In this document: positions 1 through 64,000 of the stretch, in pieces
Layout: the number at the start of each line of letters is the position of its first letter
Position numbering within the stretch: position 1 is the first letter of the stretch
DNA from: an uncultured Candidatus Saccharibacteria bacterium
Lineage (GTDB): Bacteria > Patescibacteriota > Minisyncoccia > Phycocordibacterales > UBA1550
Reading direction: 5' to 3'
NCBI GenBank assembly: GCA_964642305.1
Contig: CAZXOE010000005.1
Span: 13,369-77,368 of the forward strand
DNA: 64,000 nt
Notes under the pieces: generated by a model
What the model was told of the DNA's origin: nothing
The model's database searches: none
The model's input: only the letters and a program-made list of their open reading frames with translations
Translations under genes and position numbers: made by a program

Positions 1-620
1 AGGACAAGATTCTTGGCGAATTAAAGAAACTCATTGGAAAGCGTATCGCGGTGACCATCATTGGCGCGTCTCCAAAAGAAGGCAAGCTTATTTTCTCGGA
101 GAAGGAGCAAGGCGTGAAAGAGAAGCGTGAAATCTCGGGCAAGTACTCAAACGGCGATGAGCTGGACGGTACAATCTCGGGTATCGTAGACTTCGGTGTA
201 TTCGTGAAGCTTGAGGATGGTATTGAAGGACTTGTGCACATTTCAGAAATCGGCTGGGGCCTCGTGGATGACCCACGAAAGATGTTCAAGCTCGGTGAGA
301 AGGTGCGTGTAAAAGTTATTGAAATTAAGGATGGCAAGATCTCACTATCGCTCAAGGCACTCAAGGAGAACCCTTGGAAGGACGCTGAGAAACACTACAA
401 GAAGGGCGACACTGTAACTGGTATCGTTATCAAGTTCAACAACTACGGTGCGCTTGTGTCTCTTGAAGAAGGGGTTGCGGGCCTCGTACATGTGTCTGAA
501 TTTGGCACAGAGGAAGAGCTCAAGAAAAAACTTGAACTCGGAAAGACATATTCGTTCACAATTTCACTCTTTGATGCAAAGGATCAGAAGATGACACTTT
601 CGTACACAGAGAAGAAGTAG
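1..620 (+). CDS. rpsA: 30S ribosomal protein S1, 3' portion; the reading frame is open from base 3, so the start is upstream of the window
   Basis: Repeated S1-domain pattern (GxVxGxVxxIxDFGxFVxLxxGxEGLVHxSE) occurs twice. The frame continues to the window edge. Confidence 0.75.
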   Translation, partial: DKILGELKKLIGKRIAVTIIGASPKEGKLIFSEKEQGVKEKREISGKYSNGDELDGTISGIVDFGVFVKLEDGIEGLVHISEIGWGLVDDPRKMFKLGEKVRVKVIEIKDGKISLSLKALKENPWKDAEKHYKKGDTVTGIVIKFNNYGALVSLEEGVAGLVHVSEFGTEEELKKKLELGKTYSFTISLFDAKDQKMTLSYTEKK

Positions 621-647
621 AAGGAGGAATTAAAAAGCAAGATAAAA

Positions 648-680
648 AGGACCGACCTTTTAAAAAGGTCGGTCCTTTTT
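648..680 (+). terminator. Rho-independent terminator after rpsA
   Basis: GGACCGACC / GGTCGGTCC stem followed by TTTTT. Confidence 0.8.
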
Positions 681-695
681 ATCTTGCTTTTTATT

Positions 696-1571
696 CTAAT
701 CCCTATTCCAAACACGCCCCGCGATTAATCTTATAAGCCTGTATAAAACATATAGAAGAATTCCGTAAAACAAAATCTGCCACTGGAAAACATATTGCCC
801 TATTGTAAGTAGAGCAAGCAGAACATACGCAAATGGTTTTTCTGCAGTGTTTAGCATTGCGTCAGTCTGACTGCGAACAGTTTTTGTGTTACTAGTTAGC
901 GCCTTCACCTCGTCTTCTTTTATTTTTGCAATTTCCTTCTGCTTGTTTTCCTTCGCAAGTTTTAGTTGATACGCTTCACCAATACGAAACTCTTCAATAG
1001 CACTCTTCCCTGACTCCACCCCCTCTTTGACTGGCGCTGGAATTGCTCCGCTCACTGACTGGATTACATTTTCAACTTTCGCAGATGTGCGAGCGCTCGC
1101 CTCTGCTGCCTTTGCTTCTAGAATCTTTGCCTGTGCCGCTTTTGCTACAGGGTCAAGCTCCACTACTTTCTCGCTCTTACCCGCCTCTGCGCTTCCGAGC
1201 ACAGCAGGTTGTTTGCCGTTTGGTCCGTCGGAGATGACATTTGCGAAACGTGCTGTTATTGTATGCTTGCCTTCGGTTGCATTCCAGTCTACCCACAAGT
1301 CACGCACACGTCCGCCACTCGCAAGCGCAAAATCTGCTTTGCCAACAAGGACTCCATTATCCAAAAACTCTACCGCACCAGAAAGATCGTACGCGCTTCC
1401 ATTAAAAATGACTGTGTAAATACGGATCTTGTCCCCAGCATAAAAAGGATCCTTGGAATACCAAATGTTTGACTGCACAAAACCAGCATTGTCTATTGCA
1501 GGGCTTGCAGCGAATACATGGGTTGTGGAAAAAAGAAATAGTATTGAAAAGCCAAAGAGAAGTTTGTTCAT
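696..1571 (-). CDS. Hypothetical secreted protein: N-terminal signal peptide, Ala/Lys-rich middle region, C-terminal TM anchor
   Basis: Long ORF; signal peptide MNKLLFGFSILFLFSTTHVFA; hydrophobic C-terminus. Confidence 0.55.
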   Translation of the reverse strand: MNKLLFGFSILFLFSTTHVFAASPAIDNAGFVQSNIWYSKDPFYAGDKIRIYTVIFNGSAYDLSGAVEFLDNGVLVGKADFALASGGRVRDLWVDWNATEGKHTITARFANVISDGPNGKQPAVLGSAEAGKSEKVVELDPVAKAAQAKILEAKAAEASARTSAKVENVIQSVSGAIPAPVKEGVESGKSAIEEFRIGEAYQLKLAKENKQKEIAKIKEDEVKALTSNTKTVRSQTDAMLNTAEKPFAYVLLALLTIGQYVFQWQILFYGILLYVLYRLIRLIAGRVWNRD

Positions 1572-1590
1572 TTTGTTAGTTTACCATGAA

Positions 1591-1650
1591 CCCCTCTCAG
1601 TGAACAAAACCATGCCACTATCCCCAAATTTTATCTATAGATAAAATTTG
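1591..1650. repeat. Perfect 60 bp palindrome (30 bp arms, no spacer)
   Basis: AACCATGCCACTATCCCCAAATTTTATCTA followed directly by its exact reverse complement. Confidence 0.9.
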
Positions 1651-1734
1651 GGGATAGTGGCATGGTTTATATGTAAAAGAAAAATGCCCGAGATTTCTCC
1701 ACGCGCATTTCTCTAAGAGAAACCGTGCACCACT

Positions 1735-1950
1735 TTACATTGTAGCTTCAACTCCGCAAGTCTTGCAATCTCCTTTGTGCGTTGCCGCAAGGTAAATTGC
1801 CGAAAGTCCAACGAGGATATACACAACCTGTTCAACTACTGGCCAACTACCAACGAGCATAGCTACCAGATTGTAACCAAAGGCATAAAGGCCCCAATTT
1901 AACGCACCTACGATAACGAGCACGAATGCAATTACATGTAATGCTTTCAT
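1735..1950 (-). CDS. DUF378-family small membrane protein
   Basis: 71 aa, two TM segments, GALNWGL motif typical of DUF378 (recalled from memory). Confidence 0.5.
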   Translation of the reverse strand: MKALHVIAFVLVIVGALNWGLYAFGYNLVAMLVGSWPVVEQVVYILVGLSAIYLAATHKGDCKTCGVEATM

Positions 1951-2085
1951 AGTGAAATTTTATTAAATAATTTGCGACCTTTTGTCCACACAGGACATTA
2001 GTATCCTGCCCCCATAATTGTACCCCCTTCATACGACAATAGGAACAAGCTTTGGGTGAAATGTGGGGATAACTTTCTTGAATGA

Positions 2086-2126
2086 AAAAACGCCCGTTTG
2101 GTAAAGCCAAACGGTCGTTTTTTCAT
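2086..2126. terminator. Bidirectional hairpin terminator
   Basis: CCGTTTGG-TAAAG-CCAAACGG flanked by an A-run on the left and a T-run on the right. Confidence 0.65.
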
Positions 2127-2133
2127 CAATCAA

Positions 2134-3138
2134 CTAGTCACGGTCTTCCACTTTTGAGGCTTCTGTCTTCACTTCTTCCTTCCTCTTCTCCTCTAGCTTT
2201 TTTATATCCTCCTGTTTTTCTGTTGAACCAACAACAGAAGCTTCCTGCTCATCTATTGTAGAACGAATTTCCTCTGTGCGTTTCTCTTTTGGTTTTGTAT
2301 CCTTGTTTTCCTTACGAGATTTTGAGCTCTTTTTTTCTTCTTTGGGTTGAGCTAGGGCTTCCTCTACTGTAACATCTGCATTCTCAGCCTTTTCCTTGGC
2401 ATATTTCTCCATTAACTCTTTGTGTTTCTTCTCTGCTACATCGCGCGCGCCCTGAACTTTTTTAAGTGTATTTTTTGACTTCTCACGTGAAGATTGAGCA
2501 ACTGAGACAACCGGGATGACAGTAGGCACGCTTGATGTAGAGTCAACAGCGACAACAGTAGTTTCACTCACACCTAACCCAGCGAGGACCTGCTCGTGTG
2601 TATTAAATACCTCTGAAAGTTTTGAGGCGGTCTCCATTGCATCCTCCTCATCTTCGTCTTCTTCAAACTTTGCAATGCGTTCTTCTACGTGCTTTGTATA
2701 TTGCGCAAGATTCTCTTCGGCGATTTGCTGTACAAGAGGAGAAACATTTGGAATAACGGCAAGCTTTTCAACTTCTTCCAAACGACGCTCTACGAGACGC
2801 ACTTCCCATTCTGCTTTTGCTTTTGACGTTACCGCAACCACTCCACGAACATTCTCGTTCACATGAACTTTCACTGGAAATAGCACATCTCCTGGAACTG
2901 TGTTTTCTGACGCAAACGAAACTGTTCCGCCCATCAAAAGTCCGCCTATTACTAAAATTGAAATTCCCTTCTTGTTTCTAAAATTATTTATGTTAAAGGG
3001 TGAAGGAATCGCGCTGTGGATACTTACTGGATTTGCTTTCACATGACGAATAAGCACGCTCTTCATCTCCGCTTTTTCTGCTACGGAGAGTCGTGTGTGC
3101 TTTGCTCCTTTTTTAATTTTTTTAATTATGTTTTCCAT
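2134..3138 (-). CDS. Putative membrane-anchored anti-sigma factor with one TM and a highly charged K/E-rich C-terminal tail
   Basis: Overlaps the stop of the upstream ECF sigma gene by 17 nt. Single TM (ISILVIGGLLMGGTVSFA). Function inferred from context. Confidence 0.4.
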   Translation of the reverse strand: MENIIKKIKKGAKHTRLSVAEKAEMKSVLIRHVKANPVSIHSAIPSPFNINNFRNKKGISILVIGGLLMGGTVSFASENTVPGDVLFPVKVHVNENVRGVVAVTSKAKAEWEVRLVERRLEEVEKLAVIPNVSPLVQQIAEENLAQYTKHVEERIAKFEEDEDEEDAMETASKLSEVFNTHEQVLAGLGVSETTVVAVDSTSSVPTVIPVVSVAQSSREKSKNTLKKVQGARDVAEKKHKELMEKYAKEKAENADVTVEEALAQPKEEKKSSKSRKENKDTKPKEKRTEEIRSTIDEQEASVVGSTEKQEDIKKLEEKRKEEVKTEASKVEDRD

Positions 3139-3646
3139 GTTGTGAATTGTCCCTCATCTTTTGCAATTTCTCTATCGCTCTGTGTATCCGCACCGAGATA
3201 ACATTTTCTGTTTCCTTTGTGAGATGCGCGATGTCTTTTACCGAGAGCCCATCCACGTGTCGCATCACGAGCGCTTCCCTGTATTTGTCTGGGAGACATT
3301 CGAGGAGAGCCATCGCATTCGCGTGTTCGTCCTTTGTTTCAATATCTCGCATTGATTCAGTGCCGATATCAAAACCTTCTTCGTCACGCATGCGGTCCAG
3401 CGACTCATCCTTCTTTTTGCGATATTCATCAATGATCAAGTTGTTTGCTATGCGGTACAAAAACGCTCGCATATTGTCTATCTCCTTGCCCTGCGCCATG
3501 TATTCCCAAAGGCGGACGAAACTTCCCTGAGCTAAATCCTTTGCCTTTTCCCTGTCAGATACACGGAAAACACAGTGCCGAAAGATTGCGTCGGCAAATT
3601 GGTCATAAGCTTTAAGGAATTCTTGTTCAACCGCATTTGGTTTCAT
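3122..3646 (-). CDS. RNA polymerase sigma factor, ECF (sigma-70 region 2 and region 4)
   Basis: Region 2 (IIDEYRKK) and a region 4 HTH (LSVKDIAHLTKETENVISVRIHRA). Confidence 0.8.
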   Translation of the reverse strand: MKPNAVEQEFLKAYDQFADAIFRHCVFRVSDREKAKDLAQGSFVRLWEYMAQGKEIDNMRAFLYRIANNLIIDEYRKKKDESLDRMRDEEGFDIGTESMRDIETKDEHANAMALLECLPDKYREALVMRHVDGLSVKDIAHLTKETENVISVRIHRAIEKLQKMRDNSQHGKHN

Positions 3647-3713
3647 GCCTACTAATGTTGAAGACGGTCTTAAAGTGCCGTTCTTACATGGAATACTAGC
3701 ATAAACTACCCAT

Positions 3714-4322
3714 TTATTTTACCTTGTCAAAGTGTTCAAAGAGTAACGGCAAACCTACAATGAGAACAATAAAAAGGATAATAATTGCTCCTAGTGCAAA
3801 AAGGTGTAAAAAACTACTTGGGAAAAATATCTGCCTTAGCTCCTTGAATGTTTTTGGGGTCGGCTTTTCATGGTCTAGCAACAAGCCGACTGCGTAACCT
3901 TGTATAATTAGATCATATTTCAAAATAAAGGCAGCGACGATAACAGTTACAAAATTCGTAAAAATAAGGCTTTCTAAAATGAAGTCATTATAAAAAGCGA
4001 AACCAAAATAAACCAGGACGAATACCACAACCACTCCGCCTAAAATTTCCCTCCATTTGTTTTCAGAATCCTCGCCAAAATTTTTTCCCATTTCAGTTTT
4101 TTCCCTAATTTGGTTTTGAATATTTGCATTGCCATATTTAATTGAAAATAATCCCCAAAAAATCATTGTGCACAAAAGTATGGAGAAGTAAAAAATCTCT
4201 TCACCTGATGATGCTGAATAATAAAAAAGAGCTGTGAGGACAAGCACAGGAATACTTTCAAGAGCAAAAAGGAAAGCTGTTATTAGGGTACTCGATTTAT
4301 TATTTGGATTACTGAAAAACAT
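3714..4322 (-). CDS. Hypothetical polytopic membrane protein
   Basis: 202 aa with about 6 hydrophobic helices. Confidence 0.45.
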   Translation of the reverse strand: MFFSNPNNKSSTLITAFLFALESIPVLVLTALFYYSASSGEEIFYFSILLCTMIFWGLFSIKYGNANIQNQIREKTEMGKNFGEDSENKWREILGGVVVVFVLVYFGFAFYNDFILESLIFTNFVTVIVAAFILKYDLIIQGYAVGLLLDHEKPTPKTFKELRQIFFPSSFLHLFALGAIIILFIVLIVGLPLLFEHFDKVK

Positions 4323-4384
4323 ATTTAGTGATCAAAAAAATCTTAAACATACTGATACCAACTATTTTACCACACTGTGTGTAA

Positions 4385-4418
4385 ACAAAAAGCTCACGAG
4401 AGACCCGTGAGCTTTTTG
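4385..4418. terminator. Hairpin terminator downstream of the helicase gene
   Basis: AGCTCACG-AGAGACC-CGTGAGCT with flanking A and T runs. Confidence 0.7.
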
Positions 4419-4423
4419 GGTGC

Positions 4424-5779
4424 CTACCCAATAAACGTAAGCGCCTTGCCTTTCTGCCCCGCTCTTCCGGTACGGCCGATGCGGTGCACATAGTCATCAT
4501 AGGTTTCAGGAATATCAAAGTTGATAACGTGCGATACGCCGGCAATATCAAGACCACGAGCAGCAACGTCTGTTGCAACGAGAATCTGCGCCATACCTTT
4601 TTTGAATGTATCTAGGGCGCGCTGACGCTGACCTTGATTTTTATCTCCATGAATCGACTGCGCTTTGAAACCTTTTTTACCAAGAGCCACCGAAAGCTTT
4701 TCTACACCGTGCTTTGTACGTCCGAAGATGAGAACTTTCTTAAATTCTGGCTGAATCAAAAGGTCGTGAAGCACCTCAAGCTTGTCCTCACCCGCTTTGA
4801 TTTTCACGACATCCTGCTCCACGTTCTTTGAAGTGTCTTGAGTCTTCACCGAAACCATCACCGGCTCCTTGAGAAAATCTTTAATGAGCACAGCAATCTC
4901 TGGTGAGAGTGTCGCTGAAAAGAAAAGTGTATGACGTTCCTTTGGCATAAGCGCAAGCATATAACGCATATCATGAATAAATCCCATGTCCAGCATTCTG
5001 TCTGCCTCATCCAAAACTACTGATTTGAATTCTGCGAGGTTGATGCACTTGCGTTCAATCAAGTCCTTTATACGTCCTGGTGTGCCAATAATAAAGTTAT
5101 GCTGATAGCGAAGGTCGGAAATCTGACGACCAATAGCCGCGCCACCAACGCAACACACCGAGAAAATCTTGAAGCCTTTTACAAAGCCTTTGAGTTCCAT
5201 TTCAATCTGCTGAGCGAGCTCGCGTGTTGGAGCCATCACAATCACCTTCTCCTTTGGATTTGCGAGGACTTTGTTGATAAGCGGAATAAGAAACGCGGCT
5301 GTCTTACCAGTACCTGTATTTGAAATACCCACAAGATCGTGTCCGTGCAAGATGTGCGGAATAACGCGGTCCTGAATAGGAGTTGGCGCTTCGTATCCTT
5401 TCGCAAGAATATTTGCCTTCAAACGCTCGTCGATTATGAAGTCCCTGAACAAGTGTTCAGGAGTAAAAACAACTGCTTCTTCGGTAATGACTGTTTTATT
5501 AATAAATTTTGAGATATCGATGTGCTGACCCTTTCTTGGGCCGCGCTTCCCACCTCCCCTACTAGAGCCTCCACGTGACGCGTTGAAAGAGCGTCCCAAA
5601 GGAGGACGAGAAGAAAAAGAGCGTGCGCCTGAAGGACGAGCACTTGAGTGAGTACCAGAGCCTCGGCTTGAGGACGAGCGTGGAGATGAGCTCGATGACC
5701 CACTTGTGCGTGGTCGTGACGAGCTCGAATGAGGACGGCCTGACCCAGCACCCCTACTAAATGTTTTTTTATGTTCCAT
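4424..5779 (-). CDS. DEAD-box ATP-dependent RNA helicase with an N-terminal S/R/G-rich low-complexity extension of about 95 aa
   Basis: Q motif GYEAPTPIQ, motif I GTGKTAAF, PTRELA, DEAD, SAT, HRIGRTGRAG. Confidence 0.9.
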   Translation of the reverse strand: MEHKKTFSRGAGSGRPHSSSSRPRTSGSSSSSPRSSSSRGSGTHSSARPSGARSFSSRPPLGRSFNASRGGSSRGGGKRGPRKGQHIDISKFINKTVITEEAVVFTPEHLFRDFIIDERLKANILAKGYEAPTPIQDRVIPHILHGHDLVGISNTGTGKTAAFLIPLINKVLANPKEKVIVMAPTRELAQQIEMELKGFVKGFKIFSVCCVGGAAIGRQISDLRYQHNFIIGTPGRIKDLIERKCINLAEFKSVVLDEADRMLDMGFIHDMRYMLALMPKERHTLFFSATLSPEIAVLIKDFLKEPVMVSVKTQDTSKNVEQDVVKIKAGEDKLEVLHDLLIQPEFKKVLIFGRTKHGVEKLSVALGKKGFKAQSIHGDKNQGQRQRALDTFKKGMAQILVATDVAARGLDIAGVSHVINFDIPETYDDYVHRIGRTGRAGQKGKALTFIG

Positions 5780-6093
5780 ATATTGTTCTAAAAGGCCTAC
5801 TAACGCAGGCTTTAATTAATTCTTCGGTACCCCTTTTCCTCAAAATCATTTCCGGCAGTAGTCAAAAAATTAGGCTACGACTTTGAGAAAATTCCTTACC
5901 TTATGCTTATAAGCTTCGTATTTTTCTCCTCGTCTCGCCACAATTTTTTTGCTCCTACCGGAAGCATTTTGTGGAAACGGGGTGAATTCTCTGAAAGCCC
6001 TTGTGTGTTGCGAAGAATGTGCTTTTAGGACAACCCCTTTCGGGTGAAACCCGAGACAAAAACTCTATGAGATGAAGTTATAACAAGTATAAA

Positions 6094-6465
6094 CTATTTA
6101 GGCTTTTTTGTCAAATTTTGTATATTCCTCTCGATTTTTTCTGATATAAGAAAAAGTCTCCTCTCTACTTCATTAAAGACTTCTTCATTTCTCCTTTTTA
6201 TAGTGCCTTCTGTTATTTTTATTGCATTCATCCAATCAATGAGATTCCTTTGATATGTCGCAATATATTCTATATCAGTTGTGTCACCATCGTTGAGCTT
6301 TTTAAGAACTGTATCAAAGATTGGCTCTGTTATAGAAAGTTGCCCTCTAATTTCATCCACACTTAAGCGGACATTTGTTCCTTCGAGTGTGGAATTGTGC
6401 TCTGGACTGTCAGCATTATTAGCATTTTCAAAACTAAATTGTTCCATTTCAATAGTATAACCCAT
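6094..6465 (-). CDS. Hypothetical protein
   Basis: 123 aa ORF with no recognisable motif. Confidence 0.35.
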   Translation of the reverse strand: MGYTIEMEQFSFENANNADSPEHNSTLEGTNVRLSVDEIRGQLSITEPIFDTVLKKLNDGDTTDIEYIATYQRNLIDWMNAIKITEGTIKRRNEEVFNEVERRLFLISEKIERNIQNLTKKPK

Positions 6466-6531
6466 ACACTAAAAAACAAGAACCGCAGACAATTAATTGC
6501 CTGCGGTTAATATTTACTAAAATCAAAGTGC

Positions 6532-7344
6532 TTATGCACGCAACCCTTCACGCACCATTTGCCAAACAAAAGCTATCCCAACAAGAAGATTAAACTGCTG
6601 ACTGACAGTATCGACATTATGACTTGAAAGCTGGCAGCCTCTATCGCCAAAATCTCTTGGCGCAGTCCCTAAACATGCGCAATTACCGCGTGTGTTCATA
6701 TGCAATACACCATTATCACGCAACCGTACCACAAAATCACCATGCCAAGACTTGCAATGAAGCTGCCCTTCAACATGGGGCTGAAAAAAGTGCGCCTTCA
6801 TTGCTTCAATTGCTCTTTCAAGGTCAATATTACTACCGAGCGATTCAAGATACTTGCGTGCTTGCGTAGAGACATACAGTTGGAGTCCTGCACCATGGAA
6901 ATGTCTTGGCTCTTGCGATAAAAAAGTTTCTACGACAAAAAGTTGAGCAGGGCTTCCTTGTTCCGCTTCCACGTTTTGCTCGTCTTCTTCGTGGAGCAAA
7001 TTTTGCAAGATGAACAAAATACTGGCAAAAGTGCCTCCAAGGTCTCGCATTTGAGCAACAGGCTCCACCGCGTTGCTTTCATCAACAAACGCTGGTACCT
7101 CGATACATACAAAACCATCGAGACTCTTTGATACTCTGGCGCAACCATACCAGCCAAACGAGCCACCAAAAATGGACGGCGGAACATACTCCTGCCCAAG
7201 TCGTGAAGCATAGTGCGTTCTGACTCCTGTGAGATTCACAAATTTAAGCCAATATTCAAGGGTCACAAAAATCTGAAAATGCATACCACTAAAGCCAAGA
7301 TGATAGACTTCTGGCAACTTTTTACCCCGTACTAATGGAAACAT
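6532..7344 (-). CDS. Hypothetical protein; the gene is noticeably more GC-rich than its surroundings
   Basis: 270 aa ORF. Many antisense ORFs arise in the track here, which is consistent with elevated GC. Confidence 0.4.
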   Translation of the reverse strand: MFPLVRGKKLPEVYHLGFSGMHFQIFVTLEYWLKFVNLTGVRTHYASRLGQEYVPPSIFGGSFGWYGCARVSKSLDGFVCIEVPAFVDESNAVEPVAQMRDLGGTFASILFILQNLLHEEDEQNVEAEQGSPAQLFVVETFLSQEPRHFHGAGLQLYVSTQARKYLESLGSNIDLERAIEAMKAHFFQPHVEGQLHCKSWHGDFVVRLRDNGVLHMNTRGNCACLGTAPRDFGDRGCQLSSHNVDTVSQQFNLLVGIAFVWQMVREGLRA

Positions 7345-7421
7345 GATTCCCTCCTCAATAAAGAATTGTCTATGTTGATACTACGTAAGATGGCGGTAGA
7401 ATGCAAGGATGGCTATTTATC

Positions 7422-7490
7422 CAAATCCAGCACCTCGTCTATGCGAATCTTGCTTAATAACACTGGTACGTGTAAGACGAGGGGGAATGA
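7422..7490 (-). pseudogene. Displaced remnant copy of the 3' end of the ABC-F gene (encodes ...LVLHVPVLLSKIRIDEVLDLDK*)
   Basis: 29 of 30 nt identical to 8182-8211; reverse-complement translation matches the C-terminus of the 8173..9645 protein. Confidence 0.7.
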
Positions 7491-7546
7491 CTTGATATCA
7501 TTTATCCTATTATTAATTGGATTTGCTACGATACCCACGTGCTTTA

Positions 7547-8152
7547 TTAGAGATCTTTCCACTGTTTGATATGTGCGATTACAGTCCGAAGTTTCTCAAC
7601 TCTGTCATGTTCTGACATGGCTGAAGCAAGGTCAGCCTCACGTTTGAGCGACGCAAGATTATGCCCAAGCGAAGTCTGCAGCGAGTCAAATGCGGCTTCT
7701 ATGCGCCGAGCCTCCCCTAGTACTTCTTGTACCCTTGTCTCGTCCTCAGCGTTATCAGTCAGCCTTGATCGGAGAGCTCTCACTGTGGAACGTGATTCTG
7801 AAATCTTGGCATTAATTTTGTCGTAATCATCGGGCTTGAGGTGAGCTTCGCTAAGAGCAATACGCCAGAACTCCCTGAAGAATGCATCAGCGTTTTCAAT
7901 CAAAACATCACATCTGTTGAGCGAACTCAAGGTTGTTTCGGCATCCATACTCTTTTCTAATCGCTGTTGATCAAGTCGATTTCTGTAGTTTAACCAAAGA
8001 GTGAAGAGAGAGACTATGAGCGACACAGTCGCAAGTGCGAGAAAATAGTGTTCAAGGGTATCTATTTCAAACTCCCACACAACAAAAACCACGGTAACAC
8101 CCGCGAACACAGTCAGTGTCCCGACTATCCACAGAACTATTTTTGTTAGCAT
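7547..8152 (-). CDS. Hypothetical membrane protein (2 TM) with a C-terminal coiled coil; sole cargo of the repeat-bounded insert
   Basis: 201 aa with two N-terminal hydrophobic helices. Confidence 0.45.
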   Translation of the reverse strand: MLTKIVLWIVGTLTVFAGVTVVFVVWEFEIDTLEHYFLALATVSLIVSLFTLWLNYRNRLDQQRLEKSMDAETTLSSLNRCDVLIENADAFFREFWRIALSEAHLKPDDYDKINAKISESRSTVRALRSRLTDNAEDETRVQEVLGEARRIEAAFDSLQTSLGHNLASLKREADLASAMSEHDRVEKLRTVIAHIKQWKDL

Positions 8153-8172
8153 GTTGATAAATTAAGTATACC

Positions 8173-9645
8173 CTACTTCCCCAAATCCAGCACTTCGTCT
8201 ATGCGAATCTGATGCACGAATTCAGGCACGTGAGAAACGAGAATCATAGCGCCCTCATATTGACTGAGTGCTTTTGCAATAACTGGCAAATGGCGAAAGT
8301 TGATATGGTTTGTTGGTTCGTCTAAAATTAGTAACCCTGGTTTCTCAAGTACAAGCTGTGCAAAAGCCACGAGCCCCTTTTGCCCCTCTGAAAGACTGCC
8401 AATCTTTGTATAGATGACATCTGATGTGATGAGGAAACTTGCGGCAACGGCGCGCATACGCTCCTCATCAAGCTTGCCGTCCACCGCCTGTGCCGCACGC
8501 GCGAGTGATTGATATACAGTGTCATTGAAATCCAACGTAGAGAAGTCTTGGCGGTAATATCCCACACGAACACCCTCAGCAATCTTCGCACCTTTTGCTT
8601 TTCCTGTTGCAATTGATTCAAGGAGAGTGGACTTGCCAATACCGTTTGGGCCAGCGAGCAAGAGATGAAACTTTTTCTTAAGTGAGAGTTTTATTTTCTT
8701 TTCAACTGGCTTGTGATTTTTTAACACAGAAAATGATGAGATGTTCAAAAGCTCCCCAGTAAGTTCGGGCTGTGATGGAATAGTAAACGCACGAATAGTT
8801 TTGTCTTCCTTGCGAATATCCACTTTCGCCTCTTCCATCTCCTCTGCTTTTTCACGCATACGCTTTGCAACCATACGCATCTGTCCACCCTTCATCGCAA
8901 AGAAGTTTGCCTTGTCTTTGTTTGCTTGAATCTCTTTCGCGAGTTGCGCATTCTTCATATTTTCTTTTTCAATCTGCGCGGTGATTTGCTTTACCACAGC
9001 GAAATAGTCGCCAACATAGTTTTCAATCTTGCGGGTATAAATATTTAAATAGAGCACGCCTTCGGTAAACGAGTTCAAAAACTCCGCATCGTGAGAAATA
9101 ACGATAACTGTTTTTTTGTATTCTTTTAGAAAATCGGTGAGGTGCGCAATGCCTGCCTTATCGAGGTTATTGGTTGGCTCATCAAGAAGAAGTACGTCTG
9201 GATCCTGAATGAGCGCAGAAGCAAGAAGGAGGCGCGCCTGCTGACCACCGGAAAAAGATTTGATGATTCGCTCGTGCATTTTTTCGTGTCCTTTCAAGTT
9301 CACCACCTCAAGCACCTCGTCTATTTTAGGATCAAGATCGTAGATTTTTTTACTGAAACATTTTTCAAAAAATTCTCTTACCGTGAGCTCAAGCTGATCG
9401 CGAGGAACAACCTGCTTTGAGATAGCGATGCTTATCCCTTTTCCAATGTGAATGTCTCCATCCTCGGGCTTGTTTGCGCCTGTGATGAGCGCAAAAAGGG
9501 ATGACTTGCCAGCGCCGTTTTGCCCCATGAGTGTTAGCTTTGCTCCGCGACGCACAGCAAAAGACACATCATCCAAGATGGGTTTATTGTGCCCGTATTC
9601 AAACGATACATTTTCGAATCGTACGATGACTTCTCCTTGTGCCAT
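8173..9645 (-). CDS. ABC-F family ATPase with two tandem ABC domains
   Basis: Walker A GQNGAGKSS and GPNGIGKST; signatures LSGGQQ and LSEGQK; Walker B LLLDEPTN and LILDEPTN. Confidence 0.85.
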   Translation of the reverse strand: MAQGEVIVRFENVSFEYGHNKPILDDVSFAVRRGAKLTLMGQNGAGKSSLFALITGANKPEDGDIHIGKGISIAISKQVVPRDQLELTVREFFEKCFSKKIYDLDPKIDEVLEVVNLKGHEKMHERIIKSFSGGQQARLLLASALIQDPDVLLLDEPTNNLDKAGIAHLTDFLKEYKKTVIVISHDAEFLNSFTEGVLYLNIYTRKIENYVGDYFAVVKQITAQIEKENMKNAQLAKEIQANKDKANFFAMKGGQMRMVAKRMREKAEEMEEAKVDIRKEDKTIRAFTIPSQPELTGELLNISSFSVLKNHKPVEKKIKLSLKKKFHLLLAGPNGIGKSTLLESIATGKAKGAKIAEGVRVGYYRQDFSTLDFNDTVYQSLARAAQAVDGKLDEERMRAVAASFLITSDVIYTKIGSLSEGQKGLVAFAQLVLEKPGLLILDEPTNHINFRHLPVIAKALSQYEGAMILVSHVPEFVHQIRIDEVLDLGK

Positions 9646-9677
9646 AAAAGTTTCTTCACCTTACCGCATTTTGGTCA

Positions 9678-9713
9678 AAAAACAAAGCGGGGCTTGGGCG
9701 GCCCCGCTTTTTG
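9678..9713. terminator. Hairpin terminator
   Basis: GCGGGGC-TTGGGCG-GCCCCGC followed by TTTTT. Confidence 0.7.
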
Positions 9714-9726
9714 TGACTACAAAAAA

Positions 9727-10068
9727 CTACTCTTCCTTGCGTCGCAGATCCCCTCGGCCCCAATAAGTAAGTTCTCCGTTTGAAAGATTTGCTGCAAAAT
9801 CTTCAAGGGAGAGCTCCTGTGCCTCAACTTTACCAAGGATGCCATAACCGAAAAAGTCACTTTCTGTTTTTCCACAGACAGTGCAAACCCTTAGTCGCGC
9901 ACGCCCCGTGCCAACATTTGTAAACCGCTCGGGAGATTCAATTACCGTGCCGACGTGTTGGCAACGCTCCTGCATTTCGGCATAGAGGGCAGTTCTTTCT
10001 GTCGCGAGTGCTTCGATTTCATCATCTATCACAGCAACTCTTCTCTTACTCTTGTCCAAATCATACAT
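9727..10068 (-). CDS. Hypothetical protein
   Basis: 113 aa ORF. Confidence 0.35.
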   Translation of the reverse strand: MYDLDKSKRRVAVIDDEIEALATERTALYAEMQERCQHVGTVIESPERFTNVGTGRARLRVCTVCGKTESDFFGYGILGKVEAQELSLEDFAANLSNGELTYWGRGDLRRKEE

Positions 10069-10158
10069 GACCTTCTCCTTTCGCTAAATAAAGTCCAAAC
10101 CAAAAGTCTTAAACCTCTGGCACCTACCTGTGACACTACCACAAAGAAACAATTTTGT

Positions 10159-10920
10159 CTACGCTGCGAGCCAGCCACCGTCCACATAGAGAGTTGCGCC
10201 AGTCACATAACTTGCTTCGTCTGATGCGAGGAAAACTACCGCCGCGGAAACTTCTTCTGGGCGACCCATGCGTTTAAGAGGCACTCCTGCGAGCATTGCG
10301 TCCATGACCTCCTTTGGTAAACTTGCCGCCTGCACCATTGGTGTATCTATAGCTCCAGGTCCGATTGCGTTAACATTTATTCCAAGTGGCGCGAGCTCCA
10401 CCGCGAGAGTTTCGGTGAGTCCGATTATGCCACCTTTTGACGCTGTATAGTGCGCGCCTCCTGCAATACCTACGCCAACACCACCTGAGGCAATTGATGT
10501 GATATTGATAATGCGCCCCCAATTATTTTTCGCCATCTCTTTTGCGGCGCGCTGAGCGCAGTGGAAGTATCCTTTCAGATTGATATCAATAGTTCTATCC
10601 CAATCCTCCTCCGTCATTTCCAAAAACGGTTTGGACTGGTAAATACCCGCATTGTTCACCAATATGTCCAAGCGTCCGTATTTAGCAATCACTTGGTCAA
10701 ACACACTCTCCACATCTGTCTTGCTTGAAATATCCATCTTGAAACAAATCACATCACCACCTGCCGAGCGCACCTCATCGGCAACAAGCTCGCACTCCGC
10801 GAGGTCAATATCTGTAATAACCACCTTCGCCCCCTGCCCCGCAAGCGCGAGTGCATGCGTGCGCCCCATCCCCCTTCTGGCCCCCGTAACTAGTGCCACT
10901 TTATTTTGTAGATTGAACAT
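10159..10920 (-). CDS. Short-chain dehydrogenase/reductase (FabG-like)
   Basis: TGxxxGxG (VTGARRGMG), NNAG, and YxxxK catalytic motif (YTASKGG). Confidence 0.85.
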   Translation of the reverse strand: MFNLQNKVALVTGARRGMGRTHALALAGQGAKVVITDIDLAECELVADEVRSAGGDVICFKMDISSKTDVESVFDQVIAKYGRLDILVNNAGIYQSKPFLEMTEEDWDRTIDINLKGYFHCAQRAAKEMAKNNWGRIINITSIASGGVGVGIAGGAHYTASKGGIIGLTETLAVELAPLGINVNAIGPGAIDTPMVQAASLPKEVMDAMLAGVPLKRMGRPEEVSAAVVFLASDEASYVTGATLYVDGGWLAA

Positions 10921-10998
10921 GATGTTAAAAATTAAATGCCCATTGTTAATACCTATATTGTACCACTATTCGACAAAATCTTGTGCTACTATATTAGG

Positions 10999-11187
10999 AT
11001 GAAGACAACTAAAGATACAGATGATATAAAAGAGGTAAAATCTTTAATCAAGAAAATCAAAAAAGGATACGGGAAACCATGCCCCGAGTTAAATGTAGAG
11101 TGTGCCGCTTGCAAAGCAACAATTCTCATCGCATATCTCAACTGGCATTTGGATAACTTAACATGGTCTGACAAACCTTCAAAATAA
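10999..11187 (+). CDS. Small hypothetical protein with a Cys motif (CPx5ECAAC)
   Basis: 62 aa ORF starting at an internal Met; weak call. Confidence 0.25.
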   Translation: MKTTKDTDDIKEVKSLIKKIKKGYGKPCPELNVECAACKATILIAYLNWHLDNLTWSDKPSK

Positions 11188-11395
11188 CCCGACACGCTGT
11201 TAGTTTCCTTATTTTGTAGGAATATGTTATAATGTCTGTGTGAAAATGAGTATTAAAACCAACAAAGAGGCAGGTAATAAATCCTTTTCTGTTCGTAATC
11301 TAGACAAAGGGAGAATAAAAGCTCGCTCTTTTGATACCATAAGGACTTCTTTCTCTATTGAGGGAATCCGTTTTACTGACGAACGGTTTAATGAC

Positions 11396-11998
11396 CTAAA
11401 GACTGGTCATCTGCAAAAATAAACTCTCCATTAGTTTGTGCTCCTTTTGAGCAGCCTGCTGAACAGCAGCAATGTATGTTTTTAAATTTTTATCTAAAAT
11501 ACTAAAATCAAGCTCCTCCCCCGTCTTTGACAGATAAATCATATTCGTAAACAATCGTATTGTTCTTCCGTTCCCCTCTCTAAACGGATGTATGAACAGC
11601 AACTCAGCGTGCATCCTCGCAAGCTGAACAGGTAATTCATCATCTGGTACATTTTTAAGTGGATCTAAAAACTCAATCTCGAAATCCTGCATTAACTGGG
11701 GCAGGAATCCTGCGGACGGAAAGGAGAAGTTGTCTTTGGACATATTAACCGTCCTCAACTTTCCCGCAAAACTATATAATGTGCCAAAAGCATTTTTATG
11801 CAAATTATATAAATACCTAAGGTTAAATTGAATATCGTCAGTCAATTCATCGACCGCAATATTGTGAGCATTAACAAACCCAAGAAACTCTGCTTCTGCA
11901 ATCTCTTCTGGCGTGGTTAACCCTAGTAAATTTGGCAAAACCTCACCCCCTGCTTCATTGTCTGAAACGGTGTATTTGTTGATAGGCGGAGTAGTCAT
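11396..11998 (-). CDS. Fic/Doc family protein
   Basis: Fic motif HPFREGNGRTIRL. Confidence 0.8.
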   Translation of the reverse strand: MTTPPINKYTVSDNEAGGEVLPNLLGLTTPEEIAEAEFLGFVNAHNIAVDELTDDIQFNLRYLYNLHKNAFGTLYSFAGKLRTVNMSKDNFSFPSAGFLPQLMQDFEIEFLDPLKNVPDDELPVQLARMHAELLFIHPFREGNGRTIRLFTNMIYLSKTGEELDFSILDKNLKTYIAAVQQAAQKEHKLMESLFLQMTSL

Positions 11999-12060
11999 AC
12001 GAATTATTATACCCCCACACCTACTTTATTGATAGTCGAAAATTGGTGTGGGGGTATGCT
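11999..12060 (-). promoter_or_regulatory. Conserved upstream module: inverted repeat CCCCCACACC / GGTGTGGGGG plus TATAATAAT abutting the Fic ATG
   Basis: 25 nt ATTATTATACCCCCACACCTACTTT is identical to 45321-45345, which also abuts a start codon. Confidence 0.5.
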
Positions 12061-12089
12061 ACTTTCAAAAAAGGAAAGTAGGGGAAATC

Positions 12090-12122
12090 AAAAATACCGC
12101 ACGAATGCGGTATTCTTTTTTG
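12090..12122. terminator. Hairpin terminator
   Basis: AATACCGCA-CGAA-TGCGGTATT flanked by A and T runs. Confidence 0.7.
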
Positions 12123-12136
12123 CTCATAAACATGTA

Positions 12137-13054
12137 TCAAGCGTTACAACTCCCTCCGCTTTGCTGTTTAGGCATTGTTACTTTTGAGGCGATTTGCGCA
12201 TAACCAGTCGCGCTTGAATAATTAATCCCAAGCACTTCCTGTGGCGACACATCCTTCCATAGAACACCTTCATTTTTCATATAGGTTGCTATTGTTAGAT
12301 ACGTATCAGGAAACCAGTAGGAATTGACAACCAAGGCAGTCCTCCACATCTCCTGCTCACTCGCCCCTTGCGAAGCCATTAGTTCCAGTAGTCCGAGCAT
12401 TGCCATGCCATGATTGCAATCGGGAAAGTGTGTAGAGTTGCCACAACATGGTCTATATATCCCTCTCGACACTTTGTCCACAAGCGCCTGTTGCTCTGTT
12501 GTTAATTCAAAGAACACATGCTTGCTGTAGTGCTCCATAGCGTTCCCTTTTGAGAGCGTCCATCCGCCCGTTGAGGCAAAATTTCCAGCTCCACCATACG
12601 CAATGTCCGCCATTTCACCAGAATCCAAAATAGAATTTTTGCTTGCAAGACCAAGCGCCCAAAACAGATTAAGGAGATATCCAGCGTTGTCTTTCGTTAT
12701 TTTAAGATTACCATTGCTTTGCCCGAGAAGCAGAATTTCGTATTCATCTGTAAATACACCTCTCTGCTCGTACATCGCTTTGAACTTATCAGCGTCTATC
12801 GCTCCAACTTCAACAAGTTTTGAACCTAAATTACCCCACACTACTTGCAATGGAACCCCACCGTGTGGCAGCACTGTTTCCTTTGAAACATGCGTTTGTG
12901 TTTCTGCTACCACCGAGGCATATTTCTTCTGAATGCTCGACACACTACTAAACCCTCCGACGTACATTACGCCAGTAAAAATTACTGAGGCAATTACCAC
13001 ACTGGCAACGGTTGTTATGATGGGTGATATTTTGTTCTGTGTTTCGTTTTCCAT
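12137..13054 (-). CDS. Hypothetical membrane-anchored extracytoplasmic protein with a Cys/His-rich motif (RPCCGNSTHFPDCNHGMAM)
   Basis: 305 aa with an N-terminal TM. Confidence 0.45.
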   Translation of the reverse strand: MENETQNKISPIITTVASVVIASVIFTGVMYVGGFSSVSSIQKKYASVVAETQTHVSKETVLPHGGVPLQVVWGNLGSKLVEVGAIDADKFKAMYEQRGVFTDEYEILLLGQSNGNLKITKDNAGYLLNLFWALGLASKNSILDSGEMADIAYGGAGNFASTGGWTLSKGNAMEHYSKHVFFELTTEQQALVDKVSRGIYRPCCGNSTHFPDCNHGMAMLGLLELMASQGASEQEMWRTALVVNSYWFPDTYLTIATYMKNEGVLWKDVSPQEVLGINYSSATGYAQIASKVTMPKQQSGGSCNA

Positions 13055-13057
13055 AAT

Positions 13058-14611
13058 TTATGGTGTGACGTTTATATCAAGCTCTAGTTTCAGTGTCGGT
13101 GTTATCGCAGAGTCAGTCTCAATGTAGACGACTTTTTTTGCAGGGCCCGTTCCTTGTGGCCCGTGCGCTGCTGGGTCTACTAATACTTCAATGTTTATTT
13201 CTTGACCAGCTTTTACAGTCTCGAAAGCGAGAGACTTTCCTCCATGCCCTGGCATTCCAAACGGCCCCTTGCGCGACGTACCATTTACAATCGTGGCTTC
13301 TGTACACATACAAGATGTGTACACTTTACCAATTTTTAGTGGTGTGCTTCCAGTATTTTTCACCACAAACGAGTGACTGACCTTTCCTTCTGCCATTGAG
13401 ACAGTGCCGAGATCAAAAGTTTTTTCAGTAGCCACTAGTTCGCTGTAATTCCCTTTGCCAACAATTGATCGGTCACCATACCATATACTAATTCCGTTTG
13501 GTGACTTACCTACATTTATCTTTGCAATTTCCTTTTCCATAGAGGTGTCTATTACCGACACGTCATCGCTCTTTAGGTTGGCAACATACACAAACCTTCC
13601 GTCCTTAGAAACGACAACCCCATGAGGAGCCGAGCCGGCAAGAATTGTCTCTGTTACTCTCATTTCTATTAGGTCAATTTTATATACATTGTTACTGACT
13701 GGCTGATCAAAGTAAAAACCTTGGTCGGCAACATAAACAAAGCGAGAATCGGGTGTTGGATAAATCTGCACTGGACCCTTCGCCTCTTTTGGCAAATCAA
13801 TGTAGCTCAATTCTGAGGAAGCTGTATCATAGACTGCCAAAGTTTTTGCGTCATACACTGAAGCCAGCGCGTATTTTCCGTCTGGTGTCACCCCCGTCTG
13901 TACAGCCGCCCCTTTAAGCGGTATATCCTTCATTGTGAAGCTTGCAATATCAAGGACCCCCATACTTTTCCCCGCAACCATCGCAATGTATGCGGTTTTA
14001 CCATCAGGAGAAATACGAAGCCCGTGAGGTTCGCCACCTTTTTTTGTGAATACATTCTTTTCTACCTCAAATGAAGAAGTATTAATTTTGTACACAATCC
14101 CCTTTTTCTGAGAAGCAACAATCGCATACGCACTATCCGGCGTCAGAGAAACGTGCGAAAGGTGTAATCCTTGCCCGAGCTCAATTCTTTTCACAATTAC
14201 ATCTGAGAATGGGTCAATAACGATTACTTCATCCATAATTTCGATAGGTATCGCAACCTCATCACCATGCCCTGTGTCCGCATACGCTATAGGTATTATT
14301 CGGAACGACACCTCCTTTTCTTCAACAGCATTGGCAGTTACCCATACGCTTTTGTTATCGGGAGCGACTTGCACATTGTGAGGCATGTAGCCCACAGTCA
14401 TACCGTTCTTGTCTTCCGACAAATCAATTCTTTTCAAAACTTGATTCGTCTTCGTGTCTATTACCGCTATTTCCCCAGCGCCTTCAATAGCGACGTAAAT
14501 CTTGTTACTATTTCCAGAAACAATATTGTCATTCCCTTGATTCCCCAAATAAATAAGCGCCCCAATCCCTACAATCGCAATCAATGCGATAAGAATTTTG
14601 ATATTTTTCAT
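13058..14611 (-). CDS. YVTN-type beta-propeller repeat protein with a C-terminal DUF1573-like domain
   Basis: Repeated SPDGK..Y / PHGL motifs; C-terminal FDLGTV...CMCT pattern; N-terminal TM. Confidence 0.5.
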   Translation of the reverse strand: MKNIKILIALIAIVGIGALIYLGNQGNDNIVSGNSNKIYVAIEGAGEIAVIDTKTNQVLKRIDLSEDKNGMTVGYMPHNVQVAPDNKSVWVTANAVEEKEVSFRIIPIAYADTGHGDEVAIPIEIMDEVIVIDPFSDVIVKRIELGQGLHLSHVSLTPDSAYAIVASQKKGIVYKINTSSFEVEKNVFTKKGGEPHGLRISPDGKTAYIAMVAGKSMGVLDIASFTMKDIPLKGAAVQTGVTPDGKYALASVYDAKTLAVYDTASSELSYIDLPKEAKGPVQIYPTPDSRFVYVADQGFYFDQPVSNNVYKIDLIEMRVTETILAGSAPHGVVVSKDGRFVYVANLKSDDVSVIDTSMEKEIAKINVGKSPNGISIWYGDRSIVGKGNYSELVATEKTFDLGTVSMAEGKVSHSFVVKNTGSTPLKIGKVYTSCMCTEATIVNGTSRKGPFGMPGHGGKSLAFETVKAGQEINIEVLVDPAAHGPQGTGPAKKVVYIETDSAITPTLKLELDINVTP

Positions 14612-14643
14612 TTTTTTAATAATTTAGTTTGTTAAAAAACACA

Positions 14644-15051
14644 CTAAATCATTGACGGGCTGTTTACCAATAATGAAAGCCAGCGAGTAAGCGCCTGTGG
14701 CCTGTATAATTTCGCAACAAAATCACGAGACAAAATAAATAGTGATACAAGCAGAAGACGTATTGATGCAAAATATTTGCGAAACACGTATGACACCACG
14801 ACAAAAAGTAGGGCGATCAACAACACCTGCGTTACAACAGAAGAGACGAGGTTGTTTGTAAAAGCTTGATACATTGAAAGATAGTGGGAAACAACTGACA
14901 AATCGCCTGTTGGACAAACTGAAGTATGAAGCGGTGACGCTGGGCAGTCTCCACTCACTGATAAGCCCTGACTATGGTTCATAGCAGATATACTGAAAAA
15001 AGCTCCACCTATGAAGCCTGCGAGAACAATTAATGTTAGAAACTTTTTCAT
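14644..15051 (-). CDS. Hypothetical membrane protein with Cys motifs (CPASPLHTSVCP)
   Basis: 135 aa; signal peptide or TM plus two TM segments. Confidence 0.4.
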   Translation of the reverse strand: MKKFLTLIVLAGFIGGAFFSISAMNHSQGLSVSGDCPASPLHTSVCPTGDLSVVSHYLSMYQAFTNNLVSSVVTQVLLIALLFVVVSYVFRKYFASIRLLLVSLFILSRDFVAKLYRPQALTRWLSLLVNSPSMI

Positions 15052-15689
15052 ACGGCAATGATATCACCACGTTTCCTAAAATACAAATATATAGTAACGC
15101 TCAAAACCGCCGCAAAAAAGCACCACACTGATACATAAGAAGCAGTATAGAAATAGTATGTTGCAGCAAAAGACACACCTACAAGGACGCCAAGGATATT
15201 AATAACCCTGTGACTAGATAGTAGTGGACTGACACAGGTTGCAAGCAAATACATCCCGACTAAAAGGACTCCGTATTGCGATGGCATTGAGTAAACGATG
15301 CTTTTGTTTACTATTTGCGAAGCCACTGGATTGCTCAAAATAAAATACATGAGGTACGAACCTACAGCGAGCCCGATAAACTGAAATGCGTACAATATGT
15401 TTTTGCGGCGAGGATCAGTTTCTAGGAGCCCCACAGAAAGTGGCACGAATATCGGCCATAGCACATACGCAAAACCAAGATACGCATAAGTTGCCATCTG
15501 ATTAAAAATTTGCGCGCTGTATTGAAATGAAAGCCATACAGCTCCTTCAACAAACTGCTGTACACCAAACAAAAGCGGTATTGTCGCAAACGGAATTTCC
15601 GATTTTGTTTTCGCCTTTTTGATAGTTACGGCTCCTGTTGCGGACAACACCGTCCCTGCCACAAAACTCGCTGTTACAGAAAAACACAT
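15048..15689 (-). CDS. Hypothetical polytopic membrane protein
   Basis: 213 aa with about 6 TM; overlaps neighbours by 4 nt (operon-like). Confidence 0.4.
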   Translation of the reverse strand: MCFSVTASFVAGTVLSATGAVTIKKAKTKSEIPFATIPLLFGVQQFVEGAVWLSFQYSAQIFNQMATYAYLGFAYVLWPIFVPLSVGLLETDPRRKNILYAFQFIGLAVGSYLMYFILSNPVASQIVNKSIVYSMPSQYGVLLVGMYLLATCVSPLLSSHRVINILGVLVGVSFAATYYFYTASYVSVWCFFAAVLSVTIYLYFRKRGDIIAV

Positions 15690-15694
15690 ATTGA

Positions 15695-17836
15695 TTAGAT
15701 AATACTCAAATTATTCCTCCTGAGCAAGAGCGCGTTTAGCGCCACGATGACTGTAGACACGCTCATAAATACCGCCGCGACTGCAGGTTGCAAAATGACA
15801 CCTTTGTATGCGAGAACACCTGCGGCGAGTGGAAGCGCCAAGAGGTTGTAGCCTGTCGCCCAAAAAAGATTTTGTATCATCTTTGTGTATGTGAGCTGTG
15901 AGAGGCGAATGATTTTTGGAATATCACGCGGGTCGTTACGCACTAAAATAATTCCTGCCGATTCTATCGCAACATTGGTGCCGGCTCCAATGGCGATGCC
16001 GAGGTCAGACTGTGTGAGCGCTGGCGCGTCATTTACCCCATCCCCAACCATTGCGACTTTGTGTCCCTGCGCTTGAAGGATTTTTACTTTTTCAGATTTT
16101 TCACTTGGAAGCACCCGCGCAAAGTATTCGTCAATGCCGAGCTCATGCGCAACCCATTTTGCCGTATCTGGCGAATCCCCTGTAATCATTGCCGTACGAA
16201 TACCGAGCTCACGTAGAGACTGTATCGCCTCACGAGATTCCTCACGAATAATATCCGCAAGAGCGACCGCTCCCACGAGGCGCCCCTGCGACGCTACAAA
16301 AATAACTGTCTTCCCTTCACTTTCAAGCGCGCGGGTTTTTACAAGAAACCCATCTGCGACAACAATAGTCACTTCGTTCATAAACGCTTCATTTCCAATG
16401 AGCACTGTCTCTCCGCCCACATCTCCACGCGCGCCTTTGCCTGCAACACGCTCAAAACTTTTCATCGATCCTAGCACAACCCCGCGCTTGCGAGCCTCAT
16501 CAACAATCGCTTTTGCAAGGGGGTGCTCGGAACCTTGATCAAGTCCTGCGCCTTTTTCAAGAACATCAATATCATTAAATGAACCTGCGGGAATAATTGA
16601 GTGTACGCCAAAAGCTCCCTCTGTAAGCGTTCCTGTTTTATCAAAAAGCACAATGTCTATAGTACGCGCCGACTCAAGAGCGATACGCTGCCGCACTAAG
16701 AATCCGTTCTGCGCTGCCATTGTGGTAGAAATAGAGGCAACGAGTGGCACTGCAAGACCGAGAGCATGCGGGCAAGCAATAACCAATACAGCGACAAGAC
16801 GCTCAGTTGCAAACACTATTCCAGCATTTGCAAAAAACCATGTGATAAATGTAGCCGTTCCAGCAAGAACCGCAATCACTGTCAAATACAGCGCTGCTCT
16901 GTCGGACAAAACCTGCAGTCGTGATTTGCTTGCTTGCGCATCCGCCACTAAACGCATCACACCAGACAAGAATGTTCCTTCGCCGATTTTCTTTACCTCT
17001 ATTGTAATGCTTCCATCGCCATTAATAGACCCAGCAATTACCTCGGAGCCGTTTTCTTTTAAAATAAGCTTTGATTCACCAGTGATTATAGATTCGTCAA
17101 GCTCCGAACGCCCTTCCACAACAACACCGTCGGCAGGAACCTTTGCGCCCGGACGCACGAGCACGCGGTCACCGACAACAAGACTCGCAAGTGGAGTCGT
17201 CTCAGTTTTCCCTCCTCGCAATACTTCCGCAGTGTCTGGTAGAAGCTTTGAGAGTTCCTTGAGCGCACCTTGCGCACCCTTAACAGCTTTCATCTCTATC
17301 CAGTGCCCAAGAAGCATTACGGCAATAAGAGTGGAGAGCTCCCAGAAGAGCGTGTGAGGACTTCCTGTAAGGACAGAAAAAATACTGAACGAATATGCCG
17401 CCGTAATCGCAAGCGCGATGAGTGTCATCATCCCGGGGAGTCGCGCGCGAATTTCACGGTATGCGCCGAGAAGAAACACCGAACCACCATAAAAAAATAC
17501 GATTGAACCTAGCACAAGTATTGCGTACTGCACACCAAGAAACTGTGGTGGCTCCCACTTGAACGCAATAGCAAAAATTTCAGAGTAAACGAGAATTGGA
17601 ATCGTAAGCGCAAGCACTATCCAAAACTTCTTTAGAAAATCTTGTGTATGGTGCCCCGCATGCTTATCGTGCATTTCGGATACTGCATCTGACTTTATGA
17701 AGTTTTTAACTTGCGACTTTTTGACTACCAGTGTCATCCCACACTCGGGGCACATCCCAGGCTCTGCGCGCACAATGTTTGGGTGCATCGGGCAAGTATA
17801 TGTTACTCCATCCATGGTATCTATATAATACCACAC
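15695..17836 (-). CDS. Heavy-metal (copper) translocating P1B-type ATPase, CopB-like (CPH motif)
   Basis: DKTGTLT, GDGVNDAPAL, SEHPLA, TM6 CPH, N-terminal CPMHP...CPECGM and a His-rich stretch. Confidence 0.85.
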   Translation of the reverse strand: MWYYIDTMDGVTYTCPMHPNIVRAEPGMCPECGMTLVVKKSQVKNFIKSDAVSEMHDKHAGHHTQDFLKKFWIVLALTIPILVYSEIFAIAFKWEPPQFLGVQYAILVLGSIVFFYGGSVFLLGAYREIRARLPGMMTLIALAITAAYSFSIFSVLTGSPHTLFWELSTLIAVMLLGHWIEMKAVKGAQGALKELSKLLPDTAEVLRGGKTETTPLASLVVGDRVLVRPGAKVPADGVVVEGRSELDESIITGESKLILKENGSEVIAGSINGDGSITIEVKKIGEGTFLSGVMRLVADAQASKSRLQVLSDRAALYLTVIAVLAGTATFITWFFANAGIVFATERLVAVLVIACPHALGLAVPLVASISTTMAAQNGFLVRQRIALESARTIDIVLFDKTGTLTEGAFGVHSIIPAGSFNDIDVLEKGAGLDQGSEHPLAKAIVDEARKRGVVLGSMKSFERVAGKGARGDVGGETVLIGNEAFMNEVTIVVADGFLVKTRALESEGKTVIFVASQGRLVGAVALADIIREESREAIQSLRELGIRTAMITGDSPDTAKWVAHELGIDEYFARVLPSEKSEKVKILQAQGHKVAMVGDGVNDAPALTQSDLGIAIGAGTNVAIESAGIILVRNDPRDIPKIIRLSQLTYTKMIQNLFWATGYNLLALPLAAGVLAYKGVILQPAVAAVFMSVSTVIVALNALLLRRNNLSII

Positions 17837-17845
17837 GAGTAAAGA

Positions 17846-19537
17846 TTATTTACCCTCATTCTTTGGAGCATGCCCTAAAAGCGCGCGGGCTAGGCGAATG
17901 TGTAGAAACGACACGTTTGGCCCAACTTTATTTTTAATTGGCGTAAGTAGCGCTATCTTTCCGTCTTTTAAAAGTTCCGCTATGGCTTTTTCTATTTTTA
18001 AAAAATGCGCGTGCGAAATCTCATTTTTCATGTGTCGCATATCCACGCGCGACTCCTCTTCCATTAGCTTCTCTATGTGCGAGACAATTGTTTCGGCGGT
18101 CATCTCGCGAGCTTCCGCAATTTCCGCTAAACTTTTTTTCTCTGCAATGAGAGCCTCTGTCTCCTTGTGGGTCGCTATCTTCTTTTCTTTTTGTGGCGGA
18201 CGCGAGCGCGCAAGAAATTCCTCCTGAACTTTTGCAAGATCTTTCTTGTCCATTTTTTTCAACTCCTCTCGCGCCTCGGACGAAACTTGCTGAAAAGTCG
18301 CATCAAGCTCCCGCACTTCATCATGCACGCGAAGGGCATTTTCATTGATACCTAAAATAGTTAGCCCTTCAAGCGAGCGAACACGAGAGAGCGCCACATA
18401 TCCCATTCCAGGCTCAAATGATTTTGAGAGATCCACCTCCACGGCGTCTAGACTCATCCCCTGACTCTTGTGCACAGTTATCGCCCACGCGAGACGAAGC
18501 GGGTACTGCAAAATTTCTGCTTTTACTTTTCCATCTTCTTCAATTTTCCACGAGGCGCGGGGGATGCTGATTCTTTTGCCAGTAGCGGTGCGAATCACAG
18601 GATCTTCCATTTCGTCACACAACTCCACTACGCCCAGAGTGCCATTTACATACCCTGCTTCAAAATTGTTCTTTACACACATCACACGAGCGCCAACTTT
18701 CAGGCGAAGATTTTCTGGAGCAAGGCAAGATTTTTTTAAGGTTACTGCTATTGCCTCTTTACCACGACTCTCCATCACATAGGTAATGATCTCACCACTT
18801 TCAATACTATCCAACTCAGTGTCATTCAATGTATCCACGTCGGCATTGTGCGTAAAAAGTTTTGTTGATGTAGTAAATTTTGGAGAGCGCACATTGTGTC
18901 GCGAGCGAAGGTGCTCGCGTGTATTATCTGAAACTTCACCAGAGCGGATTTCGTTTAATATTGAAATAGCCACATCATCCTGCTGACGAAACTGCTCTGA
19001 TAGGTAGCAAATAGTAAATCCTGCTTCTCGCCAGGCGTCGCTTGCATACACAAACTGCGCAGGCGGTTCGCCGTGTCGCGCCACAGGTGGAAGCTGGAAA
19101 AAATCTCCGCACAAAATGACTTGGATTCCGCCAAATGGTTTTTGAGAGCTCTTCATTGTCTTAAGGACATTATTCACGAGGTCCAGACGGAAATGGTGAA
19201 GCATTGAGACCTCATCTATAATGAGCACTTTAACCTTTTCAAAACGCTTAAAGAGGTAGCTTTTTTCTAGCATTGCTTCTAGGTCGTACGGCGACAAGTG
19301 CGCTGATATGCCAATACCTGACCACGAGTGAATGGTTACCCCGCCCATGTGAGTCGCCGCAATCCCTGTTGATGCAGTAATCCCCATATCAATATCATTC
19401 TCGCGGAGATACGCAATATAGCGATTGATTAGGTGCGTTTTTCCGCTCCCGGCAGGCCCTGTTACAAAAACATTACGTCCTGTTTTTAATATTTCAAATG
19501 CTTCGTCTTGTGTCATACGATAGAGTGTAACATACAA
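17846..19537 (-). CDS. Pif1/RecD-like superfamily 1 DNA helicase
   Basis: Walker A GPAGSGKTH, IIDEVSML, CGDFFQLPPV. Confidence 0.8.
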   Translation of the reverse strand: MYVTLYRMTQDEAFEILKTGRNVFVTGPAGSGKTHLINRYIAYLRENDIDMGITASTGIAATHMGGVTIHSWSGIGISAHLSPYDLEAMLEKSYLFKRFEKVKVLIIDEVSMLHHFRLDLVNNVLKTMKSSQKPFGGIQVILCGDFFQLPPVARHGEPPAQFVYASDAWREAGFTICYLSEQFRQQDDVAISILNEIRSGEVSDNTREHLRSRHNVRSPKFTTSTKLFTHNADVDTLNDTELDSIESGEIITYVMESRGKEAIAVTLKKSCLAPENLRLKVGARVMCVKNNFEAGYVNGTLGVVELCDEMEDPVIRTATGKRISIPRASWKIEEDGKVKAEILQYPLRLAWAITVHKSQGMSLDAVEVDLSKSFEPGMGYVALSRVRSLEGLTILGINENALRVHDEVRELDATFQQVSSEAREELKKMDKKDLAKVQEEFLARSRPPQKEKKIATHKETEALIAEKKSLAEIAEAREMTAETIVSHIEKLMEEESRVDMRHMKNEISHAHFLKIEKAIAELLKDGKIALLTPIKNKVGPNVSFLHIRLARALLGHAPKNEGK

Positions 19538-19545
19538 AAAGCCTA

Positions 19546-19588
19546 CGCGAAGTGTAGGCTTTTTGTATGTTACTTGCTATTTATTCCA
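19546..19588. terminator. 18 bp-stem hairpin between the rhodanese gene end and the helicase gene start
   Basis: AACATACAAAAAGCCTAC-GCGAAGT-GTAGGCTTTTTGTATGTT. Confidence 0.7.
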
Positions 19589-20086
19589 TGGCATAGCCTC
19601 CAGGATGTAAGCCATCAAACAGTACCCACTCGCTCCGGAAAATGTAAGTCCTGCTCCAACAAAGATGGTAAGTCCTATCCAGTATGGATGCACAAAAATA
19701 GATAGAGCAATACCAGTCAATATAAGAAGTCCCGCGCATAGCATCACTTGGCGAATAATCGGCAGACGATTTCCTTTTCCTCTAACTGCCAGCCCGCTGT
19801 GTTGCCATGCCGTAAGCCCGCCATCCAGGTTAACAACGTTCACGCCTTGTGATTCAAGTAGTTCACACGCTTTTTTGCTTCTAACACCACTACCACAATT
19901 TACATACACAGTCCCATATTGTTTCAATCGATCTACCGCATTAGCAATTTCTCCCGCTGGTATATTTTCAGCTTCTGGAATTGCAATGTCACTATATTCA
20001 ACTGGTTCACGAACATCCACTAGAATCTCGTTGTGATCATCATCATGCAACAGCTCGTTTAGTTTTTTTGGGTCAATATTTTTCAT
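19577..20086 (-). CDS. Rhodanese-domain protein fused to a DUF2892/YgaP-like membrane domain
   Basis: Catalytic Cys loop CGSGVRS; C-terminal two-TM tail. Confidence 0.7.
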   Translation of the reverse strand: MKNIDPKKLNELLHDDDHNEILVDVREPVEYSDIAIPEAENIPAGEIANAVDRLKQYGTVYVNCGSGVRSKKACELLESQGVNVVNLDGGLTAWQHSGLAVRGKGNRLPIIRQVMLCAGLLILTGIALSIFVHPYWIGLTIFVGAGLTFSGASGYCLMAYILEAMPWNK

Positions 20087-20168
20087 ATATTCTATATTAT
20101 CACAAAAAACTATTACACAAAAAATCCCGCCTTGTGGCGAGATATTTTGTTTCGAGCCAGATCTAGAA

Positions 20169-20933
20169 CTAATTTGTAGTTACCAATGATGCTGAAGATG
20201 TTGCAATATTGTTTGCAGAATCTTTTGCCTCAAAGAGTAGCTGGTATGTCGTGCTTGCTGTCAAACCAGTTAGGTTGAATGAATGCGTGAGGCCTAATGT
20301 TGTAGTCGCGAAAAGTGTAGACGGTGTGCTTGTTCCAATGTACAGATTTCCTGTTGATGATTCATTTGTAGTCCACGCAACTGTTGCGGTAGTGCTTGCT
20401 ACGGTAAATGGAACAACTGTTGAAATAACTGGCGCTAGAATATCAGGTGTTGTTGTTGCTCCAGGTGCTGTTGGCACATTTGTACCGAATTTTTTAGCAA
20501 ATCCATATGGAAGCTTCATACAATACTTTCCAAGAGCCTTTGAACTATTTTTATTTTTATCTCCAGATAGCGAAACAACATTCCAGCCGGTATCAATCCT
20601 GCATAAAAAATAATTCAATTTTTTTGCTGGATTAATAACAGGAGTTGTTGTGGCAGTTGTTGTTGCAACTGTTGAACTCGCATAATGACGTTTGTAGTTA
20701 TCGTCATCTTTATCGTCATCGTCATGCTCATTTTTTACTTCCTTTTTAATTTCCTTTATTTCTTTAACCTTATCTTTCTTATCTTTCTTATCGTTCTTAT
20801 CTTTCTTCTCCATCATTTGAGCAGATTTGCGAGGGTCCTTGTCGCCATTTCGCGAAGACTTGTCGCTATCAGCGTAGACGAATGCTGGGGAAACGATTGA
20901 TGCCATCAAAATTACCATTAATATTTTTTTCAT
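20169..20933 (-). CDS. Secreted protein with a K/D-rich low-complexity linker and a C-terminal FN3-like domain
   Basis: Signal peptide; KDKNDKKDKKDK...DDDDKDDD region; Thr-rich beta domain. Confidence 0.5.
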   Translation of the reverse strand: MKKILMVILMASIVSPAFVYADSDKSSRNGDKDPRKSAQMMEKKDKNDKKDKKDKVKEIKEIKKEVKNEHDDDDKDDDNYKRHYASSTVATTTATTTPVINPAKKLNYFLCRIDTGWNVVSLSGDKNKNSSKALGKYCMKLPYGFAKKFGTNVPTAPGATTTPDILAPVISTVVPFTVASTTATVAWTTNESSTGNLYIGTSTPSTLFATTTLGLTHSFNLTGLTASTTYQLLFEAKDSANNIATSSASLVTTN

Positions 20934-21010
20934 ATAAAGTGTTTGTTTAAGTGGGAACGTTTATTATATCCCCTTATTTCTGAAGACGCTTTCGTTCCTA
21001 AAATCTTACA

Positions 21011-21631
21011 CTACTTTACAATCCTAATAAGCACAGGGTGGATACGCTCTGCTATCATCCCATAACCAATATCGTTTGGGTGTATAACGTCAGACATATA
21101 TTTATCATTCCCAAAAAGCCCACTCAAAACATCTGGCACAAGCTCTGTGTCGTATTTGTCTTCTAGTATTTCAAACTCTGTGTCAAAACGGTCATTAAAA
21201 AGTCCACCACGAACACCTAGCAAAAGCACAACAGCCCCGCGCGCGTGAATGTTTTCAATAAGTGTAGAGAGATTTCTAAATGTGTCCTCAGCTGGTATCT
21301 TTCTCAAATGATCGTTCCCTCCAAGAAGAAGCAGTACTACTTTGGGATTGTAGTCATCAAGCTGGTGGATACGCGCGAGTCCATCGACAGTCGTATCTCC
21401 AGCACGCCCCAGGTTTACAATTGGCTCTCCAATCTTTTGCGAAAGGAGCGATACAAAATCATTTCCACTTGTCGAGCCGAGCCCCTCCACCAAACTATCT
21501 CCAAAAGCAATGATGTCTGTCCCACTTGATGGATAGTTTGTGATTGTCTTTTCATTGCGAGCAAAATAAAAAATTACGATTATGCCGAGCGATATAATAA
21601 GAACAGTGAGTATTATAGTGCGAAGCTTCAT
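21011..21631 (-). CDS. SGNH/GDSL hydrolase (TesA-like esterase)
   Basis: GDSxxxG (FGDSLVEG), GGNDH, and DxxHP (DVIHPN). Confidence 0.8.
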   Translation of the reverse strand: MKLRTIILTVLIISLGIIVIFYFARNEKTITNYPSSGTDIIAFGDSLVEGLGSTSGNDFVSLLSQKIGEPIVNLGRAGDTTVDGLARIHQLDDYNPKVVLLLLGGNDHLRKIPAEDTFRNLSTLIENIHARGAVVLLLGVRGGLFNDRFDTEFEILEDKYDTELVPDVLSGLFGNDKYMSDVIHPNDIGYGMIAERIHPVLIRIVK

Positions 21632-21683
21632 TCAAACAGTATATCATCTTGAACGAGCGAATGTATTCTGTCATAATCAAGCT

Positions 21684-22310
21684 ATGTTTGGACTCACACC
21701 AGAAGAACTTGCGATTTTTAGGGACCTTACTACCCCTCAAAAAATCCAAGACTACCTTGACACCATCCCAGCGAACTTGAGCAAAAGGGGCGACACATGT
21801 TTTTCCCCAAGAATGGCTCTAGAAAAAGGGCGCGCGCACTGTATTGAGGGTGCGCTCATTGCTGCGACGGCGCTTTGGATGCACGGAGAGAAACCACTTC
21901 TTCTAGACCTCAAAGCGCTAGACATTGACTACGACCACGTGGTCGCTCTGTATAAAAAAAACGGCTACTGGGGAGCAATAAGTAAAACAAATCATCCGGT
22001 GCTACGCTTTCGCGATCCTGTGTACAAAAGTCCGCGCGAACTTGCTCTCTCCTATTTCCACGAATACACCTTCCCAAAAACAGGACAAAAAACTTTGCGA
22101 AGCTATTCTCGCCCATTTTCATTAAAAAAATTCGGCACTGATTGGATTACCTCGGAAAAACATTTGTGGGACATCGCGCTTGCTCTTGATGATTTTCCAC
22201 ACTACTCTATTGTTCCAAAAGGGCAGGAAAAATTTATCCGCAACTTGTCTGATATTGAACTTACGGCAAGCAAGCTCTCCGAATGGGAACGAAAAGACCC
22301 GAGAACCTAA
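21684..22310 (+). CDS. Hypothetical protein, possibly transglutaminase-like Cys protease fold; start moved to an internal Met to avoid overlap
   Basis: Track ORF 21582..22310 overlaps the upstream gene by 50 nt; the Met at 21684 removes the overlap. Confidence 0.4.
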   Translation: MFGLTPEELAIFRDLTTPQKIQDYLDTIPANLSKRGDTCFSPRMALEKGRAHCIEGALIAATALWMHGEKPLLLDLKALDIDYDHVVALYKKNGYWGAISKTNHPVLRFRDPVYKSPRELALSYFHEYTFPKTGQKTLRSYSRPFSLKKFGTDWITSEKHLWDIALALDDFPHYSIVPKGQEKFIRNLSDIELTASKLSEWERKDPRT

Positions 22311-22330
22311 CCCCACCACTCTCTGTACAG

Positions 22331-23176
22331 CTATTTAGCTTGATGTACAACTCGCTGTGGAAAAGGAATCTCTATCCCTTCTTTATCAAACGCGATTTTG
22401 ATTCTTTTTCTTAGCTCACCAGTGACCCCCCACTGTTCCAAAGGTTTAGTTTCACCGAGGATTTTAATATCTATTGCGGAATCACCGAATTTATCAATCC
22501 TCACAAATTCTGGTGCTTTGATAATCTTTTCCTTCCACTTTGAATCTTCTGCAAGTTCCTTACCAACCCTATTTACAACTTTTTCTACGTGCTCTATGTC
22601 AGCAGAATAAGAAACCCCGACGTTCAAATTCACCCGAGCAAATTCTTTTGAAAGGTTTGAAACGATTTTTATTTCTCCATGTGGCACGTGATGCACTGTC
22701 CCATCCAAGTCACGAAGTTGCGTCATTCGTAAACTTATACTCTCAACAAGTCCGCAAGTTTTATCGAAGCAAACAACATCACCAACACGATATTGATTTT
22801 CTAGTATTAAGAAAACTCCTGTAATGACATCGCGTATCAAGTATTGTCCTCCGAACCCAATCGCAACACCAGCTATACCTGCAGCTGCAAGTATTGGTCC
22901 GATTGCAATACCAATCTCAGACAAAAGCGTTAATCCAGCAATGGATAAAATTGCTACTGTTAAAGCTCCACTAAATATCTGTATAAGGGTTTCTTCTCTC
23001 TTTTTTTCATCTTGCTCTGTTCCGTTTCCACGCACCACAAGGCGCTCTACTATTTTACGAACAAAGCTCCCACTGGCCCTTTGTGCAATATACGCTACGA
23101 TAAGAATTATTGCTATATGTACTCCGTTTACAGAAAGCCACTCTAGCGATGCAGAAGTTAAATTATTTATATTCAT
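22331..23176 (-). CDS. Small-conductance mechanosensitive channel (MscS family)
   Basis: Three TM plus the MscS beta domain pattern (GxxxILENQYRVGDVV). Confidence 0.8.
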   Translation of the reverse strand: MNINNLTSASLEWLSVNGVHIAIILIVAYIAQRASGSFVRKIVERLVVRGNGTEQDEKKREETLIQIFSGALTVAILSIAGLTLLSEIGIAIGPILAAAGIAGVAIGFGGQYLIRDVITGVFLILENQYRVGDVVCFDKTCGLVESISLRMTQLRDLDGTVHHVPHGEIKIVSNLSKEFARVNLNVGVSYSADIEHVEKVVNRVGKELAEDSKWKEKIIKAPEFVRIDKFGDSAIDIKILGETKPLEQWGVTGELRKRIKIAFDKEGIEIPFPQRVVHQAK

Positions 23177-23225
23177 ATACTATATGAATAACGCATTATT
23201 AAAAATGATGCAAGGGTTAATCTAA

Positions 23226-24077
23226 TTACTTCCAGTCTACTGATATTGCTATGCTAAAAATCAGAAGAATTATGATCGAGTAGACAAACATCCTGCGCGC
23301 CCAAATTTTGTCGTTTGCTGAATAGAATCCACTTGCTGAAAGACTGAGCCAACCAAAACCAAACACAATCATTACTAAAAAATATGCGTACCCGGCGTAC
23401 CCAAATACTGGAAGCGCGAATAATGCCATCACAAATAGCGCAACATAAATCAATGTCTGCAGTTTGGTGATTTGAATTCCTTTTTTTACGGGGAGAACCG
23501 GGATTCCTGCTTTTTTATAATCTTCTAATCTATAGATGGCAATCGCAAACGAATGTGGCATTTGCCAGAGCGCGAGAATGAAAAACAAAATCACTGCGCC
23601 AAGGTCAATGCTTCCGCTCACCGCCAAATAGCCAACTACTGGAGGCATAGCTCCTGAAATACTACCAACTATAGTTCCGTGCGTTGAGGTGCGCTTGAGC
23701 CACCTACTGTACACAACAACATACACAAAGAGGCCGAGAATTGCCGCAAGTACCGCGAGAAGATTCGTATAAAAATATAAGATGAGAAGACCTAAAATCG
23801 CGAGAACCTTTCCAAAAACGAGCGCGTTTCGTGGAGAAATTGTCCCCATCACCAATGCGCGAGTTTTTGTACGCTCCATAAGTCCGTCTATGTCGCGGTC
23901 AATGTAGTTGTTCATCACACATCCAGAGGCAACCACGAGCGAAAGTCCTGCGAGTGTCGCGAGCATTAGCCACAAATCAATGTTTTTTCCCGAGGCAAGT
24001 AAAAAACCAGCAACAACAGTAATCGCATTGCCACTAATAATCCCCGGCTTGGTGAGTTGGTAATAGTCTTTAATCAA
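23226..24077 (-). CDS. cyoE: Protoheme IX farnesyltransferase (heme O synthase)
   Basis: UbiA-family motif NNYIDRDIDGLMERTKTR; sits downstream of cyoABCD. Confidence 0.85.
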   Translation of the reverse strand: MIKDYYQLTKPGIISGNAITVVAGFLLASGKNIDLWLMLATLAGLSLVVASGCVMNNYIDRDIDGLMERTKTRALVMGTISPRNALVFGKVLAILGLLILYFYTNLLAVLAAILGLFVYVVVYSRWLKRTSTHGTIVGSISGAMPPVVGYLAVSGSIDLGAVILFFILALWQMPHSFAIAIYRLEDYKKAGIPVLPVKKGIQITKLQTLIYVALFVMALFALPVFGYAGYAYFLVMIVFGFGWLSLSASGFYSANDKIWARRMFVYSIIILLIFSIAISVDWK

Positions 24078-24104
24078 ATTAGTAATGATACAGTTCGATA
24101 AAAT

Positions 24105-24377
24105 CTACTTCAAGGAAATCACCTGAATGCCTTTTTCTTGTATATCTTCCAACGGCCAAAATGCTGTCAATTCGTCAATTTTCCACCTGCCGACGTATCC
24201 AACTTTCTTTTCTATTTCTCTACCAGTATAGTTTTTTGTTATTGGGTCCCATTCCTTAAGGAGCAGATTGTCTCCTTCCTCAATATCAAAATCATTGAGG
24301 CGTAGCTCAAAAGTCTTTTTGTTCTCAAGTATTTGTTGAAAATATTCTGGCCAAACTTTTTTCTCTATTTTTTTCAT
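24105..24377 (-). CDS. Small ASCH/DUF3850-like protein inserted between cyoD and cyoE
   Basis: 90 aa; WPEYFQQILENKKTFELR resembles DUF3850 (recalled from memory). Confidence 0.4.
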   Translation of the reverse strand: MKKIEKKVWPEYFQQILENKKTFELRLNDFDIEEGDNLLLKEWDPITKNYTGREIEKKVGYVGRWKIDELTAFWPLEDIQEKGIQVISLK

Positions 24378-24383
24378 AATAAT

Positions 24384-24761
24384 TTACTGCGGAATATATC
24401 CCTCGTTTGAATTTGTGGGGGTCGCGTTCATCATATTGTAATTTAGATTTGCCATAACCCAAAGCGACCCAACGACAAGAATAGCAACGATGATAATTGT
24501 AAAAGTAAGGACGATTATATTCCACTGCGGTTTTGATTTTTTGCTTAAATGAAGAAAGAATATCACCTGCACCAAGAGTTGTGCGACACCAAAAAGAACA
24601 ACTGCCATAACTAAACTTTGCTTTCCAAACATATGATTGACAACAATAAAATATGGGATAAGCGTGAGTATTACAGACAGCGCAAACCCAGTCACGTAAG
24701 AGCGCATCGCAAAGCGACTAGCCTCGTATTGTTCATCAATTACTTTAAAATCATTTTTCAT
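24384..24761 (-). CDS. cyoD: Cytochrome o ubiquinol oxidase subunit IV
   Basis: Three-TM small subunit downstream of cyoC. Confidence 0.7.
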   Translation of the reverse strand: MKNDFKVIDEQYEASRFAMRSYVTGFALSVILTLIPYFIVVNHMFGKQSLVMAVVLFGVAQLLVQVIFFLHLSKKSKPQWNIIVLTFTIIIVAILVVGSLWVMANLNYNMMNATPTNSNEGYIPQ

Positions 24762-24765
24762 ATCA

Positions 24766-25362
24766 TTAAATAGCGCCCATTAGGTATACGAATGTGAAAA
24801 TAAATATCCACACAATATAAAGGAAGTGCCAGAATATGCCTAGGTTTGATATTTTGCCTATCGTCCTCACCGTTAACCCTCTTCTCAGCACCTGCGCAAG
24901 TATGCTCCACATCCAAACAAGTCCTGCTGTCACATGAAGTCCGTGCGTGCCAACTAGCGCAAAAAATCCCGACAAAAATCCGCTCACCTGCCAACTGCTT
25001 CCACTCTGATAAAGCTTCACGAACTCAGACAATTCCATTCCAATAAATGTTGCTCCGAACAAAAATGTCACAACCAACCAAAGAACCACTTTGTCCTTCT
25101 CGTTCTTATGATGCGCGTAAAACGACGCCAGTCCGTATGTGAAACTGCTTGCGAGAAGGACGAACGTTTCCGCAAGGACAAACGGCATACTAAATATGTC
25201 ACTTGCTGACGGCCCACCAAAGGTATTGTTGTGAAGCACAGTATATGTTGCAAAAATCGCGCCAAAAAGCAGAGCATCGCTCATAATATAGACCCAGAAA
25301 CCAAAGAGCGCCTTTGATTCTCTCTTACTTGTTTCTCTTGTGTTTAAAATTTCTGTAGTCAT
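24766..25362 (-). CDS. cyoC: Cytochrome o ubiquinol oxidase subunit III
   Basis: Heme-copper oxidase subunit III pattern; five TM. Confidence 0.8.
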
Positions 25363-27332
25363 AGTAATTGTAATTTTCTCTGTGGGTTTTTTGCTTCTAT
25401 TTTTGCGACCTCGTCCGCTGTTATCACATACTCAGTATCATAATCAAAAGAACGAACAATGATGAGCAAAACAACGCCAACTGCTCCTGCTACAGCAAGC
25501 CACCAAATATGCCATACTAAACCAAATCCAAAAAGAAATGCTGATAGTGCAACATAAAGCCCCATCGCTGTATTTTTTGGCATCTCAATATCCTCATAAT
25601 GAGCTTGCTCTTGCTTGGCTGTGCCGTGCTTCATATCCCAAAACGCGTGGCGTCCATGAACGGTTGGAATAATAGCAAAATTATAAAAAGGTGGCGGGGA
25701 TGCTGTAGACCATTCCAGTGTCCTGCCGTCCCACGGGTCGCCAGTCGTATCCAGATTGTGTCTTCGGTCACGTATACTAATAATGAGTTGTAATATCTGG
25801 AGCGCGACACCAATACCAATAATCACGACACCTGCCATAGAAATATAGAGCATCGGCTCCCATCCAGTCCCAGCATCTATGTGACTCAAGCGACGCGTCA
25901 TCCCCATTAGGCCTACAATATAAAGTGGAACAAATGTCACAAAGAAGCCGATTATCCAGTGCCAAAAAGCAGCCTTGCCCAGCCGTTCGCTCAACTTAAA
26001 GCCAAAAATCTTTGAAAACCAATATGTGAGACCAGCAAAATATCCGAACACCACACCACCAATAATAGTATTGTGAAAATGAGCAATTAAGAACAGGCTA
26101 TTGTGAAACTGAAAATCAGCAGCAGGAACAGATAGGAGTACGCCCGTCATTCCGCCGATAGTAAATGTAAAAATAAAACCAACCAACCAGAGCATCGGTG
26201 AAGCAAATACGATACTCCCGCGAAACATTGTGAAGAGCCAATTGAAAACTTTTACACCAGTAGGGATAGCGATGATCATCGTCATAATACCAAAGAACGC
26301 ATTTACGTTTGCGCCCGCGCCCATTGTGAAAAAGTGATGCACCCAAACCACAAATGACAAAAATGTAATAGCGATGGTCGCGTATATCATTGATGTATAC
26401 CCAAAAAGTTTCTTGCGTGAGAAAGTTGATACGACTTCAGAGAAGATACCAAATGCGGGCAATATTAGGATATAAACCTCTGGATGCCCCCACGCCCAAA
26501 TGAGATTCACATACATCATAGCGTTACCGCCAAAGTCCGATGTAAAAAAGTGCATTCCAAGAAGTCGGTCAAGGGATAGCATACCGAGTGTTGCTGTGAG
26601 AATTGGAAAAGTAATAATAACAAGCGCCATTGACGCAAAAACTGTCCACGTAAAAACTGGCATTCTCATAAGCGTCATCCCATGGCAACGCATCATAAGG
26701 ATAGTCACAAAAAAGTTTATACCCGACATCAAACTACCTACACCCGCTATTTGTAACGCCCAAATATAATAGTCTACACCTACGCCAGGGCTATACAATA
26801 TTCCAGAAAGTGGCGGATATGCGAGCCATCCAGTCGCAGCAAACTCTCCCACGACAAGTGATAGATTCACGAGCACTGCTCCAGCAACCGTGAACCAAAG
26901 ACTGAGCGAGTTAAGAAAAGGAAAGGCGACATCACGCGCGCCTATTTGTAGTGGCACAGCCAAGTTTATGAGCCCAAACATTAACGGCATAGCGACAAAG
27001 AAAATCATAATCACGCCGTGCGCTGTGAATATCTGGTCGTAATGCTCTGGTGGTAAATAGCCAAGTGAGTCACCGATTGACAACACCTGCTGTAAACGCA
27101 TCATCACTGCGTCAGAAAATCCGCGTAAAATCATTACGAAGGCGAGAATAATATACATCACACCTATTTTTTTGTGGTCTAAGGACGTGAGCCATTCTTT
27201 CCAAAGCCACTTCCATCGTTTGAAATAAAACAAAAGGCCGATAATACTGACACCAGCAACAGCCATAAAAATACCAGCTCCAACTGTAAGTGGTTCGTGA
27301 GGAAATGCTCCAAGTGTAAGGTTGCCAAGCAT
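25359..27332 (-). CDS. cyoB: Cytochrome o ubiquinol oxidase subunit I
   Basis: [17 protein letters not shown] and WAHHMF-type His ligands; 657 aa. Confidence 0.9.
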
Positions 27333-27344
27333 AAAATTATTATA

Positions 27345-28241
27345 TTACATGCGCATCTCAGGCATGGACATAGGAACTGACATTTCTCTAGGTATCATAT
27401 ATTTCATTATTATTTTATCATAAAGACTAACTTCAGTGGACGAATAATATGCAACGTTATTATTTCTGCTTTTTTCTGCAAGTTTTTCGTATTCATTAAA
27501 ATTTAAAGTGTCTGGTGACTGTTGTACAATTTGTAACCATTGATCAAATTCTTCCTGAGATGTCGCCTTTGCGATAAATTTCATTCCAGAAAAACCATAA
27601 CCACTATAGTTTGCAGACACTCCATTGTATTCTCCAGCCTCGTTCGCCATTAGATGAAGACTCGTATCCATTCCCGCCATAGCATATATCTGCCCAGCGA
27701 GTTGTGGAATCCAAAATGAATTCATTGGCGCGTCACCAGTGATTCTAAAATGAATAGGAGTATCAACAGGGAATGCTATAAAATTTACAGTTGCAATATT
27801 CTGCTCTGGGTAAATAAACAACCATTTCCACTCAAGTGCCACTACTTGTATCGTGATGGGTGGAATACTTGAATCAATAGGTTTGAATGGATCAAGCTCG
27901 TGGCTACTTACCCATGTCATCCTTGCAATAAATACAATAATTATTATTGGAATAGTCCACCAAATTATTTCAAGTGCATTATTGCTGTGCCAATCAGGAG
28001 TATATTTCGCTTTTGTGTTACTTGCGCGGTATCTCCAGGAAAAAACCGCGAGCATAATGAACACTGGAATGACCACAATTAACATTAGAAGTGTTGTCGT
28101 GACAATGAGATTCATCTCCGCGAGAGCAATAATGCCTTTTGGATTGAACACGCCCATATTGTGAGTGCTGATATAAACGTACAGAAACACAAAAAATACT
28201 AAAATAGCGACGAATAAAATCGCTCGCATATACTTTTTCAT
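27345..28241 (-). CDS. cyoA: Cytochrome o ubiquinol oxidase subunit II (quinol oxidase type, no CuA cysteines)
   Basis: NSFWIPQLAGQIYAMAGM...LHLMANEAG...GFSGMKF closely matches CyoA; lacks the CuA Cys motif. Confidence 0.85.
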   Translation of the reverse strand: MKKYMRAILFVAILVFFVFLYVYISTHNMGVFNPKGIIALAEMNLIVTTTLLMLIVVIPVFIMLAVFSWRYRASNTKAKYTPDWHSNNALEIIWWTIPIIIIVFIARMTWVSSHELDPFKPIDSSIPPITIQVVALEWKWLFIYPEQNIATVNFIAFPVDTPIHFRITGDAPMNSFWIPQLAGQIYAMAGMDTSLHLMANEAGEYNGVSANYSGYGFSGMKFIAKATSQEEFDQWLQIVQQSPDTLNFNEYEKLAEKSRNNNVAYYSSTEVSLYDKIIMKYMIPREMSVPMSMPEMRM

Positions 28242-28283
28242 ACCACCATTTTACCATAAACACCATCAGATAGACATATTGAA

Positions 28284-28838
28284 TCACAAAGCCGCTGCAA
28301 GAGTAACAATAAGAAAAATCCCTGTTGAATTTAGAACAAACGCAAGCAGAACGAACTGCCATGTTTTTATTTTTGAAAGCCCCATTAGAGCAATTCCCAC
28401 TTCATCTGGAAAAGGAGACGCAATAATGATTGCTCCTGCCACAGGAACAACCCAAGCAAAATATGGCGTACGCGCGAGCGCGTCCAAATATGGGCCCTTG
28501 AAACTTCTAAAGAAAGGGCGGAGTTCTTCAAAGACGCCATCTTTTAGAAAACTAAAAATAATAAGGTCTCCAATTACCGCTCCAGCTCCGGAGTAGAGCG
28601 CGATTAAAATTGGATTGAACTCCTCCGCAAGATGAAAAAGTACAAGCGAAGATGGGGCAACTGTAAATGTTGATACAAAGAACACACCAGTCACGAACGC
28701 TCCAAAATATCCAAAATCCCCGATACTCTTTATGATAGAGTGCGCCACCTCGGTGTCTATGAGAAAAAACAGCACAATCAGACTGAAGATCAGGAGTGAT
28801 GTATTTTTATATTTCCACTTTAGGGCTCTATCAATCAT
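28284..28838 (-). CDS. Hypothetical polytopic membrane protein
   Basis: 184 aa with about 5 TM. Confidence 0.4.
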   Translation of the reverse strand: MIDRALKWKYKNTSLLIFSLIVLFFLIDTEVAHSIIKSIGDFGYFGAFVTGVFFVSTFTVAPSSLVLFHLAEEFNPILIALYSGAGAVIGDLIIFSFLKDGVFEELRPFFRSFKGPYLDALARTPYFAWVVPVAGAIIIASPFPDEVGIALMGLSKIKTWQFVLLAFVLNSTGIFLIVTLAAAL

Positions 28839-28876
28839 ATGTTACGGTTCAAAGCGCACACTAATACATCTAATAA

Positions 28877-29131
28877 CTAGTTCTTCTTGCTAAAGAGTTC
28901 GTTAAATTTTAGTTTAAGAATTCCAAATAGATACACGATCTCAAGTAGTCCAAGCGTGTTAACTACAAGCAGTATTGCAAACCACCACACTTGCCCCCTT
29001 CTTCCTGAGTGCCATAGTGAAAGCCCTTTCCAAAGAACACTCCAAAAAAGTATAGCTAAAAGCACCTCTGACGAATACATATTGCCAAAGGCAGGAGAAC
29101 CAAATGCAAGCATGGAATTAAAGTTACTCAT
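28877..29131 (-). CDS. Small membrane protein, DUF5652-like
   Basis: LWKGLSLWHSGRR...WFAILLVVNTLGLLEIVYLF pattern (recalled from memory). Confidence 0.4.
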   Translation of the reverse strand: MSNFNSMLAFGSPAFGNMYSSEVLLAILFWSVLWKGLSLWHSGRRGQVWWFAILLVVNTLGLLEIVYLFGILKLKFNELFSKKN

Positions 29132-29161
29132 ATATATGTGATGTTATTTATATTACAATAA

Positions 29162-29629
29162 CTACAAAATAGAACGAAGTAGCGGGATGCGACCTAGAAA
29201 TGAATTTTTGAGCATCCCGCTAAAACCAAACTCCTGCGCTGGTGTCCAGAGTGCGATAAGTACAAAGACTGCCGCATAAATAATATGCTCCTCAACAATG
29301 TATCCGTGAGTTACAGCTGGAAAATCATAATGTGGGAAATAATAAATGATCATAAGGAGAGCTCCGGCCCATGAAGCAACACGCACACCAACACCGAGCA
29401 AAAGAGCAACACCAATAAGTGTGATCGCCCATGGATTCACAAAATCAACCCATCCAATATTCATTGGGAGGGCAAACCATGAATAAAAACCTTGGAATGT
29501 CTTTGCATTAGTAAGAAAACCAAATGCGGAGAAATTTGGATTAAGAAGAATTCCAATACCATCAAAAAGCATAAACCATCCTAAAAGCATGCGGAGAGCT
29601 GTCGCTGAAATCTTTATTTTGGTGTCCAT
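29162..29629 (-). CDS. DoxX-family membrane protein
   Basis: About 4 TM and DoxX-like composition; adjacent to the cyo operon. Confidence 0.45.
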   Translation of the reverse strand: MDTKIKISATALRMLLGWFMLFDGIGILLNPNFSAFGFLTNAKTFQGFYSWFALPMNIGWVDFVNPWAITLIGVALLLGVGVRVASWAGALLMIIYYFPHYDFPAVTHGYIVEEHIIYAAVFVLIALWTPAQEFGFSGMLKNSFLGRIPLLRSIL

Positions 29630-29720
29630 ACGATAATAAATTATTAACTTATAACACCCTAATTATACTCCAGATTTTAACAAACAAAAAGCGATTCCGT
29701 CGTGTACTATTATTTTCTTG

Positions 29721-29739
29721 GCTGCGAGACCTGGATTCG
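29721..29739 (-). repeat. 19 bp direct repeat identical to the 3' end of tRNA-Gln (attR-like)
   Basis: GCTGCGAGACCTGGATTCG is identical to 31703-31721. Confidence 0.8.
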
Positions 29740-29850
29740 CCTCTCGCGTTGCTACTCTCGAAACCTACGTCACTGTTCCAGGAACCGAATTTGCTAATTC
29801 GTCTTCGAGGACTGCGGCCCGCGGTTCGAATTCGTACACTCGCGTATACC

Positions 29851-29880
29851 AAAAAACACTAGCCCCTGCTAGTGTTTTTT
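29851..29880. terminator. Perfect bidirectional terminator hairpin
   Basis: AAAAAACACTAGC-CCCT-GCTAGTGTTTTTT. Confidence 0.8.
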
Positions 29881-29990
29881 GGTATGACTGGCAGTCCTGA
29901 ATGATATTCGCACACTACACACAAATATGGACGCAGAATTCCAGCACACAATACGACTCGTGCGTCATATTACCCAGGTGTGTACAAAAT

Positions 29991-30185
29991 CTAATCCAGA
30001 AGAGAGGCCTTTCTACTAGAGGCACGTCTTTGCTCACTAGGTAAGGCTTTGGAGAGCTGTGTGTACAGGTGGATCAAGCGGAAGGTCATTTCACTTGCCT
30101 CTGTAATTGAGAGCGTTTCACCGGTATCTTCTCGGTAGATTTCTATAAATTCCTGGAGCTCAGCCTCGCTTAATTTCATGACCAT
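29991..30185 (-). CDS. Small hypothetical protein within the Fic islet
   Basis: 64 aa ORF. Confidence 0.3.
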   Translation of the reverse strand: MVMKLSEAELQEFIEIYREDTGETLSITEASEMTFRLIHLYTQLSKALPSEQRRASSRKASLLD

Positions 30186-30276
30186 CTAATACTAGTCAAC
30201 CTCCTGCATGCAACATAGACGAGAGTATTTGCCAGCGAGGCTGGCTATCGCCCCAAAGCAATCAGCCTAGTGAATA

Positions 30277-31467
30277 TTATTTTTTATTCAGCGAAGCAGG
30301 GATGAAACCATTCTGTTCAAGAACGTGCATCACCCCACGCAGGAGATAATTATTCGCAAAACCGATGGTGTAGATTCTCCCTCCCTTTTTGAGCGGCATC
30401 AGCATCTGTTTTTCCTTAAGCTTTTTAATGATACGCGAGCGCTGCACCGATGACTCTTGCCCGATAATACTTTCGAGGCTACTTGATTTAATGCACATCT
30501 CGGGGGCCTTCACAACTGCACTCAGGATTGCGAATTCTCGCTTAGTGATGTGCTCGCGTTCGAGCGCATATGAAAGTACCGGAAGTAAAATATGTGGGAC
30601 CATGTACGATAGGTCGAGCAACTTGTCGATCTTCTCGATCTCACTTCTCAAGCCACCGAGTACATAGAGGCACCATGCGAGAGTGTTATCACGCTCCCCG
30701 GAGTCTGCTGAAGCGAGCATCTCATAATATTTATCACGATCCATACAGAATATTGCCGTTGGATTTATGATGCGACCATTCTTAACCTGAAATCCCTGCT
30801 TGATTAAAAGTGCATAGGTAAACATTCTAATTAATCGCCCATTACCATTATCAAATGGATGGATCCATGCCATCCGGTGATGTGCAAGGGCAGTAGCAAG
30901 CAAATGATATTGAGTTGCATTTTGGTCGTTGACGAATGCCAATAGTTCGTCAAAGTACTCCTGAACTTTTACGGGACTAGGTGGAACATGCACTGACCCA
31001 CTGATGGATACATCTATTGGCCGCAGGATGCCAGGGTAGCGTGATCCCTCACCTCCTGGAGGTGGAGTAAGTCCATTAACAAGTATCTTGTGAATTTCAG
31101 AAATGAGCGCTCGGTCAAAGACCGTTTTTTTGGTTACGTTCTCATCTATAAAATCAATAGCCTGCTCAATGTTGTAGATTTCCTTGAGACCTTCATCCCC
31201 TGCTTTTTTTGAGGGGTTCTCAATAATCTTTTCCACGAATTCTGCCAGTGTCGTATTGTTCCCCTCTATGCGGGCAGAACCAAGACTTTCAAATATCTGA
31301 AAAATATCCTTCAACTGGAAAAATATGTATGGCGGGACAGGGCCACCGAGCTTTTTCACTCGGAGTTTTTCAAGCTCAATAATGACACCGGCGAGCGAAG
31401 ACCCCCAATCCGGGTCGTAGAGCCGAAGAGGTATTTCTTTGTGCAACTTTTTATTTACCATATTCAT
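30277..31467 (-). CDS. Fic family protein, class II (N-terminal inhibitory helix SxxxEG plus Fic core)
   Basis: Fic motif HPFDNGNGRLIRM; upstream SARIEGN matches the (S/T)xxxE(G/N) inhibitory motif. Confidence 0.8.
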   Translation of the reverse strand: MNMVNKKLHKEIPLRLYDPDWGSSLAGVIIELEKLRVKKLGGPVPPYIFFQLKDIFQIFESLGSARIEGNNTTLAEFVEKIIENPSKKAGDEGLKEIYNIEQAIDFIDENVTKKTVFDRALISEIHKILVNGLTPPPGGEGSRYPGILRPIDVSISGSVHVPPSPVKVQEYFDELLAFVNDQNATQYHLLATALAHHRMAWIHPFDNGNGRLIRMFTYALLIKQGFQVKNGRIINPTAIFCMDRDKYYEMLASADSGERDNTLAWCLYVLGGLRSEIEKIDKLLDLSYMVPHILLPVLSYALEREHITKREFAILSAVVKAPEMCIKSSSLESIIGQESSVQRSRIIKKLKEKQMLMPLKKGGRIYTIGFANNYLLRGVMHVLEQNGFIPASLNKK

Positions 31468-31703
31468 TTTGCTTATTTATCACATTAAAGCATATTCGCT
31501 ATATTATGCAATACATTATGAACGTATAGAAAATCTATTATTTAACAACTCAACCAAATTTATGTAGCTAGCGCTATGTGGCGCTTTTAACATCAGGCTC
31601 GATTCTCAAGCAGCCTCCCCTAAATTTGCAAATCATGAAATCCCCTTATCTCACTTCACTATTTTGAGTTTGTGGTGAGAATGTGCCAATTAGGCAAATT
31701 TAG

Positions 31704-31774
31704 CTGCGAGACCTGGATTCGAACCAAGATAGCGCCCTCCAGAGGGGCGAGTCCTACCATTAGACGATCTCGCA
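31704..31774 (-). tRNA. tRNA-Gln (anticodon CTG)
   Basis: Cloverleaf on the reverse complement: acceptor TGCGAGA/TCTCGCA, anticodon loop CTCTGGA, T-loop GGTTCGAATCC. Confidence 0.8.
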
Positions 31775-31865
31775 ATTACATTGTTATTCCACAATGTAGC
31801 GTCACAATACCCCAAAACCTGCGTTTTTTCAAGCGCGAATAATAACAATTACATTACTGACTGCC

Positions 31866-31911
31866 TATTCGGTACTATAATACCAAATAGGCAGTCAGTG
31901 GATTTGTTTAA
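31866..31911. promoter_or_regulatory. 14 bp perfect inverted repeat bracketing TACTATAAT, upstream of tRNA-Gln
   Basis: ACTGACTGCCTATT ... AATAGGCAGTCAGT. Confidence 0.4.
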
Positions 31912-31934
31912 TTTCATTAATCCACAAACGAGGT

Positions 31935-32249
31935 TTATGCAGATAAATCCATCATATCAAGGACATTCCAGCCACCAGATTTTAGATTTTGTATTGCGCT
32001 AGTGACACTACTCTGATCATCCCCGTATATCTTGAATGTCTGTTTGCTACTATTTACCACAACTACCATTTCAAAGGTTTCATTGTTAAGCTTTTTTAAT
32101 TTTACGCTCTTTCCTTTAGCTTTTACATTTCCCTCTATAACACCAGGAGAAACCTCTACACCGGCTTTTTTCAGAAGTTTTAAAATATCCTTGGAGCCCT
32201 CAATAACTGTCGTATGAGAGCCCCTTTCGTTGATGTGCATTTTTTCCAT
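31935..32249 (-). CDS. Hypothetical protein
   Basis: 104 aa ORF. Confidence 0.35.
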   Translation of the reverse strand: MEKMHINERGSHTTVIEGSKDILKLLKKAGVEVSPGVIEGNVKAKGKSVKLKKLNNETFEMVVVVNSSKQTFKIYGDDQSSVTSAIQNLKSGGWNVLDMMDLSA

Positions 32250-32318
32250 AATAGTTTACTTACAACAAACAACTTACGACTCACAACGGAAGCACCTCTC
32301 CCTTCCCCGTATTTGTGG

Positions 32319-33221
32319 TTAGTTGTCAGTTGTCAGTTGTCTCAAAACATACATATCCTGATTAAAACCACCAACTCCGACTGGTTCCATAGATGGATCC
32401 TTCGTGATGATAAGCTCGTACGGAATGCAATTTGAGCAACCACCCTTCCTCGTCTCCGCGTCATATGCGCCACGAGGACAAACAAATGCATTTTCTACAC
32501 CCTCTCTTTTTGCTGTATCGCGAGCTTCTTTTACTTTTACTGCAACATCTAGCACATCACGACGCGCCTTCTCAATATCTGGCAACTCTTTTTCAACAAG
32601 TTTATCACTTTCCAAATACCAGTAACTCGCTTTTGTCACCTTGCGCTTTTTGTGCAATGCATCGCACAATAATAAATAAATTGGGAGCTGTAGTGAACCA
32701 TTATTTTCCTCATTCTTCCCTGTTTTAAAATCTATAATATGAAGCGAGTTCGTTTCCGGCAGGTATTCAATCCAGTCCACAAGTCCGTTCAAAATAATAT
32801 TATGCTCCTCACTCAGGTAAAAGTTGCACGGCATTTTATCTTGCGGAAGTTTTATACATTTGTTCACGAGAAAACGAGGGTCGCTCGTCACTTTTTCAAG
32901 CATCACTTTTCCTCGCGCTTTAAATTCTGCCTCCTCTTCGTCACTCGTAAACCCGCCCTTTTTGCCAGTCACTTTTTTCCATTCTGCTTCGTAGAGAGCC
33001 AGCAAGTCCCTATTCATACGTTCATCTGACGGGAAATTCGCAAGCCCCTCAAGCACCTCATGAACAGCGACACCTAGCGACATGTGCGGGTTCACAATAG
33101 ACACCTTGTGTCCCGTTTTCGGATCCTTGTACATATTGTGCAAGTAGTATGAACGAGGACATTTAATAAAATCCCCCATTGAAGAGTGTGACACCCATAC
33201 TGCTGAATATTTATCGGGCAT
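32319..33221 (-). CDS. PD-(D/E)xK nuclease, Cas4/RecB-like, with four Cys (probable Fe-S cluster)
   Basis: IIDFKTGK (motif II), QLPIYLLL (QhxxY), N-terminal CPRSYY and C-terminal CPRG...CSNC. Confidence 0.6.
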   Translation of the reverse strand: MPDKYSAVWVSHSSMGDFIKCPRSYYLHNMYKDPKTGHKVSIVNPHMSLGVAVHEVLEGLANFPSDERMNRDLLALYEAEWKKVTGKKGGFTSDEEEAEFKARGKVMLEKVTSDPRFLVNKCIKLPQDKMPCNFYLSEEHNIILNGLVDWIEYLPETNSLHIIDFKTGKNEENNGSLQLPIYLLLCDALHKKRKVTKASYWYLESDKLVEKELPDIEKARRDVLDVAVKVKEARDTAKREGVENAFVCPRGAYDAETRKGGCSNCIPYELIITKDPSMEPVGVGGFNQDMYVLRQLTTDN

Positions 33222-33230
33222 TACTGAACA

Positions 33231-33428
33231 CTAGTTTCTTATTGCTCTTCTATATTCTTCTCCAGCCTGCTTCATTTTTTCGAGAGCCACTACTGCATCC
33301 TGAGAAAGTCTTTGGAACTCGCTATTAATTCGTCGAATCTCCACTATTTGCTCATCTGCCTGTTTTTCATTTTCAGCAATAATCATCTCTATTCTTTTTT
33401 CCGGAGAATTTTCAATTATATTTTCCAT
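33231..33428 (-). CDS. Small coiled-coil hypothetical protein
   Basis: 65 aa ORF. Confidence 0.3.
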   Translation of the reverse strand: MENIIENSPEKRIEMIIAENEKQADEQIVEIRRINSEFQRLSQDAVVALEKMKQAGEEYRRAIRN

Positions 33429-33515
33429 AACATTATATCTACTACCACATTATTAATTCCTTTGTTTTTAAGTATACCACACGATGACTAACCTAAAACC
33501 ACTTTAATCATAGCA

Positions 33516-34034
33516 TCAAATGGTGTTTTTCGCTTGTTTTATAAGTTCATCAAAGATTTTATCATTAAAATTTTCCGGTTTAAATTTCAAAATTGCATTA
33601 GTTGTTTTAATGCAAGTCTGAATTTCCATTTCATTATTTTGACTAACGTACCACTTGAAACTATCAATAGTATCGGCAGCTTTAACGATAAGTGCATCCT
33701 GTCCATTCTGCACACAACGTTTAATCAATTCTATTGTCCTATCTTCTGAATCCTCTATTGAATAGTCTTTGGTACTTGCCAGTACGAGTCGCATTACCTC
33801 ATCACCAAATTTCTCTCGCACCATTTGTTCTGTTGCAGTAGTCCAACCCTCAACCGTGTCATGGAGAAGACCAGCCAAAACGATATCTTGTGCATAACTA
33901 TTTTCGTAAAGATAAACACCGACTCTAATACTATGAAATAAAACGGGTTTTCTACTATTTGCATCTGCAACAAGCACGTATTCAGAAAGAAAGCGCACCC
34001 CTTCTTCAAATTTAATGTTTAGCTCTTTGTTCAT
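33516..34034 (-). CDS. HD-domain hydrolase, RelA/SpoT-type (p)ppGpp-hydrolase-like (small alarmone hydrolase-like)
   Basis: LFHSIRVG ... LLHDTVEG ... FGDEV..LV.ASTKD parallels the SpoT hydrolase HPxxVA ... LLHDVIEDT ... FGxxVAxLVxGVTK pattern. Confidence 0.5.
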   Translation of the reverse strand: MNKELNIKFEEGVRFLSEYVLVADANSRKPVLFHSIRVGVYLYENSYAQDIVLAGLLHDTVEGWTTATEQMVREKFGDEVMRLVLASTKDYSIEDSEDRTIELIKRCVQNGQDALIVKAADTIDSFKWYVSQNNEMEIQTCIKTTNAILKFKPENFNDKIFDELIKQAKNTI

Positions 34035-34152
34035 TGTTATGGTTGATTATATACGAGAAATTATCTCTTGACAAAATAACAGGTATTGGTAATATGTAAT
34101 TAATCACCACGAAAAAGACCCCCGCGAGGTTCCGTCCTCGCAGGGGGCTTTT

Positions 34153-34650
34153 TCATTTTCCTCGCTCAATGTTCTTCCGCTTATCGTTCAAATATACGAT
34201 CGAGGCGTTTGTCCTCTTAAGCAAGATCGAACACTTCTCTTTTAAGCTTGGAGAGATAATGACACTTAATTTATTTATCTCAAGTAAAAATTTCACTAGC
34301 CCTGCATAATCACCATCGCTCGACACAATGACTGCTTGGGAGAATTTATTTTCATATGAATCTCTGGTGATCTGCAAAACCAAATCAGCATCACAATTCC
34401 CCTTAGGCTTCCTGTTGCTATTGTAAACGATTTCTTTAAACACCAGAATGAACCCGCATTCTTGAAGATAAACATATAAATCGGTATATTTATCAATAAG
34501 TCCTATGAAGATATACGCGTTTGCAACACCGTACTTTTCAGAAAGTAAGATTCTAAACTTTTTATAGTCGAGCTTCCATCCGAGCCCTTCAGTTGCATTA
34601 TGGAGGTTTGCCGCATCAATATATGCAAAATTATTCCGAGGTTTTTTCAT
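34153..34650 (-). CDS. NYN-domain (PIN-like) protein
   Basis: AYIDAANL, DADLVL and VSSDGDY acidic triad pattern; begins 5 bp after the pyrG stop. Confidence 0.65.
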   Translation of the reverse strand: MKKPRNNFAYIDAANLHNATEGLGWKLDYKKFRILLSEKYGVANAYIFIGLIDKYTDLYVYLQECGFILVFKEIVYNSNRKPKGNCDADLVLQITRDSYENKFSQAVIVSSDGDYAGLVKFLLEINKLSVIISPSLKEKCSILLKRTNASIVYLNDKRKNIERGK

Positions 34651-34655
34651 GAGAA

Positions 34656-36311
34656 TTACTTCTGTTTCCCCTTTGCGACCGCCGCTTTAATGAACGCGGT
34701 GAAAATTGGGTGCGGACTCAATGGGCGCGCTTCAAACTCAGGATGAAACTGTGTGCCCACAAAGAAGGGGTGTACATCAGACGGGAGTTCAGCAATCTCC
34801 ATCAGGAGGCCGTTGGGTGACTTCCCAGAGAACACTAAGCCTGCTGCCTCAATGGCCTCCACGTACTCTGGGTTGACCTCAAAACGATGACGGTGTCTTT
34901 CCACTATCTGTGACTGTCCGTAGGCCTTCTGTGCAAGAGAGCCCTTTTTGAGCACCGCAGGATATGCTCCAAGGCGCATACTTCCACCCAAATTCCCCTT
35001 CTCCATATTTTCTTTTTGTCCTTCCATGATGTCAACGATAATGTGTTTCGACTTTGGATCAATCTCGCGTGATGTCGCGTCCTTGAAACCAAGAACGTTG
35101 CGCGCGTATTCAATGACAGCGAGTTGCATGCCGTAGCAGATGCCAAAATATGGAATCTTGTGCTCGCGAGCAAAACGAATAACATTGAGCTTACCCTCTA
35201 CACCACGTGAGCCGAAGCCACCCGGCACGAGGATGCCGTCAAAACCAATGAGCTCCGCAAGAGGCGCGTCCTTTCCTTCAAACGTGCCAGACGAGAGCCA
35301 CACAAGCTTTGCCTTTTTACCCTGCGCTATTGCGGAGTACTTTAGCGCCTCAATAATAGAGAGATACGAGTCCGCGAGAACGTAGTCACCAGTGTCAAAA
35401 TATTTTCCTACAACCGCTATGCGCACCTCGTCACTCACTCTGCTTGCCTTCTTTGCAAAAGCCTCCCACTCTTTCCATCTGTCATTGCTTCCGCGTGACT
35501 TCAACTTCAATCGCTTCAATATCTTCTCCCCAAGTTTGTCCTTCTCAAAGTTACCAGGAATATCATAAATACTATCTACGTCAGGAGCAGATATAACGCC
35601 GTCAGGGAGCATGTTGCAAAAGAGCGCGAGCTTTTCTTTTCGCTTGCTATCCAAGGCAACATCACTGCGCGCGATAATAAAATCTGGCTGAATCCCAGCA
35701 CTATTGAGAGCGCGTACTGCATGCTGTGTAGGCTTTGTTTTCATCTCACCAACTTTTGATGGCGTAGGCAAATAACTCACGATTGCAAAAAGAACATCAT
35801 CAGGATTCTTTATTTTGAGCATCCTCGCAGTCTCAAGAAAAAGGATGTTCTCATATTCGCCCACAGTGCCACCAACCTCTATGACGACAATCTCAGCATT
35901 TGCCTTGTCTACAGCATTGTTTATGCGATCGATTACCTCATACGGTATATGTGGAACCACCTGCACACACTTGCCTTTGTACGCCAGCGCGCGTTCCTTC
36001 TCAATAACAGAGAGATATACGCGTCCAGTCGTCATATAGCTATCTCGTGAGAGTGATGTGTCGAGAAAGCGCTCGTAGTTGCCCATGTCCTGATCCGTCT
36101 CGTCGCCGTCCTTGAGCACAAACACTTCGCCGTGCTCTGTGGGGTTCATTGTTCCAGCATCCACGTTTACATACGGGTCAATCTTCATCGCGGTCACCTT
36201 GTAACCATGCGACTGCAAAATCTTTCCAATAGAGGAAGTTGTTATTCCCTTGCCGACTCCAGAAATCACGCCTCCAACTACAAAAATATATTTGCGTGTT
36301 TTCTTTTTCAT
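34656..36311 (-). CDS. pyrG: CTP synthase
   Basis: N-terminal synthetase domain (GGVISGVGKG) and C-terminal glutamine amidotransferase (GICYGMQ, HPEF). Confidence 0.95.
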   Translation of the reverse strand: MKKKTRKYIFVVGGVISGVGKGITTSSIGKILQSHGYKVTAMKIDPYVNVDAGTMNPTEHGEVFVLKDGDETDQDMGNYERFLDTSLSRDSYMTTGRVYLSVIEKERALAYKGKCVQVVPHIPYEVIDRINNAVDKANAEIVVIEVGGTVGEYENILFLETARMLKIKNPDDVLFAIVSYLPTPSKVGEMKTKPTQHAVRALNSAGIQPDFIIARSDVALDSKRKEKLALFCNMLPDGVISAPDVDSIYDIPGNFEKDKLGEKILKRLKLKSRGSNDRWKEWEAFAKKASRVSDEVRIAVVGKYFDTGDYVLADSYLSIIEALKYSAIAQGKKAKLVWLSSGTFEGKDAPLAELIGFDGILVPGGFGSRGVEGKLNVIRFAREHKIPYFGICYGMQLAVIEYARNVLGFKDATSREIDPKSKHIIVDIMEGQKENMEKGNLGGSMRLGAYPAVLKKGSLAQKAYGQSQIVERHRHRFEVNPEYVEAIEAAGLVFSGKSPNGLLMEIAELPSDVHPFFVGTQFHPEFEARPLSPHPIFTAFIKAAVAKGKQK

Positions 36312-36457
36312 AATGATTTTAAATGTTATTTTTTGTAACTGATCACGCGCCTCGCATACAAGGCGTAGGCATATTGTTTTTTTGAGCCGTACTTTGGATA
36401 CGGTGAGATAAAACTATATGTTTACAACGCAGTAGGCGAGGATGTGTGGTCAGTTAC

Positions 36458-37390
36458 TCATTTTGATGTTAAATATTTTCTAACAGCTAGGTAGCTAGAT
36501 ACTGCGCCAAGCGCGATACCAGAAAGTATGATGATGAGAAAAATCTGAACGAAGTTTGCTACAAAATACTGAAGCAAATCAACGCCTCCATAAAATACCT
36601 GCGTGGTGCTTTTAAGCCAATATGTTATTGGGTAAAATAAAATGAGGGTGAGAAATGCCGCAACAAGTCCATACAGGATACCCTCCACAACAAACGGCCC
36701 GCGAACATACTCATTGCTTCCACCAACAAGTCGCATAACACCAATCTCGTCGCGAGCAATGAATATAGCGAGACGGATAGTGTTGAATGTGATCAAAATA
36801 GAAATACCAATCATGACAGCCGTAATGATACTGCCGAGCTTTTTAACACCGGTAATTAGCCTTGAGAGGCGCTCGATTGCAACCTTGTTATCATTGTAAT
36901 TGACCTTGCTAATTATAGAAATCATACTGCCTTCAGAAAGCTCGGATTTATTTGAAAGAAAGTTTGCAATGCCTTGATACTGAGATGGTTCCTTTGCCTT
37001 CACTGTCAGCGCCGCTGGAAGTGGGTTGTCGCCTATCTCGTCTAACGCCTGAATGATGCGATGATCATTTTCATGGCGAGCGCGGAATGCTGTTAACGCA
37101 TCCTCCCGTGAAATATATGTGACCCTTTCAACTTCAGGAATTGTTTCTATCTGCTTTTTCAAGCTAAGAATTGATTCCTCACTAGCTTTCGCGTCTACAT
37201 AAATATTGATATCAATTTTGTCCTGAAGGTCTCGCAATGCTGTACCTAAAAATGCCGTAATGAGCAGAGTGGAGGCAATCATAAACAGCGCAACAATCAT
37301 CACAAAAACAGCAGATAATGAAACACTGCCGTTTCGCCAGAAACTAATAAAGCCTGCTTTTATAATTCGTTTGAGTGCTGTCCAAAACAT
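36458..37390 (-). CDS. ftsX: Cell division permease FtsX
   Basis: Four-TM FtsX topology; follows ftsE. Confidence 0.8.
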   Translation of the reverse strand: MFWTALKRIIKAGFISFWRNGSVSLSAVFVMIVALFMIASTLLITAFLGTALRDLQDKIDINIYVDAKASEESILSLKKQIETIPEVERVTYISREDALTAFRARHENDHRIIQALDEIGDNPLPAALTVKAKEPSQYQGIANFLSNKSELSEGSMISIISKVNYNDNKVAIERLSRLITGVKKLGSIITAVMIGISILITFNTIRLAIFIARDEIGVMRLVGGSNEYVRGPFVVEGILYGLVAAFLTLILFYPITYWLKSTTQVFYGGVDLLQYFVANFVQIFLIIILSGIALGAVSSYLAVRKYLTSK

Positions 37391-37538
37391 GTTGATTGTA
37401 TTATTCTACCACCTATCCTTTAATTGTGAAACTTGCATGATCCAATCAAAATTTCAAATGTCTAATTTACAATTTCTAAACAAAATTATGAATTATTTAA
37501 AAATTAGAAATTTAATATTTAAAATTTTGTAGCTACTG

Positions 37539-38219
37539 CTACAAAGCGTATTTCCCAGTAGAGTCATCTCGTATAACTTTACCATGATCCATCGTTATTA
37601 CACGCTTGCCTAGCGCCTCCACGACTCCTTTATTGTGCGTTGTCAGAATTACAGTAGTCCCCATATCATTGATTTTCTTCAAAATCTGAACAATTTCATA
37701 AGTGTTAATGGGGTCAAGGTTCCCAGTAGGCTCATCGGCAATAATAAGATCTGGGTGGTTTACAATAGCGCGAGCAATGGCAACGCGCTGAAGCTCCCCA
37801 CCTGAAAGCTGACGTGGGAAATTCCACATTTTTTTTGTAAGATCTACAAGCTCCAATACGTGAGGCACGTCGGACGCAATTTCTTCGTCTGACTTACCAG
37901 CCACTTCCATTGCAAATGCAACATTTTCGTATGCTGTCTTATTTGGAAGAAGGCGGAAGTCTTGAAAAATGACACCAATGCGACGGCGAAGCGTTGGTAC
38001 GTCCTTTGCCTTTATTCTCGCGAGGTTAACAGAGTCAAATGATACGCTTCCATTTGTCGGGTGATCCTCTCCCAAAAGAAGCTTCACGAGTGTTGTCTTC
38101 CCAGCGCCAGAATGTCCAACAATTGAGACAAATTCTCCGTCCTTTACCGTTAGCGTTACACCGTCAATTGCCTTTGTACCATCTGGGTAGCATTTTGAAA
38201 CATTGTCGAAGTAAATCAT
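37539..38219 (-). CDS. ftsE: Cell division ATP-binding protein FtsE
   Basis: Walker A GHSGAGKTT, LSGGELQR, ADEPTGNLD. Confidence 0.85.
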   Translation of the reverse strand: MIYFDNVSKCYPDGTKAIDGVTLTVKDGEFVSIVGHSGAGKTTLVKLLLGEDHPTNGSVSFDSVNLARIKAKDVPTLRRRIGVIFQDFRLLPNKTAYENVAFAMEVAGKSDEEIASDVPHVLELVDLTKKMWNFPRQLSGGELQRVAIARAIVNHPDLIIADEPTGNLDPINTYEIVQILKKINDMGTTVILTTHNKGVVEALGKRVITMDHGKVIRDDSTGKYAL

Positions 38220-38336
38220 TCTGACATTTTAGCAAAAAATATTAAATGAGGGAAATGGCACACCATAATGTTTTACTAATATAAAAATGCCCACTACTTG
38301 CTTGGTAGCGGGCATTTGATGCCGAAGGTGTAGACT

Positions 38337-39101
38337 TTAAACCTTCGCGTATTTGTTGATAATTTCAATCGTGGATTTCCCCCCTACAACAGGGATAGAC
38401 TTCACTGCAATAGACACGAAGTGTTCCTCGCTAAGTGCCATCATGTAGGCAACAGCGATATCCTTGATTGATCCATTGAGTGGCATAATGAGCGGGTCTC
38501 CTCTCCATGAGGGAAGTGGGCTCCCATCCTTCATGTAGGTCGTAACGCAGAATCCAAACCCTGCGTTGACCTCGTCATAGTTATAGTGGAACCGATCACA
38601 CGCAAATCCAAACACGGACCTTCGCAGGACGGCGAGTTGGACAGAGGGAGCGCTCCCGTTTGTTACGCATTGCCCGGTAATTCTCGGGGTGAAGTTGGGC
38701 GCATCAGGCTCGTATTGTTGAGCGCGCAACGAGTGCTGAAGGGATTCTCCGTTCGTTCCAAACAACTGCGCATCACGGATTACATCATCAGTTTGAGACC
38801 CATTACTTACCACATAGCAATCCTTGTGCTCAGCCATTGCGGTATAGATGACAAGACTCGGGTCTTGCATTTTCGCCGGGTCTGCCGCTTCGGTGAAAAG
38901 GCGACTATTTTCGTCAGAACAGAAAACTCGATTCCTGCTATTTTCGCTTCGCCCCATAATCCAGTAGACCTGGATTAGATTTTCTCCTGTTTCATCCCGC
39001 CCTATGACAATTCCGCGTCCAGGGTACGAACTTAAGGAAAGATTGAGCAAGTTTACTGCCGCCTTTAACCGATTTGAATCCTTGATAAGACTCGTGCTCA
39101 T
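38337..39101 (-). CDS. Hypothetical protein, possibly PurO-like IMP cyclohydrolase family; somewhat GC-rich
   Basis: N-terminal GRGIVIGRDETG...YWIMGRSENSRNR resembles the PurO N-terminus (weak, from memory). Confidence 0.3.
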   Translation of the reverse strand: MSTSLIKDSNRLKAAVNLLNLSLSSYPGRGIVIGRDETGENLIQVYWIMGRSENSRNRVFCSDENSRLFTEAADPAKMQDPSLVIYTAMAEHKDCYVVSNGSQTDDVIRDAQLFGTNGESLQHSLRAQQYEPDAPNFTPRITGQCVTNGSAPSVQLAVLRRSVFGFACDRFHYNYDEVNAGFGFCVTTYMKDGSPLPSWRGDPLIMPLNGSIKDIAVAYMMALSEEHFVSIAVKSIPVVGGKSTIEIINKYAKV

Positions 39102-39189
39102 GGAAACCTCCTTGTTGGTTAGTTAGAACAAACGTTCCGCCCTCAACTCTAGGTTATCAGCAAATAAATGTCAATCACCACAAATTACT

Positions 39190-40080
39190 TTAGAGACCTT
39201 TTTCCGCCTCTAAAAACACCCCTATCTCCCCGTCTTCAAGAACAGCGTCAACGTTTGAGGTTTCTACATTTGTGCGATGGTCCTTCACCATTTTATATGG
39301 ATGAAGCACGTATGAGCGAATTTGATTCCCCCACTCTATCTCAGTGGTCTTTGAAATATACATTCCGCTTTCTGTGGCCTTTCTCTCGTCATCCTGTTTC
39401 TTAAAAAGTTTACCTTTCAAAATCTGTACAGCCTTTTCGCGGTTCTGCTCCTGCGAGCGCTCGGTCTCCACATGCACAGCGATGCCAGTCGGTATATGCA
39501 CCACACGCACTGCTGTCTCACGCTTGTTCACATTCTGCCCTCCAGGACCAGACGAGCGACTAAACTCAATCTTAATGTCGTCTGCTGGGATATTGATATC
39601 GTCGCTTCCACTGTCCTTGAAATCTGGGATAACTTCAACCATTGAAAAAGATGTGTGACGGAGCTGTTTTGCGTTAAAAGGAGAAATGCGAACAAGGCGA
39701 TGCACGCCAGATTCATTCTTTAGCATACCGTATGCATTCTTGCCGTGAATCTCGAGTGTGATGTTGCGATACCCACCGTGATCATTTTTATTCTCATGCA
39801 GAAGCTTTACTTCAAAATTCTGCTTCTCAAAAAACTTTAGGTACATACGCACGAGCATCCCAGAAAAATCCTCTGCATCATCCCCGCCCGCGCCCGAAAA
39901 AATAGTCATCACTGCATTACCACGATCATATTTACCTACGCCAGCAATTTTTTCTTTAAGCTCTGCGATTTCCTTTATTACCGACTGAGCGTGTATTTTG
40001 TCAGACCAAAAATCCACAGAATTCATTTCTGCCTCAAGCTCTAGAATTTTCGCCTGCATTTGCTCCTTTGACTGTTGCAT
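39190..40080 (-). CDS. prfB: Peptide chain release factor 2, N-terminally short form with no upstream frameshift window
   Basis: SPF tripeptide and GGQ (SGPGGQNVNK). An extended -10 (TGCTATAAT) lies 7 nt upstream of the ATG. Confidence 0.85.
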   Translation of the reverse strand: MQQSKEQMQAKILELEAEMNSVDFWSDKIHAQSVIKEIAELKEKIAGVGKYDRGNAVMTIFSGAGGDDAEDFSGMLVRMYLKFFEKQNFEVKLLHENKNDHGGYRNITLEIHGKNAYGMLKNESGVHRLVRISPFNAKQLRHTSFSMVEVIPDFKDSGSDDINIPADDIKIEFSRSSGPGGQNVNKRETAVRVVHIPTGIAVHVETERSQEQNREKAVQILKGKLFKKQDDERKATESGMYISKTTEIEWGNQIRSYVLHPYKMVKDHRTNVETSNVDAVLEDGEIGVFLEAEKGL

Positions 40081-40206
40081 ATGCTAGAGATTATAGCAGA
40101 AATCCAAAGGTTTTTTTGAGCTTGACAATAACCTCCAAACCTGCTATACTGTTTAAGAAGTAACTGGTCTTTTCACTAATGTAGTCACTAAGGAAGGAAG
40201 TATATT

Positions 40207-40656
40207 TTGAACAATCAACAGAGTTCAGCTGTAAAGAGCAAGGATTCAGCCCTGCTCGTGGCAATCAACCACGAGGGGAAGGTCGTCCTAGTCAAAAAGA
40301 CCAGCCACCGCCACCCGATGCTTCGCATCCCAGGTGGCGAAGTGGAGGACGGCGAGACTCCGCTGGACGCCGCAAAAAGGGAGTTTCTGGAGGAGACTGG
40401 GATGGAGGTTGGTGACAGCCTTGATGTCCGGTTCCTATTCTCGGACTGGAATGATCGGCACAAACACTACTACCACGTGTTCGCGTGCATTGCCCCAGAA
40501 TTTTCTGGCCTGCATGCCCACGACGTCCCAGACGGTGCTGATATGCTCGCCGTCGAGGTATGCGACCTTGAAGAAGCCTTCGGGGTAGGCGCAATGGTCC
40601 CCCAACACCTGAGCATTCTCAGGAAAGCTGTGGAGAAAATAGCGGTGTTTGCATAA
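40207..40656 (+). CDS. NUDIX hydrolase; strongly GC-rich relative to the locus
   Basis: Nudix box GGEVEDGETPLDAAKREFLEETG. Confidence 0.85.
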   Translation: MNNQQSSAVKSKDSALLVAINHEGKVVLVKKTSHRHPMLRIPGGEVEDGETPLDAAKREFLEETGMEVGDSLDVRFLFSDWNDRHKHYYHVFACIAPEFSGLHAHDVPDGADMLAVEVCDLEEAFGVGAMVPQHLSILRKAVEKIAVFA

Positions 40657-40678
40657 CTCACTCACCACCTGCAACAGG

Positions 40679-40710
40679 GCCGAACTTTTGGCCCTGTTTT
40701 TTATTTATGG
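40679..40710 (+). terminator. Rho-independent terminator after the NUDIX gene
   Basis: CAGGGCC-GAACTTTT-GGCCCTG followed by TTTTTT. Confidence 0.8.
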
Positions 40711-40743
40711 CTAAAACATTTGCAGGTCGAATGTTCTCCTGAG

Positions 40744-40816
40744 AAATGTCTTGAGCCAACCCCGGGAATTGAACCCGGAACCTACGGTTTACGATACCGT
40801 TGCTCTACCAGTTGAG
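40744..40816 (-). tRNA. tRNA-Thr (anticodon CGT)
   Basis: Reverse-complement cloverleaf: acceptor GCCGACC/GGTTGGC, anticodon loop ATCGTAA, T-loop TTCAATT. Confidence 0.75.
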
Positions 40817-40911
40817 CTAGGTCGGCTTACTACAAGTTTATAACGTTCATAAGGATTGTAAAGCAAAAATAAATATGTATTTACTTTTAGTCTATATAAA
40901 CTTTCCACTTA

Positions 40912-41047
40912 TATGGAGCCGATGTCCGGGGGCTCACTGCTCGCTCGCAGGCTCGCTTCGCTTTAGAAACCCACGGTTTCTAACTTTTTCCTCCACGGGA
41001 AACTCCCGTTTCCCGACCCCTTCCCAGGTTCAATCCCGGACATCGGC
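40912..41047 (-). other. tRNA-derived hairpin element of about 135 nt: 13 bp terminal stem copied from the tRNA-Thr T-arm and acceptor, internal GNRA-capped hairpins, 3' CCA
   Basis: Minus-strand 5' GCCGATGTCCGGG ... CCCGGACATCGGC-TCCA 3'. Internal CGGGAAAC-GGGA-GTTTCCCG and TTAGAAACC-GTG-GGTTTCTAA hairpins. Confidence 0.45.
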
Positions 41048-41051
41048 ATAT

Positions 41052-41087
41052 CAAATAGATAATTCTTAATTACGAATTATCTATTGG
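41052..41087 (-). terminator. Hairpin immediately 3' of tRNA-Thr(GGT)
   Basis: AATAGATAATTC-TTAATTAC-GAATTATCTATT. Confidence 0.6.
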
Positions 41088-41094
41088 AGCCGAT

Positions 41095-41170
41095 GTCCGG
41101 GATTGAACCGGAGACCTCGTCCTTACCAAGGACGCACTCTACCAACTGAGCTACATCGGCTTATATTTTA
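41095..41170 (-). tRNA. tRNA-Thr (anticodon GGT), CCA encoded
   Basis: GCCGATGTAGCTCAGTTGGTAGAGTGCGTCCTTGGTAAGGACGAGGTCTCCGGTTCAATCCCGGACATCGGCTCCA. Confidence 0.85.
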
Positions 41171-41554
41171 TTCTCACAGTATAGACAGACGTAGTGTTCA
41201 TGCTTACCTACCAAAACAGCTACATCGGCTTACTATACACCACGACACGATACACTATTTAGCGCATTCTTTCAATCAAAATGATAGCAAAAAGGTCCGG
41301 ATTATCGGATCTTTTGCTACTCCGTCACTTTTATCAACTTTGAGTTACGAAACTCAGGTATTCCTCGTATCGTCTTTGCGAACGAAGTGAAGCAATCTAG
41401 AATTAAGCACGCTACACACTGGATCACTTCGTCAGAGTACCTCCTCGTGAGGACGGAAGAATCAGAGTTTCGTAATTCAAAGTTTATCAAAGCTAAACCT
41501 TGATAAAAGTTTAACAAACTTACGAGAAAGACTTCATTGGGGATAGTATTATTT

Positions 41555-41891
41555 ATTAGCGACGTAGACGAATCACCAGATTCGCGTCTTGGACGAAGAT
41601 AAAAAAGTAATCTTTTTCAGTACTGAGCCGAGGAGCTAATATATGGAGTACCATATAATGACGGCACTCGGACGTTGTGAAAGAGATTACTCATTCACAC
41701 GCTCCTCGTTTGTCATTATAGGTCAATACCGCGTGGTCTCAGCGTCCAAGACGTGAATTTGCTAATTCAGCCACGCTTTTGTACTCGACCTTTAGGTCAT
41801 TCTGGTGAATGAGAAGCGAATTCGAAGTATTTTAGGTCCAAGACCCGAATCTACTGATTCGCCTGCAGTCTCTGCCGCAGGGGCCTATATT
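41555..41891 (+). repeat. Copy A (long form, 337 bp) of a three-copy structured repeat family
   Basis: Shares blocks ATTAGCGACGTAG, GAGCCGAGGAGCTAATATA, GCGAATTCGAAGTATT and the terminal hairpin ...TCTCTGCCGCAGGGGCCTATATT with copies at 46840-46998 and 63598-63757. Confidence 0.8.
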
Positions 41892-41912
41892 CGTTGCCCG
41901 TTGCAGTGTTAG

Positions 41913-44840
41913 CTAGAACATTCGGTACTTTATTTTTACAGAACTTCTAGCGCTACACGATGCGGAGCCTGCACCACCAGAGCCAGAGCATGTCCACATC
42001 CATGTCCCCCCATTATCAGAAGGGGTGGAATTACCAGCTGTTGTCGTACAAAGATTTGCAGTCGGCACTGTTGGTGTAGGAGTACCATGAGCGCTACCGC
42101 AAACGCCAGTGATATAACTTAAATTATAAACACGACATAGTGCGTTTGACCCTGTTCCACTATTATTTATTGCCATGCAACCCCATTCATAATACTGAGA
42201 TGTACCTGCTCCCGTAACTGCTGTAGGGGTACCATAGGAGCATAAGTTTGACGTAGGAGCTGTAAAAGAAGGAGTGTCCTCCGCGCTTCCGCACACGCCA
42301 TTTCTAGCAGTGGTGAACGAAACTTCTAGAGAATACCCTGTGCCATGCGAATTTGTTGCGTATCCACGCACGTAATATGTTGTTCCCTGCTGTAGCCCTG
42401 TTACGTTTATTGAATATGCTCCAAGTGTTGCTGGAGGCGCAGGTGTACAAGTTGCGCCGTTTGTATGACTAGGATTATTCATTATCCCATAGCAAACACC
42501 ACGCGCAGAAATTGATGGTGGGGTACGCTTGTGTAAATAAATCTTATTTTTTGGTGAACCTCCCTGGTAATATATTGATTTGCCATCTGGAGAAATTTGC
42601 ATTCCAGAAGTGAAAGAAGCAGAAGCACGGTTGTGCTCATACACAGGAGAAGTGGTGTCTATGCTTCCATCTGCTATACCTCTACGAAAAACAAAGATTT
42701 TGTCGAGAGATAGAAGATCACCAAACCCAAACCCGTAAACAGAATTTCCATCTGGAGATATTTTTATATTATCTATATTTCTACCTAAATTATAACTAGT
42801 TCCACCAGAAAGCAATCCTGTTGTTGTGTCGCGTGAGAACCTAGCTACCGCATTATAAATATTACCACCAATGTTAAGATAATCAGGATCATAAAATGGA
42901 TACACATATTTATCATCTGGTGAAACATAGACTTCCATGCTTGTAGGACGAGGCGCATCGGGGTAAAACACGAAAGTCCTGCCAGAAATCGTGCCAGTAA
43001 TTTGATTTCTAATGAACCTCCAAATCCTACTTGGAGGAGCACCTGATTCGTAATTTGCAGTATACAACGATTTACCATCTGATGAAAATGCGATATCACG
43101 CGCATACGCGGCCATAGTTGAAATATCAATAGTATTGCTCTCATTAGACAATGAACCATCAGCTAAATTTCGTGTACGCAATCTAAGCTTTCCCATGCTA
43201 GAAGTATCAGCAGATGTATATAAATGACTCCCGTCTGGAGATACAATAACCTCATGCGCTACATCAGTTGTTACGTAGGCAATCCTATTTGATAGTGTCC
43301 CATTATTTATATTCCTATCATATTTAACGATATATCTGCCCGTACCACCGGCAATAGAACACCCCGCATACACGTTCTTTCCGTCTGGTGATATAGTGAT
43401 AGGATTATTTATACCAATCGTGCAATTTCCTATATCATAGTTGGAAACATAGGTAAGCTCACCAGATTCATTTCTGTTGTATAAATATATCCCAGCTCTC
43501 TGGTTTGTTACATCGCCAATTGTTACTACATAAAAATGCTTTCCATCTGGCGAAGTAGCATTTGCTTGCAAACTTTCGTTAGTTGTTGCCAATGGTACAG
43601 TATACTCAATATATGGTTCCACCAGCTCCCCGCTGTAAGCTCCAAACGAGGTAACCTCCGCGCCGAGTGTTGCCGTGGTGGCTTTAATATATGTGCTTGT
43701 TGCGTTTATTACTGTAGGCAAAAGAGAAGTCTCTATGACATTTATGCTCGTCCATTCTCCGCAGTTGTTGTCTTCGGCTGTTGCAGGAGATTCAGTAATG
43801 ACACCTCCGCCAGCTGAAGCTGTTTTATCAGCGCACGACCTCACATAATACATACCACCTTCAGTAAATGTGTATGTTGTTGAAGATGCCACAGCGCTTG
43901 TGCCCGCGCCTAGAGCTGGCATTGTTTTAGGAGCAAGGTCGGTAATCGTGCCAGTCGTACTAGTAGCCACCTGAAAGAAATTTGGGAAACTCCCCCCAGT
44001 TGCCCCTGTGCCACTATTTGTTATGGCTGAATAAAAAAGTGTCGGCGAGTCAGTGATTACATTCACAGGGTACGAGGAACCCGCCGTGAGGTCTATATTT
44101 GTGGCTACATAGATACCATTAAAGGTAATCATACCACCAGAAGAAAGAGTGAGAGTTTCTGTTGCAGGTGTTGCGTATCCTGCAACATTCCCCCATGTTA
44201 TTGTGTATGTTCCTGTTGGCTTTGAGGTTGAAGTTTGAGAAGTGCCAGAGCCTGTGATTGTTGCTGGGCCAGTGATGGTCCAAGAGGATGAGATGTTTGA
44301 GGAGACGGATACGGTGCCGGTAGGAGAAGCAACTGTGATAAGGATACTAGAACTTCCGTCAAATCTAGGACTTAAATCATTAACCAGGCAGTCTGGGTCC
44401 TCTGCAGGACACCGTGGGTCACCAGCCCTTTTATAGTAGCTATCTAAATTAATAACATATGCGCCTGGAGTCATTGGAGCAGTAAGTACACCTGAGTGAA
44501 CCAATGTAACAGGATTAGGATTATACGGATGAGATAGAATATCTTCCATATTTTCTAAGTATGCATAATTCCCTTGAAGGGTCACGTAAATAGAATAATA
44601 ATAAAGAAGCTCTATTGGAATAAGTGTAGATAATGAACTGGTAAGATAAATATTTTCTCCTGGAGAAAATATTGTTTTGTTTATATTAACAGTGTAACTA
44701 TTTACATTAGTACCAAGGTAAGGATCTGTGCCCCAATAGGTTACCGCACCCACATCCTCAACTGCTACAATAAAAAACAATAAGGTAAGAAAAGTTGTTA
44801 AAAAGAATGACTTTGTTGTTTTTGTTAGTAGATTCTTCAT
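41913..44840 (-). CDS. Giant secreted surface protein: signal peptide, Ig-like domain shared with the 50058..51221 protein, YVTN-type beta-propeller repeats, Cys-rich C-terminus
   Basis: 975 aa. SPDGK/SSDGK..Y repeats. About 60 aa (SSSWTITGPATITGSGTSQTSTSKPTGTYTITWG) is near-identical to the paralog. Confidence 0.7.
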   Translation of the reverse strand: MKNLLTKTTKSFFLTTFLTLLFFIVAVEDVGAVTYWGTDPYLGTNVNSYTVNINKTIFSPGENIYLTSSLSTLIPIELLYYYSIYVTLQGNYAYLENMEDILSHPYNPNPVTLVHSGVLTAPMTPGAYVINLDSYYKRAGDPRCPAEDPDCLVNDLSPRFDGSSSILITVASPTGTVSVSSNISSSWTITGPATITGSGTSQTSTSKPTGTYTITWGNVAGYATPATETLTLSSGGMITFNGIYVATNIDLTAGSSYPVNVITDSPTLFYSAITNSGTGATGGSFPNFFQVATSTTGTITDLAPKTMPALGAGTSAVASSTTYTFTEGGMYYVRSCADKTASAGGGVITESPATAEDNNCGEWTSINVIETSLLPTVINATSTYIKATTATLGAEVTSFGAYSGELVEPYIEYTVPLATTNESLQANATSPDGKHFYVVTIGDVTNQRAGIYLYNRNESGELTYVSNYDIGNCTIGINNPITISPDGKNVYAGCSIAGGTGRYIVKYDRNINNGTLSNRIAYVTTDVAHEVIVSPDGSHLYTSADTSSMGKLRLRTRNLADGSLSNESNTIDISTMAAYARDIAFSSDGKSLYTANYESGAPPSRIWRFIRNQITGTISGRTFVFYPDAPRPTSMEVYVSPDDKYVYPFYDPDYLNIGGNIYNAVARFSRDTTTGLLSGGTSYNLGRNIDNIKISPDGNSVYGFGFGDLLSLDKIFVFRRGIADGSIDTTSPVYEHNRASASFTSGMQISPDGKSIYYQGGSPKNKIYLHKRTPPSISARGVCYGIMNNPSHTNGATCTPAPPATLGAYSINVTGLQQGTTYYVRGYATNSHGTGYSLEVSFTTARNGVCGSAEDTPSFTAPTSNLCSYGTPTAVTGAGTSQYYEWGCMAINNSGTGSNALCRVYNLSYITGVCGSAHGTPTPTVPTANLCTTTAGNSTPSDNGGTWMWTCSGSGGAGSASCSARSSVKIKYRMF

Positions 44841-44843
44841 TTA

Positions 44844-45320
44844 TTATTTTCTTAATACGCTAATACTCACCTGTGACTTCGCTGAATCTACATCGGAGTC
44901 ATAACTAATGGTCACATTAATATCATTACTTTCTTTTGTGCCATAGATAGAGGAAAGTTTTTCACTCTCGTATTTATTAGAAATATTCCACTGTTGTTTT
45001 TCAAAAAAACCAGTGTAGAGTGCGTAATTTTCTTTAACTGTTTTTGTGGAAAGAAAAACGATAGTGAGTTGCTTTTGACCAACATAATTCAAGCTATAGC
45101 TTTGTTTTAAATTTACCCCTTCCTCAACAGGTATATCTGTTGGAAAATCATTTGGTGCTTTTGCACCAAAATCTGTTCTTTTTGGCACTATATTTGTTGC
45201 AACATCATTTGTAGCTACATTTTTATTTTTTTCACTCCAAGAATACAGCAACAATGTAGCAACTACCAGTATGGCAATCCCAGATATGACAAGCAAGATA
45301 TTTCTATAATTCATTAACAT
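44844..45320 (-). CDS. Small membrane-anchored protein, paralog of 51218..51670
   Basis: 158 aa with an N-terminal TM; about 60% identical to the 150 aa paralog; lies 3 bp upstream of the giant protein gene. Confidence 0.6.
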   Translation of the reverse strand: MLMNYRNILLVISGIAILVVATLLLYSWSEKNKNVATNDVATNIVPKRTDFGAKAPNDFPTDIPVEEGVNLKQSYSLNYVGQKQLTIVFLSTKTVKENYALYTGFFEKQQWNISNKYESEKLSSIYGTKESNDINVTISYDSDVDSAKSQVSISVLRK

Positions 45321-45440
45321 TATTATACCCCCACACCTACTTTTTGCCTACTAGAGTTATCCACAAAGATAAATATATAAATGCGAATATAGTTTGTGAC
45401 TACAAAATCAATATGTAAAAGTAGGTGTGGGGGTGTACCC
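45321..45440 (-). promoter_or_regulatory. Second copy of the conserved upstream module: 17 bp inverted repeat CCCCCACACCTACTTTT / AAAAGTAGGTGTGGGGG plus TATAATAAT abutting the ATG
   Basis: First 25 nt are identical to 11999-12023. Confidence 0.5.
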
Positions 45441-45533
45441 CTAGAACTATTTTTTATATAACCTAATAGGCAAACTGGCTGTGGATAACTATCTAGGGAA
45501 TGCGGGCTATACTGCTCATTTTGACCGCGCAAA

Positions 45534-45574
45534 TACAAAAGTCGCCCAACGCTGTAGCGTTGGGCGACTTTTGT
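45534..45574 (-). terminator. 18 bp-stem hairpin 3' of tRNA-Asp
   Basis: ACAAAAGTCGCCCAACGC-TGTA-GCGTTGGGCGACTTTTGT. Confidence 0.8.
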
Positions 45575-45579
45575 ATTTG

Positions 45580-45654
45580 CGCGGTCGACCGGACTTGAAC
45601 CGGCAACCTCTCGCGTGACAGGCGAGTGCTACTAACCAGTTGAGCTACGACCGC
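45580..45654 (-). tRNA. tRNA-Asp (anticodon GTC)
   Basis: Acceptor GCGGTCG/CGACCGC, anticodon loop CTGTCAC, T-loop TTCAAGT, discriminator G. Confidence 0.8.
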
Positions 45655-46334
45655 AAATTCTTAAATTTGCCATATTTTTCAAACACAGCCTTCTTCCTAT
45701 CAAGAAAAAGCTTGTTCTTTGTATGACTTCTATGATTATACATAAAATCATAGAATTTCAAAGAGTCTTTTGTGCCAAACTGCAGACGGTAGCAATTTTC
45801 CTTTGGCTGGAAAATCGACCCTCCTTCAATGCCATAAATATTGAGCCTTTTGCGTATACTTTCTAAAAATACTTTTGAACACGAGGTTAATGCCACTTGA
45901 ATGGCAAGGCCTTGAGTTTCCCTCTCTTTATGAGTCACCCCAACCCAAACATTTCCATCACCATCAAAGTATCCTCTGACGAAATCAGAAAAATATTTTT
46001 GAGGGATGATTGGAACGACCAGATTTTTTGTTTTTCGCTCAGAGAAGCCAAGCTCTCTCAAATCCTCACACATCTCAATACTTCCAATCTGTAAACGATA
46101 AAGCGTGCTTTCATTTCCCCGCATAACACGAGTACTAATTTTGTGTTCCGACTGGATAGCTTTACGTATTTGCTCAAGAAGCTTTTTGTCAGTTATTTGA
46201 ATGCACCAAAATTGTCCACCTCGCTTGTTAACAGTAATGTACCCGTCAGCTGCAAAAAAACCTAGCACGTATGACATTTCTGGTGTCCATTTTTTAAAAA
46301 AACCTTTGTTTACTTTTTTTAATACTGGCACCAA
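45645..46334 (-). CDS. LAGLIDADG homing endonuclease (two motifs), free-standing; its 3' end overlaps the tRNA-Asp 5' end by 10 nt
   Basis: LGFFAADGY and RGYFDGDGN motifs. Confidence 0.8.
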   Translation of the reverse strand: MVPVLKKVNKGFFKKWTPEMSYVLGFFAADGYITVNKRGGQFWCIQITDKKLLEQIRKAIQSEHKISTRVMRGNESTLYRLQIGSIEMCEDLRELGFSERKTKNLVVPIIPQKYFSDFVRGYFDGDGNVWVGVTHKERETQGLAIQVALTSCSKVFLESIRKRLNIYGIEGGSIFQPKENCYRLQFGTKDSLKFYDFMYNHRSHTKNKLFLDRKKAVFEKYGKFKNLRS

Positions 46335-46398
46335 GTTATTATATCACGTGACAGGAAAGTATACTAGCCAACAAATTTGCATGCAAATTTTTCTATGG

Positions 46399-46470
46399 TG
46401 CCGATGAGTGGAATCGAACCACTATTTAGGGCTTATGAGTCCCTCGTTCTAACCATTGAACTACACCGGC
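46399..46470 (-). tRNA. tRNA-Met (anticodon CAT; elongator type with G1-C72; a lysidine-modified Ile2 tRNA cannot be excluded)
   Basis: GCCGGTGTAGTTCAATGGTTAGAACGAGGGACTCATAAGCCCTAAATAGTGGTTCGATTCCACTCATCGGCA. Confidence 0.75.
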
Positions 46471-46474
46471 TTAA

Positions 46475-47311
46475 TTAATATTTCTTCTTTACGGCATCAA
46501 TTAGCCCAAGTATCTCATATTTAAGTCTTGAACTTCTTCTTACCTTTAGTGACAAAATACCATAATATGAATCATAATTCTCATAAATCTTTTTTTGATT
46601 CATTTTTAAGAACACCTGATTACCAAACTGTGACTCAGGTAACTGTAACAGAGAAGACCAATATTTGACAACTTTTTTTATTCTTGGGCGGTGAATATCA
46701 TTAATAAATATTCTTGGCATAAAATCTTCATCATTCAGCTGAAACACTTTTTTGAACCACTTTTTCATCACAAGGATGATTTCTGGGTCAGAATTAACAA
46801 TTGCAAGAGCACTTCTATCACTCTTTGTACCCTCGCCCCAATATAGGCCCCTACGGCAGAGACCGCAGGGTAATACTTCGAATTCGCTTCGCTCATACAA
46901 AAGCGTGGCAGAGACCACGCGGTATTGACCTATATTAGCTCCTCGGCTCGGTGCTGAAAAAGATTACTTTTCCAGCACTCTCGCTCTACGTCGCTAATAA
47001 AGACCAACTCCTAGCATCAGTAAGTCTCTTTCTGTCATACGTCCCACAGTTTCTAAGGATTTCTTTTTACTGGCGCTCACGATATCCTGCTTTTTCTTGC
47101 GATTCATTTCAGCACCTATCATCCTGCCTTTATGCCCTGCAAGGATGGAACTCTGTCTAAGTCTACTCGTCTGTTTCTGTGTTAACACAACGCCCTGACA
47201 CCAAATACTTGCGGTTCCTTTTGATACGCCAACATGCTTAGCAATCGATCCTATGCTCCATCCCATTCTTCTTAATTTTTGAGCCCTAATCCTTTCTATG
47301 AACTTAGCCAT
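46475..47311 (-). pseudogene. HTH plus single-motif LAGLIDADG endonuclease gene split by insertion of repeat copy B
   Basis: ORF 46994..47311 ends ...LLMLGVGLY*, with the stop supplied by the repeat. ORF 46475..46918 resumes ...GLYWGEGTKSDRSALAIVNSDPEII. Joined, this gives a LAGLIDADG-like motif LGVGLYWGEGTK. Confidence 0.6.
46840..46998 (-). repeat. Copy B (short form, 159 bp) of the structured repeat family, inserted within a gene
   Basis: The reverse complement aligns block by block with copy C. Confidence 0.8.
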
Positions 47312-47351
47312 ATATATAATAATATCAGCTGTTCTAAAATAAACAAGACAT

Positions 47352-47401
47352 GAATTAAAGAATAACAGGTGTCATTTTAGACACCTGTTATTCTTTAATT
47401 C
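47352..47401 (-). terminator. 22 bp-stem hairpin immediately 3' of tRNA-fMet
   Basis: GAATTAAAGAATAACAGGTGTC-ATTTTA-GACACCTGTTATTCTTTAATTC. Confidence 0.6.
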
Positions 47402-47402
47402 A

Positions 47403-47477
47403 TGGTTGCGGGGGCCCGAATCGAACGGGCGTCTTCAGGTTATGAGCCTGATGAGATACCGCTTCTCTACCCCGCTA
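47403..47477 (-). tRNA. Initiator tRNA-fMet (anticodon CAT), CCA encoded
   Basis: Acceptor and 3' end ...GGCCCCCGCAACCA and the overall sequence closely resemble E. coli tRNAfMet; unpaired 1:72. Confidence 0.8.
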
Positions 47478-47586
47478 TATCTCCTATATTTGAACTTGTA
47501 TTATACCAAATCTGCAGAATTTTGCAAGAGGTATGTACACGCCAAGGTTCCTGACTTTACAGACTTTCGACTTTTAACTTTACGAC

Positions 47587-48258
47587 TTACAAATACCCCA
47601 ACTCCTTAAACGCATTGCCAAACTTTGCGATTGTATCTCGCGCCATTTTTTTAGACAGATCCATTTCAATAGCTCCACCGTGGGCAATTTCATTCCTAAC
47701 CTTGTGCGCCTCCCACAGATCATCGTATGAAGCTATTTTCGTACGACTCATTGATTTTAATTTTTCTGCGACAGTTTCTCCTGTAAATCCTAGATCCTCA
47801 AGTATCTGATCCAAAATATCGTCCGCCTCCAAAATAGCGATTTTCCACTCCGCTGGGCTTTCTGAGTTTACATGGTCAAGCACTACCTGCCACTGGGAAA
47901 GCTTTTCCCTTGCAAGTGTCTCATCCAAATGAATGGGGCTATATTTTTCATGTATGACATGATGCACCTCCCATATCTTTAATGTTGCCCAAAAAGACCC
48001 TGCGAGAAACAAAACTCCTAGCACCGCGAGAGCGCTCTTTAAGGAAAAAATAAAATTTTGCATTGTCTCAAAAGGAACGTAGCCTAGTAGAAACGACAAA
48101 ATTGCTGATGGAGCTTCTCCGGATGAAATTGTGTCTGCTGTGAGCGGTGTAATATTGTTACCTACATAAATAAAAAGAGCAATACCAACAACGATAGAAA
48201 CATCGCGGAATAATGTGTCTGGGGTTGGTGCTGGTGCTGAAAGTTTTTTTTCTGCCAT
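47587..48258 (-). CDS. Hypothetical membrane protein (three TM) with a C-terminal soluble domain
   Basis: 223 aa ORF. Confidence 0.4.
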   Translation of the reverse strand: MAEKKLSAPAPTPDTLFRDVSIVVGIALFIYVGNNITPLTADTISSGEAPSAILSFLLGYVPFETMQNFIFSLKSALAVLGVLFLAGSFWATLKIWEVHHVIHEKYSPIHLDETLAREKLSQWQVVLDHVNSESPAEWKIAILEADDILDQILEDLGFTGETVAEKLKSMSRTKIASYDDLWEAHKVRNEIAHGGAIEMDLSKKMARDTIAKFGNAFKELGYL

Positions 48259-48261
48259 ATT

Positions 48262-49695
48262 TTAAATGATATTCAATTTTTGCGTATTCTCAAAATCCTT
48301 ACCAATCGCAAAAAGCTCATCCTCACCAAAGTTTGGAGCAATGAACTGGATACCAAGTGGAAGTTTTGAACCACCCTCTTCCACAAAACCAGACGGAATT
48401 GAAATGGCAGGAACTCCAGCAATATTCACAGGCACGGTAAAAATATCAGCGAGGTACATTTGAAGCGGGTCAGACGACTTTTCACCAATCTTGAATGCTG
48501 GTGTTGGAGTGGTAGGTGTTGCAATAATATCCACGCTTTCAAATGCTTTCTTTAGATCATTTTTAAGCATCTCTCGCACAGCGCATGCGCGACCATAATA
48601 TGAGTCGTAGTAGCCCGACGAAAGAACATATGTGCCGAGGAGAATTCTGCGACGAACTTCTCGTCCAAAACCCTCTCCGCGCGAACGCATATAATCATCT
48701 AGAAGGTTTGCTCCGTCTGCGTGGTGTCCATAACGCACACCATCAAAACGCGCGAGGTTTGAAGAAACTTCCGCGGGCATCAAAATATAATAAACAGAAA
48801 GTCCGTGAGCGAGGGATGGCAAAGAAATTTCTTTTACTTCGTAGCCCGCTTTTTTCATCTTCTCAATTGACTCTTCAAAGTTTTTTATCACGCGTGGGTC
48901 AACGCCTTTTGCGTGCACAAACTCGGTCGGTACACCGATTACTTTAGGTTTAGAAAAAGTCTTGCGCGGAAAATCATCTGGGTAGGATGTACTATCCATT
49001 GCATCATGCCCCTTAATACAATCAAAAATTATTTCTGCATCTTCTACTGTTTTCGCAAAGGGTCCTGCTTGGTCAAGAGAGCTCGCCATTGCAATTAGTC
49101 CAGAGCGTGACACACTGCCGTATGTAGGCTTCAACCCCACTACTCCGCAAAAGGATGCGGGCTGGCGAATAGAACCACCTGTGTCAGTACCAAGCGCGCC
49201 GAGGCACGCGCCTCCTGCAAGAGCTGACGCGGAGCCACCCGACGAACCTCCAGGTACACGAGTTTTGTCATGAGGATTTTTTGTAACTCCAAAAGCAGAG
49301 TTCTCTGTTGAGCCACCCATTGCAAACTCATCCATATTTGTGCGACCAATGAACACCGCTCCAGCTGAGCGAAGTTTTTTTGTCACAAATGCATCATAAG
49401 TCGCTGTATAATTCTCGAGCATCTTTGATGAAGCGCTCGCTATTTTGCCCTTGATCAAAATATTGTCCTTCATCGCGATTGGAATACCTGTCATCATTGT
49501 TGCAAGGCCATCATCTATCATTTTTTGTGCCACCTCTGCTTGAGCACGCACGTCATCAAAAATTTCTAGGTATGCATTTAGATCTTTTGTCTCCTCCGCG
49601 ACCTTCAGAACCGCCTCAGCAAGTTCAAGCACACTCATTTTTTTGCTTACGAGAAGCTCGTGCGCCTGCTTGATTGTAAGATTCTTAATATCCAT
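48262..49695 (-). CDS. gatA: Glu-tRNA(Gln)/Asp-tRNA(Asn) amidotransferase subunit A
   Basis: Amidase signature GGSSGGSASALAGG and the Ser-cisSer-Lys region. Confidence 0.9.
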   Translation of the reverse strand: MDIKNLTIKQAHELLVSKKMSVLELAEAVLKVAEETKDLNAYLEIFDDVRAQAEVAQKMIDDGLATMMTGIPIAMKDNILIKGKIASASSKMLENYTATYDAFVTKKLRSAGAVFIGRTNMDEFAMGGSTENSAFGVTKNPHDKTRVPGGSSGGSASALAGGACLGALGTDTGGSIRQPASFCGVVGLKPTYGSVSRSGLIAMASSLDQAGPFAKTVEDAEIIFDCIKGHDAMDSTSYPDDFPRKTFSKPKVIGVPTEFVHAKGVDPRVIKNFEESIEKMKKAGYEVKEISLPSLAHGLSVYYILMPAEVSSNLARFDGVRYGHHADGANLLDDYMRSRGEGFGREVRRRILLGTYVLSSGYYDSYYGRACAVREMLKNDLKKAFESVDIIATPTTPTPAFKIGEKSSDPLQMYLADIFTVPVNIAGVPAISIPSGFVEEGGSKLPLGIQFIAPNFGEDELFAIGKDFENTQKLNII

Positions 49696-49696
49696 A

Positions 49697-49981
49697 TTAC
49701 ATAATCTTCTTCACAAACACCCTGTTCCCTTCGCGAGATGGCGCCTGTTTGAGAACTTCCTCAGTGAATACTCCTCCTTCGTGAGGTTCGCTATCCTCTC
49801 GCATTACATTACGCAATTCTCCCACCTCAGGCGCGCCGAGCTCCGCCGTGACTTCCCTTACCTGCGAAACATACGCCAAAATCTCCTCCAAATCATGCTG
49901 AAGGATCTTTTTCTCATCATCTGAAACCGCAATGCGGGCAAGCCCCGCAAGGTGTTCCACGTCTTTTAGTTCGATCACCAT
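49697..49981 (-). CDS. gatC: Glu-tRNA(Gln) amidotransferase subunit C
   Basis: 94 aa starting at the internal Met MVIELKDVEHLAGLARI...; sits directly upstream of gatA. Confidence 0.7.
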   Translation of the reverse strand: MVIELKDVEHLAGLARIAVSDDEKKILQHDLEEILAYVSQVREVTAELGAPEVGELRNVMREDSEPHEGGVFTEEVLKQAPSREGNRVFVKKIM

Positions 49982-49990
49982 ATTGTCACA

Positions 49991-50044
49991 ATATACCACA
50001 GCCACGCTTCTCATGCGAGAAGCGTGGCTGTGGTATATTTTTAT
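49991..50044. terminator. 22 bp perfect-stem hairpin between the surface-protein gene and gatC
   Basis: ATATACCACAGCCACGCTTCTC-ATGC-GAGAAGCGTGGCTGTGGTATAT followed by TTTTT. Confidence 0.7.
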
Positions 50045-50057
50045 AATATATAGCTGA

Positions 50058-51221
50058 CTAAAACTGCCAAAAGCGAGTTTTTGGCTTGCAGTCAGCAAGA
50101 CACGATGTCGCTGTTTCTCCATCCTCGCAAACATTGTTACCACAAACAGGCGCAACTACTGTATTAGCACAGATTCCTGATGATAAATCTTGTCCAGCGG
50201 GACAAAGACTACATAGTGGCGGGTTCAATGCCAGATTATTGCATGTTGCGCCGTTCCCATAAATATCCCCAGCTCCACTACATCCACCAGTGCATACGAC
50301 ACAAAAAGAACCGTCGTACGCCTGACCAGTTGGACATACAGTGCAAGAAGAAGCGATTGTTGCTCCGTTTGAACATGATGTTAGTGTAAATGTCGCGCTC
50401 ACAGTACATGCTCCTGTGATTGCTCCTGTAGTGTATGTGGTGCCAGAGAGTGAACCTCCGCAACCAGAAGCTGATGCTGTGTAGCCAGCGTTTGATGTTA
50501 CTGTGAAGGTTGTGGTGTTCCCATGGCTAACTGTACGTGATGATGGAGAAATGGTACCATTAGCTCCCGCAGAGGTTGAGACGGTGTAGGAGTTTAGCGA
50601 GTAGTTCCCACTAAAACTAATCATACCACCAGAAGTTAGCGTAAGCGACTGAGATGCTGGTTTTGTATACCCAACTACATCTCCCCACGTTATTGTATAT
50701 GTTCCCGTTGGCTTTGAGGTTGAGGTTTGAGAAGTGCCAGAGCCAGTGATTGTTGCTGGTCCAGTAATGGTCCAAGTGGATGAGATGTTTGAGGAGACGG
50801 AGACGGTGCCGGTGGTTGGAACAGCAGTAACAGTGAATAGTATCTCTGCAATAGGATAATAGCAATCGGTCCAGCATCCCCATTTACTTAGCATAGATCC
50901 TAAAATATATACACCAGGTGTATTAGGTACATTTATATTAATTGGTCCGCTGGCTGGAAAAAAACCAAGTACCTCAAACCAACTACCGTCTAAAGACAAA
51001 AAATAAAGATCACTCCAATCATAACCATGGGTGTCATTTAAAATTGTTCGGTTTAACGACATTGACTCACCAACTGTATAAACATCCTTATTGCTTGTTA
51101 TTGTATATGATCCATTTGAAGTGCCAAGGAGACCTATAGTAACAGTTGCCCCAAAAACATTTAGTGGTAGAACAAAAAGAAGGATTACAGCAAACAAAAT
51201 TGTTTTAAAAATTTTCATCAT
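50058..51221 (-). CDS. Secreted surface protein with the shared Ig-like domain and a Cys-rich C-terminal region
   Basis: Signal peptide; domain VSVSSNISSTWTITGPATITGSGTSQTSTSKPTGTYTITWG; more than 25 Cys in the last 120 aa. Confidence 0.65.
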   Translation of the reverse strand: MMKIFKTILFAVILLFVLPLNVFGATVTIGLLGTSNGSYTITSNKDVYTVGESMSLNRTILNDTHGYDWSDLYFLSLDGSWFEVLGFFPASGPININVPNTPGVYILGSMLSKWGCWTDCYYPIAEILFTVTAVPTTGTVSVSSNISSTWTITGPATITGSGTSQTSTSKPTGTYTITWGDVVGYTKPASQSLTLTSGGMISFSGNYSLNSYTVSTSAGANGTISPSSRTVSHGNTTTFTVTSNAGYTASASGCGGSLSGTTYTTGAITGACTVSATFTLTSCSNGATIASSCTVCPTGQAYDGSFCVVCTGGCSGAGDIYGNGATCNNLALNPPLCSLCPAGQDLSSGICANTVVAPVCGNNVCEDGETATSCLADCKPKTRFWQF

Positions 51222-51670
51222 TTCTTTAATACACTAATACTCACCTGATCTCTTGTGATAGTAATGCTCATATCATTATTCCATTTTGTGCCATAGAGTG
51301 ATGACACGTTGTCGCTCTCATACTTATTAACAATACTCCAATTTTGTTTTTCGAGAAAATCAGTGTAGAGTGTGTAGTTTTCTTTGACTGTTTTTGCTGA
51401 ATCAAAAACTATCGTCATTTGTTTCTGTCCGACGTAATTCAAGCTATAACTCTGCTCAAATTTTGCACCATTCTCAATAGGTATATTTGTCGGAAAATCG
51501 GTTGGCACATTTGTTCCAAAATCTGTCCTCTGTGGCTCCTTTATAATTACATCTGTCTTCTCTAATACAGGTGCAGGAACCTTGCTTATGTTTTGCTTAT
51601 ACAAAAAAAGAGTGCCTACAACGAGAACAATGATACTGATAATAACTATTATTATATTTCTATAATTCAT
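51218..51670 (-). CDS. Small membrane-anchored protein, paralog of 44844..45320
   Basis: 150 aa with an N-terminal TM; overlaps the downstream gene by 4 nt. Confidence 0.6.
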   Translation of the reverse strand: MNYRNIIIVIISIIVLVVGTLFLYKQNISKVPAPVLEKTDVIIKEPQRTDFGTNVPTDFPTNIPIENGAKFEQSYSLNYVGQKQMTIVFDSAKTVKENYTLYTDFLEKQNWSIVNKYESDNVSSLYGTKWNNDMSITITRDQVSISVLKK

Positions 51671-51678
51671 TGCTTTTA

Positions 51679-54196
<2,518 letters not shown>

Positions 54197-54200
54197 TTTA

Positions 54201-54716
54201 TTAAATTGCCCACTTAAAAAGGTACTCTGTGACAGTAATTGTACCTACCTGTCCACCAGTCTTCCATTCCACTTTGGAGGTAACCTTCCGTTCTATTGCT
54301 CCAGTGACAACACTTTCTATTATTACAAGTCTTGTAAACTGCGTTGGTGTTCCAGCTCCTTCCTGTTTGTAAAATCCAGCATCAATCAACACAGGTTTCT
54401 GAGTGCTATCTGATGAAGTGAGTGGTGTAGTAGAAATTGCATTAACAGTATAATATGCTGGACTTGATAGGGCAAAAATATCAAAACCAACGGCACTATT
54501 TAGCATATTGGTATCCCTCACCTGCCTTACAACCTCTATTCCTTCCTGCGCGAGATTGATTGCGATCATTTGATCTTTTGCATAGTAAAGTTTATGAAGA
54601 GCATCACCAATAAGCGAAATCGGACCAACAACTGCGATGAGCAGTATTGTAATAGCGACGAGCGTCTCTATTAGTGTGAATCCTTTTTTGCTGTGGATGA
54701 ATTTATTGGTTGTCAT
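54201..54716 (-). CDS. Type IV pilin-like (minor pilin or pseudopilin)
   Basis: Prepilin signal [13 protein letters not shown]. Confidence 0.75.
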   Translation of the reverse strand: MTTNKFIHSKKGFTLIETLVAITILLIAVVGPISLIGDALHKLYYAKDQMIAINLAQEGIEVVRQVRDTNMLNSAVGFDIFALSSPAYYTVNAISTTPLTSSDSTQKPVLIDAGFYKQEGAGTPTQFTRLVIIESVVTGAIERKVTSKVEWKTGGQVGTITVTEYLFKWAI

Positions 54717-55290
54717 ATGCGCGTTGTGTTACCGTAGTCTGCATTTTAAAATTTGATGCCGTAGGACCTGAACCAAGTGACCCATCAATGACGATAACGA
54801 CCATTGGCTGTATTGTGTCCGTAGTAATTCCCGCGCTTCCAGTGACAATAAATTTTAGGCTTGTTATATCAACCTCCGGACTTGTTATTAGCTTATTGTC
54901 ACGCAAAATACATCCTTGTGTTCCTGTGTATCCAACTCCACACCCTCCTGGAACAGGATTTGACCCGACCACGCGCCTATATATAACGCGAACAGAAGCA
55001 TCACTGTCATCATTAAACGAGAGTGCGTTTCCTGGTATTGATGCACAGTCTTGTGTCCCACTAGCATATTCTCCACAATAATAGCTTGACCCGGTCTTAA
55101 TCCTTCTTGTCATATCCTCAAGAGAGATGTTGAGATTGTCCGCTGCGATACGAACAGAGCGAGTCTTGCGGTCGGTATTCACAATAGAAAGGAACGCGCT
55201 CGTAGCGATGAACATAATTATAGTAAAGAGCCCGAGAGAAACTGTCATCTCAATCAAAGTGAATCCTTTTTGTTTACAGAGAGTGCTCAT
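54703..55290 (-). CDS. Type IV pilin-like (minor pilin or pseudopilin)
   Basis: Prepilin signal QKGFTLIEMTVSL. Confidence 0.75.
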   Translation of the reverse strand: MSTLCKQKGFTLIEMTVSLGLFTIIMFIATSAFLSIVNTDRKTRSVRIAADNLNISLEDMTRRIKTGSSYYCGEYASGTQDCASIPGNALSFNDDSDASVRVIYRRVVGSNPVPGGCGVGYTGTQGCILRDNKLITSPEVDITSLKFIVTGSAGITTDTIQPMVVIVIDGSLGSGPTASNFKMQTTVTQRAYDNQ

Positions 55291-55291
55291 T

Positions 55292-55972
55292 TTATTGAAG
55301 TGAAATTTGCCCAGTGTTTGTTATCCTTATAGTGCTTGCCTTGGTTCCATTTCCAATTTCTACAGACATATTTGCTATATCGGTTCCTGCTCCATCTTTT
55401 ATAATAGCATCGGGCTTTGGACGTATGAATGTTACGCTTGCGGTACCGCTACCACAAGCACCACCATCGCAAATCAGTGACATAGAAGAAACAACGCTTC
55501 CCCAATTTATTGTTTCAATAATCGTGTCTGAGGTGGTATATCTTCCATTACCTGAGGTCGTGGTTATTGGTGGATTAGCTGAAGGGTGTGTGTCCGCAAA
55601 TATAATAATTTTATTTGGGGTTGTTTGATCAAAATGAACGCCATACGGCGTAACAAACGAACCTCCAGCACCTTTTACCCCCACTCCATACACCTGCGCT
55701 TGGCGAAGAGCTAAAACAATATCCTCAGACGCATTAGCAAAAAGCGCGTTAGTATTGTATCCACGATAGTTTGAAAGAACCACGCCAGTTAGAACAGCAA
55801 AAATACCGAGGGAGACCAGGACTTCAACGAGAGTAAACCCCATTAGAGACGAACGCACGCTGCGAGCCCCCCGCCCGCCATCGCTTGAGTTTAATTGGTG
55901 CTCTGGCGAAAGCGGGCTGGTCGCGGTCTCTAACGGGGCATGCCCGCCTAATTTTAGTGTACATTTGTTCAT
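55292..55972 (-). CDS. Type IV pilin-like protein with an unusually long leader (or mis-set start)
   Basis: MGFTLVEVLVSL prepilin core after about 45 aa. Confidence 0.6.
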   Translation of the reverse strand: MNKCTLKLGGHAPLETATSPLSPEHQLNSSDGGRGARSVRSSLMGFTLVEVLVSLGIFAVLTGVVLSNYRGYNTNALFANASEDIVLALRQAQVYGVGVKGAGGSFVTPYGVHFDQTTPNKIIIFADTHPSANPPITTTSGNGRYTTSDTIIETINWGSVVSSMSLICDGGACGSGTASVTFIRPKPDAIIKDGAGTDIANMSVEIGNGTKASTIRITNTGQISLQ

Positions 55973-56781
55973 ATGAACTTAAAAAAATTTACTGACCCGT
56001 CAAAAAAATTCACTCCTGTAAAGTATACTATAAAAACAGCAAGTATCATGAATGGCCCGAATGGGATTTCACTTTTCATAGTAAGTCTACTATTTGTACT
56101 ATACCAAAACTTCTGAACGACCATTATAGCGAGCGCGTACGCTGCCCCTATCCAAAATGCGAGCATTATCGCTGAACCGCCAAGTGTCGCTCCGAGGAAC
56201 CAGCCAATACCGAGAGCGAGTTTGCCGTCACCAAGCCCGAGCCAGCGTCCTTTTGACACAAACCAAAGAGCCCAAAATGGAAAGAATAGCATCGGCCCTG
56301 CGATGAGTGTCCAATAGTACGGAAATTGCAAAAGTCGCTCAAAGCTCGCCGGAGTTGACCAAATGAACCAAAAAAGTGAAAGTAGCGCGAAAAAAATAGC
56401 TAAACCGTCTGGAATAATCTGATGTCGTATATCATAGACGGCAATAACCAGAAGCGTTGAAAAAATTATGAGCAAGTACCCAGTCTCAATCGGCGTTTTA
56501 CCGAGCAGAAATACTGATACAAAAATTGCTCCAGATAATATTTCAACTATCGGATACTGCCACGAAAGTCGCACGCCACACTCTGAGCATCGTCCCTTTG
56601 ATGCCAAAAAACTAAAAACTGGTATAAGCTGACGCCATGTGAGGGTTTTCCCGCACGAAAAACATTGCGAGCGCCCAGAGAGCGGTGAAGTCCCGCTATT
56701 ATAGCGATAAATCACCACATTCAAAAAACTCCCTATAATCGTGCCGAAAATAAAAACAATGATGAGCATCAGGAAATCCAT
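55969..56781 (-). CDS. pilD: Prepilin peptidase (A24 family)
   Basis: N-terminal CxxC...CxxC zinc motif (CFSCGK...CSECG) and a polytopic TM region. Confidence 0.85.
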   Translation of the reverse strand: MDFLMLIIVFIFGTIIGSFLNVVIYRYNSGTSPLSGRSQCFSCGKTLTWRQLIPVFSFLASKGRCSECGVRLSWQYPIVEILSGAIFVSVFLLGKTPIETGYLLIIFSTLLVIAVYDIRHQIIPDGLAIFFALLSLFWFIWSTPASFERLLQFPYYWTLIAGPMLFFPFWALWFVSKGRWLGLGDGKLALGIGWFLGATLGGSAIMLAFWIGAAYALAIMVVQKFWYSTNSRLTMKSEIPFGPFMILAVFIVYFTGVNFFDGSVNFFKFI

Positions 56782-56856
56782 TGTGTTATTTTACCCTAAA
56801 ACGTTTAGTACTCAAAACGTTCGGACGACTCGCAACTAGCGGTTTTAGCCACAAAA

Positions 56857-56906
56857 CAAAACACTCGCCGAGTGGCGAGTGTTTTGTTTTGTGGCTACCT
56901 ACAGGC
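56857..56906 (-). terminator. 23 bp-stem hairpin at the 3' end of the pilin gene
   Basis: AGCCACAAAACAAAACACTCGCC-GAGT-GGCGAGTGTTTTGTTTTGTGGCT. Confidence 0.7.
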
Positions 56907-57398
56907 GTCCGAACCGTCTATTGCGAAAGCTATATCCTCACCTACTGCATACGAGTAAGCTCTCGAGCTTCCTACACTGTCAACACACCAGGAATCTGGC
57001 TCGTTTGCAGGCGCAGGGCCATCTGATGATTTAAGCTGTACGGCAACCGCCCATGTGGTAGCAGTAGCAACACATCTGCTTAGTGATGCTCCACCAGCCT
57101 TTGTGTATGCCTCACTCACTCCTGAAAAGATCTTGGCGTCTGCAAAGATATTTCCTGACGACACTACTGTTGGACAGGTAGACGAAGCGTATTCATTCCC
57201 AGCAGATGCATACTCCTGACTATTGTCATCATACCAAATGCTTGCCATTCCGCGGAGGTTGGTTATGTTGGACTTGATTGCCGCGTCAGTAGCTTTTGTG
57301 CGAGCAGTATTAAGAGACCCCAAAACAACCGATGCGAGAATACCGATGATTGCAATTACGATGAGAATTTCTATTAATGTAAAACCTTTTTTATACAT
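56895..57398 (-). CDS. Type IV major pilin paralog 1; start set at the internal Met
   Basis: [25 protein letters not shown]. Confidence 0.8.
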   Translation of the reverse strand: MYKKGFTLIEILIVIAIIGILASVVLGSLNTARTKATDAAIKSNITNLRGMASIWYDDNSQEYASAGNEYASSTCPTVVSSGNIFADAKIFSGVSEAYTKAGGASLSRCVATATTWAVAVQLKSSDGPAPANEPDSWCVDSVGSSRAYSYAVGEDIAFAIDGSDACR

Positions 57399-57430
57399 TA
57401 TATGGATAATAACATAATCTTTATTTAAAC

Positions 57431-57466
57431 AAAACAAAACCCCGCAGAATTGCGGGGTTTTGTTTT
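57431..57466 (-). terminator. Hairpin terminator after pilin paralog 2
   Basis: AAAACAAAACCCCGCA-GAAT-TGCGGGGTTTTGTTTT. Confidence 0.8.
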
Positions 57467-57502
57467 ACTAAATTCAACGAACGCTAAATTACTGCTATGT
57501 TG

Positions 57503-57967
57503 TTATAAACAAGCAATAGCTGAATCAACAGTAGCTGATGATGACGCTGAGGTTCCCTTTGAATCAACACACCAAACAGTAGCAGAAGATGACTTCAAAT
57601 TTGCGAAAACAGCCCATGCAGCATCAGGAGATGTTGCAACGTTCGCATATACTGTAGCACCAGAAGCTGATGCGATTGACTTAAGCGCAGTCAAAAAAGT
57701 GGTATCAGCAGTTATGTTTGACGCACAGCCAGCTGGAACACCTGCTGATGTTACAGTACAATTTCCTGCTGTTCCGTAAGTGCTTGCTCCAGCACCATCG
57801 TAATAAATTTCTGCCTGAGCGCGGAGGTTTGCAAGACCAGACTTGATGGCAGCGTCAGCGCCCTTTGAACGTGCTGAGTTGAGTGACGCCAAAACAACCG
57901 ATGCGAGGATACCGATGATTGCGATAACAACCAAGAGTTCAATAAGTGTAAAACCTTTTTTATTCAT
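57503..57967 (-). CDS. Type IV major pilin paralog 2
   Basis: [25 protein letters not shown]. Confidence 0.85.
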
Positions 57968-57989
57968 AATATTTTAAACGAGTAATTAA

Positions 57990-58200
57990 TTTATAAATTC
58001 CTTTTGTGAGAGAGGGTGGCATGGCCCGCCTGCCACCGCCCAATGTTACATCAGTGATGGTAAAACCAATCGTTAATACTTTTGGCGCTCCACCAATGCA
58101 CCTCCGTAAATTTGCGGTTAGGCATTGGCGGGCAGGCCATCGGCCACTCTCTCTCAACACCTGTATATTGTACCATCTATACTATTTTTAATGCAATAGG
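57990..58200. other. GC-rich (roughly 60%) structured region with a long imperfect inverted repeat, upstream of the pilin gene
   Basis: GAGAGAGGGTGGCATGGCCCGCCTGCCACCGCCCAATG ... CATTGGCGGGCAGGCCATCGGCCACTCTCTCTC with nested sub-hairpins (GGTGGCA/TGCCACC; GGCC-ATC-GGCC). Confidence 0.45.
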
Positions 58201-58228
58201 GGTGTGGATAAGTTCACCCTCCTAACTT

Positions 58229-58483
58229 TTAGTCATTTAAAAAGTGCTCGAGTATTCTAGCCAGCTGGTTACGCCCCCAACCTGTCTTCAAAAATTTCTC
58301 ACGGATATAAGCATCTCTTTTGTTAAGAAAAGCTTCGTAATAAATAATCCTAAGGGGCGTTCGGCGTTTGGTTGCGAGCACTTTTTTAGCATTATGCAGT
58401 ATGAGGCGATTTTTTAAATCCTGTGTACATCCAACATAAAGCTCTTTATCCTTTCCACTCTGTAGTACATAAACATACTGCAT
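58229..58483 (-). CDS. GIY-YIG nuclease domain protein (stand-alone catalytic domain)
   Basis: YVYVLQSGKDKELYVGCTQDLKNRLILH. Confidence 0.75.
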   Translation of the reverse strand: MQYVYVLQSGKDKELYVGCTQDLKNRLILHNAKKVLATKRRTPLRIIYYEAFLNKRDAYIREKFLKTGWGRNQLARILEHFLND

Positions 58484-58509
58484 AATGCGATGACTAAAAG
58501 TTGGGCGGG

Positions 58510-59706
58510 TTATACATTCCCCGCGATCTGATAGATAGGGATAAGCACCGACGCAAGCACTCCACCAACGCCAATACCGAGGGCTACAATCATAACTGGC
58601 TCTATCATGGAAATCACTGTTGCGATTGCAGTTTCAACCTCGCGTTTGTAGAAAAATGAAAGCTTTTGCAAAATATTTCCAAGCTCTCCGGTCTCCTCGC
58701 CAACTTTGACCATCTGAATCATCACATTTGGTATTTCTGGATGCCCCATAAGTGTAGCCGAGAGTGGAGCTCCACCCTTTACAGCAATAACTGATTTTTT
58801 GAGAATATCCTGATAGATCTCATTGTTCACAACCTTTGCGCTGATCTCTATTGAGCGCACCATTGAAATACCGTTTGAAAGCATCACGTGCATATTGTCC
58901 GTAATTCGCGACAAATAGAGCGTGCGGTAGAGATTACCTATGACGGGGAACCAAAGTTTTGCGTGCGCCATAAAACTCGTTCCTCTCGTAAAGCGCCACA
59001 CAAGAAAAAGGCTCGCCACAATAATCATCGCCATAAATACTCCATAATTGATCATCGCGTTACTCACACCAATAACAACTTTTGTGTATATAGGCACCTC
59101 CTGTCCGCTCTGTGTAATAATATCTGAAAGCTTTGGAATAACGAGCGTAAGCATAAGTATCATCACAACTATAAAGGTTAAAATAACAAACGCTGGGTAA
59201 ATGAGCGCCCCACGCGCCTTGGACATAAGCTCGTACGAACGCTCAAGGTAGTCCGCAAGCGCGTTAAAGGTTTCAGCAAGCTTGCCAGACTCCTCTCCAC
59301 CAATCACCATATTCACATAAAAATCCGAAAACAAAGCTGGATGCTTGAATAGCGCGCCAGAAATAGGCACACCGTTTTGAATATCGTCGGCTATCTCAGT
59401 AAACTTTTTTGCAACAAGCGGATTTTCTGCCTCGGAGGCAATAAGACGGAATGTTTTTAGCGCTGGCACATGCGCGTCAAGAAGTGTTGCTATCTGGCGA
59501 GAAATAATTGAAATTTCCTTCGCAGAAACGCGATTAAAAATATTGATGTCAATTTCAAAAATATTTCTTGAATCAGCAGAACGAACTGAAATAACTACTA
59601 GACCGCTTCTTTGAAGCGCATTAACCGCGGAATCCTGATTTTGCGCATCAATACTGCCTGTGGTTTCACTACCCTCTTTTGTTACTGCTTTGTATATAAA
59701 TAGCAT
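58510..59706 (-). CDS. pilC: Type IV pilus platform protein PilC (GspF family)
   Basis: Two GspF-type repeats and three TM. Confidence 0.85.
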   Translation of the reverse strand: MLFIYKAVTKEGSETTGSIDAQNQDSAVNALQRSGLVVISVRSADSRNIFEIDINIFNRVSAKEISIISRQIATLLDAHVPALKTFRLIASEAENPLVAKKFTEIADDIQNGVPISGALFKHPALFSDFYVNMVIGGEESGKLAETFNALADYLERSYELMSKARGALIYPAFVILTFIVVMILMLTLVIPKLSDIITQSGQEVPIYTKVVIGVSNAMINYGVFMAMIIVASLFLVWRFTRGTSFMAHAKLWFPVIGNLYRTLYLSRITDNMHVMLSNGISMVRSIEISAKVVNNEIYQDILKKSVIAVKGGAPLSATLMGHPEIPNVMIQMVKVGEETGELGNILQKLSFFYKREVETAIATVISMIEPVMIVALGIGVGGVLASVLIPIYQIAGNV

Positions 59707-59792
59707 GGATTATATAATTCTAAATTTTTAATTTCAAAATTGAGATATTAGAGAATTGTTTAAAAATTTAAAATTTGGTATTGGAAATTATT

Positions 59793-60869
59793 TTACGATT
59801 GCATCATCCTCTCCAGACCTTTTGGATTAAATGAATACAAAAGAGCCGTCTCTTGGCTAATTTCGCCCTTGAGCACAAGCTCTGAGAGGCTTCTGTTCAT
59901 ATCTATCATACCATCCTTCATCCCAGTCTCAATAACTATATCAACCTCATGCGTGCGACCTTCGCGAATAAGACTCGAAACAGCTGTATTGTTAATCAAA
60001 AGCTCATACGCGGGAATAAGCCCACCAGAAATACGTGGAACGAGACGCTGTGAAAAAATACCTACCAAGCTTCCAGCGAGCTGGACGCGAATTTGCGACT
60101 GCTGATCTCCAGGAAATGAGTCAATAATACGATCAATTGTTTGAGACGCATTGTTTGTGTGAAGTGTGGAAAGCACAAGGTGCCCAGTTTCCGCAGCTGT
60201 TACTGCTGTGGAAATCGTCTCTGGGTCACGCATTTCGCCAATCATAATCACATCAACATCCTGCCTAAAAGCAGATTGAAGCCCTGTCCTAAAATCTTTT
60301 GTATCAATACCAACCTCGCGTTGATCAATAATCGCCTTTTGCGAATTGAACATATACTCAACTGGATCCTCAATTGTCACAATATGCTCCGCTCTCTCGC
60401 GGTTGATAAGCTCCACCATAGAAGCAAGCGTCGTTGACTTCCCCTGTCCTACTGGGCCGACAACTAGAAAAAATCCTTGTTTCTTGCGTGTAAACATTTC
60501 AAGGATTGGTGGCAAGTTTAGCTCACTTATTGTCTTTACTTGTGTTGGGATGGCGCGCAAAGCAATACTAACAGCGCCTTTTTGATAAAACGCGCTTCCA
60601 CGAAAACGACCCTTGCTATGGAAATCATAGGAAAAATCAAGCTCTCTGTTTGCAAGAAATCTCTCCATAAAATCTGGTGAAACTAGATGAGCCAACATAC
60701 CCATTGTGTCATCATTGGTAAGCACATATAAATTCATAAGTGGTACTAAATTTCCCGAAACACGGAATGTAGGATAGTGTCCAACAGAAAGATGGATATC
60801 CGATGCTCCGTCGCTTATTGCTCGCGCTATTAGGACGTCAATTTCTTCTTTGTAATTTTTGCTGGTCAT
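59793..60869 (-). CDS. pilT: Twitching motility retraction ATPase PilT
   Basis: Walker A GPVGQGKSTT, IEDPVEY, GEMRD; 358 aa. Confidence 0.85.
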   Translation of the reverse strand: MTSKNYKEEIDVLIARAISDGASDIHLSVGHYPTFRVSGNLVPLMNLYVLTNDDTMGMLAHLVSPDFMERFLANRELDFSYDFHSKGRFRGSAFYQKGAVSIALRAIPTQVKTISELNLPPILEMFTRKKQGFFLVVGPVGQGKSTTLASMVELINRERAEHIVTIEDPVEYMFNSQKAIIDQREVGIDTKDFRTGLQSAFRQDVDVIMIGEMRDPETISTAVTAAETGHLVLSTLHTNNASQTIDRIIDSFPGDQQSQIRVQLAGSLVGIFSQRLVPRISGGLIPAYELLINNTAVSSLIREGRTHEVDIVIETGMKDGMIDMNRSLSELVLKGEISQETALLYSFNPKGLERMMQS

Positions 60870-60888
60870 TTTATATTCCTAAATAATA

Positions 60889-61302
60889 TTATTCTACCTT
60901 TGCAAACGACTCTCCTCCACCCAAAACAGTCATCACTTTTTCCACAACCTCTGATGGAGTAGCAGAAGCTTTTATCACATACCCATTTGCTCCGAGCGAG
61001 CGACCTTTTTCAATATCAGTTGGCTGACCAAGATTCGAGAGCACAAGAACCTTTGCGTCTGGAGCAAGTTTTTCACTCTTAATAATATTTAAAAGTTCAA
61101 AACCGTCCATTGTAGGCATCACTACATCAAGAAGCATAATATCGGGGACAATTCCACCCTTTAGTTTGTTTAGCGCATCCACGCTTCCAAAAGCTTGCAC
61201 AACATCAAACCCCTTCTCCTTAAATTTGAATGTGTACATATCAAGAAGAAACTTGTCATCATCTACGATAAAAATCTTTTTAGGTATTGCTGTTGGTTCC
61301 AT
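60889..61302 (-). CDS. Single-domain response regulator (CheY/PilH-like)
   Basis: DD...D receiver signature IFIVDDDKF, LLDVVMP, and the conserved Lys in VIKAS. Confidence 0.8.
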   Translation of the reverse strand: MEPTAIPKKIFIVDDDKFLLDMYTFKFKEKGFDVVQAFGSVDALNKLKGGIVPDIMLLDVVMPTMDGFELLNIIKSEKLAPDAKVLVLSNLGQPTDIEKGRSLGANGYVIKASATPSEVVEKVMTVLGGGESFAKVE

Positions 61303-61395
61303 AATAGATACAGTATATCACTGAGAAGTTTTTAAGCAAAGGATAGACTTCGAAACAGCGGTGCTGTTAGTTGTCCCGAATGTTCCCCCTGTTCC

Positions 61396-63120
61396 CTATA
61401 GTGTATTTATCTCCTGAAATGGCACAATCTTATCCATACTTTTCAAAATAGCATCTTCTTTCATAGAAATCATCCCTTTTTTGCGAGCAGATTCATAAAG
61501 ACGCGGTTCTGTCGGCTCGGCTAAAATAATTTTTTCTATATCTTTATCAACATTAAATACCTCAAACACAGCGAGGCGTCCCCTTGTCCCAGATGAGCAC
61601 TCGGCTGTTTGAATTGCTTCACAAAGAGGTCTTCCAATATTAAGTTTACTCTTAAACTCATCTGGAAGATCCTGGAACTGTTTCTCTATCATCATTCCAA
61701 TTGCTCCATCGTTTGGAACCTCCTTTTCTGCGCCAGGGCAAACTTTTTTTACAAGACGTTGTGCTACAGAAAGTATCAGTGTTGGTGAAATAAGGTATGG
61801 GTCTATTCCCATTTCTACAAGACGCGGAATAGCACCAATAGCAGTGTTCGTGTGCAGAGTAGAAAGAACAAGGTGTCCAGTAAGAGCCGCCTGAATTGCA
61901 AGCTGTGCTGTTTCTGCATCGCGGATTTCACCAACCATAATAATATCCGGGTCTTGACGGAGAGTAGTGCGAAGCCCTGTAGCAAAAGTATAACCAATCT
62001 CCGGGCGAACCTGAGACTGATTGATTCCTATCATATTATATTCAACTGGGTCTTCAAGAGAAACAATGTTTCTTGTTTCCTTGTCTAATTCATTAAGCAT
62101 TGAATATAGCGTTGTGGACTTACCAGAACCAGTAGGGCCTGTTATTAGAATAATCCCGTACGGACGAGCAAGAGCGCTTTTTACTAAAGCAAGGTGCTCT
62201 GGGCGAAAACCAATATTATCGAGCTTCTGAACACCCTTTTGTGTGTCCAAGATACGCATCACAACTTTTTCTCCATAGTACGCTGGAAAAGTAGACACGC
62301 GAAAATCAATCTTCCGTCCGTCTATGCGGGCCGAAAAACGACCGTCTTGTGGTTTCCTTTTTTCATCAAGTTTGAGCGACGCTAGAATTTTTATACGAGC
62401 CACGACAGAGTTGTGAACATCTGCTGGTAAAATAAGGCTTGTAAAAAGTTCACCATCAACACGAAAACGCACGCGCACGTTCTCGCCAGTGTGCTCAATA
62501 TGCACGTCAGAAGCGCCTCCCTCGGTCGCGTGTCTTAGAATAACTGCTGTAATTTTTGCTACAGGCGCGTCCTCAACAACATGCGTTTCTTTTTTTGCTT
62601 CAGCTCCCTCTTTATCTTCAGTTTTTTTAATTAACGCCTCCTTATCTACATCTTTGATATCAACCTCGAGCTCGGAAAGAGCTTTTGTGACCTCGCCAGT
62701 TAGACCACGATAACTTTCAAGAATTACATTTAGATCGTCGTTTGATATAAGGAAAATTTTAAACGGCATCCCAAGCTTTGTCGCGATGAATTGTAGAGCA
62801 TCACGAGCTTCTATATTTTCTGGGTCTGTGATTCCAATTTCAAGAACTTCGTTCGCTACAGCAATAGGCGCAAAACGATAATAAGACGCAGAGTCTTCGG
62901 GTATATATTTTAAGATTTCAAAATCCACACCTTTCCCTTTCAGGTCACGTGTTGGTAGATTGTAATAAAACCCACGCCCTTTAAGAATATTTTCTTTTGT
63001 GACACCAGCATTTGTGAGAACCTCCTCAATTGAAATTCCATCACTAAGACTCTTAGAAAGAACGGGGATATCTTCCTTTTTTATGATTCCATGAAGCGCA
63101 AATGTGTCTAGAATTGCCAT
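61396..63120 (-). CDS. pilB: Type IV pilus assembly ATPase PilB/GspE
   Basis: N-terminal GSPII domain; Walker A GPTGSGKSTT; tetra-Cys zinc site. Confidence 0.9.
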   Translation of the reverse strand: MAILDTFALHGIIKKEDIPVLSKSLSDGISIEEVLTNAGVTKENILKGRGFYYNLPTRDLKGKGVDFEILKYIPEDSASYYRFAPIAVANEVLEIGITDPENIEARDALQFIATKLGMPFKIFLISNDDLNVILESYRGLTGEVTKALSELEVDIKDVDKEALIKKTEDKEGAEAKKETHVVEDAPVAKITAVILRHATEGGASDVHIEHTGENVRVRFRVDGELFTSLILPADVHNSVVARIKILASLKLDEKRKPQDGRFSARIDGRKIDFRVSTFPAYYGEKVVMRILDTQKGVQKLDNIGFRPEHLALVKSALARPYGIILITGPTGSGKSTTLYSMLNELDKETRNIVSLEDPVEYNMIGINQSQVRPEIGYTFATGLRTTLRQDPDIIMVGEIRDAETAQLAIQAALTGHLVLSTLHTNTAIGAIPRLVEMGIDPYLISPTLILSVAQRLVKKVCPGAEKEVPNDGAIGMMIEKQFQDLPDEFKSKLNIGRPLCEAIQTAECSSGTRGRLAVFEVFNVDKDIEKIILAEPTEPRLYESARKKGMISMKEDAILKSMDKIVPFQEINTL

Positions 63121-63123
63121 AAA

Positions 63124-63591
63124 TTAAATTCCTGAATCAAAATCACCATACATATCAAACGGAATATCAAACTGTGAATCAACAACGGACACAGGCTGTG
63201 TATTTTGTTGAGTAGAGCTGTTTTTTGCTATAGATTCCTCCATCGCCTTCATTTTCAATTTCCATACTGTTGGCAGAAACGGGTTTTCTCTTCCTACTTC
63301 CTCATCTGGCACAGTCACAGAAAAATTTTCAAGGTTGCCAAAGGAGGGTAAGTCAAAAAATACTTTTGACCTAGCAACAGCATCTGAAAGCTCCCTAAGG
63401 TCTCTCACAGTGGAGTCAATTTCTATGCCAATAGATGCTGTTTGCTCTACGACTCTCGCCACAGATATTTTAGGCGTTACAATTTCTTTTTCCTTTTTTA
63501 AAAAAACAAAATAACCTGCTACAAAAACTCCGACAATAACAACTCCGGTAAAAATATTCACTATTAATGTTTTTATTTGTTCTTGTTGCAT
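63124..63591 (-). CDS. Membrane-anchored protein, possibly PilN/PilO-like; start set at the internal Met to exclude repeat copy C
   Basis: One TM after MQQEQIKTLIV; the track ORF N-terminus lies inside the repeat. Confidence 0.4.
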   Translation of the reverse strand: MQQEQIKTLIVNIFTGVVIVGVFVAGYFVFLKKEKEIVTPKISVARVVEQTASIGIEIDSTVRDLRELSDAVARSKVFFDLPSFGNLENFSVTVPDEEVGRENPFLPTVWKLKMKAMEESIAKNSSTQQNTQPVSVVDSQFDIPFDMYGDFDSGI

Positions 63592-63597
63592 ATGATT

Positions 63598-63757
63598 ATT
63601 AGCGACGTAGAGCGAGCGAAATGAAAAAATAATTTTTTTCATTTCCGAGCCGAGAAGCTAATATAGATATAATACCACGTGGCTCGCCACGTGAACAGTA
63701 CGAGCGAAGCGAGTTCTACCAATACCTCGGGGCTCTGCCCCGAGGGTTCTCTATTTT
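63598..63757 (+). repeat. Copy C (short form, 160 bp) of the structured repeat family
   Basis: ATTAGCGACGTAGAGCGAGCG ... CCGAGCCGAGAAGCTAATATA ... GAGCGAAGCGAGTTC ... CCTCGGGGCTCTGCCCCGAGG. Confidence 0.8.
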
Positions 63758-64000
63758 AAAGAATATGTCTCGATTGCCATTGAGTACTGGTATGTTGGAG
63801 TCGGAGGCGTTTTTGTAGCTTTTGTACCTGCATCAGACGCAACAGGAGAAAACGATAGTGATATGACATCAACCAGACCCAAACTTTTTTCAAGATCATA
63901 GAGAAAAGCTTGGAAAGTTTCAAATGTAGATGTAAATGTGAAGCTTGCCTTTGTTGTAGCATATTTCTCTTCTTTGTTTGCCGTCCCCATCACACCTTGC
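63751..64000 (-). CDS. Hypothetical protein, possibly truncated at the window edge
   Basis: 80 aa ORF reaching the last bases of the window; weak call. Confidence 0.25.
   Translation of the reverse strand, partial: QGVMGTANKEEKYATTKASFTFTSTFETFQAFLYDLEKSLGLVDVISLSFSPVASDAGTKATKTPPTPTYQYSMAIETYSLK

Follow-up and report, generated by a model that had tools for sequence, protein, structure and literature searches.

A second copy of an ABC-F gene end at a recurrent gene-capture site in Paceibacteria ('Ca. Yonathbacteria')

Organization of the ABC-F Locus

The window, i.e., the whole stretch of 64,000 nucleotides analyzed here, carries an intact gene encoding an ABC-F family ATPase, behind which lie, on the same strand, the gene p201, a second copy of the ABC-F 3' end, the genes p270 and p123, and a DEAD-box helicase gene (Table 1). 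The best NCBIfam match of the ABC-F protein is a ribosomal-protection-like ABC-F family, at 319 bits, which is under the 380-bit cut-off of that family. Its orthologues, which are 67–95% identical, were found in Paceibacteria / 'Ca. Yonathbacteria'. The sequence GGTATACT present in the spacer of the window also stands immediately past the ABC-F stop in one of the relatives, L216.

The gene p270 is unrelated to p201 and lineage-specific, since it is missing from every relative examined; it may be an earlier arrival in this stack of insertions. A homologue of p123 (56% identity) is located directly behind ABC-F in L216, and another one lies 3 kb downstream in L214. A promoter-like site of the DEAD-helicase gene (TTGACA-17-TATACT) was identified at 6114..6086 (match 11/12), and the native flank returns only at about position 6120. 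The original prediction, made from the DNA letters alone, had described a 0.7 kb single-gene insert; a self-contained element of this size between native DNA is not supported, since the second copy is followed by p270 and p123.

Table 1. Features of the ABC-F locus in the window.
Feature	Position	Strand	Remarks
ABC-F family ATPase gene, intact, 490 aa	8173..9645	-	ORF; two ABC_tran domains (Pfam)
Proximal repeat copy	8173..8241	-	last 22 codons and stop of the functional ABC-F gene; 30-nt identity block at 8181–8210
Spacer from ABC-F stop to p201 start, 20 nt (GGTATACTTAATTTATCAAC)	8153..8172	-	without Shine-Dalgarno motif
p201, 201 aa, intact	7547..8152	-	sole ORF between the copies; helical bundle with two hydrophobic helices at the N-terminus
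Block with about 75% nt identity to the compact single-gene unit of L081 and L082	7513..8075	-	boundaries approximate
Distal relic of the ABC-F 3' end	7413..7481	-	7413–7450 well preserved (IRIDEVLDLDK and stop, 34/38 nt to the gene); 7451–7481 decayed
p270	6532..7344	-	adjoins the relic downstream; strong GAGGAGG ribosome-binding site
p123, last gene of the inserted block	6094..6465	-	final codons and stop inside the native DEAD-helicase promoter region
Resumption of homology to the empty-site relative	6086..6122	-	L213 5145–5267 aligns with window 6119–5983
DEAD-box helicase gene	4424..5779	-	native gene following ABC-F in the closest relatives

The Duplicated 3' End of the ABC-F Gene

The two copies of the gene end align without gaps over 69 nt with 74% identity, both TAG stop codons being in register, and their start-to-start spacing is 760 nt, where 750 bp had been given originally. 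The 30-mer CCAAATCCAGCACTTCGTCTATGCGAATCT occurs exactly at 8181–8210 and with one mismatch (29/30) at 7421–7450, and has no other site in the 64 kb: the predicted downstream copy of the last codons is thus real, and the 30-mer is not a dispersed motif. No match comparable to this pair was obtained in 100 dinucleotide-preserving shuffles. A hidden Markov model built from the final 78 nt of the gene in 70 ABC-F orthologues matches the distal copy at positions 10–78 (E = 3.8e-11), which establishes that the degenerate extension to about 70 nt, likewise noticed originally, is true homology. The segment between the copies extends from 7482 to 8172, and not from 7461 as first proposed; it does hold one single gene of 201 aa.

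The match between the copies is uneven, the 5' part showing 23 identities in 42 nt and the 3' part 34 in 38 (Fisher p = 0.001). In the decayed part, for which the 23/42 count covers a somewhat wider stretch than that listed in Table 1, the LV-HVP motif is still recognizable. The encoded tails are those reported in the prediction, namely HQIRIDEVLDLGK and stop in the genuine gene and SKIRIDEVLDLDK and stop in the distal copy. The conserved tail IRIDEVLDL-x-K is kept in the regenerated end, x being G in the gene and D in the relic. The distal copy ends in GAT AAA TAG, as does the gene of the relative L212, and the functional gene in GGG AAG TAG. An unusual ATA isoleucine codon is common to the proximal and distal copies and absent from the relatives. 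An early tblastn match had suggested a relic of 44 aa, but hardly any identities come from the 22 additional residues and this version was discarded in favour of a relic of about 69–75 nt. An unusual DNA conservation of the last 36 nt of ABC-F, which might have favoured crossover there, was also considered and rejected, since conservation among the orthologues is not higher in these 36 nt than upstream.

The region 7300–8300 is 100% identical in seven independent ENA/Logan assemblies, which rules out an assembly artefact. Among the assembled contigs, no circular or excised form, no donor sequence and no empty allele in the same population were detected, the seven assemblies being identical.

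The Gene between the Copies

Hydropathy analysis of p201 showed the two hydrophobic segments originally predicted (approximately residues 1–27 and 35–56), and the AF2 model is all-helical, with a pLDDT of 80. With dN/dS values of 0.23–0.25 against its homologues, p201 is under purifying selection. The family has only three members among 5.8 billion proteins. No match was found in Pfam, NCBIfam, PADLOC, or the phage and plasmid collections, a profile search of 1.84 billion representatives gave nothing informative on function, and Foldseek gave no significant fold match in the PDB. The protein can be described as a predicted membrane-anchored helical protein, to which the sequence searches and fold comparison add nothing further.

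The p201-like units of L081 and L082 sit in unrelated high-GC contexts. Their homology with the window begins about 15 nt ahead of the homologues' ATG and ends about 25–35 nt beyond the stop, and the homologues' start, ATGATGGAC, corresponds to AAATAGATAC in the window. The p201 ORF is 29 codons longer than the homologues, and this extension adds a hydrophobic helix. In the compact unit of the homologues, a 9-mer located downstream of the gene, GGCTCTAAC, is the reverse complement of the 5' end, GTTAGAGCC. These core- and inverse-core-like 9-mers are present in both L081 and L082, where the downstream fold is no better than that of shuffled sequence; in the window, the homology ends before the putative R'' box, and the ABC-F relic lies downstream. 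Insertion as an integron cassette was considered and rejected, as the window holds no attC, intI or attI and no attC-like fold, the neighbours of the unit in L082 are not array-like, and the fold is at the shuffled level. The 9-mers were kept as a lead on the origin of the cargo.

Occupation of the Site in Relatives

The ABC-F 3' flank was compared with that of orthologues, a check that the original prediction had proposed. In the closest relative, L213, the ABC-F of which is 95% identical, the stop codon is followed by 17 nt and then by the DEAD promoter, with nothing between, while the same interval in the window is 2.05 kb long and consists of p201, the relic, p270, and p123. The relatives with 90–94% ABC-F identity each carry a different gene at this site: a DUF3135 gene occurs in L211, L212, and L215, a p123-like gene in L216, a 196-aa gene in L217, and a 166-aa gene together with others in L214. 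In a second clade, the interval between ABC-F and an RluA gene likewise holds differing accessory genes. The interval behind ABC-F has the features of an integration hotspot flanked by core genes, and the ABC-F 3' flank is a recurrent site of gene capture rather than a one-off oddity.

Duplicated Ends at Other Loci

The duplication of the ABC-F end around unrelated cargo was found at six further Paceibacteria loci, i.e., three of 80 genome loci (L023, L024, and L054) and three of 120 metagenome loci (L096, L169, and L193). The cargo at these six loci includes a diversity-generating retroelement, a defence islet combining restriction-modification and PDC-M43, methyltransferase/PLP enzymes, and DUF3307. 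L193 contains three ABC-F ends, which correspond to two cassettes in tandem. The inserts at the ABC-F site measure 0.76–3.5 kb.

The junctions are variable. Across the independent cases, the repeats measure 0, ~19, 36, 39, 41, ~62, ~66, ~70, ~100, and 128 nt, and their right edge lies anywhere from stop+0 to stop+27. The left edges in four lineages fall at -36, -38, -39, and -41 nt, counted from the end of the stop codon. Inserts without a relic, or with one of about 19 nt, occur in L041, L015, and L002, and the junctions of L211 and L062 lie within the last codons. Between lineages, the core shows synonymous differences, and no motif is common to the element ends.

In L023 and L024, the distal copy consists of the native sequence of the clade and is followed by the native flank; the proximal copy shows 23 identical nt and then 6/16 and 4/18 differences, respectively, all of them synonymous. 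The distal copy of 39–41 nt also forms the working 3' end of an RluA-like gene that runs convergently (overlap 35 nt), and this overlapping gene accounts for the left edges at -39 and -41 only. When the ABC-F genes of L023 and L024 were inspected as possible mosaics with a foreign 3' segment, all the species were found to be mutually about 75–79% identical. In L054, the two copies are identical (42/42). L169 and L193 are collinear, cargo included, with 83% identity; the copies within L169 are 94.5% identical, as against 83.6% for the orthologous gene ends of L169 and L193 and 74% for their orthologous relics.

Searches for Recombinases and Mobile Elements

The original prediction had called for a search for a recombinase elsewhere in the genome. 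None was detected in the insert of the window or in nine others (L023, L024, L054, L096, L169, L193, L002, L041, and L015), nor in the flanks of ABC-F up to 6 kb at 217 loci, and no tyrosine recombinase was found among the window ORFs tested or next to ABC-F at any locus. Pfam searches of the cargo proteins and of the window ORFs tested, the window covering 64 kb of the genome, gave no recombinase, and a regular-expression scan for tyrosine and serine recombinase motifs gave no match. A tblastn search over 1.8 Mb using XerD and Hin probes, which were run without a positive control, gave no match. A phage or plasmid origin was rejected, as a degenerate pattern of the core is unmatched in 2.9 million viral contigs and p201 and p270 are unmatched in phage and plasmid collections. 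By eye, the ABC-F core bears a partial likeness to just one arm of the dif (Xer) consensus.

Proposed Mechanism and Alternative Explanations

On balance, and with moderate confidence, we favour the idea that the repeat is the scar of a gene capture at a hypervariable hotspot behind ABC-F, brought about by homology-driven recombination in this Paceibacteria ('Ca. Yonathbacteria') genome. The incoming DNA would have carried p201 along with sequence homologous to the ABC-F 3' end, and a crossover with the resident ABC-F end would have taken place inside the 30-nt identity block. The functional gene would then finish in the codons GGG AAG TAG, which probably came from the incoming DNA, and the resident end GAT AAA TAG would have been displaced beyond p201, where it would persist as the relic ahead of the older p270 and p123. 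Such a displacement implies that new genes are stacked at the ABC-F end and that older ones move away from it. In an empty allele without p201, the ABC-F end would adjoin CCATCCTTGCATTC directly.

The recombination might have followed either of two routes: a Campbell-type single crossover of a circular molecule or, after DNA uptake, the use of a homologous anchor combined with an illegitimate or short-homology join. Either would amount to a process resembling C-terminal displacement, with no integrase encoded by the element. Ongoing recombination or gene conversion between the gene and the relic may keep the 3' part of the latter fresh while its 5' part decays. The empty site in L213, the turnover of genes in close relatives, the recurrence with unrelated cargo, the variable junctions, and the failure of the searches to detect a recombinase speak for this reading. 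The native-type distal copies of L023 and L024 and the fact that the relic of the window ends like the L212 gene support the homology model, and the fact that the internal copies of L169 are closer to each other than are the orthologous ends of L169 and L193 supports concerted evolution. Type IV pilus genes are present in the window, which lends circumstantial support to uptake, presumably by transformation, and Patescibacteria have been reported to carry genes for competence and homologous recombination (PMC12455944). Counting against the homology model are the identity blocks of 23–30 nt, which are at the lower limit for RecA-type recombination, the clustering of left edges between -36 and -41 nt, which a site-specific enzyme could explain, the fact that the last 36 nt are not more conserved at the DNA level, and the lack of circular or excised forms, donor sequences, and empty alleles among the assembled contigs.

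A broader proposal, which we regard as rather unlikely, would make the conserved 3' end of the universal ABC-F gene a docking site for recombinase-free cassettes in Paceibacteria. Each cassette would carry a mimic of the last 12–40 codons as a portable homology arm and would be captured after uptake by host recombination, whatever the lineage and the downstream synteny, the gene being regenerated, the arrays being stacked, the cassettes remaining excisable via the direct repeats, and the relics being refreshed at each transfer. This refreshing would explain both the concerted evolution of the relics with the gene and the decay of their 5' parts. The site would then be an integron-like platform without an integrase.

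The originally predicted insertion, which enters the gene at its 3' end and restores that end, is borne out by the structure of the locus, the empty site in L213, and the GAT AAA TAG end shared with L212; a classical integrase/att event is not supported, as no recombinase was found and repeat length and junctions vary. A site-specific integration, with the last ~30–38 nt of ABC-F as attB core, the cargoes as small circles the attP of which mimics the gene end, and catalysis by a tyrosine or serine recombinase whose gene would lie at another place in the genome or on a lost helper element, is possible but doubtful; on this view, the old P arm of the element would survive as the decayed 5' part of the relic. 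The direct repeats, with one copy completing the gene, do resemble known integrations that regenerate gene ends, and the sharp, similar left edges in four lineages point the same way, but two of these four edges are due to an overlapping gene and other cases show repeats of 62–128 nt and right edges up to stop+27. The variation in repeat length and junction position is not what a single att core predicts. The differences gathering 3' of the identity block in the window, L023, and L024 are to be expected for a crossover within a core, the tandem cassettes of L193 are compatible with site-specific integration, and an attP arm would account for the two-tier relic as well as the favoured model does. 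On the other hand, repeat-less inserts occur at the same site, junctions lie inside the last codons, the core is variable at synonymous sites and absent from viral contigs, the element ends have no common motif, and neither the 10 inserts, nor the DNA within 6 kb of ABC-F at the 217 loci, nor the window ORFs tested yielded a recombinase.

A local origin of the duplication, unrelated to the arrival of p201, seems quite improbable. The ABC-F end would have been copied by slippage or in tandem, or a second ABC-F paralogue would have been deleted for the most part and left this remnant, with insertion and decay as later, independent events. The shared ATA codon, by which the two copies are mutually closest in the 30-nt block, and the identical copies of L054 would fit such an origin, but a tandem event would have copied the cargo too, and p270 is unrelated to p201; moreover, the decay of the relic is strongly non-uniform (p = 0.001), no second ABC-F body is detectable past about 70 nt of relic, and the same gene end was struck in seven lineages with foreign cargo between the copies. 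It is very improbable that the distal copy, instead of being a passive scar, was retained because it is itself functional, for example in regulation or termination, as a small ORF, or as the terminal part of an overlapping gene. In L023 and L024, the distal copy does serve as the working 3' end of the RluA-like gene, and in the window the relic keeps its last 12 codons intact and includes an 8-bp inverted repeat that folds (z = -2.3). Yet the relic of the window has no overlapping convergent gene, its antisense frame encodes no RluA-like tail, Rfam gave no structured RNA over 5600–8400, no terminator-like site was found at the relic, its 49-aa ORF has no family match, and the 128-nt relic of L169 is overlapped by no gene.

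Comparison with Known Systems

Sequential displacement at the 3' end of a gene is known from the C-terminal arrays of Rhs proteins, the orphan modules of CDI systems, and the effector-immunity arrays of the Vibrio T6SS, the proposed origin of which is homology-facilitated illegitimate recombination (Kirchberger et al. 2017, PMC5361080); such arrays are also treated in Jackson et al. 2009, as cited in PMC5361080. As in these systems, a conserved gene would serve at the ABC-F locus as the homologous anchor and the incoming DNA would bring a new 3' end together with its cargo; the old 3' end is left downstream as an orphan while the gene is complete (in the window and six loci), repeated events would give rise to arrays (L193 and the stacked p201, p270, and p123), the junctions are variable, and no integrase seems to take part. 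Unlike displacement arrays, which give the protein a new toxin domain at its C-terminus, the ABC-F end keeps the same conserved residues except for the variable penultimate one: the incoming end brings no different polymorphic C-terminal domain, and the changes in L023 and L024 are synonymous only. The orphan in displacement arrays retains a useful immunity gene, whereas the ABC-F cargo consists of unrelated accessory genes, and the anchor here is a housekeeping ABC-F gene of the translation-factor type, in Patescibacteria.

At the icd gene of E. coli, e14 and phage 21 insert into the 3' end of the gene by means of an integrase, and the end is regenerated; elements of this type measure tens of kb and have a fixed core and their own integrase beside att. 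The ABC-F loci resemble them in the direct repeat of the gene 3' end, in the mostly synonymous codons supplied by the element, and in the presence of the native end at the far junction. They differ in that the inserts are only 0.76–3.5 kb long, with repeats of 0–128 nt and no recombinase found: flanking repeats that complete the gene are present, but an internal integrase, a constant core, and constant boundaries are not.

Chromosomal integration hotspots are sites of gene turnover between conserved core genes, via recombination in the flanking core genes. Here too, one core interval (ABC-F–DEAD or ABC-F–RluA-like) carries differing accessory genes, defence systems included. Unlike the usual hotspots, which are normally described without a duplicated gene end, the ABC-F end is copied and in places evolves in concert with the relic. 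As in integron arrays, small, mostly single-gene, promoter-poor units are apparently stacked by a fixed site, the newest being nearest to it, and the 9-mer pair of the p201 homologues (GTTAGAGCC/GGCTCTAAC) resembles the core and inverse-core of integron sites. The attC site of an integron cassette lies at its 3' end, where R''/R' and L''/L' boxes pair within a folded hairpin. At the ABC-F locus, in contrast, the repeats are a coding gene end and not attC, and the window contains no intI, attI or attC-like fold.

Significance of the ABC-F Site

Patescibacteria have tiny genomes with few recognizable mobile elements, yet they exchange genes, and this locus provides a concrete case, at the level of sequence, of where and how accessory genes enter. 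Across the class, the ABC-F site has repeatedly taken up unrelated cargo, from defence systems and a diversity-generating retroelement to enzymes and membrane proteins, and the scars keep a record of the direction and order of events. If the process is recombinase-free, the duplicated gene end would act as a portable homology arm and provide competent, streamlined bacteria with a simple route to gene capture, and metagenome-assembled genomes could be screened for a second ABC-F tail as a practical marker of recent acquisitions. Should the process depend on a recombinase acting in trans, the ABC-F tail would be the attB of that enzyme and could be used to find it. In a self-BLAST of 200 loci, ABC-F dominated, along with a few possible cases at other gene ends (L046 and L131).

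Duplication of the ABC-F gene end

The 3' end of the ABC-F gene occurs twice in the window, as originally predicted: the gene's own end and a second copy (the relic) beyond a 201-aa ORF (p201) match without gaps over 69 nt at 74% identity, with both TAG stop codons in register and a spacing of 760 nt. All the genes from ABC-F to the DEAD-box helicase in this section are carried by the minus strand. The 30-mer at 8181-8210 is repeated at 7421-7450 with one mismatch, has no third occurrence in the 64 kb, and no comparable repeat arose in any of 100 shuffles. An HMM of the terminal 78 nt of ABC-F, based on 70 orthologues, matches the relic over 69 nt (E = 3.8e-11), and positions 7300-8300 are 100% identical in seven independent assemblies of the same population, which confirms that the duplication is real and not an artefact. 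No other gene end in the window shows such a repeat. The last 38 nt of the relic match the gene at 34 positions and still encode IRIDEVLDLDK*, whereas only 23 of the preceding 42 nt match and encode a corrupted form of a near-invariant motif (SFPLVLHVPVLLSK vs AMILVSHVPEFVHQ); the difference in identity between these two tiers is significant (Fisher p = 0.001).

By its ABC-F orthologues, the window belongs to Patescibacteria/Paceibacteria; the most similar proteins (90-95% identity) carry the label 'Candidatus Yonathbacteria' or Parcubacteria. Among 80 species representatives, the protein sequence of the C-terminal tail, AMILVSHVPEFVxQIRIDE[VTI]LDLxK*, hardly varies, although the codons differ freely at synonymous sites.

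Positions and contents of features at the ABC-F loci (L-numbers) and in the window
Locus	Feature	Position or size	Strand	Content
Window	ABC-F ATPase	8173-9645	minus	
Window	Spacer ABC-F/p201	20 nt		
Window	p201	7547-8152	minus	201-aa ORF
Window	Gap p201/relic	65 nt		
Window	Relic	7413-7481	minus	Second copy of ABC-F 3' end
Window	p270	6532-7344	minus	270-aa ORF
Window	p123	6094-6465	minus	123-aa ORF
Window	DEAD-box helicase	4424-5779	minus	
Window	Haem-copper oxidase COX2-like	27345-28241	minus	
Window	Haem-copper oxidase COX1	25359-27332	minus	
Window	Haem-copper oxidase COX3-like	24766-25362	minus	
Window	UbiA prenyltransferase	23226-24077	minus	
L211, L212, L215	Gene at ABC-F spot			DUF3135
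L216	Gene at ABC-F spot			p123 homologue (56% identity), immediately behind ABC-F
L217	Gene at ABC-F spot			196-aa gene
L214	Gene at ABC-F spot			166-aa gene and others
L023	Insert	1.6 kb		301-aa gene
L024	Insert	2.7 kb		Diversity-generating retroelement
L054	Insert	1.0 kb		Two small genes
L096	Insert	3.5 kb		N6/N4 DNA methylase, PD-(D/E)XK nuclease; candidate defence pair PDC-M43A/B
L169	Insert	2.7 kb		O-methyltransferase and PLP-dependent enzyme
L193	Insert			Cargo as in L169, then second cassette (DUF3307) and third ABC-F tail
L031	RluA-like overlap	1517-1551		
L027	RluA-like overlap	7427-7461		
L022	RluA-like overlap	7427-7461		
L056	RluA-like overlap	7430-7464		
L023	RluA-like overlap, distal copy	4431-4465		
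L024	RluA-like overlap, distal copy	10104-10138		

The p201 gene

The p201 ORF is a real gene under purifying selection (dN/dS 0.23-0.25 against its two homologues). Its product has two hydrophobic helices at the N-terminus, followed by a body modelled as helical throughout (pLDDT 80), and searches for similar folds, protein families, defence systems, phages and plasmids gave no match. The family is tiny, with three members among 5.8 billion proteins and eight proteins at E ≤ 0.001 among 1.84 billion cluster representatives, a count which includes P0003, itself a query sequence. The two homologues, on the short Logan contigs L081 and L082 (SRR22387790 and SRR22388079), show 66-70% amino-acid and about 75% nucleotide identity in unrelated high-GC contexts, and the homology is limited to the gene with about 15 nt upstream and 115 nt downstream. 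Their start codon has been lost in the window (ATGATGGAC to AAATAGATAC), where the ORF is 29 codons longer, the extension forming an extra hydrophobic helix. In both contigs the gene belongs to a compact unit (L081:86-733, L082:172-808), the 5' end of which (GTTAGAGCC and GCTAGAGCC, respectively) is the reverse complement of a 9-mer (GGCACTAAC and GGCTCTAAC); the reverse-complement 9-mer lies about 45 nt past the stop codon, and the L082 unit ends in GTTAAGG. These 9-mers resemble the core and inverse-core sites of integron cassettes, but the fold is no better than that of shuffled sequence.

The empty site and its turnover in close relatives

In the closest relative, L213 (ABC-F 95% identical), the ABC-F stop codon is followed by 17 nt and then by TTGACA...TATACT and the helicase leader. 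Since this flank aligns with window positions 6119-5983 and 5821-5700, the window has about 2.05 kb (8172 to about 6122), comprising p201, the relic, p270 and p123, that L213 lacks. The comparison of orthologous flanks thus identifies these 2.05 kb as an insertion. It also modifies the original description of a 0.7 kb single-gene insert: p201 is indeed alone between the two copies, but its segment is the latest addition to a larger stack; the relic is followed by p270 and not directly by the native flank.

Other close relatives carry different genes at this spot. In L211 and the more distant L062, the junction lies within the last ABC-F codons and the C-terminus is rewritten, to ...VLDIERV* (L211:7461-7476) and ...LDLSPSSKAKAIDTF* (L062:7464-7503), the conserved tail not being regenerated. 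The interval behind ABC-F is a hypervariable hotspot, in which the junctions fall at different positions. The relic's last codons, GAT AAA TAG, are exactly those of the functional gene of L212, while the window's gene ends in GGG AAG TAG; this shared ending fits a relic that is the displaced resident end of ABC-F.

The leader of the helicase (window 5780-6122, minus strand; about 300 nt behind a strong promoter-like site, TTGACA-17-TATACT) is 77-80% conserved with L212 and L213 and matched no Rfam family. Variability also seems to extend to the upstream side of ABC-F: in the window the gene is separated from an SDR gene by a 113-aa ORF (9727-10068, minus strand) that matches no family, and in L216 by an unrelated 95-aa gene, whereas the SDR gene abuts ABC-F directly in L211, L212, L215 and L217.

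Recurrence in Paceibacteria

A protein-level and HMM scan of 80 genome loci detected three with an additional tail downstream of ABC-F (L023, L024 and L054), and at least three more (L096, L169 and L193) were found among the 120 metagenome loci listed, from contigs scanned with a degenerate pattern that gave at least 120 loci. In the clade of L023 and L024, four sister genomes have empty sites (L031, L027, L022 and L056), L041 and L015 carry single-gene inserts without a repeat, and L002 has a remnant of about 19 nt. The ABC-F end predominates among the gene-end repeats in a self-comparison of 200 loci, with few candidates at other genes. Possible 3'-end duplications occur at L046:7461-7538 and 7968-8047 (a convergent small gene together with its terminator) and at the end of a 200-aa gene in L131:2325-2396 and 3838-3909; both could equally be tandem paralogues.

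Some of the cargo is noteworthy in itself. A complete diversity-generating retroelement lies between the ABC-F stop and the displaced tail in L024:7461-10138 (genome contig CAZADR010000004.1), comprising a 229-aa target gene that carries a variable repeat (8122-8238), a template repeat 81% identical to it (8621-8737), bAvd and a reverse transcriptase, the ORF of which runs into the displaced tail and ends on the tail's stop codon; related reverse transcriptase genes lie immediately upstream of ABC-F in L027 and L067. The insert of L096 is a small defence islet (60-3530; E = 4e-70 for PDC-M43 A and E = 5e-107 for PDC-M43 B). L193 carries two tandem cassettes with three ABC-F tails (reverse strand, 3886-3924, 1169-1208 and 405-445), copies 2 and 3 also sharing about 27 nt beyond the stop codon.

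Mechanism of insertion

The repeats are 36, 39, 41, about 62, 66, 70 and 100, and 128 nt long, and their right edge ranges from the stop codon to 27 nt past it. The final 35 nt of ABC-F in the L023/L024 clade are shared with a convergent gene for an RluA-like pseudouridine synthase on the opposite strand, the end of which, TFLDQVLRQS*, is antisense to QIRIDEVLDLEK*; where the site is occupied, this gene overlaps with the distal copy. Because of this dual coding, the segment is almost invariant in DNA, and an insertion sparing both genes must duplicate at least 35 nt. Where the overlap was not duplicated (L041, L002 and L015), the RluA C-terminus is altered. The 'relic' of L023 and L024 is the working end of the RluA-like gene.

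The distal copy in L023 and L024 has the native sequence of the clade, and the proximal copy is identical to it over 23 nt and then shows 6/16 and 4/18 differences, all synonymous. This pattern points to a crossover inside the repeat, the last codons coming from another functional ABC-F allele. The window has the same layout, 29/30 identical positions being followed by three mismatches among the final 9 nt. Across ABC-F, cargo and relic, L169 and L193 align collinearly with 83% identity, and their insertion therefore predates their split. The two copies within L169 (7142-7269 and 4451-4578) are nevertheless 94.5% identical, as against 83.6% between the orthologous gene ends and 74% between the orthologous relics of the two loci, and the copies in each genome share lineage-specific codons (VAK vs VEK). 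These identities and shared codons imply gene conversion or repeated recombination between gene and relic; the continuing exchange also explains why relics have fresh 3' parts and decayed 5' parts, as in the window, L193 copy 2 and L024.

The original prediction of an insertion at the 3' end of ABC-F, with regeneration of that end and displacement of a copy, holds in these respects. The enzyme that it implied, a site-specific integrase with a fixed att core, is unsupported, given the varying boundaries, the inserts that lack a repeat and the failure to find a recombinase. Our somewhat cautious preference is homology-anchored recombination, which accounts best for the data. Incoming DNA carrying a homologue of the ABC-F tail would recombine with the resident tail, either as a circle, by a Campbell-type single crossover, or through a homologous anchor combined with a short-homology or illegitimate join, and the same route could let a cassette lying between tail repeats excise and insert again. 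That a site-specific recombinase acting in trans made the insertions seems rather unlikely: the left edges are similar (-36 to -41) and the blocks of identity short, as such an enzyme might leave them, but two of the sharp left edges are explained by selection on the RluA-like overlap and not by enzyme specificity, and the repeat length and right edge are inconstant. No recombinase was detected among the cargo proteins tested or the window ORFs scanned with Pfam, nor did a motif scan or XerD/Hin probes reveal one in 1.8 Mb of DNA around ABC-F genes; the ABC-F core had no hit in viral contigs, and no motif common to the insert ends was found. Local duplication and a functional relic share the small probability that is left.

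The duplicated end is a true scar of insertion, at a hotspot where gene capture has recurred; as a variant it is akin to the known cases of hotspot turnover, C-terminal displacement and integration with regeneration of a gene end. Among published systems, it comes closest to the sequential C-terminal displacement described for Rhs, CDI and T6SS loci, which has been put down to homology-facilitated illegitimate recombination (PMC5361080); at ABC-F, by contrast, the regenerated end retains the conserved tail, and anchor gene and cargo are unrelated. What adds interest beyond the repeat itself is its recurrence across Paceibacteria with no recombinases found, together with the cassettes in tandem and the way gene and relic evolve in concert. 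The type IV pilus, components of which are encoded in the window, is the proposed machinery of DNA uptake in Patescibacteria; the pilus cluster (55969-63120, minus strand) includes a prepilin peptidase, a PilC-like T2SSF protein and two T2SSE ATPases. Patescibacteria have been reported to carry competence and homologous-recombination genes (PMC12455944).

Other features of the window

Haem-copper oxidase genes lie beside a UbiA prenyltransferase (23226-28241, minus strand), a respiratory module that is unexpected in a Paceibacteria genome. A 229-aa LAGLIDADG homing-endonuclease ORF (45645-46334, minus strand) overlaps tRNA-Asp (45579-45654) by about 10 nt at its 3' end, within a tRNA gene cluster. 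A block of about 1.2 kb is duplicated some 6.4 kb apart (44110-45329 and 50602-51685, 77-88% identity): the 5' part of a 975-aa beta-propeller protein matches a 387-aa ORF, a 158-aa ORF matches a 150-aa ORF, and the upstream regions are duplicated as well.

Follow-up and report, generated by a model that had tools for sequence, protein, structure and literature searches.

Traces of two probable independent insertions, a Fic cassette and a tRNA-end mini-element, at a tRNA-Gln gene of a CPR bacterium

The tRNA-Gln gene and its repeated 3' end

In the window, i.e. the whole 64-kb stretch of DNA that was analysed, a tRNA-Gln gene, a Fic gene and a 64-aa ORF (orf64) follow one another on the reverse strand. 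The end of a large serine recombinase (LSR) gene, which is read in the other direction, overlaps orf64 and is followed by a palindromic hairpin and a second copy of the tRNA 3' end (Table 1). An earlier sequence-only reading had described a Fic islet between two copies of a 19-bp direct repeat, and the contents that it listed (Fic protein, 64-aa ORF and a terminator, here a 40-nt palindromic hairpin) were all found.

Table 1. Features of the tRNA-Gln locus and types of CAGC junction (a slash marks the break)
Feature	Position	Strand	Basis or remarks
tRNA-Gln(CTG)	31703-31774	-	ARAGORN; Rfam 31704-31774, 53.8 bits; comparison with tRNA-Gln of relatives
Proximal repeat copy	31703-31721		last 19 nt of tRNA-Gln, from T-loop C56
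Fic cassette	31702-29888		1,815 bp
Cassette leader, type A	31594-31702	-	begins immediately 3' of the tRNA
Fic upstream region	31468-31593	-	blastn boundaries; alignment with invariant columns
Conserved box TGTTAAATAAT	31537-31547
Conserved box TGATAAATAA	31473-31482
Fic gene, 396 aa	30277-31467	-	Pfam PF02661, E 2.8e-15; PDB 7XUX; PADLOC SoFic
orf64, 64 aa	29991-30185	-	conserved small helical protein
LSR gene remnant	29888-30019 (codons 29888-30016)	+	last 43 codons and stop; LAVLNDIRTLHTNMDAEFQHTIRLVRHITQVCTKSNPEERPFY
Putative P-arm site	29888-29911		CTGGCAGTCCTGAATGATATTCGC
Palindromic hairpin, 40 nt	29846-29885		CATACCAAAAAAC...TTTTTTGGTATAC
Mini-element	29719-29849	-	about 130 nt; distal tRNA fragment and 110-nt core
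Mini-element core	29740-29849	-	GAACCGCGGGCCGCAG - hairpin - CGTAGGTTTCGAG - N9 - GCGAGAGGC
Distal copy of tRNA-Gln 3' end	29719-29739	-	C56 through CCA, 21 nt, TGGCTGCGAGACCTGGATTCG; 19-mer at 29721-29739
Junctions tRNA/terminator, tRNA/leader, remnant/leader A, remnant/leader B
Junction tRNA/LSR-N side			L013, plus a 17-nt scar in L098
Junction remnant/terminator			window, L098, L106
Junction remnant/LSR-N side			intact genes

The repeat itself proved to be real. The 19-mer GCTGCGAGACCTGGATTCG (+ strand) was found twice, no third copy was detected in the window with up to 3 mismatches allowed, and at least two copies were reached in 0 of 100 shuffles, indicating that the repeat is not expected by chance. 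Scattering over many unrelated sites, which had been named as telling against an attachment signature, was not observed in the window. The ARAGORN and Rfam coordinates place the repeat at the last 19 nt of the tRNA, starting at C56 of the T-loop. With 21 nt, the distal copy is slightly longer and thus includes an encoded CCA, which is also found by sequence comparison in the tRNA-Gln genes of three relatives (loci L051, L013 and L011). In the intact tRNA-Gln of the window the CCA is not encoded, the end being GCAGC/TAAA.

The tRNA was the only family matched when 29500-32000 was searched against Rfam at gathering and permissive thresholds. The segment 29719-29850 was also considered as a tmRNA, a tRNA-like gene or a decayed tRNA-Gln duplicate; these candidates were rejected, as nothing similar was present upstream of the 19-mer, ARAGORN gave no hit and the fold z-scores were -1.5 and -0.3. 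A compositional anomaly was likewise discarded, the GC content of the islet (0.43-0.47, against 0.38-0.41 in the flanks) lying inside the window's own range. The 14-mer GAATTTGCTAATTC reported within the islet is present, but one base away from where it had been placed, at 29787-29800. Its second occurrence (41755-41768) is of borderline significance, as 2 hits were reached in 1 of 100 shuffles.

The Fic protein and its small neighbour

The Fic protein could be aligned with PDB entry 7XUX (CccR) over residues 13-390 (E 1.3e-98) and with the PADLOC SoFic model over residues 55-366 (E 3.9e-39); direct similarity to SoFic structures was weak (E about 3e-5). The Fic motif HxFx(D/E/N)GNGRxxR is present as HPFDNGNGRLIR, aligned with HPFGNGNGRTVR of 7XUX, and the inhibitory helix motif (S/T)xxxE(G/N) occurs at the N-terminus as SARIEGN, the same as in 7XUX. 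[quoted passage not shown] The earlier description as a class II Fic protein with a SARIEGN motif is borne out by the PF02661 match and both motifs, and on these similarities the protein is assigned to the CccR/SoFic-type family.

Homologues with 70-91% identity occur in unrelated phyla and at unrelated loci. As judged from the blastn boundaries, the upstream region accompanies the Fic gene in unrelated genomes, and it contains the two conserved boxes TGTTAAATAAT and TGATAAATAA. These boxes may represent a promoter/operator for autorepression by the C-terminal DNA-binding domain. CccR of Yersinia pseudotuberculosis represses its own promoter through the operator AGATAATCAT-N26-ATGATAATCT (PMC9755527). 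In addition to the full-length homology, the repeated boxes of the window hold an ATGATAA-like core; however, they are direct repeats about 64 nt apart, whereas CccR has an inverted repeat with a 26-bp spacer. CccR is also a T6SS-secreted effector that AMPylates FtsZ at Thr8, a residue reported to be conserved only in Enterobacteriaceae (PMC9755527). In contrast, the Fic protein studied here belongs to a CPR bacterium, whose 64-kb window showed no T6SS genes.

By homology, the protein would be an AMP-transferase and a toxin under autoinhibition, which probably acts on its own promoter as a repressor via the C-terminal domain and arrests growth once activated, e.g. in abortive infection. AMPylation of a cellular target, as well as toxicity or phage defence, may be extrapolated from CccR (PMC9755527) and Sofic (PMC12249575). 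A role in toxicity or abortive infection fits the defence and toxin cargo found at the same hotspot in relatives. Both the PADLOC match and the two-domain class II organization resemble the single-gene anti-phage system SoFic, as does the position within a hypervariable island, which in relatives contains defence and toxin genes. The difference lies in the small downstream ORF, which in the window is a companion of the recombinase and not of Fic.

This point bears on whether Fic and orf64 form a two-gene toxin-antitoxin pair like Sofic-AS1, the small ORF being the reason why the pair travels together. The antitoxin AS1 (47 aa) of EcSofic is encoded downstream of it (PMC12249575), and orf64 lies 91 bp 3' of the Fic gene on the shared strand. 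However, orf64 is missing beside seven Fic homologues (77-91% identity) that lie in other surroundings. Conversely, genes resembling orf64 stand behind an AAA_15 ATPase, an HTH protein, DUF4411/M78 and other cargo, and at the loci examined they are always convergent with the 3' end of the same LSR family, whatever the cargo gene. The pair is consequently improbable, and an AS1-like antitoxin role for orf64 was ruled out by this co-occurrence pattern. The AlphaFold model of orf64 is a two-helix hairpin (pLDDT 81), for which Foldseek returned no PDB match with E below 1. The profile search that had been proposed for this ORF gave no match in Pfam, NCBIfam, PADLOC or PHROGs.

Boundaries of the cassette and the recombinase remnant

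The Fic cassette consists of the leader, the Fic gene with what appears to be its own promoter/operator, orf64 and, on the opposite strand, the last 43 codons of an LSR gene. Its edges read ...GCAGC/ at the tRNA side and /CATACC at the other. At one end it directly adjoins the final base of tRNA-Gln (...TCTCGCAGC), which is the left (B) arm of the insertion site, and at the other the native terminator of the tRNA (CATACCAAAAAAC...). The 40-nt hairpin is read as this terminator (B' arm), displaced by the cassette. It was not flagged in the promoter/terminator scan because its T-run forms part of the stem, and the assignment is based on the palindrome and on the comparison with relatives, namely GCAGC/CATACAAAAAGCC...TTTTTGTATG in L051 and the corresponding sites of L009 and L007.

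Synteny between the window and its relatives breaks precisely at 31703. A comparison with related genomes had been suggested in search of an empty tRNA-Gln site, and such a site was found in L009, L007 and L051, where the tRNA is directly followed by the terminator. The cargo at this site differs in almost every relative; in L008, L013 and L051 it comprises MazF, MazG-like, Schlafen-helicase with S24, NERD, AbiEi/AbiEii or SIR2. These empty or differently occupied sites agree with the earlier proposal of a site-specific insertion at the extreme 3' end of tRNA-Gln. The extent assigned to the insertion did not hold. In L098 (Yonathbacteria, GCA_001823535.1) the order is tRNA-Gln, Fic, orf62, LSR remnant, terminator and CyoA, i.e. 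the same cassette at the same site, and the distal repeat is absent. The occurrence of the segment in a relative lacking the repeat had itself been named as evidence against the proposed boundaries. Moreover, the similarity of the Fic unit to its counterparts in L098 and L101 extends no further than 29872-29894 and leaves a distance of about 150 bp to the distal repeat, which argues against this repeat as the attachment signature of the islet.

The distal repeat appears instead to be the terminal direct repeat of a mini-element and not of the Fic cassette. Copies of this element, which align with that of the window (nhmmer E 3e-16), lie 3' of tRNA-Thr in L009 and of tRNA-Met in L014 without any cargo. 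The three copies stand behind three different tRNAs and each ends in the 3' end of its own tRNA; nhmmer over all collected loci gave these three only. The beginning of the core is a degenerate inverted copy of the T-arm/acceptor end of tRNA-Gln, and the window copy contains an additional 27-nt hairpin module. The 110 nt of the core had been overlooked as a repeated element in the sequence-only reading. With its duplication of tRNA 3' ends, the mini-element could represent a new kind of small element, mobile or structured, in CPR genomes.

A perfect 19-21 nt direct repeat that starts in the T-loop, with a distal copy carrying the native CCA, is the textbook signature of a classical tRNA island. 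In that case a tyrosine-integrase element would have entered the T-loop/3' end of tRNA-Gln, the 19-mers would be attL and attR of one 2-kb island, and the integrase would later have been lost. This is highly improbable in view of the homology limit 150 bp before the distal repeat, the L098 unit without that repeat, and the cargo-free recurrence of the repeat with its 110 nt behind tRNA-Thr and tRNA-Met. In addition, no tyrosine integrase (Pfam Phage_integrase) or remnant of one was found in the islet ORFs or in the approximately 40 ORFs scanned in the window, which covers 64 kb of a 164-kb contig, and the remnant that is present belongs to a serine recombinase.

The claim that the islet contains no recombinase turned out to be half true: no working gene is present, but tblastn revealed that the last 43 codons of an LSR gene remain (E 3e-10 against the LSR of L101). 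Their reading frame is open and runs opposite to Fic and orf64, whereas the domain set Resolvase, Recombinase and Zn_ribbon_recom is absent from the window. This remnant had escaped the sequence-only reading. As the cassette lacks a working recombinase, it should either have decayed from a complete element or be non-autonomous and mobilised in trans, the same two options that had been put forward. The first 24 nt of the remnant resemble the tRNA-Gln 3' end at 10 of 15 bases and constitute a putative P-arm site. In intact genes the LSR-internal site agrees with TCCAGGTCTCGCAGC (tRNA-Gln 3' end) at 9-12 of 15 positions, a modest likeness that falls in coding sequence.

Intact LSR genes were found at the related loci L101, L103, L104, L107, L108 and L013. 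In L013 a Pfam-confirmed LSR of the same family adjoins tRNA-Gln, and its ORF continues through the tRNA in antisense. The metagenomic contig L101 carries three tandem units (X, AAA_15 ATPase and Fic), each closing with an orf64-like gene and an LSR remnant, and the final unit continues into an intact LSR of 537 aa, in which Resolvase, Recombinase and Zn_ribbon domains are present. The first 54 nt of leader A reappear in L101 behind a remnant arm (a match of 70 nt at 90% identity, to which the core contributes 16 nt). L107 contains an additional remnant 430 bp past the intact one. The remnants stay open, and six of eight copies keep the conserved peptide up to the stop codon.

Without exception, the junctions of all six arm combinations lie directly after CAGC (Table 1), and for both leader types the leader position is identical behind the tRNA arm and the remnant arm. 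The junction evidence comes from a few loci (window, L098, L101/L102, L103, L104, L106, L107, L108 and L013), several of which are unassigned metagenomic contigs. Leaders A and B may have diverged from one ancestral junction.

Probable origin of the locus and related systems

It is likely that two independent insertions took place at one tRNA gene, that of an LSR-placed Fic cassette and that of the mini-element. A large serine recombinase leaves no long direct repeat, and typical LSRs recombine attP with attB only. The precise CAGC junctions, the lack of a long target duplication and the empty sites of L009, L007 and L051 are those of an LSR-type element. In the best reading, the Fic unit would be a non-autonomous remnant or cassette of such an integrative element, CIME-like, at a tRNA-Gln hotspot for defence genes. 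We infer that an LSR placed it between tRNA-Gln and the terminator. The attachment site appears to lie inside the 3' coding region of the LSR gene and resembles the tRNA-Gln 3' end, and recombination at this intragenic site would leave the C-terminal LSR fragment at one end of the inserted DNA. The window copy may have decayed, or it may have been moved in trans by a full-length LSR such as those beside tRNA-Gln in L013 and beside the unit arrays in L101. The mini-element would already have duplicated the last 19-21 nt of the tRNA, giving the repeat that was noticed first; the order of the two insertions was deduced from the architecture alone. For the empty site, a junction of ...CCAGGTCTCGCAGC with CATACCAAAAAACACTAGC is predicted, and for a circular cassette one of ...ATCATTCAGGACTGCCAG with TAAATTTGCCTAATTGGCAC. 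A tRNA-end direct repeat beside foreign DNA thus need not delimit that DNA, two unrelated insertions being apparently nested here.

The cassette shares 78-79% DNA identity with its relatives in L098 and L101, a divergence similar to that of host genes, and therefore the insertion may be ancient and the unit now immobile. For L098 the values are 91% for Fic (aa) and 78% for the DNA over 1,908 bp, ending at window position 29872, compared with 92% for PyrG, 82% for PDDEXK and 88% for CyoB. Fic and orf64 could accordingly have resided in the tRNA-Gln/cyo interval for a long time, with vertical inheritance and loss from most relatives, and the remnant would be the fossil of a single ancient event. 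Nevertheless, this is rather unlikely: the unit is missing at this site from the remaining relatives that were compared (L007-L014, L051), although their distance is about the same, and the interval changes its cargo in almost every relative. Furthermore, the window and L098 differ in their leaders (A versus B) and tRNA-fragment scars, and the same unit adjoins an intact LSR in L101.

A more active system may tentatively be envisaged. Circular cassettes (leader, gene, orf64 and the last 43 LSR codons) would be excised and inserted, in an integron-like manner, either into the site of the LSR gene, which would be restored while arrays are built, or into its tRNA-Gln mimic. The window copy would then be a functional cassette mobilised in trans and not debris. 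The identical position of both leader types behind either arm, the three serial units of L101 ending in an intact LSR, the extra remnant of L107 and the open remnants with their conserved peptide are consistent with this. However, repeated integration, decay and accretion give the same pattern, as for CIMEs (PMC5704250). The two leaders may share a single origin, no circle junctions were seen, and the conservation of the remnants could be explained by their overlap with the end of orf64 together with a conserved DNA site. As typical LSRs use only attP and attB, trans-mobilisation of remnant/leader sites stays a proposal. With similarly limited confidence, the LSR family may be proposed to carry an intragenic, tRNA-Gln-like 3' att site, so that integration splits or re-tails the gene; cassettes that end in the last 43 codons would be moved in trans to and fro between tRNA-Gln and the LSR gene, where defence and toxin genes would build up in integron-like arrays, and one such cassette would be that of the window.

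Returning to the CIME-like reading, CIMEs and tandem accretion at ICE/IME att sites have been described (Pavlovic 2004; Bellanger 2011; reviewed in PMC5704250). As in CIMEs, the recombinase-less unit keeps both junctions at a specific site (tRNA/leader and remnant/terminator in the window) and has lost the recombination genes, decayed units stand in tandem beside a functional element in L101, and any mobilisation would depend on a related recombinase in cis or in trans. In contrast, described CIMEs are mostly of the tyrosine-recombinase type and flanked by direct repeats, whereas here an LSR is involved, no flanking repeat exists and each unit carries the last 43 LSR codons. The likeness to integron cassettes, i.e. 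small single-gene units in series beside a recombinase gene with a recurrent junction at a short core, is a functional analogy only: no IntI tyrosine integrase was found, and the window cargo appears to have its own promoter.

In archaea, SSV-type integration relies on an attP located within the integrase gene and is directed at a tRNA; the enzymes are tyrosine recombinases, and the identity to the tRNA spans 44 bp (reviewed in PMC8371274). Similarly, the LSR attachment site would be tRNA-like and inside an ORF, its C-terminal part being split off on integration, as suggested by the LSR of L013 reading into antisense tRNA-Gln and by the remnant/terminator junctions of the window, L098 and L106. 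The present case differs in the serine recombinase, the resemblance of 9-12/15, the crossover after the discriminator and the bacterial (CPR) hosts, and no complete integrated element with both gene halves was recovered among the loci compared. The literature searched contained no LSR with an intragenic att site and none targeting tRNA-Gln, an absence that is no proof of novelty. IMG/VR was searched with the remnant, the complete LSR and two patterns of the mini-element; no match was obtained, and a viral origin is not supported.

If the att site truly lies inside the LSR gene and the cassettes carry its 3' end, the system would be a serine-recombinase analogue of SSV integration and of integron-like capture, with possible use as a tRNA-directed integration tool. 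The locus illustrates how a reduced CPR genome (Yonathbacteria-like) may gain toxin and defence genes, with one tRNA-Gln hotspot as the point of entry for a family of serine recombinases that occurs widely in Proteobacteria as well.

The tRNA-Gln repeat and the mini-element

The sequence GCTGCGAGACCTGGATTCG was found at 29721-29739 and 31703-31721 and, even allowing three mismatches, nowhere else in the window. Two matches were obtained in none of 100 shuffles. The 19-mer corresponds to the last 19 nt of tRNA-Gln, from T-loop position C56, since a tRNA-Gln(CTG) gene covers the second copy (see table). The repeat described in the sequence-only reading is thus real, and its occurrence at many unrelated sites, which would have spoken against that reading, was not seen in the window. 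In full, the distal copy comprises 21 nt with an encoded CCA (TGG on the plus strand), in agreement with the native tRNA-Gln of three relatives (L051, L013 and L011); the intact window tRNA-Gln reads GCAGC, then TAAATTTG. A decayed tRNA-Gln duplicate was rejected as the origin of the distal copy, because no resemblance to the remaining tRNA was found upstream of it.

The 110 nt adjoining the distal repeat (29740-29849) were found to align with stretches located after tRNA-Thr(GGT) and a terminator in the relative L009, and after tRNA-Met and a terminator in the relative L014. The common core of this mini-element consists of GAACCGCGGGCCGCAG, a hairpin with one compensatory change across the aligned copies, CGTAGGTTTCGAG, nine variable bases and GCGAGAGGC. 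An nhmmer search of about 1.3 Mb of sequence gave only these three copies, about 100-130 nt long (E 1e-20 to 3e-16), and no Rfam match was obtained. In all of them, a copy of the neighbouring tRNA's 3' end stands at the start, inverted and degenerate, and a direct copy of the same end from C56, perfect for Gln and Met and with one mismatch for Thr, closes the element. In L009 and L014 only about 110-125 bp, free of cargo, separate the tRNA-end copies; in the window, 148 bp are left once the Fic unit is taken out. Because the cargo-free copies at other tRNAs end in those tRNAs' own 3' ends, the 19-bp repeat is best read as a hallmark of the mini-element, independent of the Fic cassette. Judged by its architecture, the mini-element probably predates the cassette. 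It could have been left as an attP-only scar by an integrase that targets the T-loop, or be a non-autonomous element of small size.

Coordinates of features in the window and in related loci
Feature	Locus	Position	Strand	Remark
tRNA-Gln(CTG)	window	31703-31774	minus	
Fic gene	window	30277-31467	minus	between 19-mer copies
orf64 (64-aa ORF)	window	29991-30185	minus	between 19-mer copies
LSR remnant	window	29888-30016	plus	last 43 codons, open
Palindromic hairpin, 40 nt	window	29846-29885		between 19-mer copies
Mini-element	window	29719-29849		after tRNA-Gln
Mini-element	L009	860-955		after tRNA-Thr
Mini-element	L014	1596-1695		after tRNA-Met
tRNA-Gln 5' fragment	L098	6221-6238		
tRNA-Gln, full gene	L098	6320-6391		
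tRNA-Gln 3' partial copy	L098	about 6424-6460		
LSR ORF	L013	10709-12760		ORF of 587 aa; span includes the upstream inverted copy
Second serine recombinase	L107	86-1816		
Second serine recombinase	L108	299-2089		
Cytochrome o oxidase operon	window	23226-28241		
Second Fic protein	window	11396-11998	minus	200 aa
Structured element, 130 nt	window	40917-41047		
tRNA-Thr(GGT) 3'-end direct repeat	window	40917-40932, 41087-41102		16-17 nt
tRNA-Thr 5' fragment	window	41208-41232		
GC-rich repeat family	window	41540-41900, 46840-47010, 63590-63750	plus, minus, plus	
Hairpin module	window	29777-29800		in mini-element
Hairpin module	L009	530-566		beside tRNA-Asp 3'-end copy
LAGLIDADG ORF	window	45645-46334	minus	
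HTH ORF and 147-aa ORF	window	46475-47311	minus	
Diverged direct repeats	window	44110-45330, 50602-51690		77-82% identity
isrJ match	window	57390-57461	plus	
GIY-YIG ORF	window	58229-58483	minus	84 aa

The tRNA-Gln site in relatives

The host belongs to the candidate phyla radiation (CPR) and is Paceibacteria/Yonathbacteria-like; the window is part of a metagenomic contig of 164 kb (ENA ERZ27247837 k141_356782). The gene order PyrG, PD-(D/E)XK nuclease, (104-aa gene), tRNA-Gln, ... CyoA, CyoB is common to nine relatives (L007-L014 and L051), the cyo genes lying outside the stretch retrieved for L011-L014. Their DNA homology to the window ends exactly at the tRNA-Gln 3' end (31703), and the content beyond it varies in almost every genome compared. 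No cargo is present in L009, where the next conserved gene is 86 bp away; MsrAB was found in L007, AbiEi/AbiEii in L013, a SIR2-like protein in L051, and MazF, a MazG-like protein, a Schlafen-type helicase fused to an S24 peptidase and NERD in L008. An A-run/hairpin/T-run terminator lies directly 3' of tRNA-Gln in L007, L009 and L051. Since the cargo differs from genome to genome, the tRNA-Gln 3' flank is a hypervariable hotspot, mostly for defence and toxin genes. An entire operon for cytochrome o ubiquinol oxidase (CyoABCD together with a UbiA-family heme O synthase) is also encoded in the window; this operon is kept in several relatives and is unusual for a reduced CPR-type lineage.

The recombinase remnant and the Fic cassette

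A database search with orf64 gave only three relatives. The locus L098, from a Yonathbacteria MAG (GCA_001823535.1), contains tRNA-Gln, Fic (91% aa identity), orf62, a hairpin terminator and CyoA; it is the same unit at the same site, with 78% DNA identity to the window over 1,908 bp, stopping at 29872. The distal tRNA fragment is absent from L098, which speaks against the proposal that the 19-mer, assigned here to the mini-element, bounds a Fic islet. Locus L101 holds a row of three units, with an unknown gene, an AAA_15 ATPase and a Fic of 91% identity; an orf64-like gene comes after each of them. The last unit converges with an intact large serine recombinase (LSR) of 537 aa that has Resolvase, Recombinase and Zn_ribbon_recom domains. 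A tblastn search with this LSR revealed its remnant in the window (E 3e-10); the remnant also occurs 3' of orf62 in L098 and after every earlier L101 unit. A metagenome scan with the remnant peptide gave four loci: L103 and L104 with intact LSRs, L106 with another remnant and then a terminator, and L105, apparently the L098 locus assembled a second time. L107 and L108 were added through LSR homologue look-ups, and L107 has a second remnant 430 bp past the intact gene. The LSR family is large, with 7,920 matches, and mostly non-CPR, the named ones including Proteobacteria. Because the LSR 3' end is accompanied by a convergent orf64-like gene in L101, L103, L104, L107 and L108, irrespective of cargo, orf64 is assigned by this conserved arrangement to the recombinase module. 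This pairing speaks against orf64 being an AS1-like antitoxin of Fic (PMC12249575).

The junctions were compared over few key loci, with the host named for part of them. Read in tRNA orientation, all break after CAGC. The tRNA, ending in TCTCGCAGC, is joined to the cassette leader in the window and L098, to the terminator at empty sites, and to the LSR N-terminal side in L013 and in a 17-nt scar past the full tRNA of L098. The remnant, ending in CAGC, is joined to leader A or leader B (two types of cassette start) in L101, to the LSR N-terminal side in intact LSR genes, and to the terminator in the window, L098 and L106. In intact genes, the remnant arm (TCCAGGACACTCAGC in L101) shares 9-12 of 15 bases with TCCAGGTCTCGCAGC, the end of the tRNA. 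The window sequence 3' of the remnant, CATACCAAAAAACAC...GTGTTTTTTGGTATAC, resembles the native tRNA-Gln terminators of L051 (CATACAAAAAGCC...TTTTTGTATG) and L009.

The simplest reading is that this LSR family would have placed the unit 31702-29888 (leader, Fic gene, orf64 and remnant) between tRNA-Gln and its terminator, the attachment site lying within the LSR's own 3' coding region. In SSV-type integrases the attachment site is likewise inside the recombinase gene; the proposed site recalls these, although the enzyme here, unlike that of SSV, is a serine recombinase. The closest described concept for the cassette is a CIME with tandem accretion (PMC5704250). Since the remainder of the LSR gene is absent, the window cassette is either decayed or non-autonomous. 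The sequence-only reading is partly supported: its options of a decayed element or a cargo mobilised in trans agree with this, and its use of the 19-mer as the unit's signature is not supported. Such cassettes may be actively shuffled in an integron-like manner, or they may be the residue of integration/decay cycles. The insertion itself may be old, because the unit differs between the window and L098 to a similar extent as host genes.

Further features were noted in the related loci. Upstream of the L098 Fic unit (6221-6460), tRNA-Gln pieces are piled up: a 5' fragment, the full gene, the 17-nt scar, like the LSR N-side, and a 3' partial copy whose variable region agrees with another lineage's allele (as in L011). 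Such an accumulation suggests recurrent events at this site. In L013, tRNA-Gln adjoins a Pfam-confirmed LSR of 41% identity, the LSR ORF running straight through the tRNA in antisense; an inverted copy (~130 nt) of the LSR 3' region with the true C-terminus (…SETWLCLLNKIRTFYQNNPTAD) lies immediately upstream of the LSR start. This may be an invertible recombinase segment, whose inversion would give back a normal-length gene. In L107 and L108, the LSR of this family is accompanied, at a distance of 8-10 kb, by another serine recombinase of larger size (576-596 aa), with variable cargo between the two (Eco57I/BsuBI restriction-modification, UmuDC, HTH/M78 pairs).

The Fic cargo and further features of the window

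The Fic protein contains SARIEGN, the inhibitory motif of class II, and HPFDNGNGRLIR, the Fic motif. Its alignment with PDB 7XUX (CccR) is full-length (E 1.3e-98), and it also fits the PADLOC model of SoFic (E 3.9e-39), a defence system made of a single gene. Homologues with 70-91% identity occur in widely separated lineages (Nitrotoga, Liptonbacteria, Moranbacteria, Falkowbacteria and a nanoarchaeon), as a lone gene at unrelated loci, without the tRNA or the 64-aa partner. The 50-125 bp upstream move along with the gene and contain the invariant boxes TGTTAAATAAT and TGATAAATAAT, a putative autoregulatory operator by analogy with CccR. The second, short Fic protein of the window is unrelated to that of the islet; it fits PDC-S04, a candidate system in PADLOC (E 2e-57), and NCBIfam models of the NmFic/VbhT type.

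Between tRNA-Thr(CGT) and tRNA-Thr(GGT) lies an element with strong structure (fold z -6.3 and -4.8). At each of its termini the tRNA-Thr(GGT) 3' end is copied in inverted orientation over 13 nt; the element contains CGTGGGTTTC and may be related to the mini-element, though diverged from it. A direct repeat of the same 3' end and a tRNA-Thr 5' fragment are also present. A family of intergenic repeats, GC-rich and structured (ttattagcgacgtagagcgag...gagctaatata...), is present at three positions, the copy at 41.7 kb with two additional hairpin modules of ~28 nt each (GTCCAAGACnnGAATnTnCTnATTC). Modules of this type are also inserted in the islet mini-element and present in L009. One family copy separates a 105-aa HTH ORF from a 147-aa ORF, which may together be one disrupted gene.

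Next to the HTH and 147-aa ORFs, a homing-endonuclease ORF of the LAGLIDADG type stands free between tRNA-Met and tRNA-Asp, its stop overlapping the tRNA-Asp 5' end. The large diverged direct repeats span the ends of two paralogous gene pairs (975 aa + 158 aa, 387 aa + 150 aa). The Rfam isrJ match (38.1 vs a threshold of 37 bits), within a repeated pilin-gene region, is probably spurious. A stand-alone GIY-YIG ORF was found amid type IV pilus genes.

Follow-up and report, generated by a model that had tools for sequence, protein, structure and literature searches.

A putative miniature mobile element of CPR bacteria that copies the ends of its target genes

The hairpin element at positions 40912 to 41047 of the window (the whole 64,000-nucleotide stretch of DNA analyzed here) is a real, conserved, and structured feature. 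We think it probable, though by no means certain, that it is one copy of a small, nonautonomous, horizontally mobile, site-specific insertion cassette of CPR/Patescibacteria and not a tRNA-like gene. It fits best in a new family (or set of families) of gene-end-copying miniature mobile elements in CPR bacteria. This family is apparently undescribed as far as the searched collections and literature reach: a literature search that included the core strings returned nothing relevant to the element, and phage, plasmid, and viral-contig collections held no match to it.

A sequence-only reading of this DNA had described a 13-bp stem copied from the T arm and acceptor of tRNA-Thr(GGT), with an encoded CCA, that encloses about 105 nt with perfect subhairpins and a GCGAGC-rich stretch. 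All of this was borne out. On the minus strand, GCCGATGTCCGGG (41047-41035) pairs perfectly with CCCGGACATCGGC (40930-40918), which is followed directly by TCCA (40917-40914), and the 13-bp stem encloses 104 nt, within which both hairpins and the GCGAGC-rich stretch (in the 3' tail of the core) could be located. The 64-kb window contains the 17-nt string CCCGGACATCGGCTCCA at just two places, the ends of tRNA-Thr(GGT) and of the element (shuffle expectation, 0.09). The placement between two tRNA-Thr genes was also upheld, since ARAGORN calls the GGT and CGT genes on either side. The distinction from a canonical tRNA and from a tmRNA stands as well: ARAGORN and Rfam RF00005 call the flanking tRNA-Thr genes and nothing on 40912-41047, ARAGORN finds no tmRNA, and the Rfam tmRNA_permuted match, placed at 41030-41113 toward the tRNA and spacer, scores below threshold (15.1 bits; gathering score, 47).

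Read from 5' to 3', the region consists of the tRNA, a palindromic AT-rich spacer, an inverted copy of the tRNA 3' end, a core and tail of ∼95 nt, and a direct copy of the tRNA 3' end (Table 1). The 5' arm of the element belongs to the larger inverted copy, in which 26 nt, T loop included, are 92% complementary to 41089-41114. Folded as an isolated RNA, the element reaches −62.6 kcal/mol (z = −4.1; none of 200 shuffles folded equally well), and in a joint fold of tRNA and element, the partner of the inverted copy is the 3' half of the tRNA itself and not the downstream copy. The tail of the core holds a GCGAAGC mini-hairpin motif and a GTGAG motif opposite the inverted T loop, and similar tails were seen in four other loci (L182, L124, L100, and L011). 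We call the copied target segment X, its inverted copy inv(X), and its downstream direct copy X'; as judged from its letters, inv(X) of the window reads like a guide complementary to the target. Here X comprises the T loop, the T stem, and the 3' strand of the acceptor of tRNA-Thr(GGT), which explains the resemblance of the product to an acceptor/T-stem minihelix; its terminal CCA was duplicated along with the end of the tRNA gene, in which CCA is encoded. It follows that the tRNA-like look of the window copy stems from its place of insertion. Farther upstream, a tRNA 5'-like fragment (41236-41206) is also present in the element-free relative L206 and therefore belongs with the tRNA leader and not with the element.

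Table 1. Features of the element and its surroundings in the window
Feature	Position	Strand	Basis
tRNA-Thr(GGT), CCA encoded; target gene	41085..41160	-	ARAGORN; Rfam tRNA, 67.7 bits
Copied segment X and gene end: tRNA 3' part, T loop to CCA	about 41085-41114	-	
AT-rich palindromic spacer ATAGATAATTC-GTAATTAA-GAATTATCTAT, then TTGATAT	41048..41084	-	Repeat I7; tip of the hairpin between tRNA 3' half and inverted copy in the fold
inv(X), inverted tRNA 3'-end copy GCCGATGTCCGGGATTGAACCtGGGA: acceptor 3' strand, T-stem 3' strand, T loop	41022..41047	-	Repeat I4
Conserved type-1 core: purine-rich linker GGGAAGGGGT, hairpin A, linker TGGAGGAAAAAG, hairpin B	40962..41024	-	Covariance model R1
Hairpin A, CGGGAAAC-GGGA-GTTTCCCG, perfect	41015-40996	-	
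Hairpin B, TTAGAAACC-GTG-GGTTTCTAA, perfect	40983-40963	-	
Variable, GCGAGC-rich 3' tail of the core, GCGAAGCGAGCCTGCGAGCGAGCAGTGAGCC	about 40931..40962	-	Read from sequence
Orphan direct tRNA 3'-end copy (X' and gene end), CCCGGACATCGGC and TCCA	40914..40930	-	Exact repeat; repeat D7
tRNA-Thr(CGT)	40826-40753	-	ARAGORN

Further copies were sought with the pattern CGTGGAGGAA N{4,34} AACCGTGGGTTTC, which matched at least 120 metagenome stretches. The two core strings are fixed by this pattern, so their invariance is not evidence, and part of the apparent core conservation is ascertainment; the covarying stem positions are not fixed by it. Covariance model R1 gave a single match in the window (69.4 bits, E = 3e-18) and found 9 copies in 8 of 80 loci (752 kb in total) of related CPR genomes that were anchored on release factor 2 (RF2). 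No second copy in the window was found by blastn or by the covariance model with filters off. Among the matches listed, 103 copies were aligned: 97.3% of their stem cells are paired, 13 of the 18 pairs have changed on both sides, and the stems contain 173 compensatory cells, values that none of 500 shuffles reached. In the same 103 copies, all slid stem registers scored far worse than the actual one. The conservation and covariation checks that the sequence-only reading had proposed thus both came out positive, and the Rfam scan it had also proposed matched no family to the element: Rfam 15 at relaxed thresholds gave none at the gathering threshold on the element region, only low-scoring miRNA-type hairpins, and scans of the whole window and of other loci returned tRNA, tmRNA, and chance miRNA-type hairpins and nothing on type-1, type-2, or type-3 cores.

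Cores measure 65 to 90 nt and whole elements ∼100 to 200 nt; the elements are uniform in size and encode no protein. At least three core families share the same layout, with type 2 represented in L006, L095, L101, L103, and L210. In most copies, among the matches listed, a terminator-like hairpin lies between gene and element, and optional modules are rich in GCGAAGC, GCGTAGC, GCGCAGC, and GCGGAGC. A homologous element occupies the same place in L007, L040, and L062, where the end repeats match the local tRNA and the stems covary.

The targets extend well past tRNA genes. Among the matches listed, a tRNA lies 50 to 260 nt upstream on the same strand in 64 of the 128 pattern matches, and the element-bearing tRNAs span 16 amino acids, counting covariance-model matches after tRNA-Asp. 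The tmRNA gene also carries an element downstream. About half of the copies listed adjoin protein genes, and there the repeats consist of coding sequence, so that a tRNA derivation, as the sequence-only reading had it, does not hold for the family in general. C-terminal targets include S9, L33, L7/L12, L11, UvrC, and a histidine kinase; N-terminal targets, at which the element runs antiparallel to the gene, include DnaK, DnaX, MurD, and a GT4 glycosyltransferase. In total, one core is found at more than 30 unrelated targets. X measures 10 to 25 nt and as a rule coincides with the best-conserved motif close to the end of the gene (for example, GIDLGTTNS in DnaK, YRPQTF in DnaX, PQWSKR in S9, and CKWC in L33); the duplicated target segment ranges from about 10 nt to at least 90 nt. 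The layout is constant, namely, gene end, usually a hairpin, inv(X), core, and a second, orphan copy of the gene end, and among the matches listed every copy sits just outside an intact gene end, the gene never being disrupted.

The repeats were quantified in 96 unique complete elements, among the matches listed, by comparing perfect run lengths with those in shuffled flanks. The upstream target and the inverted copy share a median run of 11 nt (at least 10 nt in 71 of 96, versus 1 of 96 after shuffling), and the upstream target and the downstream direct copy share a median run of 9.5 nt (at least 10 nt in 48 of 96, versus none of 96). Between the inverted and the downstream copy, which form the terminal stem, the median is 6 nt (5 nt after shuffling), and 10 nt is reached in 8 of 96 elements (shuffled, none of 96). 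Because these runs are near the shuffled level, the perfect 13-bp stem of the window is unusual, and a closed minihelix is not selected.

These results bear directly on the earlier interpretation as a processed tRNA-like noncoding RNA. Such an RNA, an acceptor/T-stem minihelix with CCA, would be matured by RNase P and a CCA-adding enzyme and might even be charged. The window copy does look the part: its stem corresponds to the 7-bp acceptor and 5-bp T stem of tRNA-Thr(GGT) with discriminator base and CCA, it sits in a tRNA cluster with no consensus terminator found between the upstream tRNA and the element, and the joint fold lets the 5' strand of the tRNA pair with the orphan 3' end. As a defining trait of the family, however, the acceptor-like minihelix fails on the terminal-stem runs given above; moreover, the inverted copy often lacks the acceptor part in tRNA-linked copies, about half of the copies listed lie on protein genes, most carrier tRNA genes among the matches listed do not encode CCA, and neither Rfam nor ARAGORN finds anything tRNA-like on the element. 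We therefore give this interpretation very little credence. What stood of the sequence-only reading is the origin of the stem, the distinction from tRNA and tmRNA, and the reality of the hairpins; what fell, because more than 30 unrelated targets, ends of protein genes among them, carry the same core, is its suggestion that the element could be a processed tRNA-like noncoding RNA or a rearranged pseudo-tRNA.

The surroundings of the element in relatives are consistent with mobility. Protein matches and contig titles assign the window to the Paceibacteria/Minisyncoccia group of CPR/Patescibacteria. In the window, the neighboring genes encode a 975-aa beta-propeller protein, NUDIX, RF2, IMP_cyclohyd (IMP cyclohydrolase-like), FtsE/X, and CTP synthase; the order tRNA-Thr(GGT)/tRNA-Thr(CGT)/RF2 is widespread, and the gap between the two tRNA genes is usually only 5 to 100 nt. 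The tRNA-Thr(GGT) gene is identical in L206, L210, and L004, and relatives with ∼90% identical RF2 and an identical tRNA-Thr(GGT) carry no type-1 element. In L206 the site at the identical tRNA is empty; in L210 this tRNA is followed by a hairpin, an inverted copy of the tRNA end, a different type of core, and a direct copy of the tRNA end. Tandem pairs of elements at one tRNA occur in L095 and L101, and L126 is a chimera with an inverted copy of tRNA-Phe and an orphan end of tRNA-Gln. The 5' halves of the cores of the window and L011 are almost identical and RF2 is only 70% identical between them, the repeats matching the local tRNA in each. Against mobility, no empty and filled pair within one species was found, the three same-species contigs across the site (L001, L002, and L212) all being filled. 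The window flanks showed no significant similarity to the L206 empty site on either side, and a search for closer relatives through the NUDIX neighbor yielded too few homologues.

At protein genes, the in-gene end and the orphan end differ mostly by synonymous changes (synonymous/nonsynonymous: 11/2 in L168, 10/4 in L188, 8/2 in L172, 7/3 in L150, 7/2 in L119, 5/1 in L189, and 4/1 in L103), and the nonsynonymous differences fall mainly at junction codons in alignments judged by eye. Both ends must therefore once have been working ends in different lineages, and one of them came with the element. In L172, the inverted copy fully matches neither local copy, apparently showing that it derives from yet another lineage. 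A simple snap-back origin of the inverted copy was rejected: in L200, 75 nt of gene end between X and the inverted copy are not mirrored.

Integrase insertion classically leaves direct repeats of a tRNA 3' end, and a decayed integrase-type island or prophage remnant at tRNA-Thr(GGT), its repeats being attL and attR, or a pseudo-tRNA rearranged by local duplication, might be considered on the strength of the 17-nt exact repeat in the window and of L004, where a tyrosine-recombinase gene adjoins a 3' fragment of the same tRNA. The target range largely refutes this reading, as a 65- to 90-nt core at more than 30 targets is inexplicable by one integrase specificity. Beyond this, the interior is under structural selection, element size is uniform, no integrase remnant was seen beside any of the ∼120 copies listed, and remnants of attachment sites leave the inverted target copy unexplained; we regard a remnant of this kind as highly unlikely. 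An improbable but less remote alternative is a cis element of benefit to the host, for example a module that protects or terminates 3' ends or a decoy attachment site, that would be spread by ordinary recombination. The placement outside intact gene ends without gene disruption (among the matches listed), the long hairpin formed with the gene end, and the terminator-like hairpins carried would suit such a role, and homologous exchange between lineages could account for the imported gene ends. Set against this are the patchy distribution among close relatives and the existence of tandem and chimeric copies, and recombination alone explains neither the new inverted and direct copies at each of more than 30 targets nor the fixed distance of the junction from hairpin B. 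A host-beneficial role such as 3'-end stabilization or termination could explain how the elements persist without selfishness, a point against the mobile-cassette reading.

That distance was scored among the matches listed: in 29 of the 59 elements that could be scored, the perfect direct repeat starts 7 to 10 nt past the base of hairpin B, and a second group starts at 18 to 19 nt, where an extra tail mini-hairpin is present as judged by eye. The tail before the direct repeat consists of 3 to 5 nt matching the start of X and then a mismatch of 1 to 3 nt, often T-rich. The junction is thus set by the core and not by the target. As to the nature of the folded molecule, stem mismatches comprise 12 G.T and 13 A.C pairs, which are equally rare; an RNA fold selected on one strand normally tolerates G.U far more than A.C. 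The GCGNAGC motifs of the optional modules are, we take it, the very stable d(GCGNAGC) DNA mini-hairpins. Mismatch parity and mini-hairpins together hint at, but do not prove, a DNA form; the folded form is probably single-stranded DNA.

The same mismatch counts weigh on the most serious RNA alternative, which we consider rather unlikely. In this alternative, the element would encode a structured RNA whose inverted copy would be a programmable antisense or guide segment, able to pair with the RNA or DNA of the adjacent gene end, and whose core would serve as the scaffold for an RNA-guided enzyme or for a processing or stability factor encoded elsewhere; such a role is compatible with mobility. 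A target-complementary segment of 10 to 25 nt does stand immediately 5' of a conserved, covarying scaffold; in the window, where no consensus terminator was found, tRNA and element may be cotranscribed, and in a cotranscript the inverted copy would, according to the fold, pair strongly with the 3' half of the tRNA. However, wobble pairs are no commoner than A.C mismatches (12 versus 13), which is unusual for a selected RNA fold, a terminator-like hairpin parts gene from element in most copies listed, neither TnpB, IscB, and IS110 nor another candidate effector is enriched near the ∼120 copies listed, and a guide with a perfect match to the gene upstream would be directed against the locus that carries it.

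Returning to the mobile-cassette reading, we propose, by inference from these arrangements, a mechanism of single-stranded-DNA hairpin recombination. X is a strongly conserved segment close to one or the other end of an essential gene, and the cassette would enter by a single crossover at X. The unit that crosses over would comprise the remainder of X, a gene end, the spacer, inverted X, the core, and the left part of X'. The cassette would thereby supply a replacement gene end and push the resident end downstream as an orphan, giving the layout that is observed, namely, gene body, X, new gene end, usually a hairpin, inv(X), two-hairpin core, X' with a short junction scar, and old orphan gene end. 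For the window, the predicted intermediate junction would join the left X' (...GCAGTGAGCC) to the remainder of X and the new gene end (CCCGGACATCGGCTCCAATAGATAATTC...). The role of target-complementary guide would fall to the inverted copy, which adjoins the purine-rich linker and hairpin A; a recombinase or transposase encoded at another place in the genome could bind the two similar, like-oriented hairpins; and the fixed junction 7 to 10 nt beyond hairpin B may mark the point of cleavage or exchange. Two observations sit awkwardly with the crossover model: it predicts an inverted copy that matches the element-borne left X', but the in-gene X usually fits better, the inverted copy being usually closer to it than to X', and the inverted copy of L172, with its incomplete match to both local copies, is a second weak point.

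The search for a partner enzyme returned negative results. Clustering of 1,278 ORFs within 5 kb of the ∼120 copies listed yielded housekeeping families only, with no linked protein and no enriched or clustered recombinase, integrase remnant, TnpB, IscB, or IS110. A phmmer search of 1.63 Mb of sampled DNA with a TnpA-like probe found no Y1 transposase, a weak negative. A search for long autonomous copies with the core halves split by cargo returned diverged short copies only. Neither an enzyme nor an intermediate thus emerged from ORF clustering, the phmmer probe, or the split-core search, and no excised or circular form was seen among the sequences examined, which weighs against the mobile-cassette reading. 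A short ORF that starts with MGKPWVSQ downstream of a GGAGGAA motif was rejected as a general feature, as it is absent from the window copy; it is in frame with the orphan C terminus in 6 of ∼11 cases.

Among known systems, integrase islands and prophages likewise insert at the conserved ends of tRNA, tmRNA, and protein genes, spread horizontally, supply a replacement gene end while leaving the resident end as an orphan direct repeat, and accrete in tandem. They differ in size (5 to 100 kb versus 0.1 to 0.2 kb) and in carrying an integrase, whereas the element described here has one core at more than 30 targets, has an inverted target copy, and uses N-terminal gene ends as well. IS200/IS605 elements, PATEs, and REP/REPIN (RAYT) share with it the lack of element-specific terminal inverted repeats and protein-less copies served by an enzyme in trans. 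A hairpin pair of the PATE type is present in the family, with hairpin A (CGGGAAAAC..GTTTTCCCG) and hairpin B (TGGGAAAACC-GTG-GGTTTCCCA) in direct orientation, conserved, and covarying, and as in IS200/IS605 the junction lies at a fixed distance 3' of the right-hand hairpin. In IS608, a short sequence 5' of the hairpin, a guide of 4 nt, pairs with the target or cleavage site; the complementary segment here measures 10 to 25 nt. Unlike the element, the known IS200/IS605 and REP elements neither duplicate nor carry target sequence. Derivatives of IS200/IS605 insert 3' of a target of 4 to 5 nt. A MITE assignment was rejected: the terminal inverted repeat is target derived and site specific, and the duplication is variable in length, not short and fixed.

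CTX-phi-type elements integrate as folded single-stranded DNA at the fixed dif site, and integron attC sites do so at attI. Similarly, the two inverted target-like sequences ∼90 nt apart could fold into a duplex mimic of the target (an inferred folding), which would bear a mismatched patch near the exchange point and be recombined by a host enzyme. In those systems, however, one fixed site is used, whereas here the mimicked site differs with each target and no phage or cassette gene is present. The copying of the local gene end by the inverted pairs argues against membership in the Xer-dependent elements of the CTX-phi type; only the hairpin geometry is similar. The omega RNAs of TnpB/IscB and the bridge RNA of IS110 also place a structured scaffold beside a segment complementary or identical to the target; the element differs from these transposons in having no effector gene in cis, no Rfam match, and a duplicated target end. 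Likeness to tRNA-like structures (the tmRNA domain, viral TLS, and mascRNA) is confined to the window copy, with its acceptor/T-stem stack of 12 to 13 bp, discriminator, and CCA; the element lacks a T loop, D arm, and anticodon arm, the stack is not conserved in the family, and protein genes are among the targets. Overall, the proposed mechanism resembles that of IS200/IS605 ends and of the folded attachment site of CTX-phi, and the element fits neither family.

A broader and more tentative proposal, which we hold to be possible but doubtful, is that the elements form a new class of nucleic-acid-guided homing cassettes without a protein in cis. Guided by the inverted target copy of 10 to 25 nt beside the two-hairpin scaffold, an enzyme encoded elsewhere would cut and join at a set distance from the hairpins, and the cassette would be harmless by virtue of the substitute that it carries for the displaced gene end. 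To reach another conserved motif, nothing but a new inverted copy would be required, which would account for the more than 30 targets.

For those who annotate such genomes, it matters that the elements create orphan tRNA 3' ends, pseudo gene ends, and long palindromes, by which callers of tRNAs and genes can be misled and assemblies broken. The combination of a target-complementary segment and a scaffold suggests programmable insertion with a cis requirement of only about 70 to 100 nt, which would be of interest for work on transposition and genome engineering. If the interpretation as a mobile cassette is true, the small genomes of CPR bacteria carry a common and previously unnoticed mobile element whose targets are the best-conserved parts of essential genes (tRNA T loops, tmRNA, ribosomal proteins, DnaK, and DnaX). 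By leaving these targets undamaged through a spare gene end that travels with it, such an element would represent a new solution to the homing-element problem.

The entire Met-Met-Asp-Thr-Thr tRNA cluster is enlarged through insertions in the window genome in comparison to loci L204 to L211, and the inserted ORFs encode proteins of 105 amino acids (aa) (with a helix-turn-helix [HTH]), 147 aa, 158 aa, and 975 aa. An ORF for a LAGLIDADG homing endonuclease is flanked by tRNA-Met and tRNA-Asp; in relatives, the gap separating these two tRNA genes is only ∼170 nt. Among the GTDB species genomes, the closest relative is L004 (90% identity in release factor 2 [RF2]). In the region L004:1500-2320, a 3′ fragment of the same tRNA-Thr(GGT) as in the window, starting at the anticodon loop, lies directly 3′ of a putative tyrosine recombinase gene (identified by eye only). 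As judged from the sequence, this arrangement suggests that tRNA-Thr(GGT) of L004 is occupied by a conventional integrase island.

Features located in the window and in the compared loci
Feature	Location	Strand	Details
RF2 ORF	window 39190-40080	-	PCRF model, match from profile position 95 of 194
tRNA 5′-like fragment, GCCGATGTAG(C/G)TGTTTTGGTAGGT	window 41206-41236	-	∼45 nt upstream of tRNA-Thr(GGT)
Small repeat, GTCCAAGACGCGAATC..GATTCGC	window 41563-41595, 41743-41775, 41836-41864	mixed orientation	hairpin module
LAGLIDADG homing endonuclease ORF	window 45645-46334	-	PF14528, PF00961
Rfam isrJ match	window 57390-57461	+	38.1 bits versus gathering score of 37, E = 0.002
Type 2 core (contains GAGGYGGGGTCGCGAG) and type 3 core (GCGGGCCGCAGCACCCGAAGAGGGTGCG...)	L210:3810-3935; L006, L095, L101, L103, L210:3440-3535		type 2 in L006, L095, L101, L103, and L210

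Two other window features can be read as follows. The RF2 products proposed by gene callers are 289 to 308 aa long, and the RF2 ORF begins partway into the PCRF profile. Both would fit the programmed +1 frameshift that is usual in prfB, in which case the initial segment of the gene would lie upstream. The isrJ match is probably a false positive, since isrJ is a small RNA family of Salmonella and the host is a CPR genome.

The tRNA 5′-like fragment of the window, which is immediately preceded by a promoter-like site, is kept in L206 (L206:2613-2640), and part of the L045 spacer is similar; it may be a leader element mimicking a tRNA 5′ end. Pieces resembling tRNA 5′ ends also occur in the spacers separating both tRNA-Thr genes at loci L020, L031, and L076, with GC-rich hairpin insertions at the expected place of the D-loop (e.g., GCCATCCTAGCTCAGC-TTGCCCCGCCGTGGCGGGGTGAAG-TAGAGCAC). 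These pieces might be tRNA genes with insertions or decayed tRNA gene copies.

Further core families are built on the same plan, with the core set between an inverted and a direct copy of the target, and L049 may hold an additional core type. In the window, the three copies of the small repeat lie in the interval that separates the tRNA leader from the 975-aa gene. The repeat recurs in L182, within hairpin A of the element, and in L210, 3′ of the type 2 core (L210:3500-3535).

For roughly 10 of the 128 matches to the core-string pattern, the contig starts within ∼120 nt; L214, a contig of the window species from another sample, starts 5 nt past the orphan tRNA end (L214:1-10, corresponding to window position ∼40909). 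A repeat, or heterogeneity among strains at these positions, would be expected to give such contig starts near elements. Loci L126 and L169 share an identical tRNA-Phe and an identical element core, but downstream of the element, L126 continues into a tRNA-Gln 3′ end and L169 into unrelated sequence. This difference points to recombination between element copies, which would rearrange the loci that carry them.
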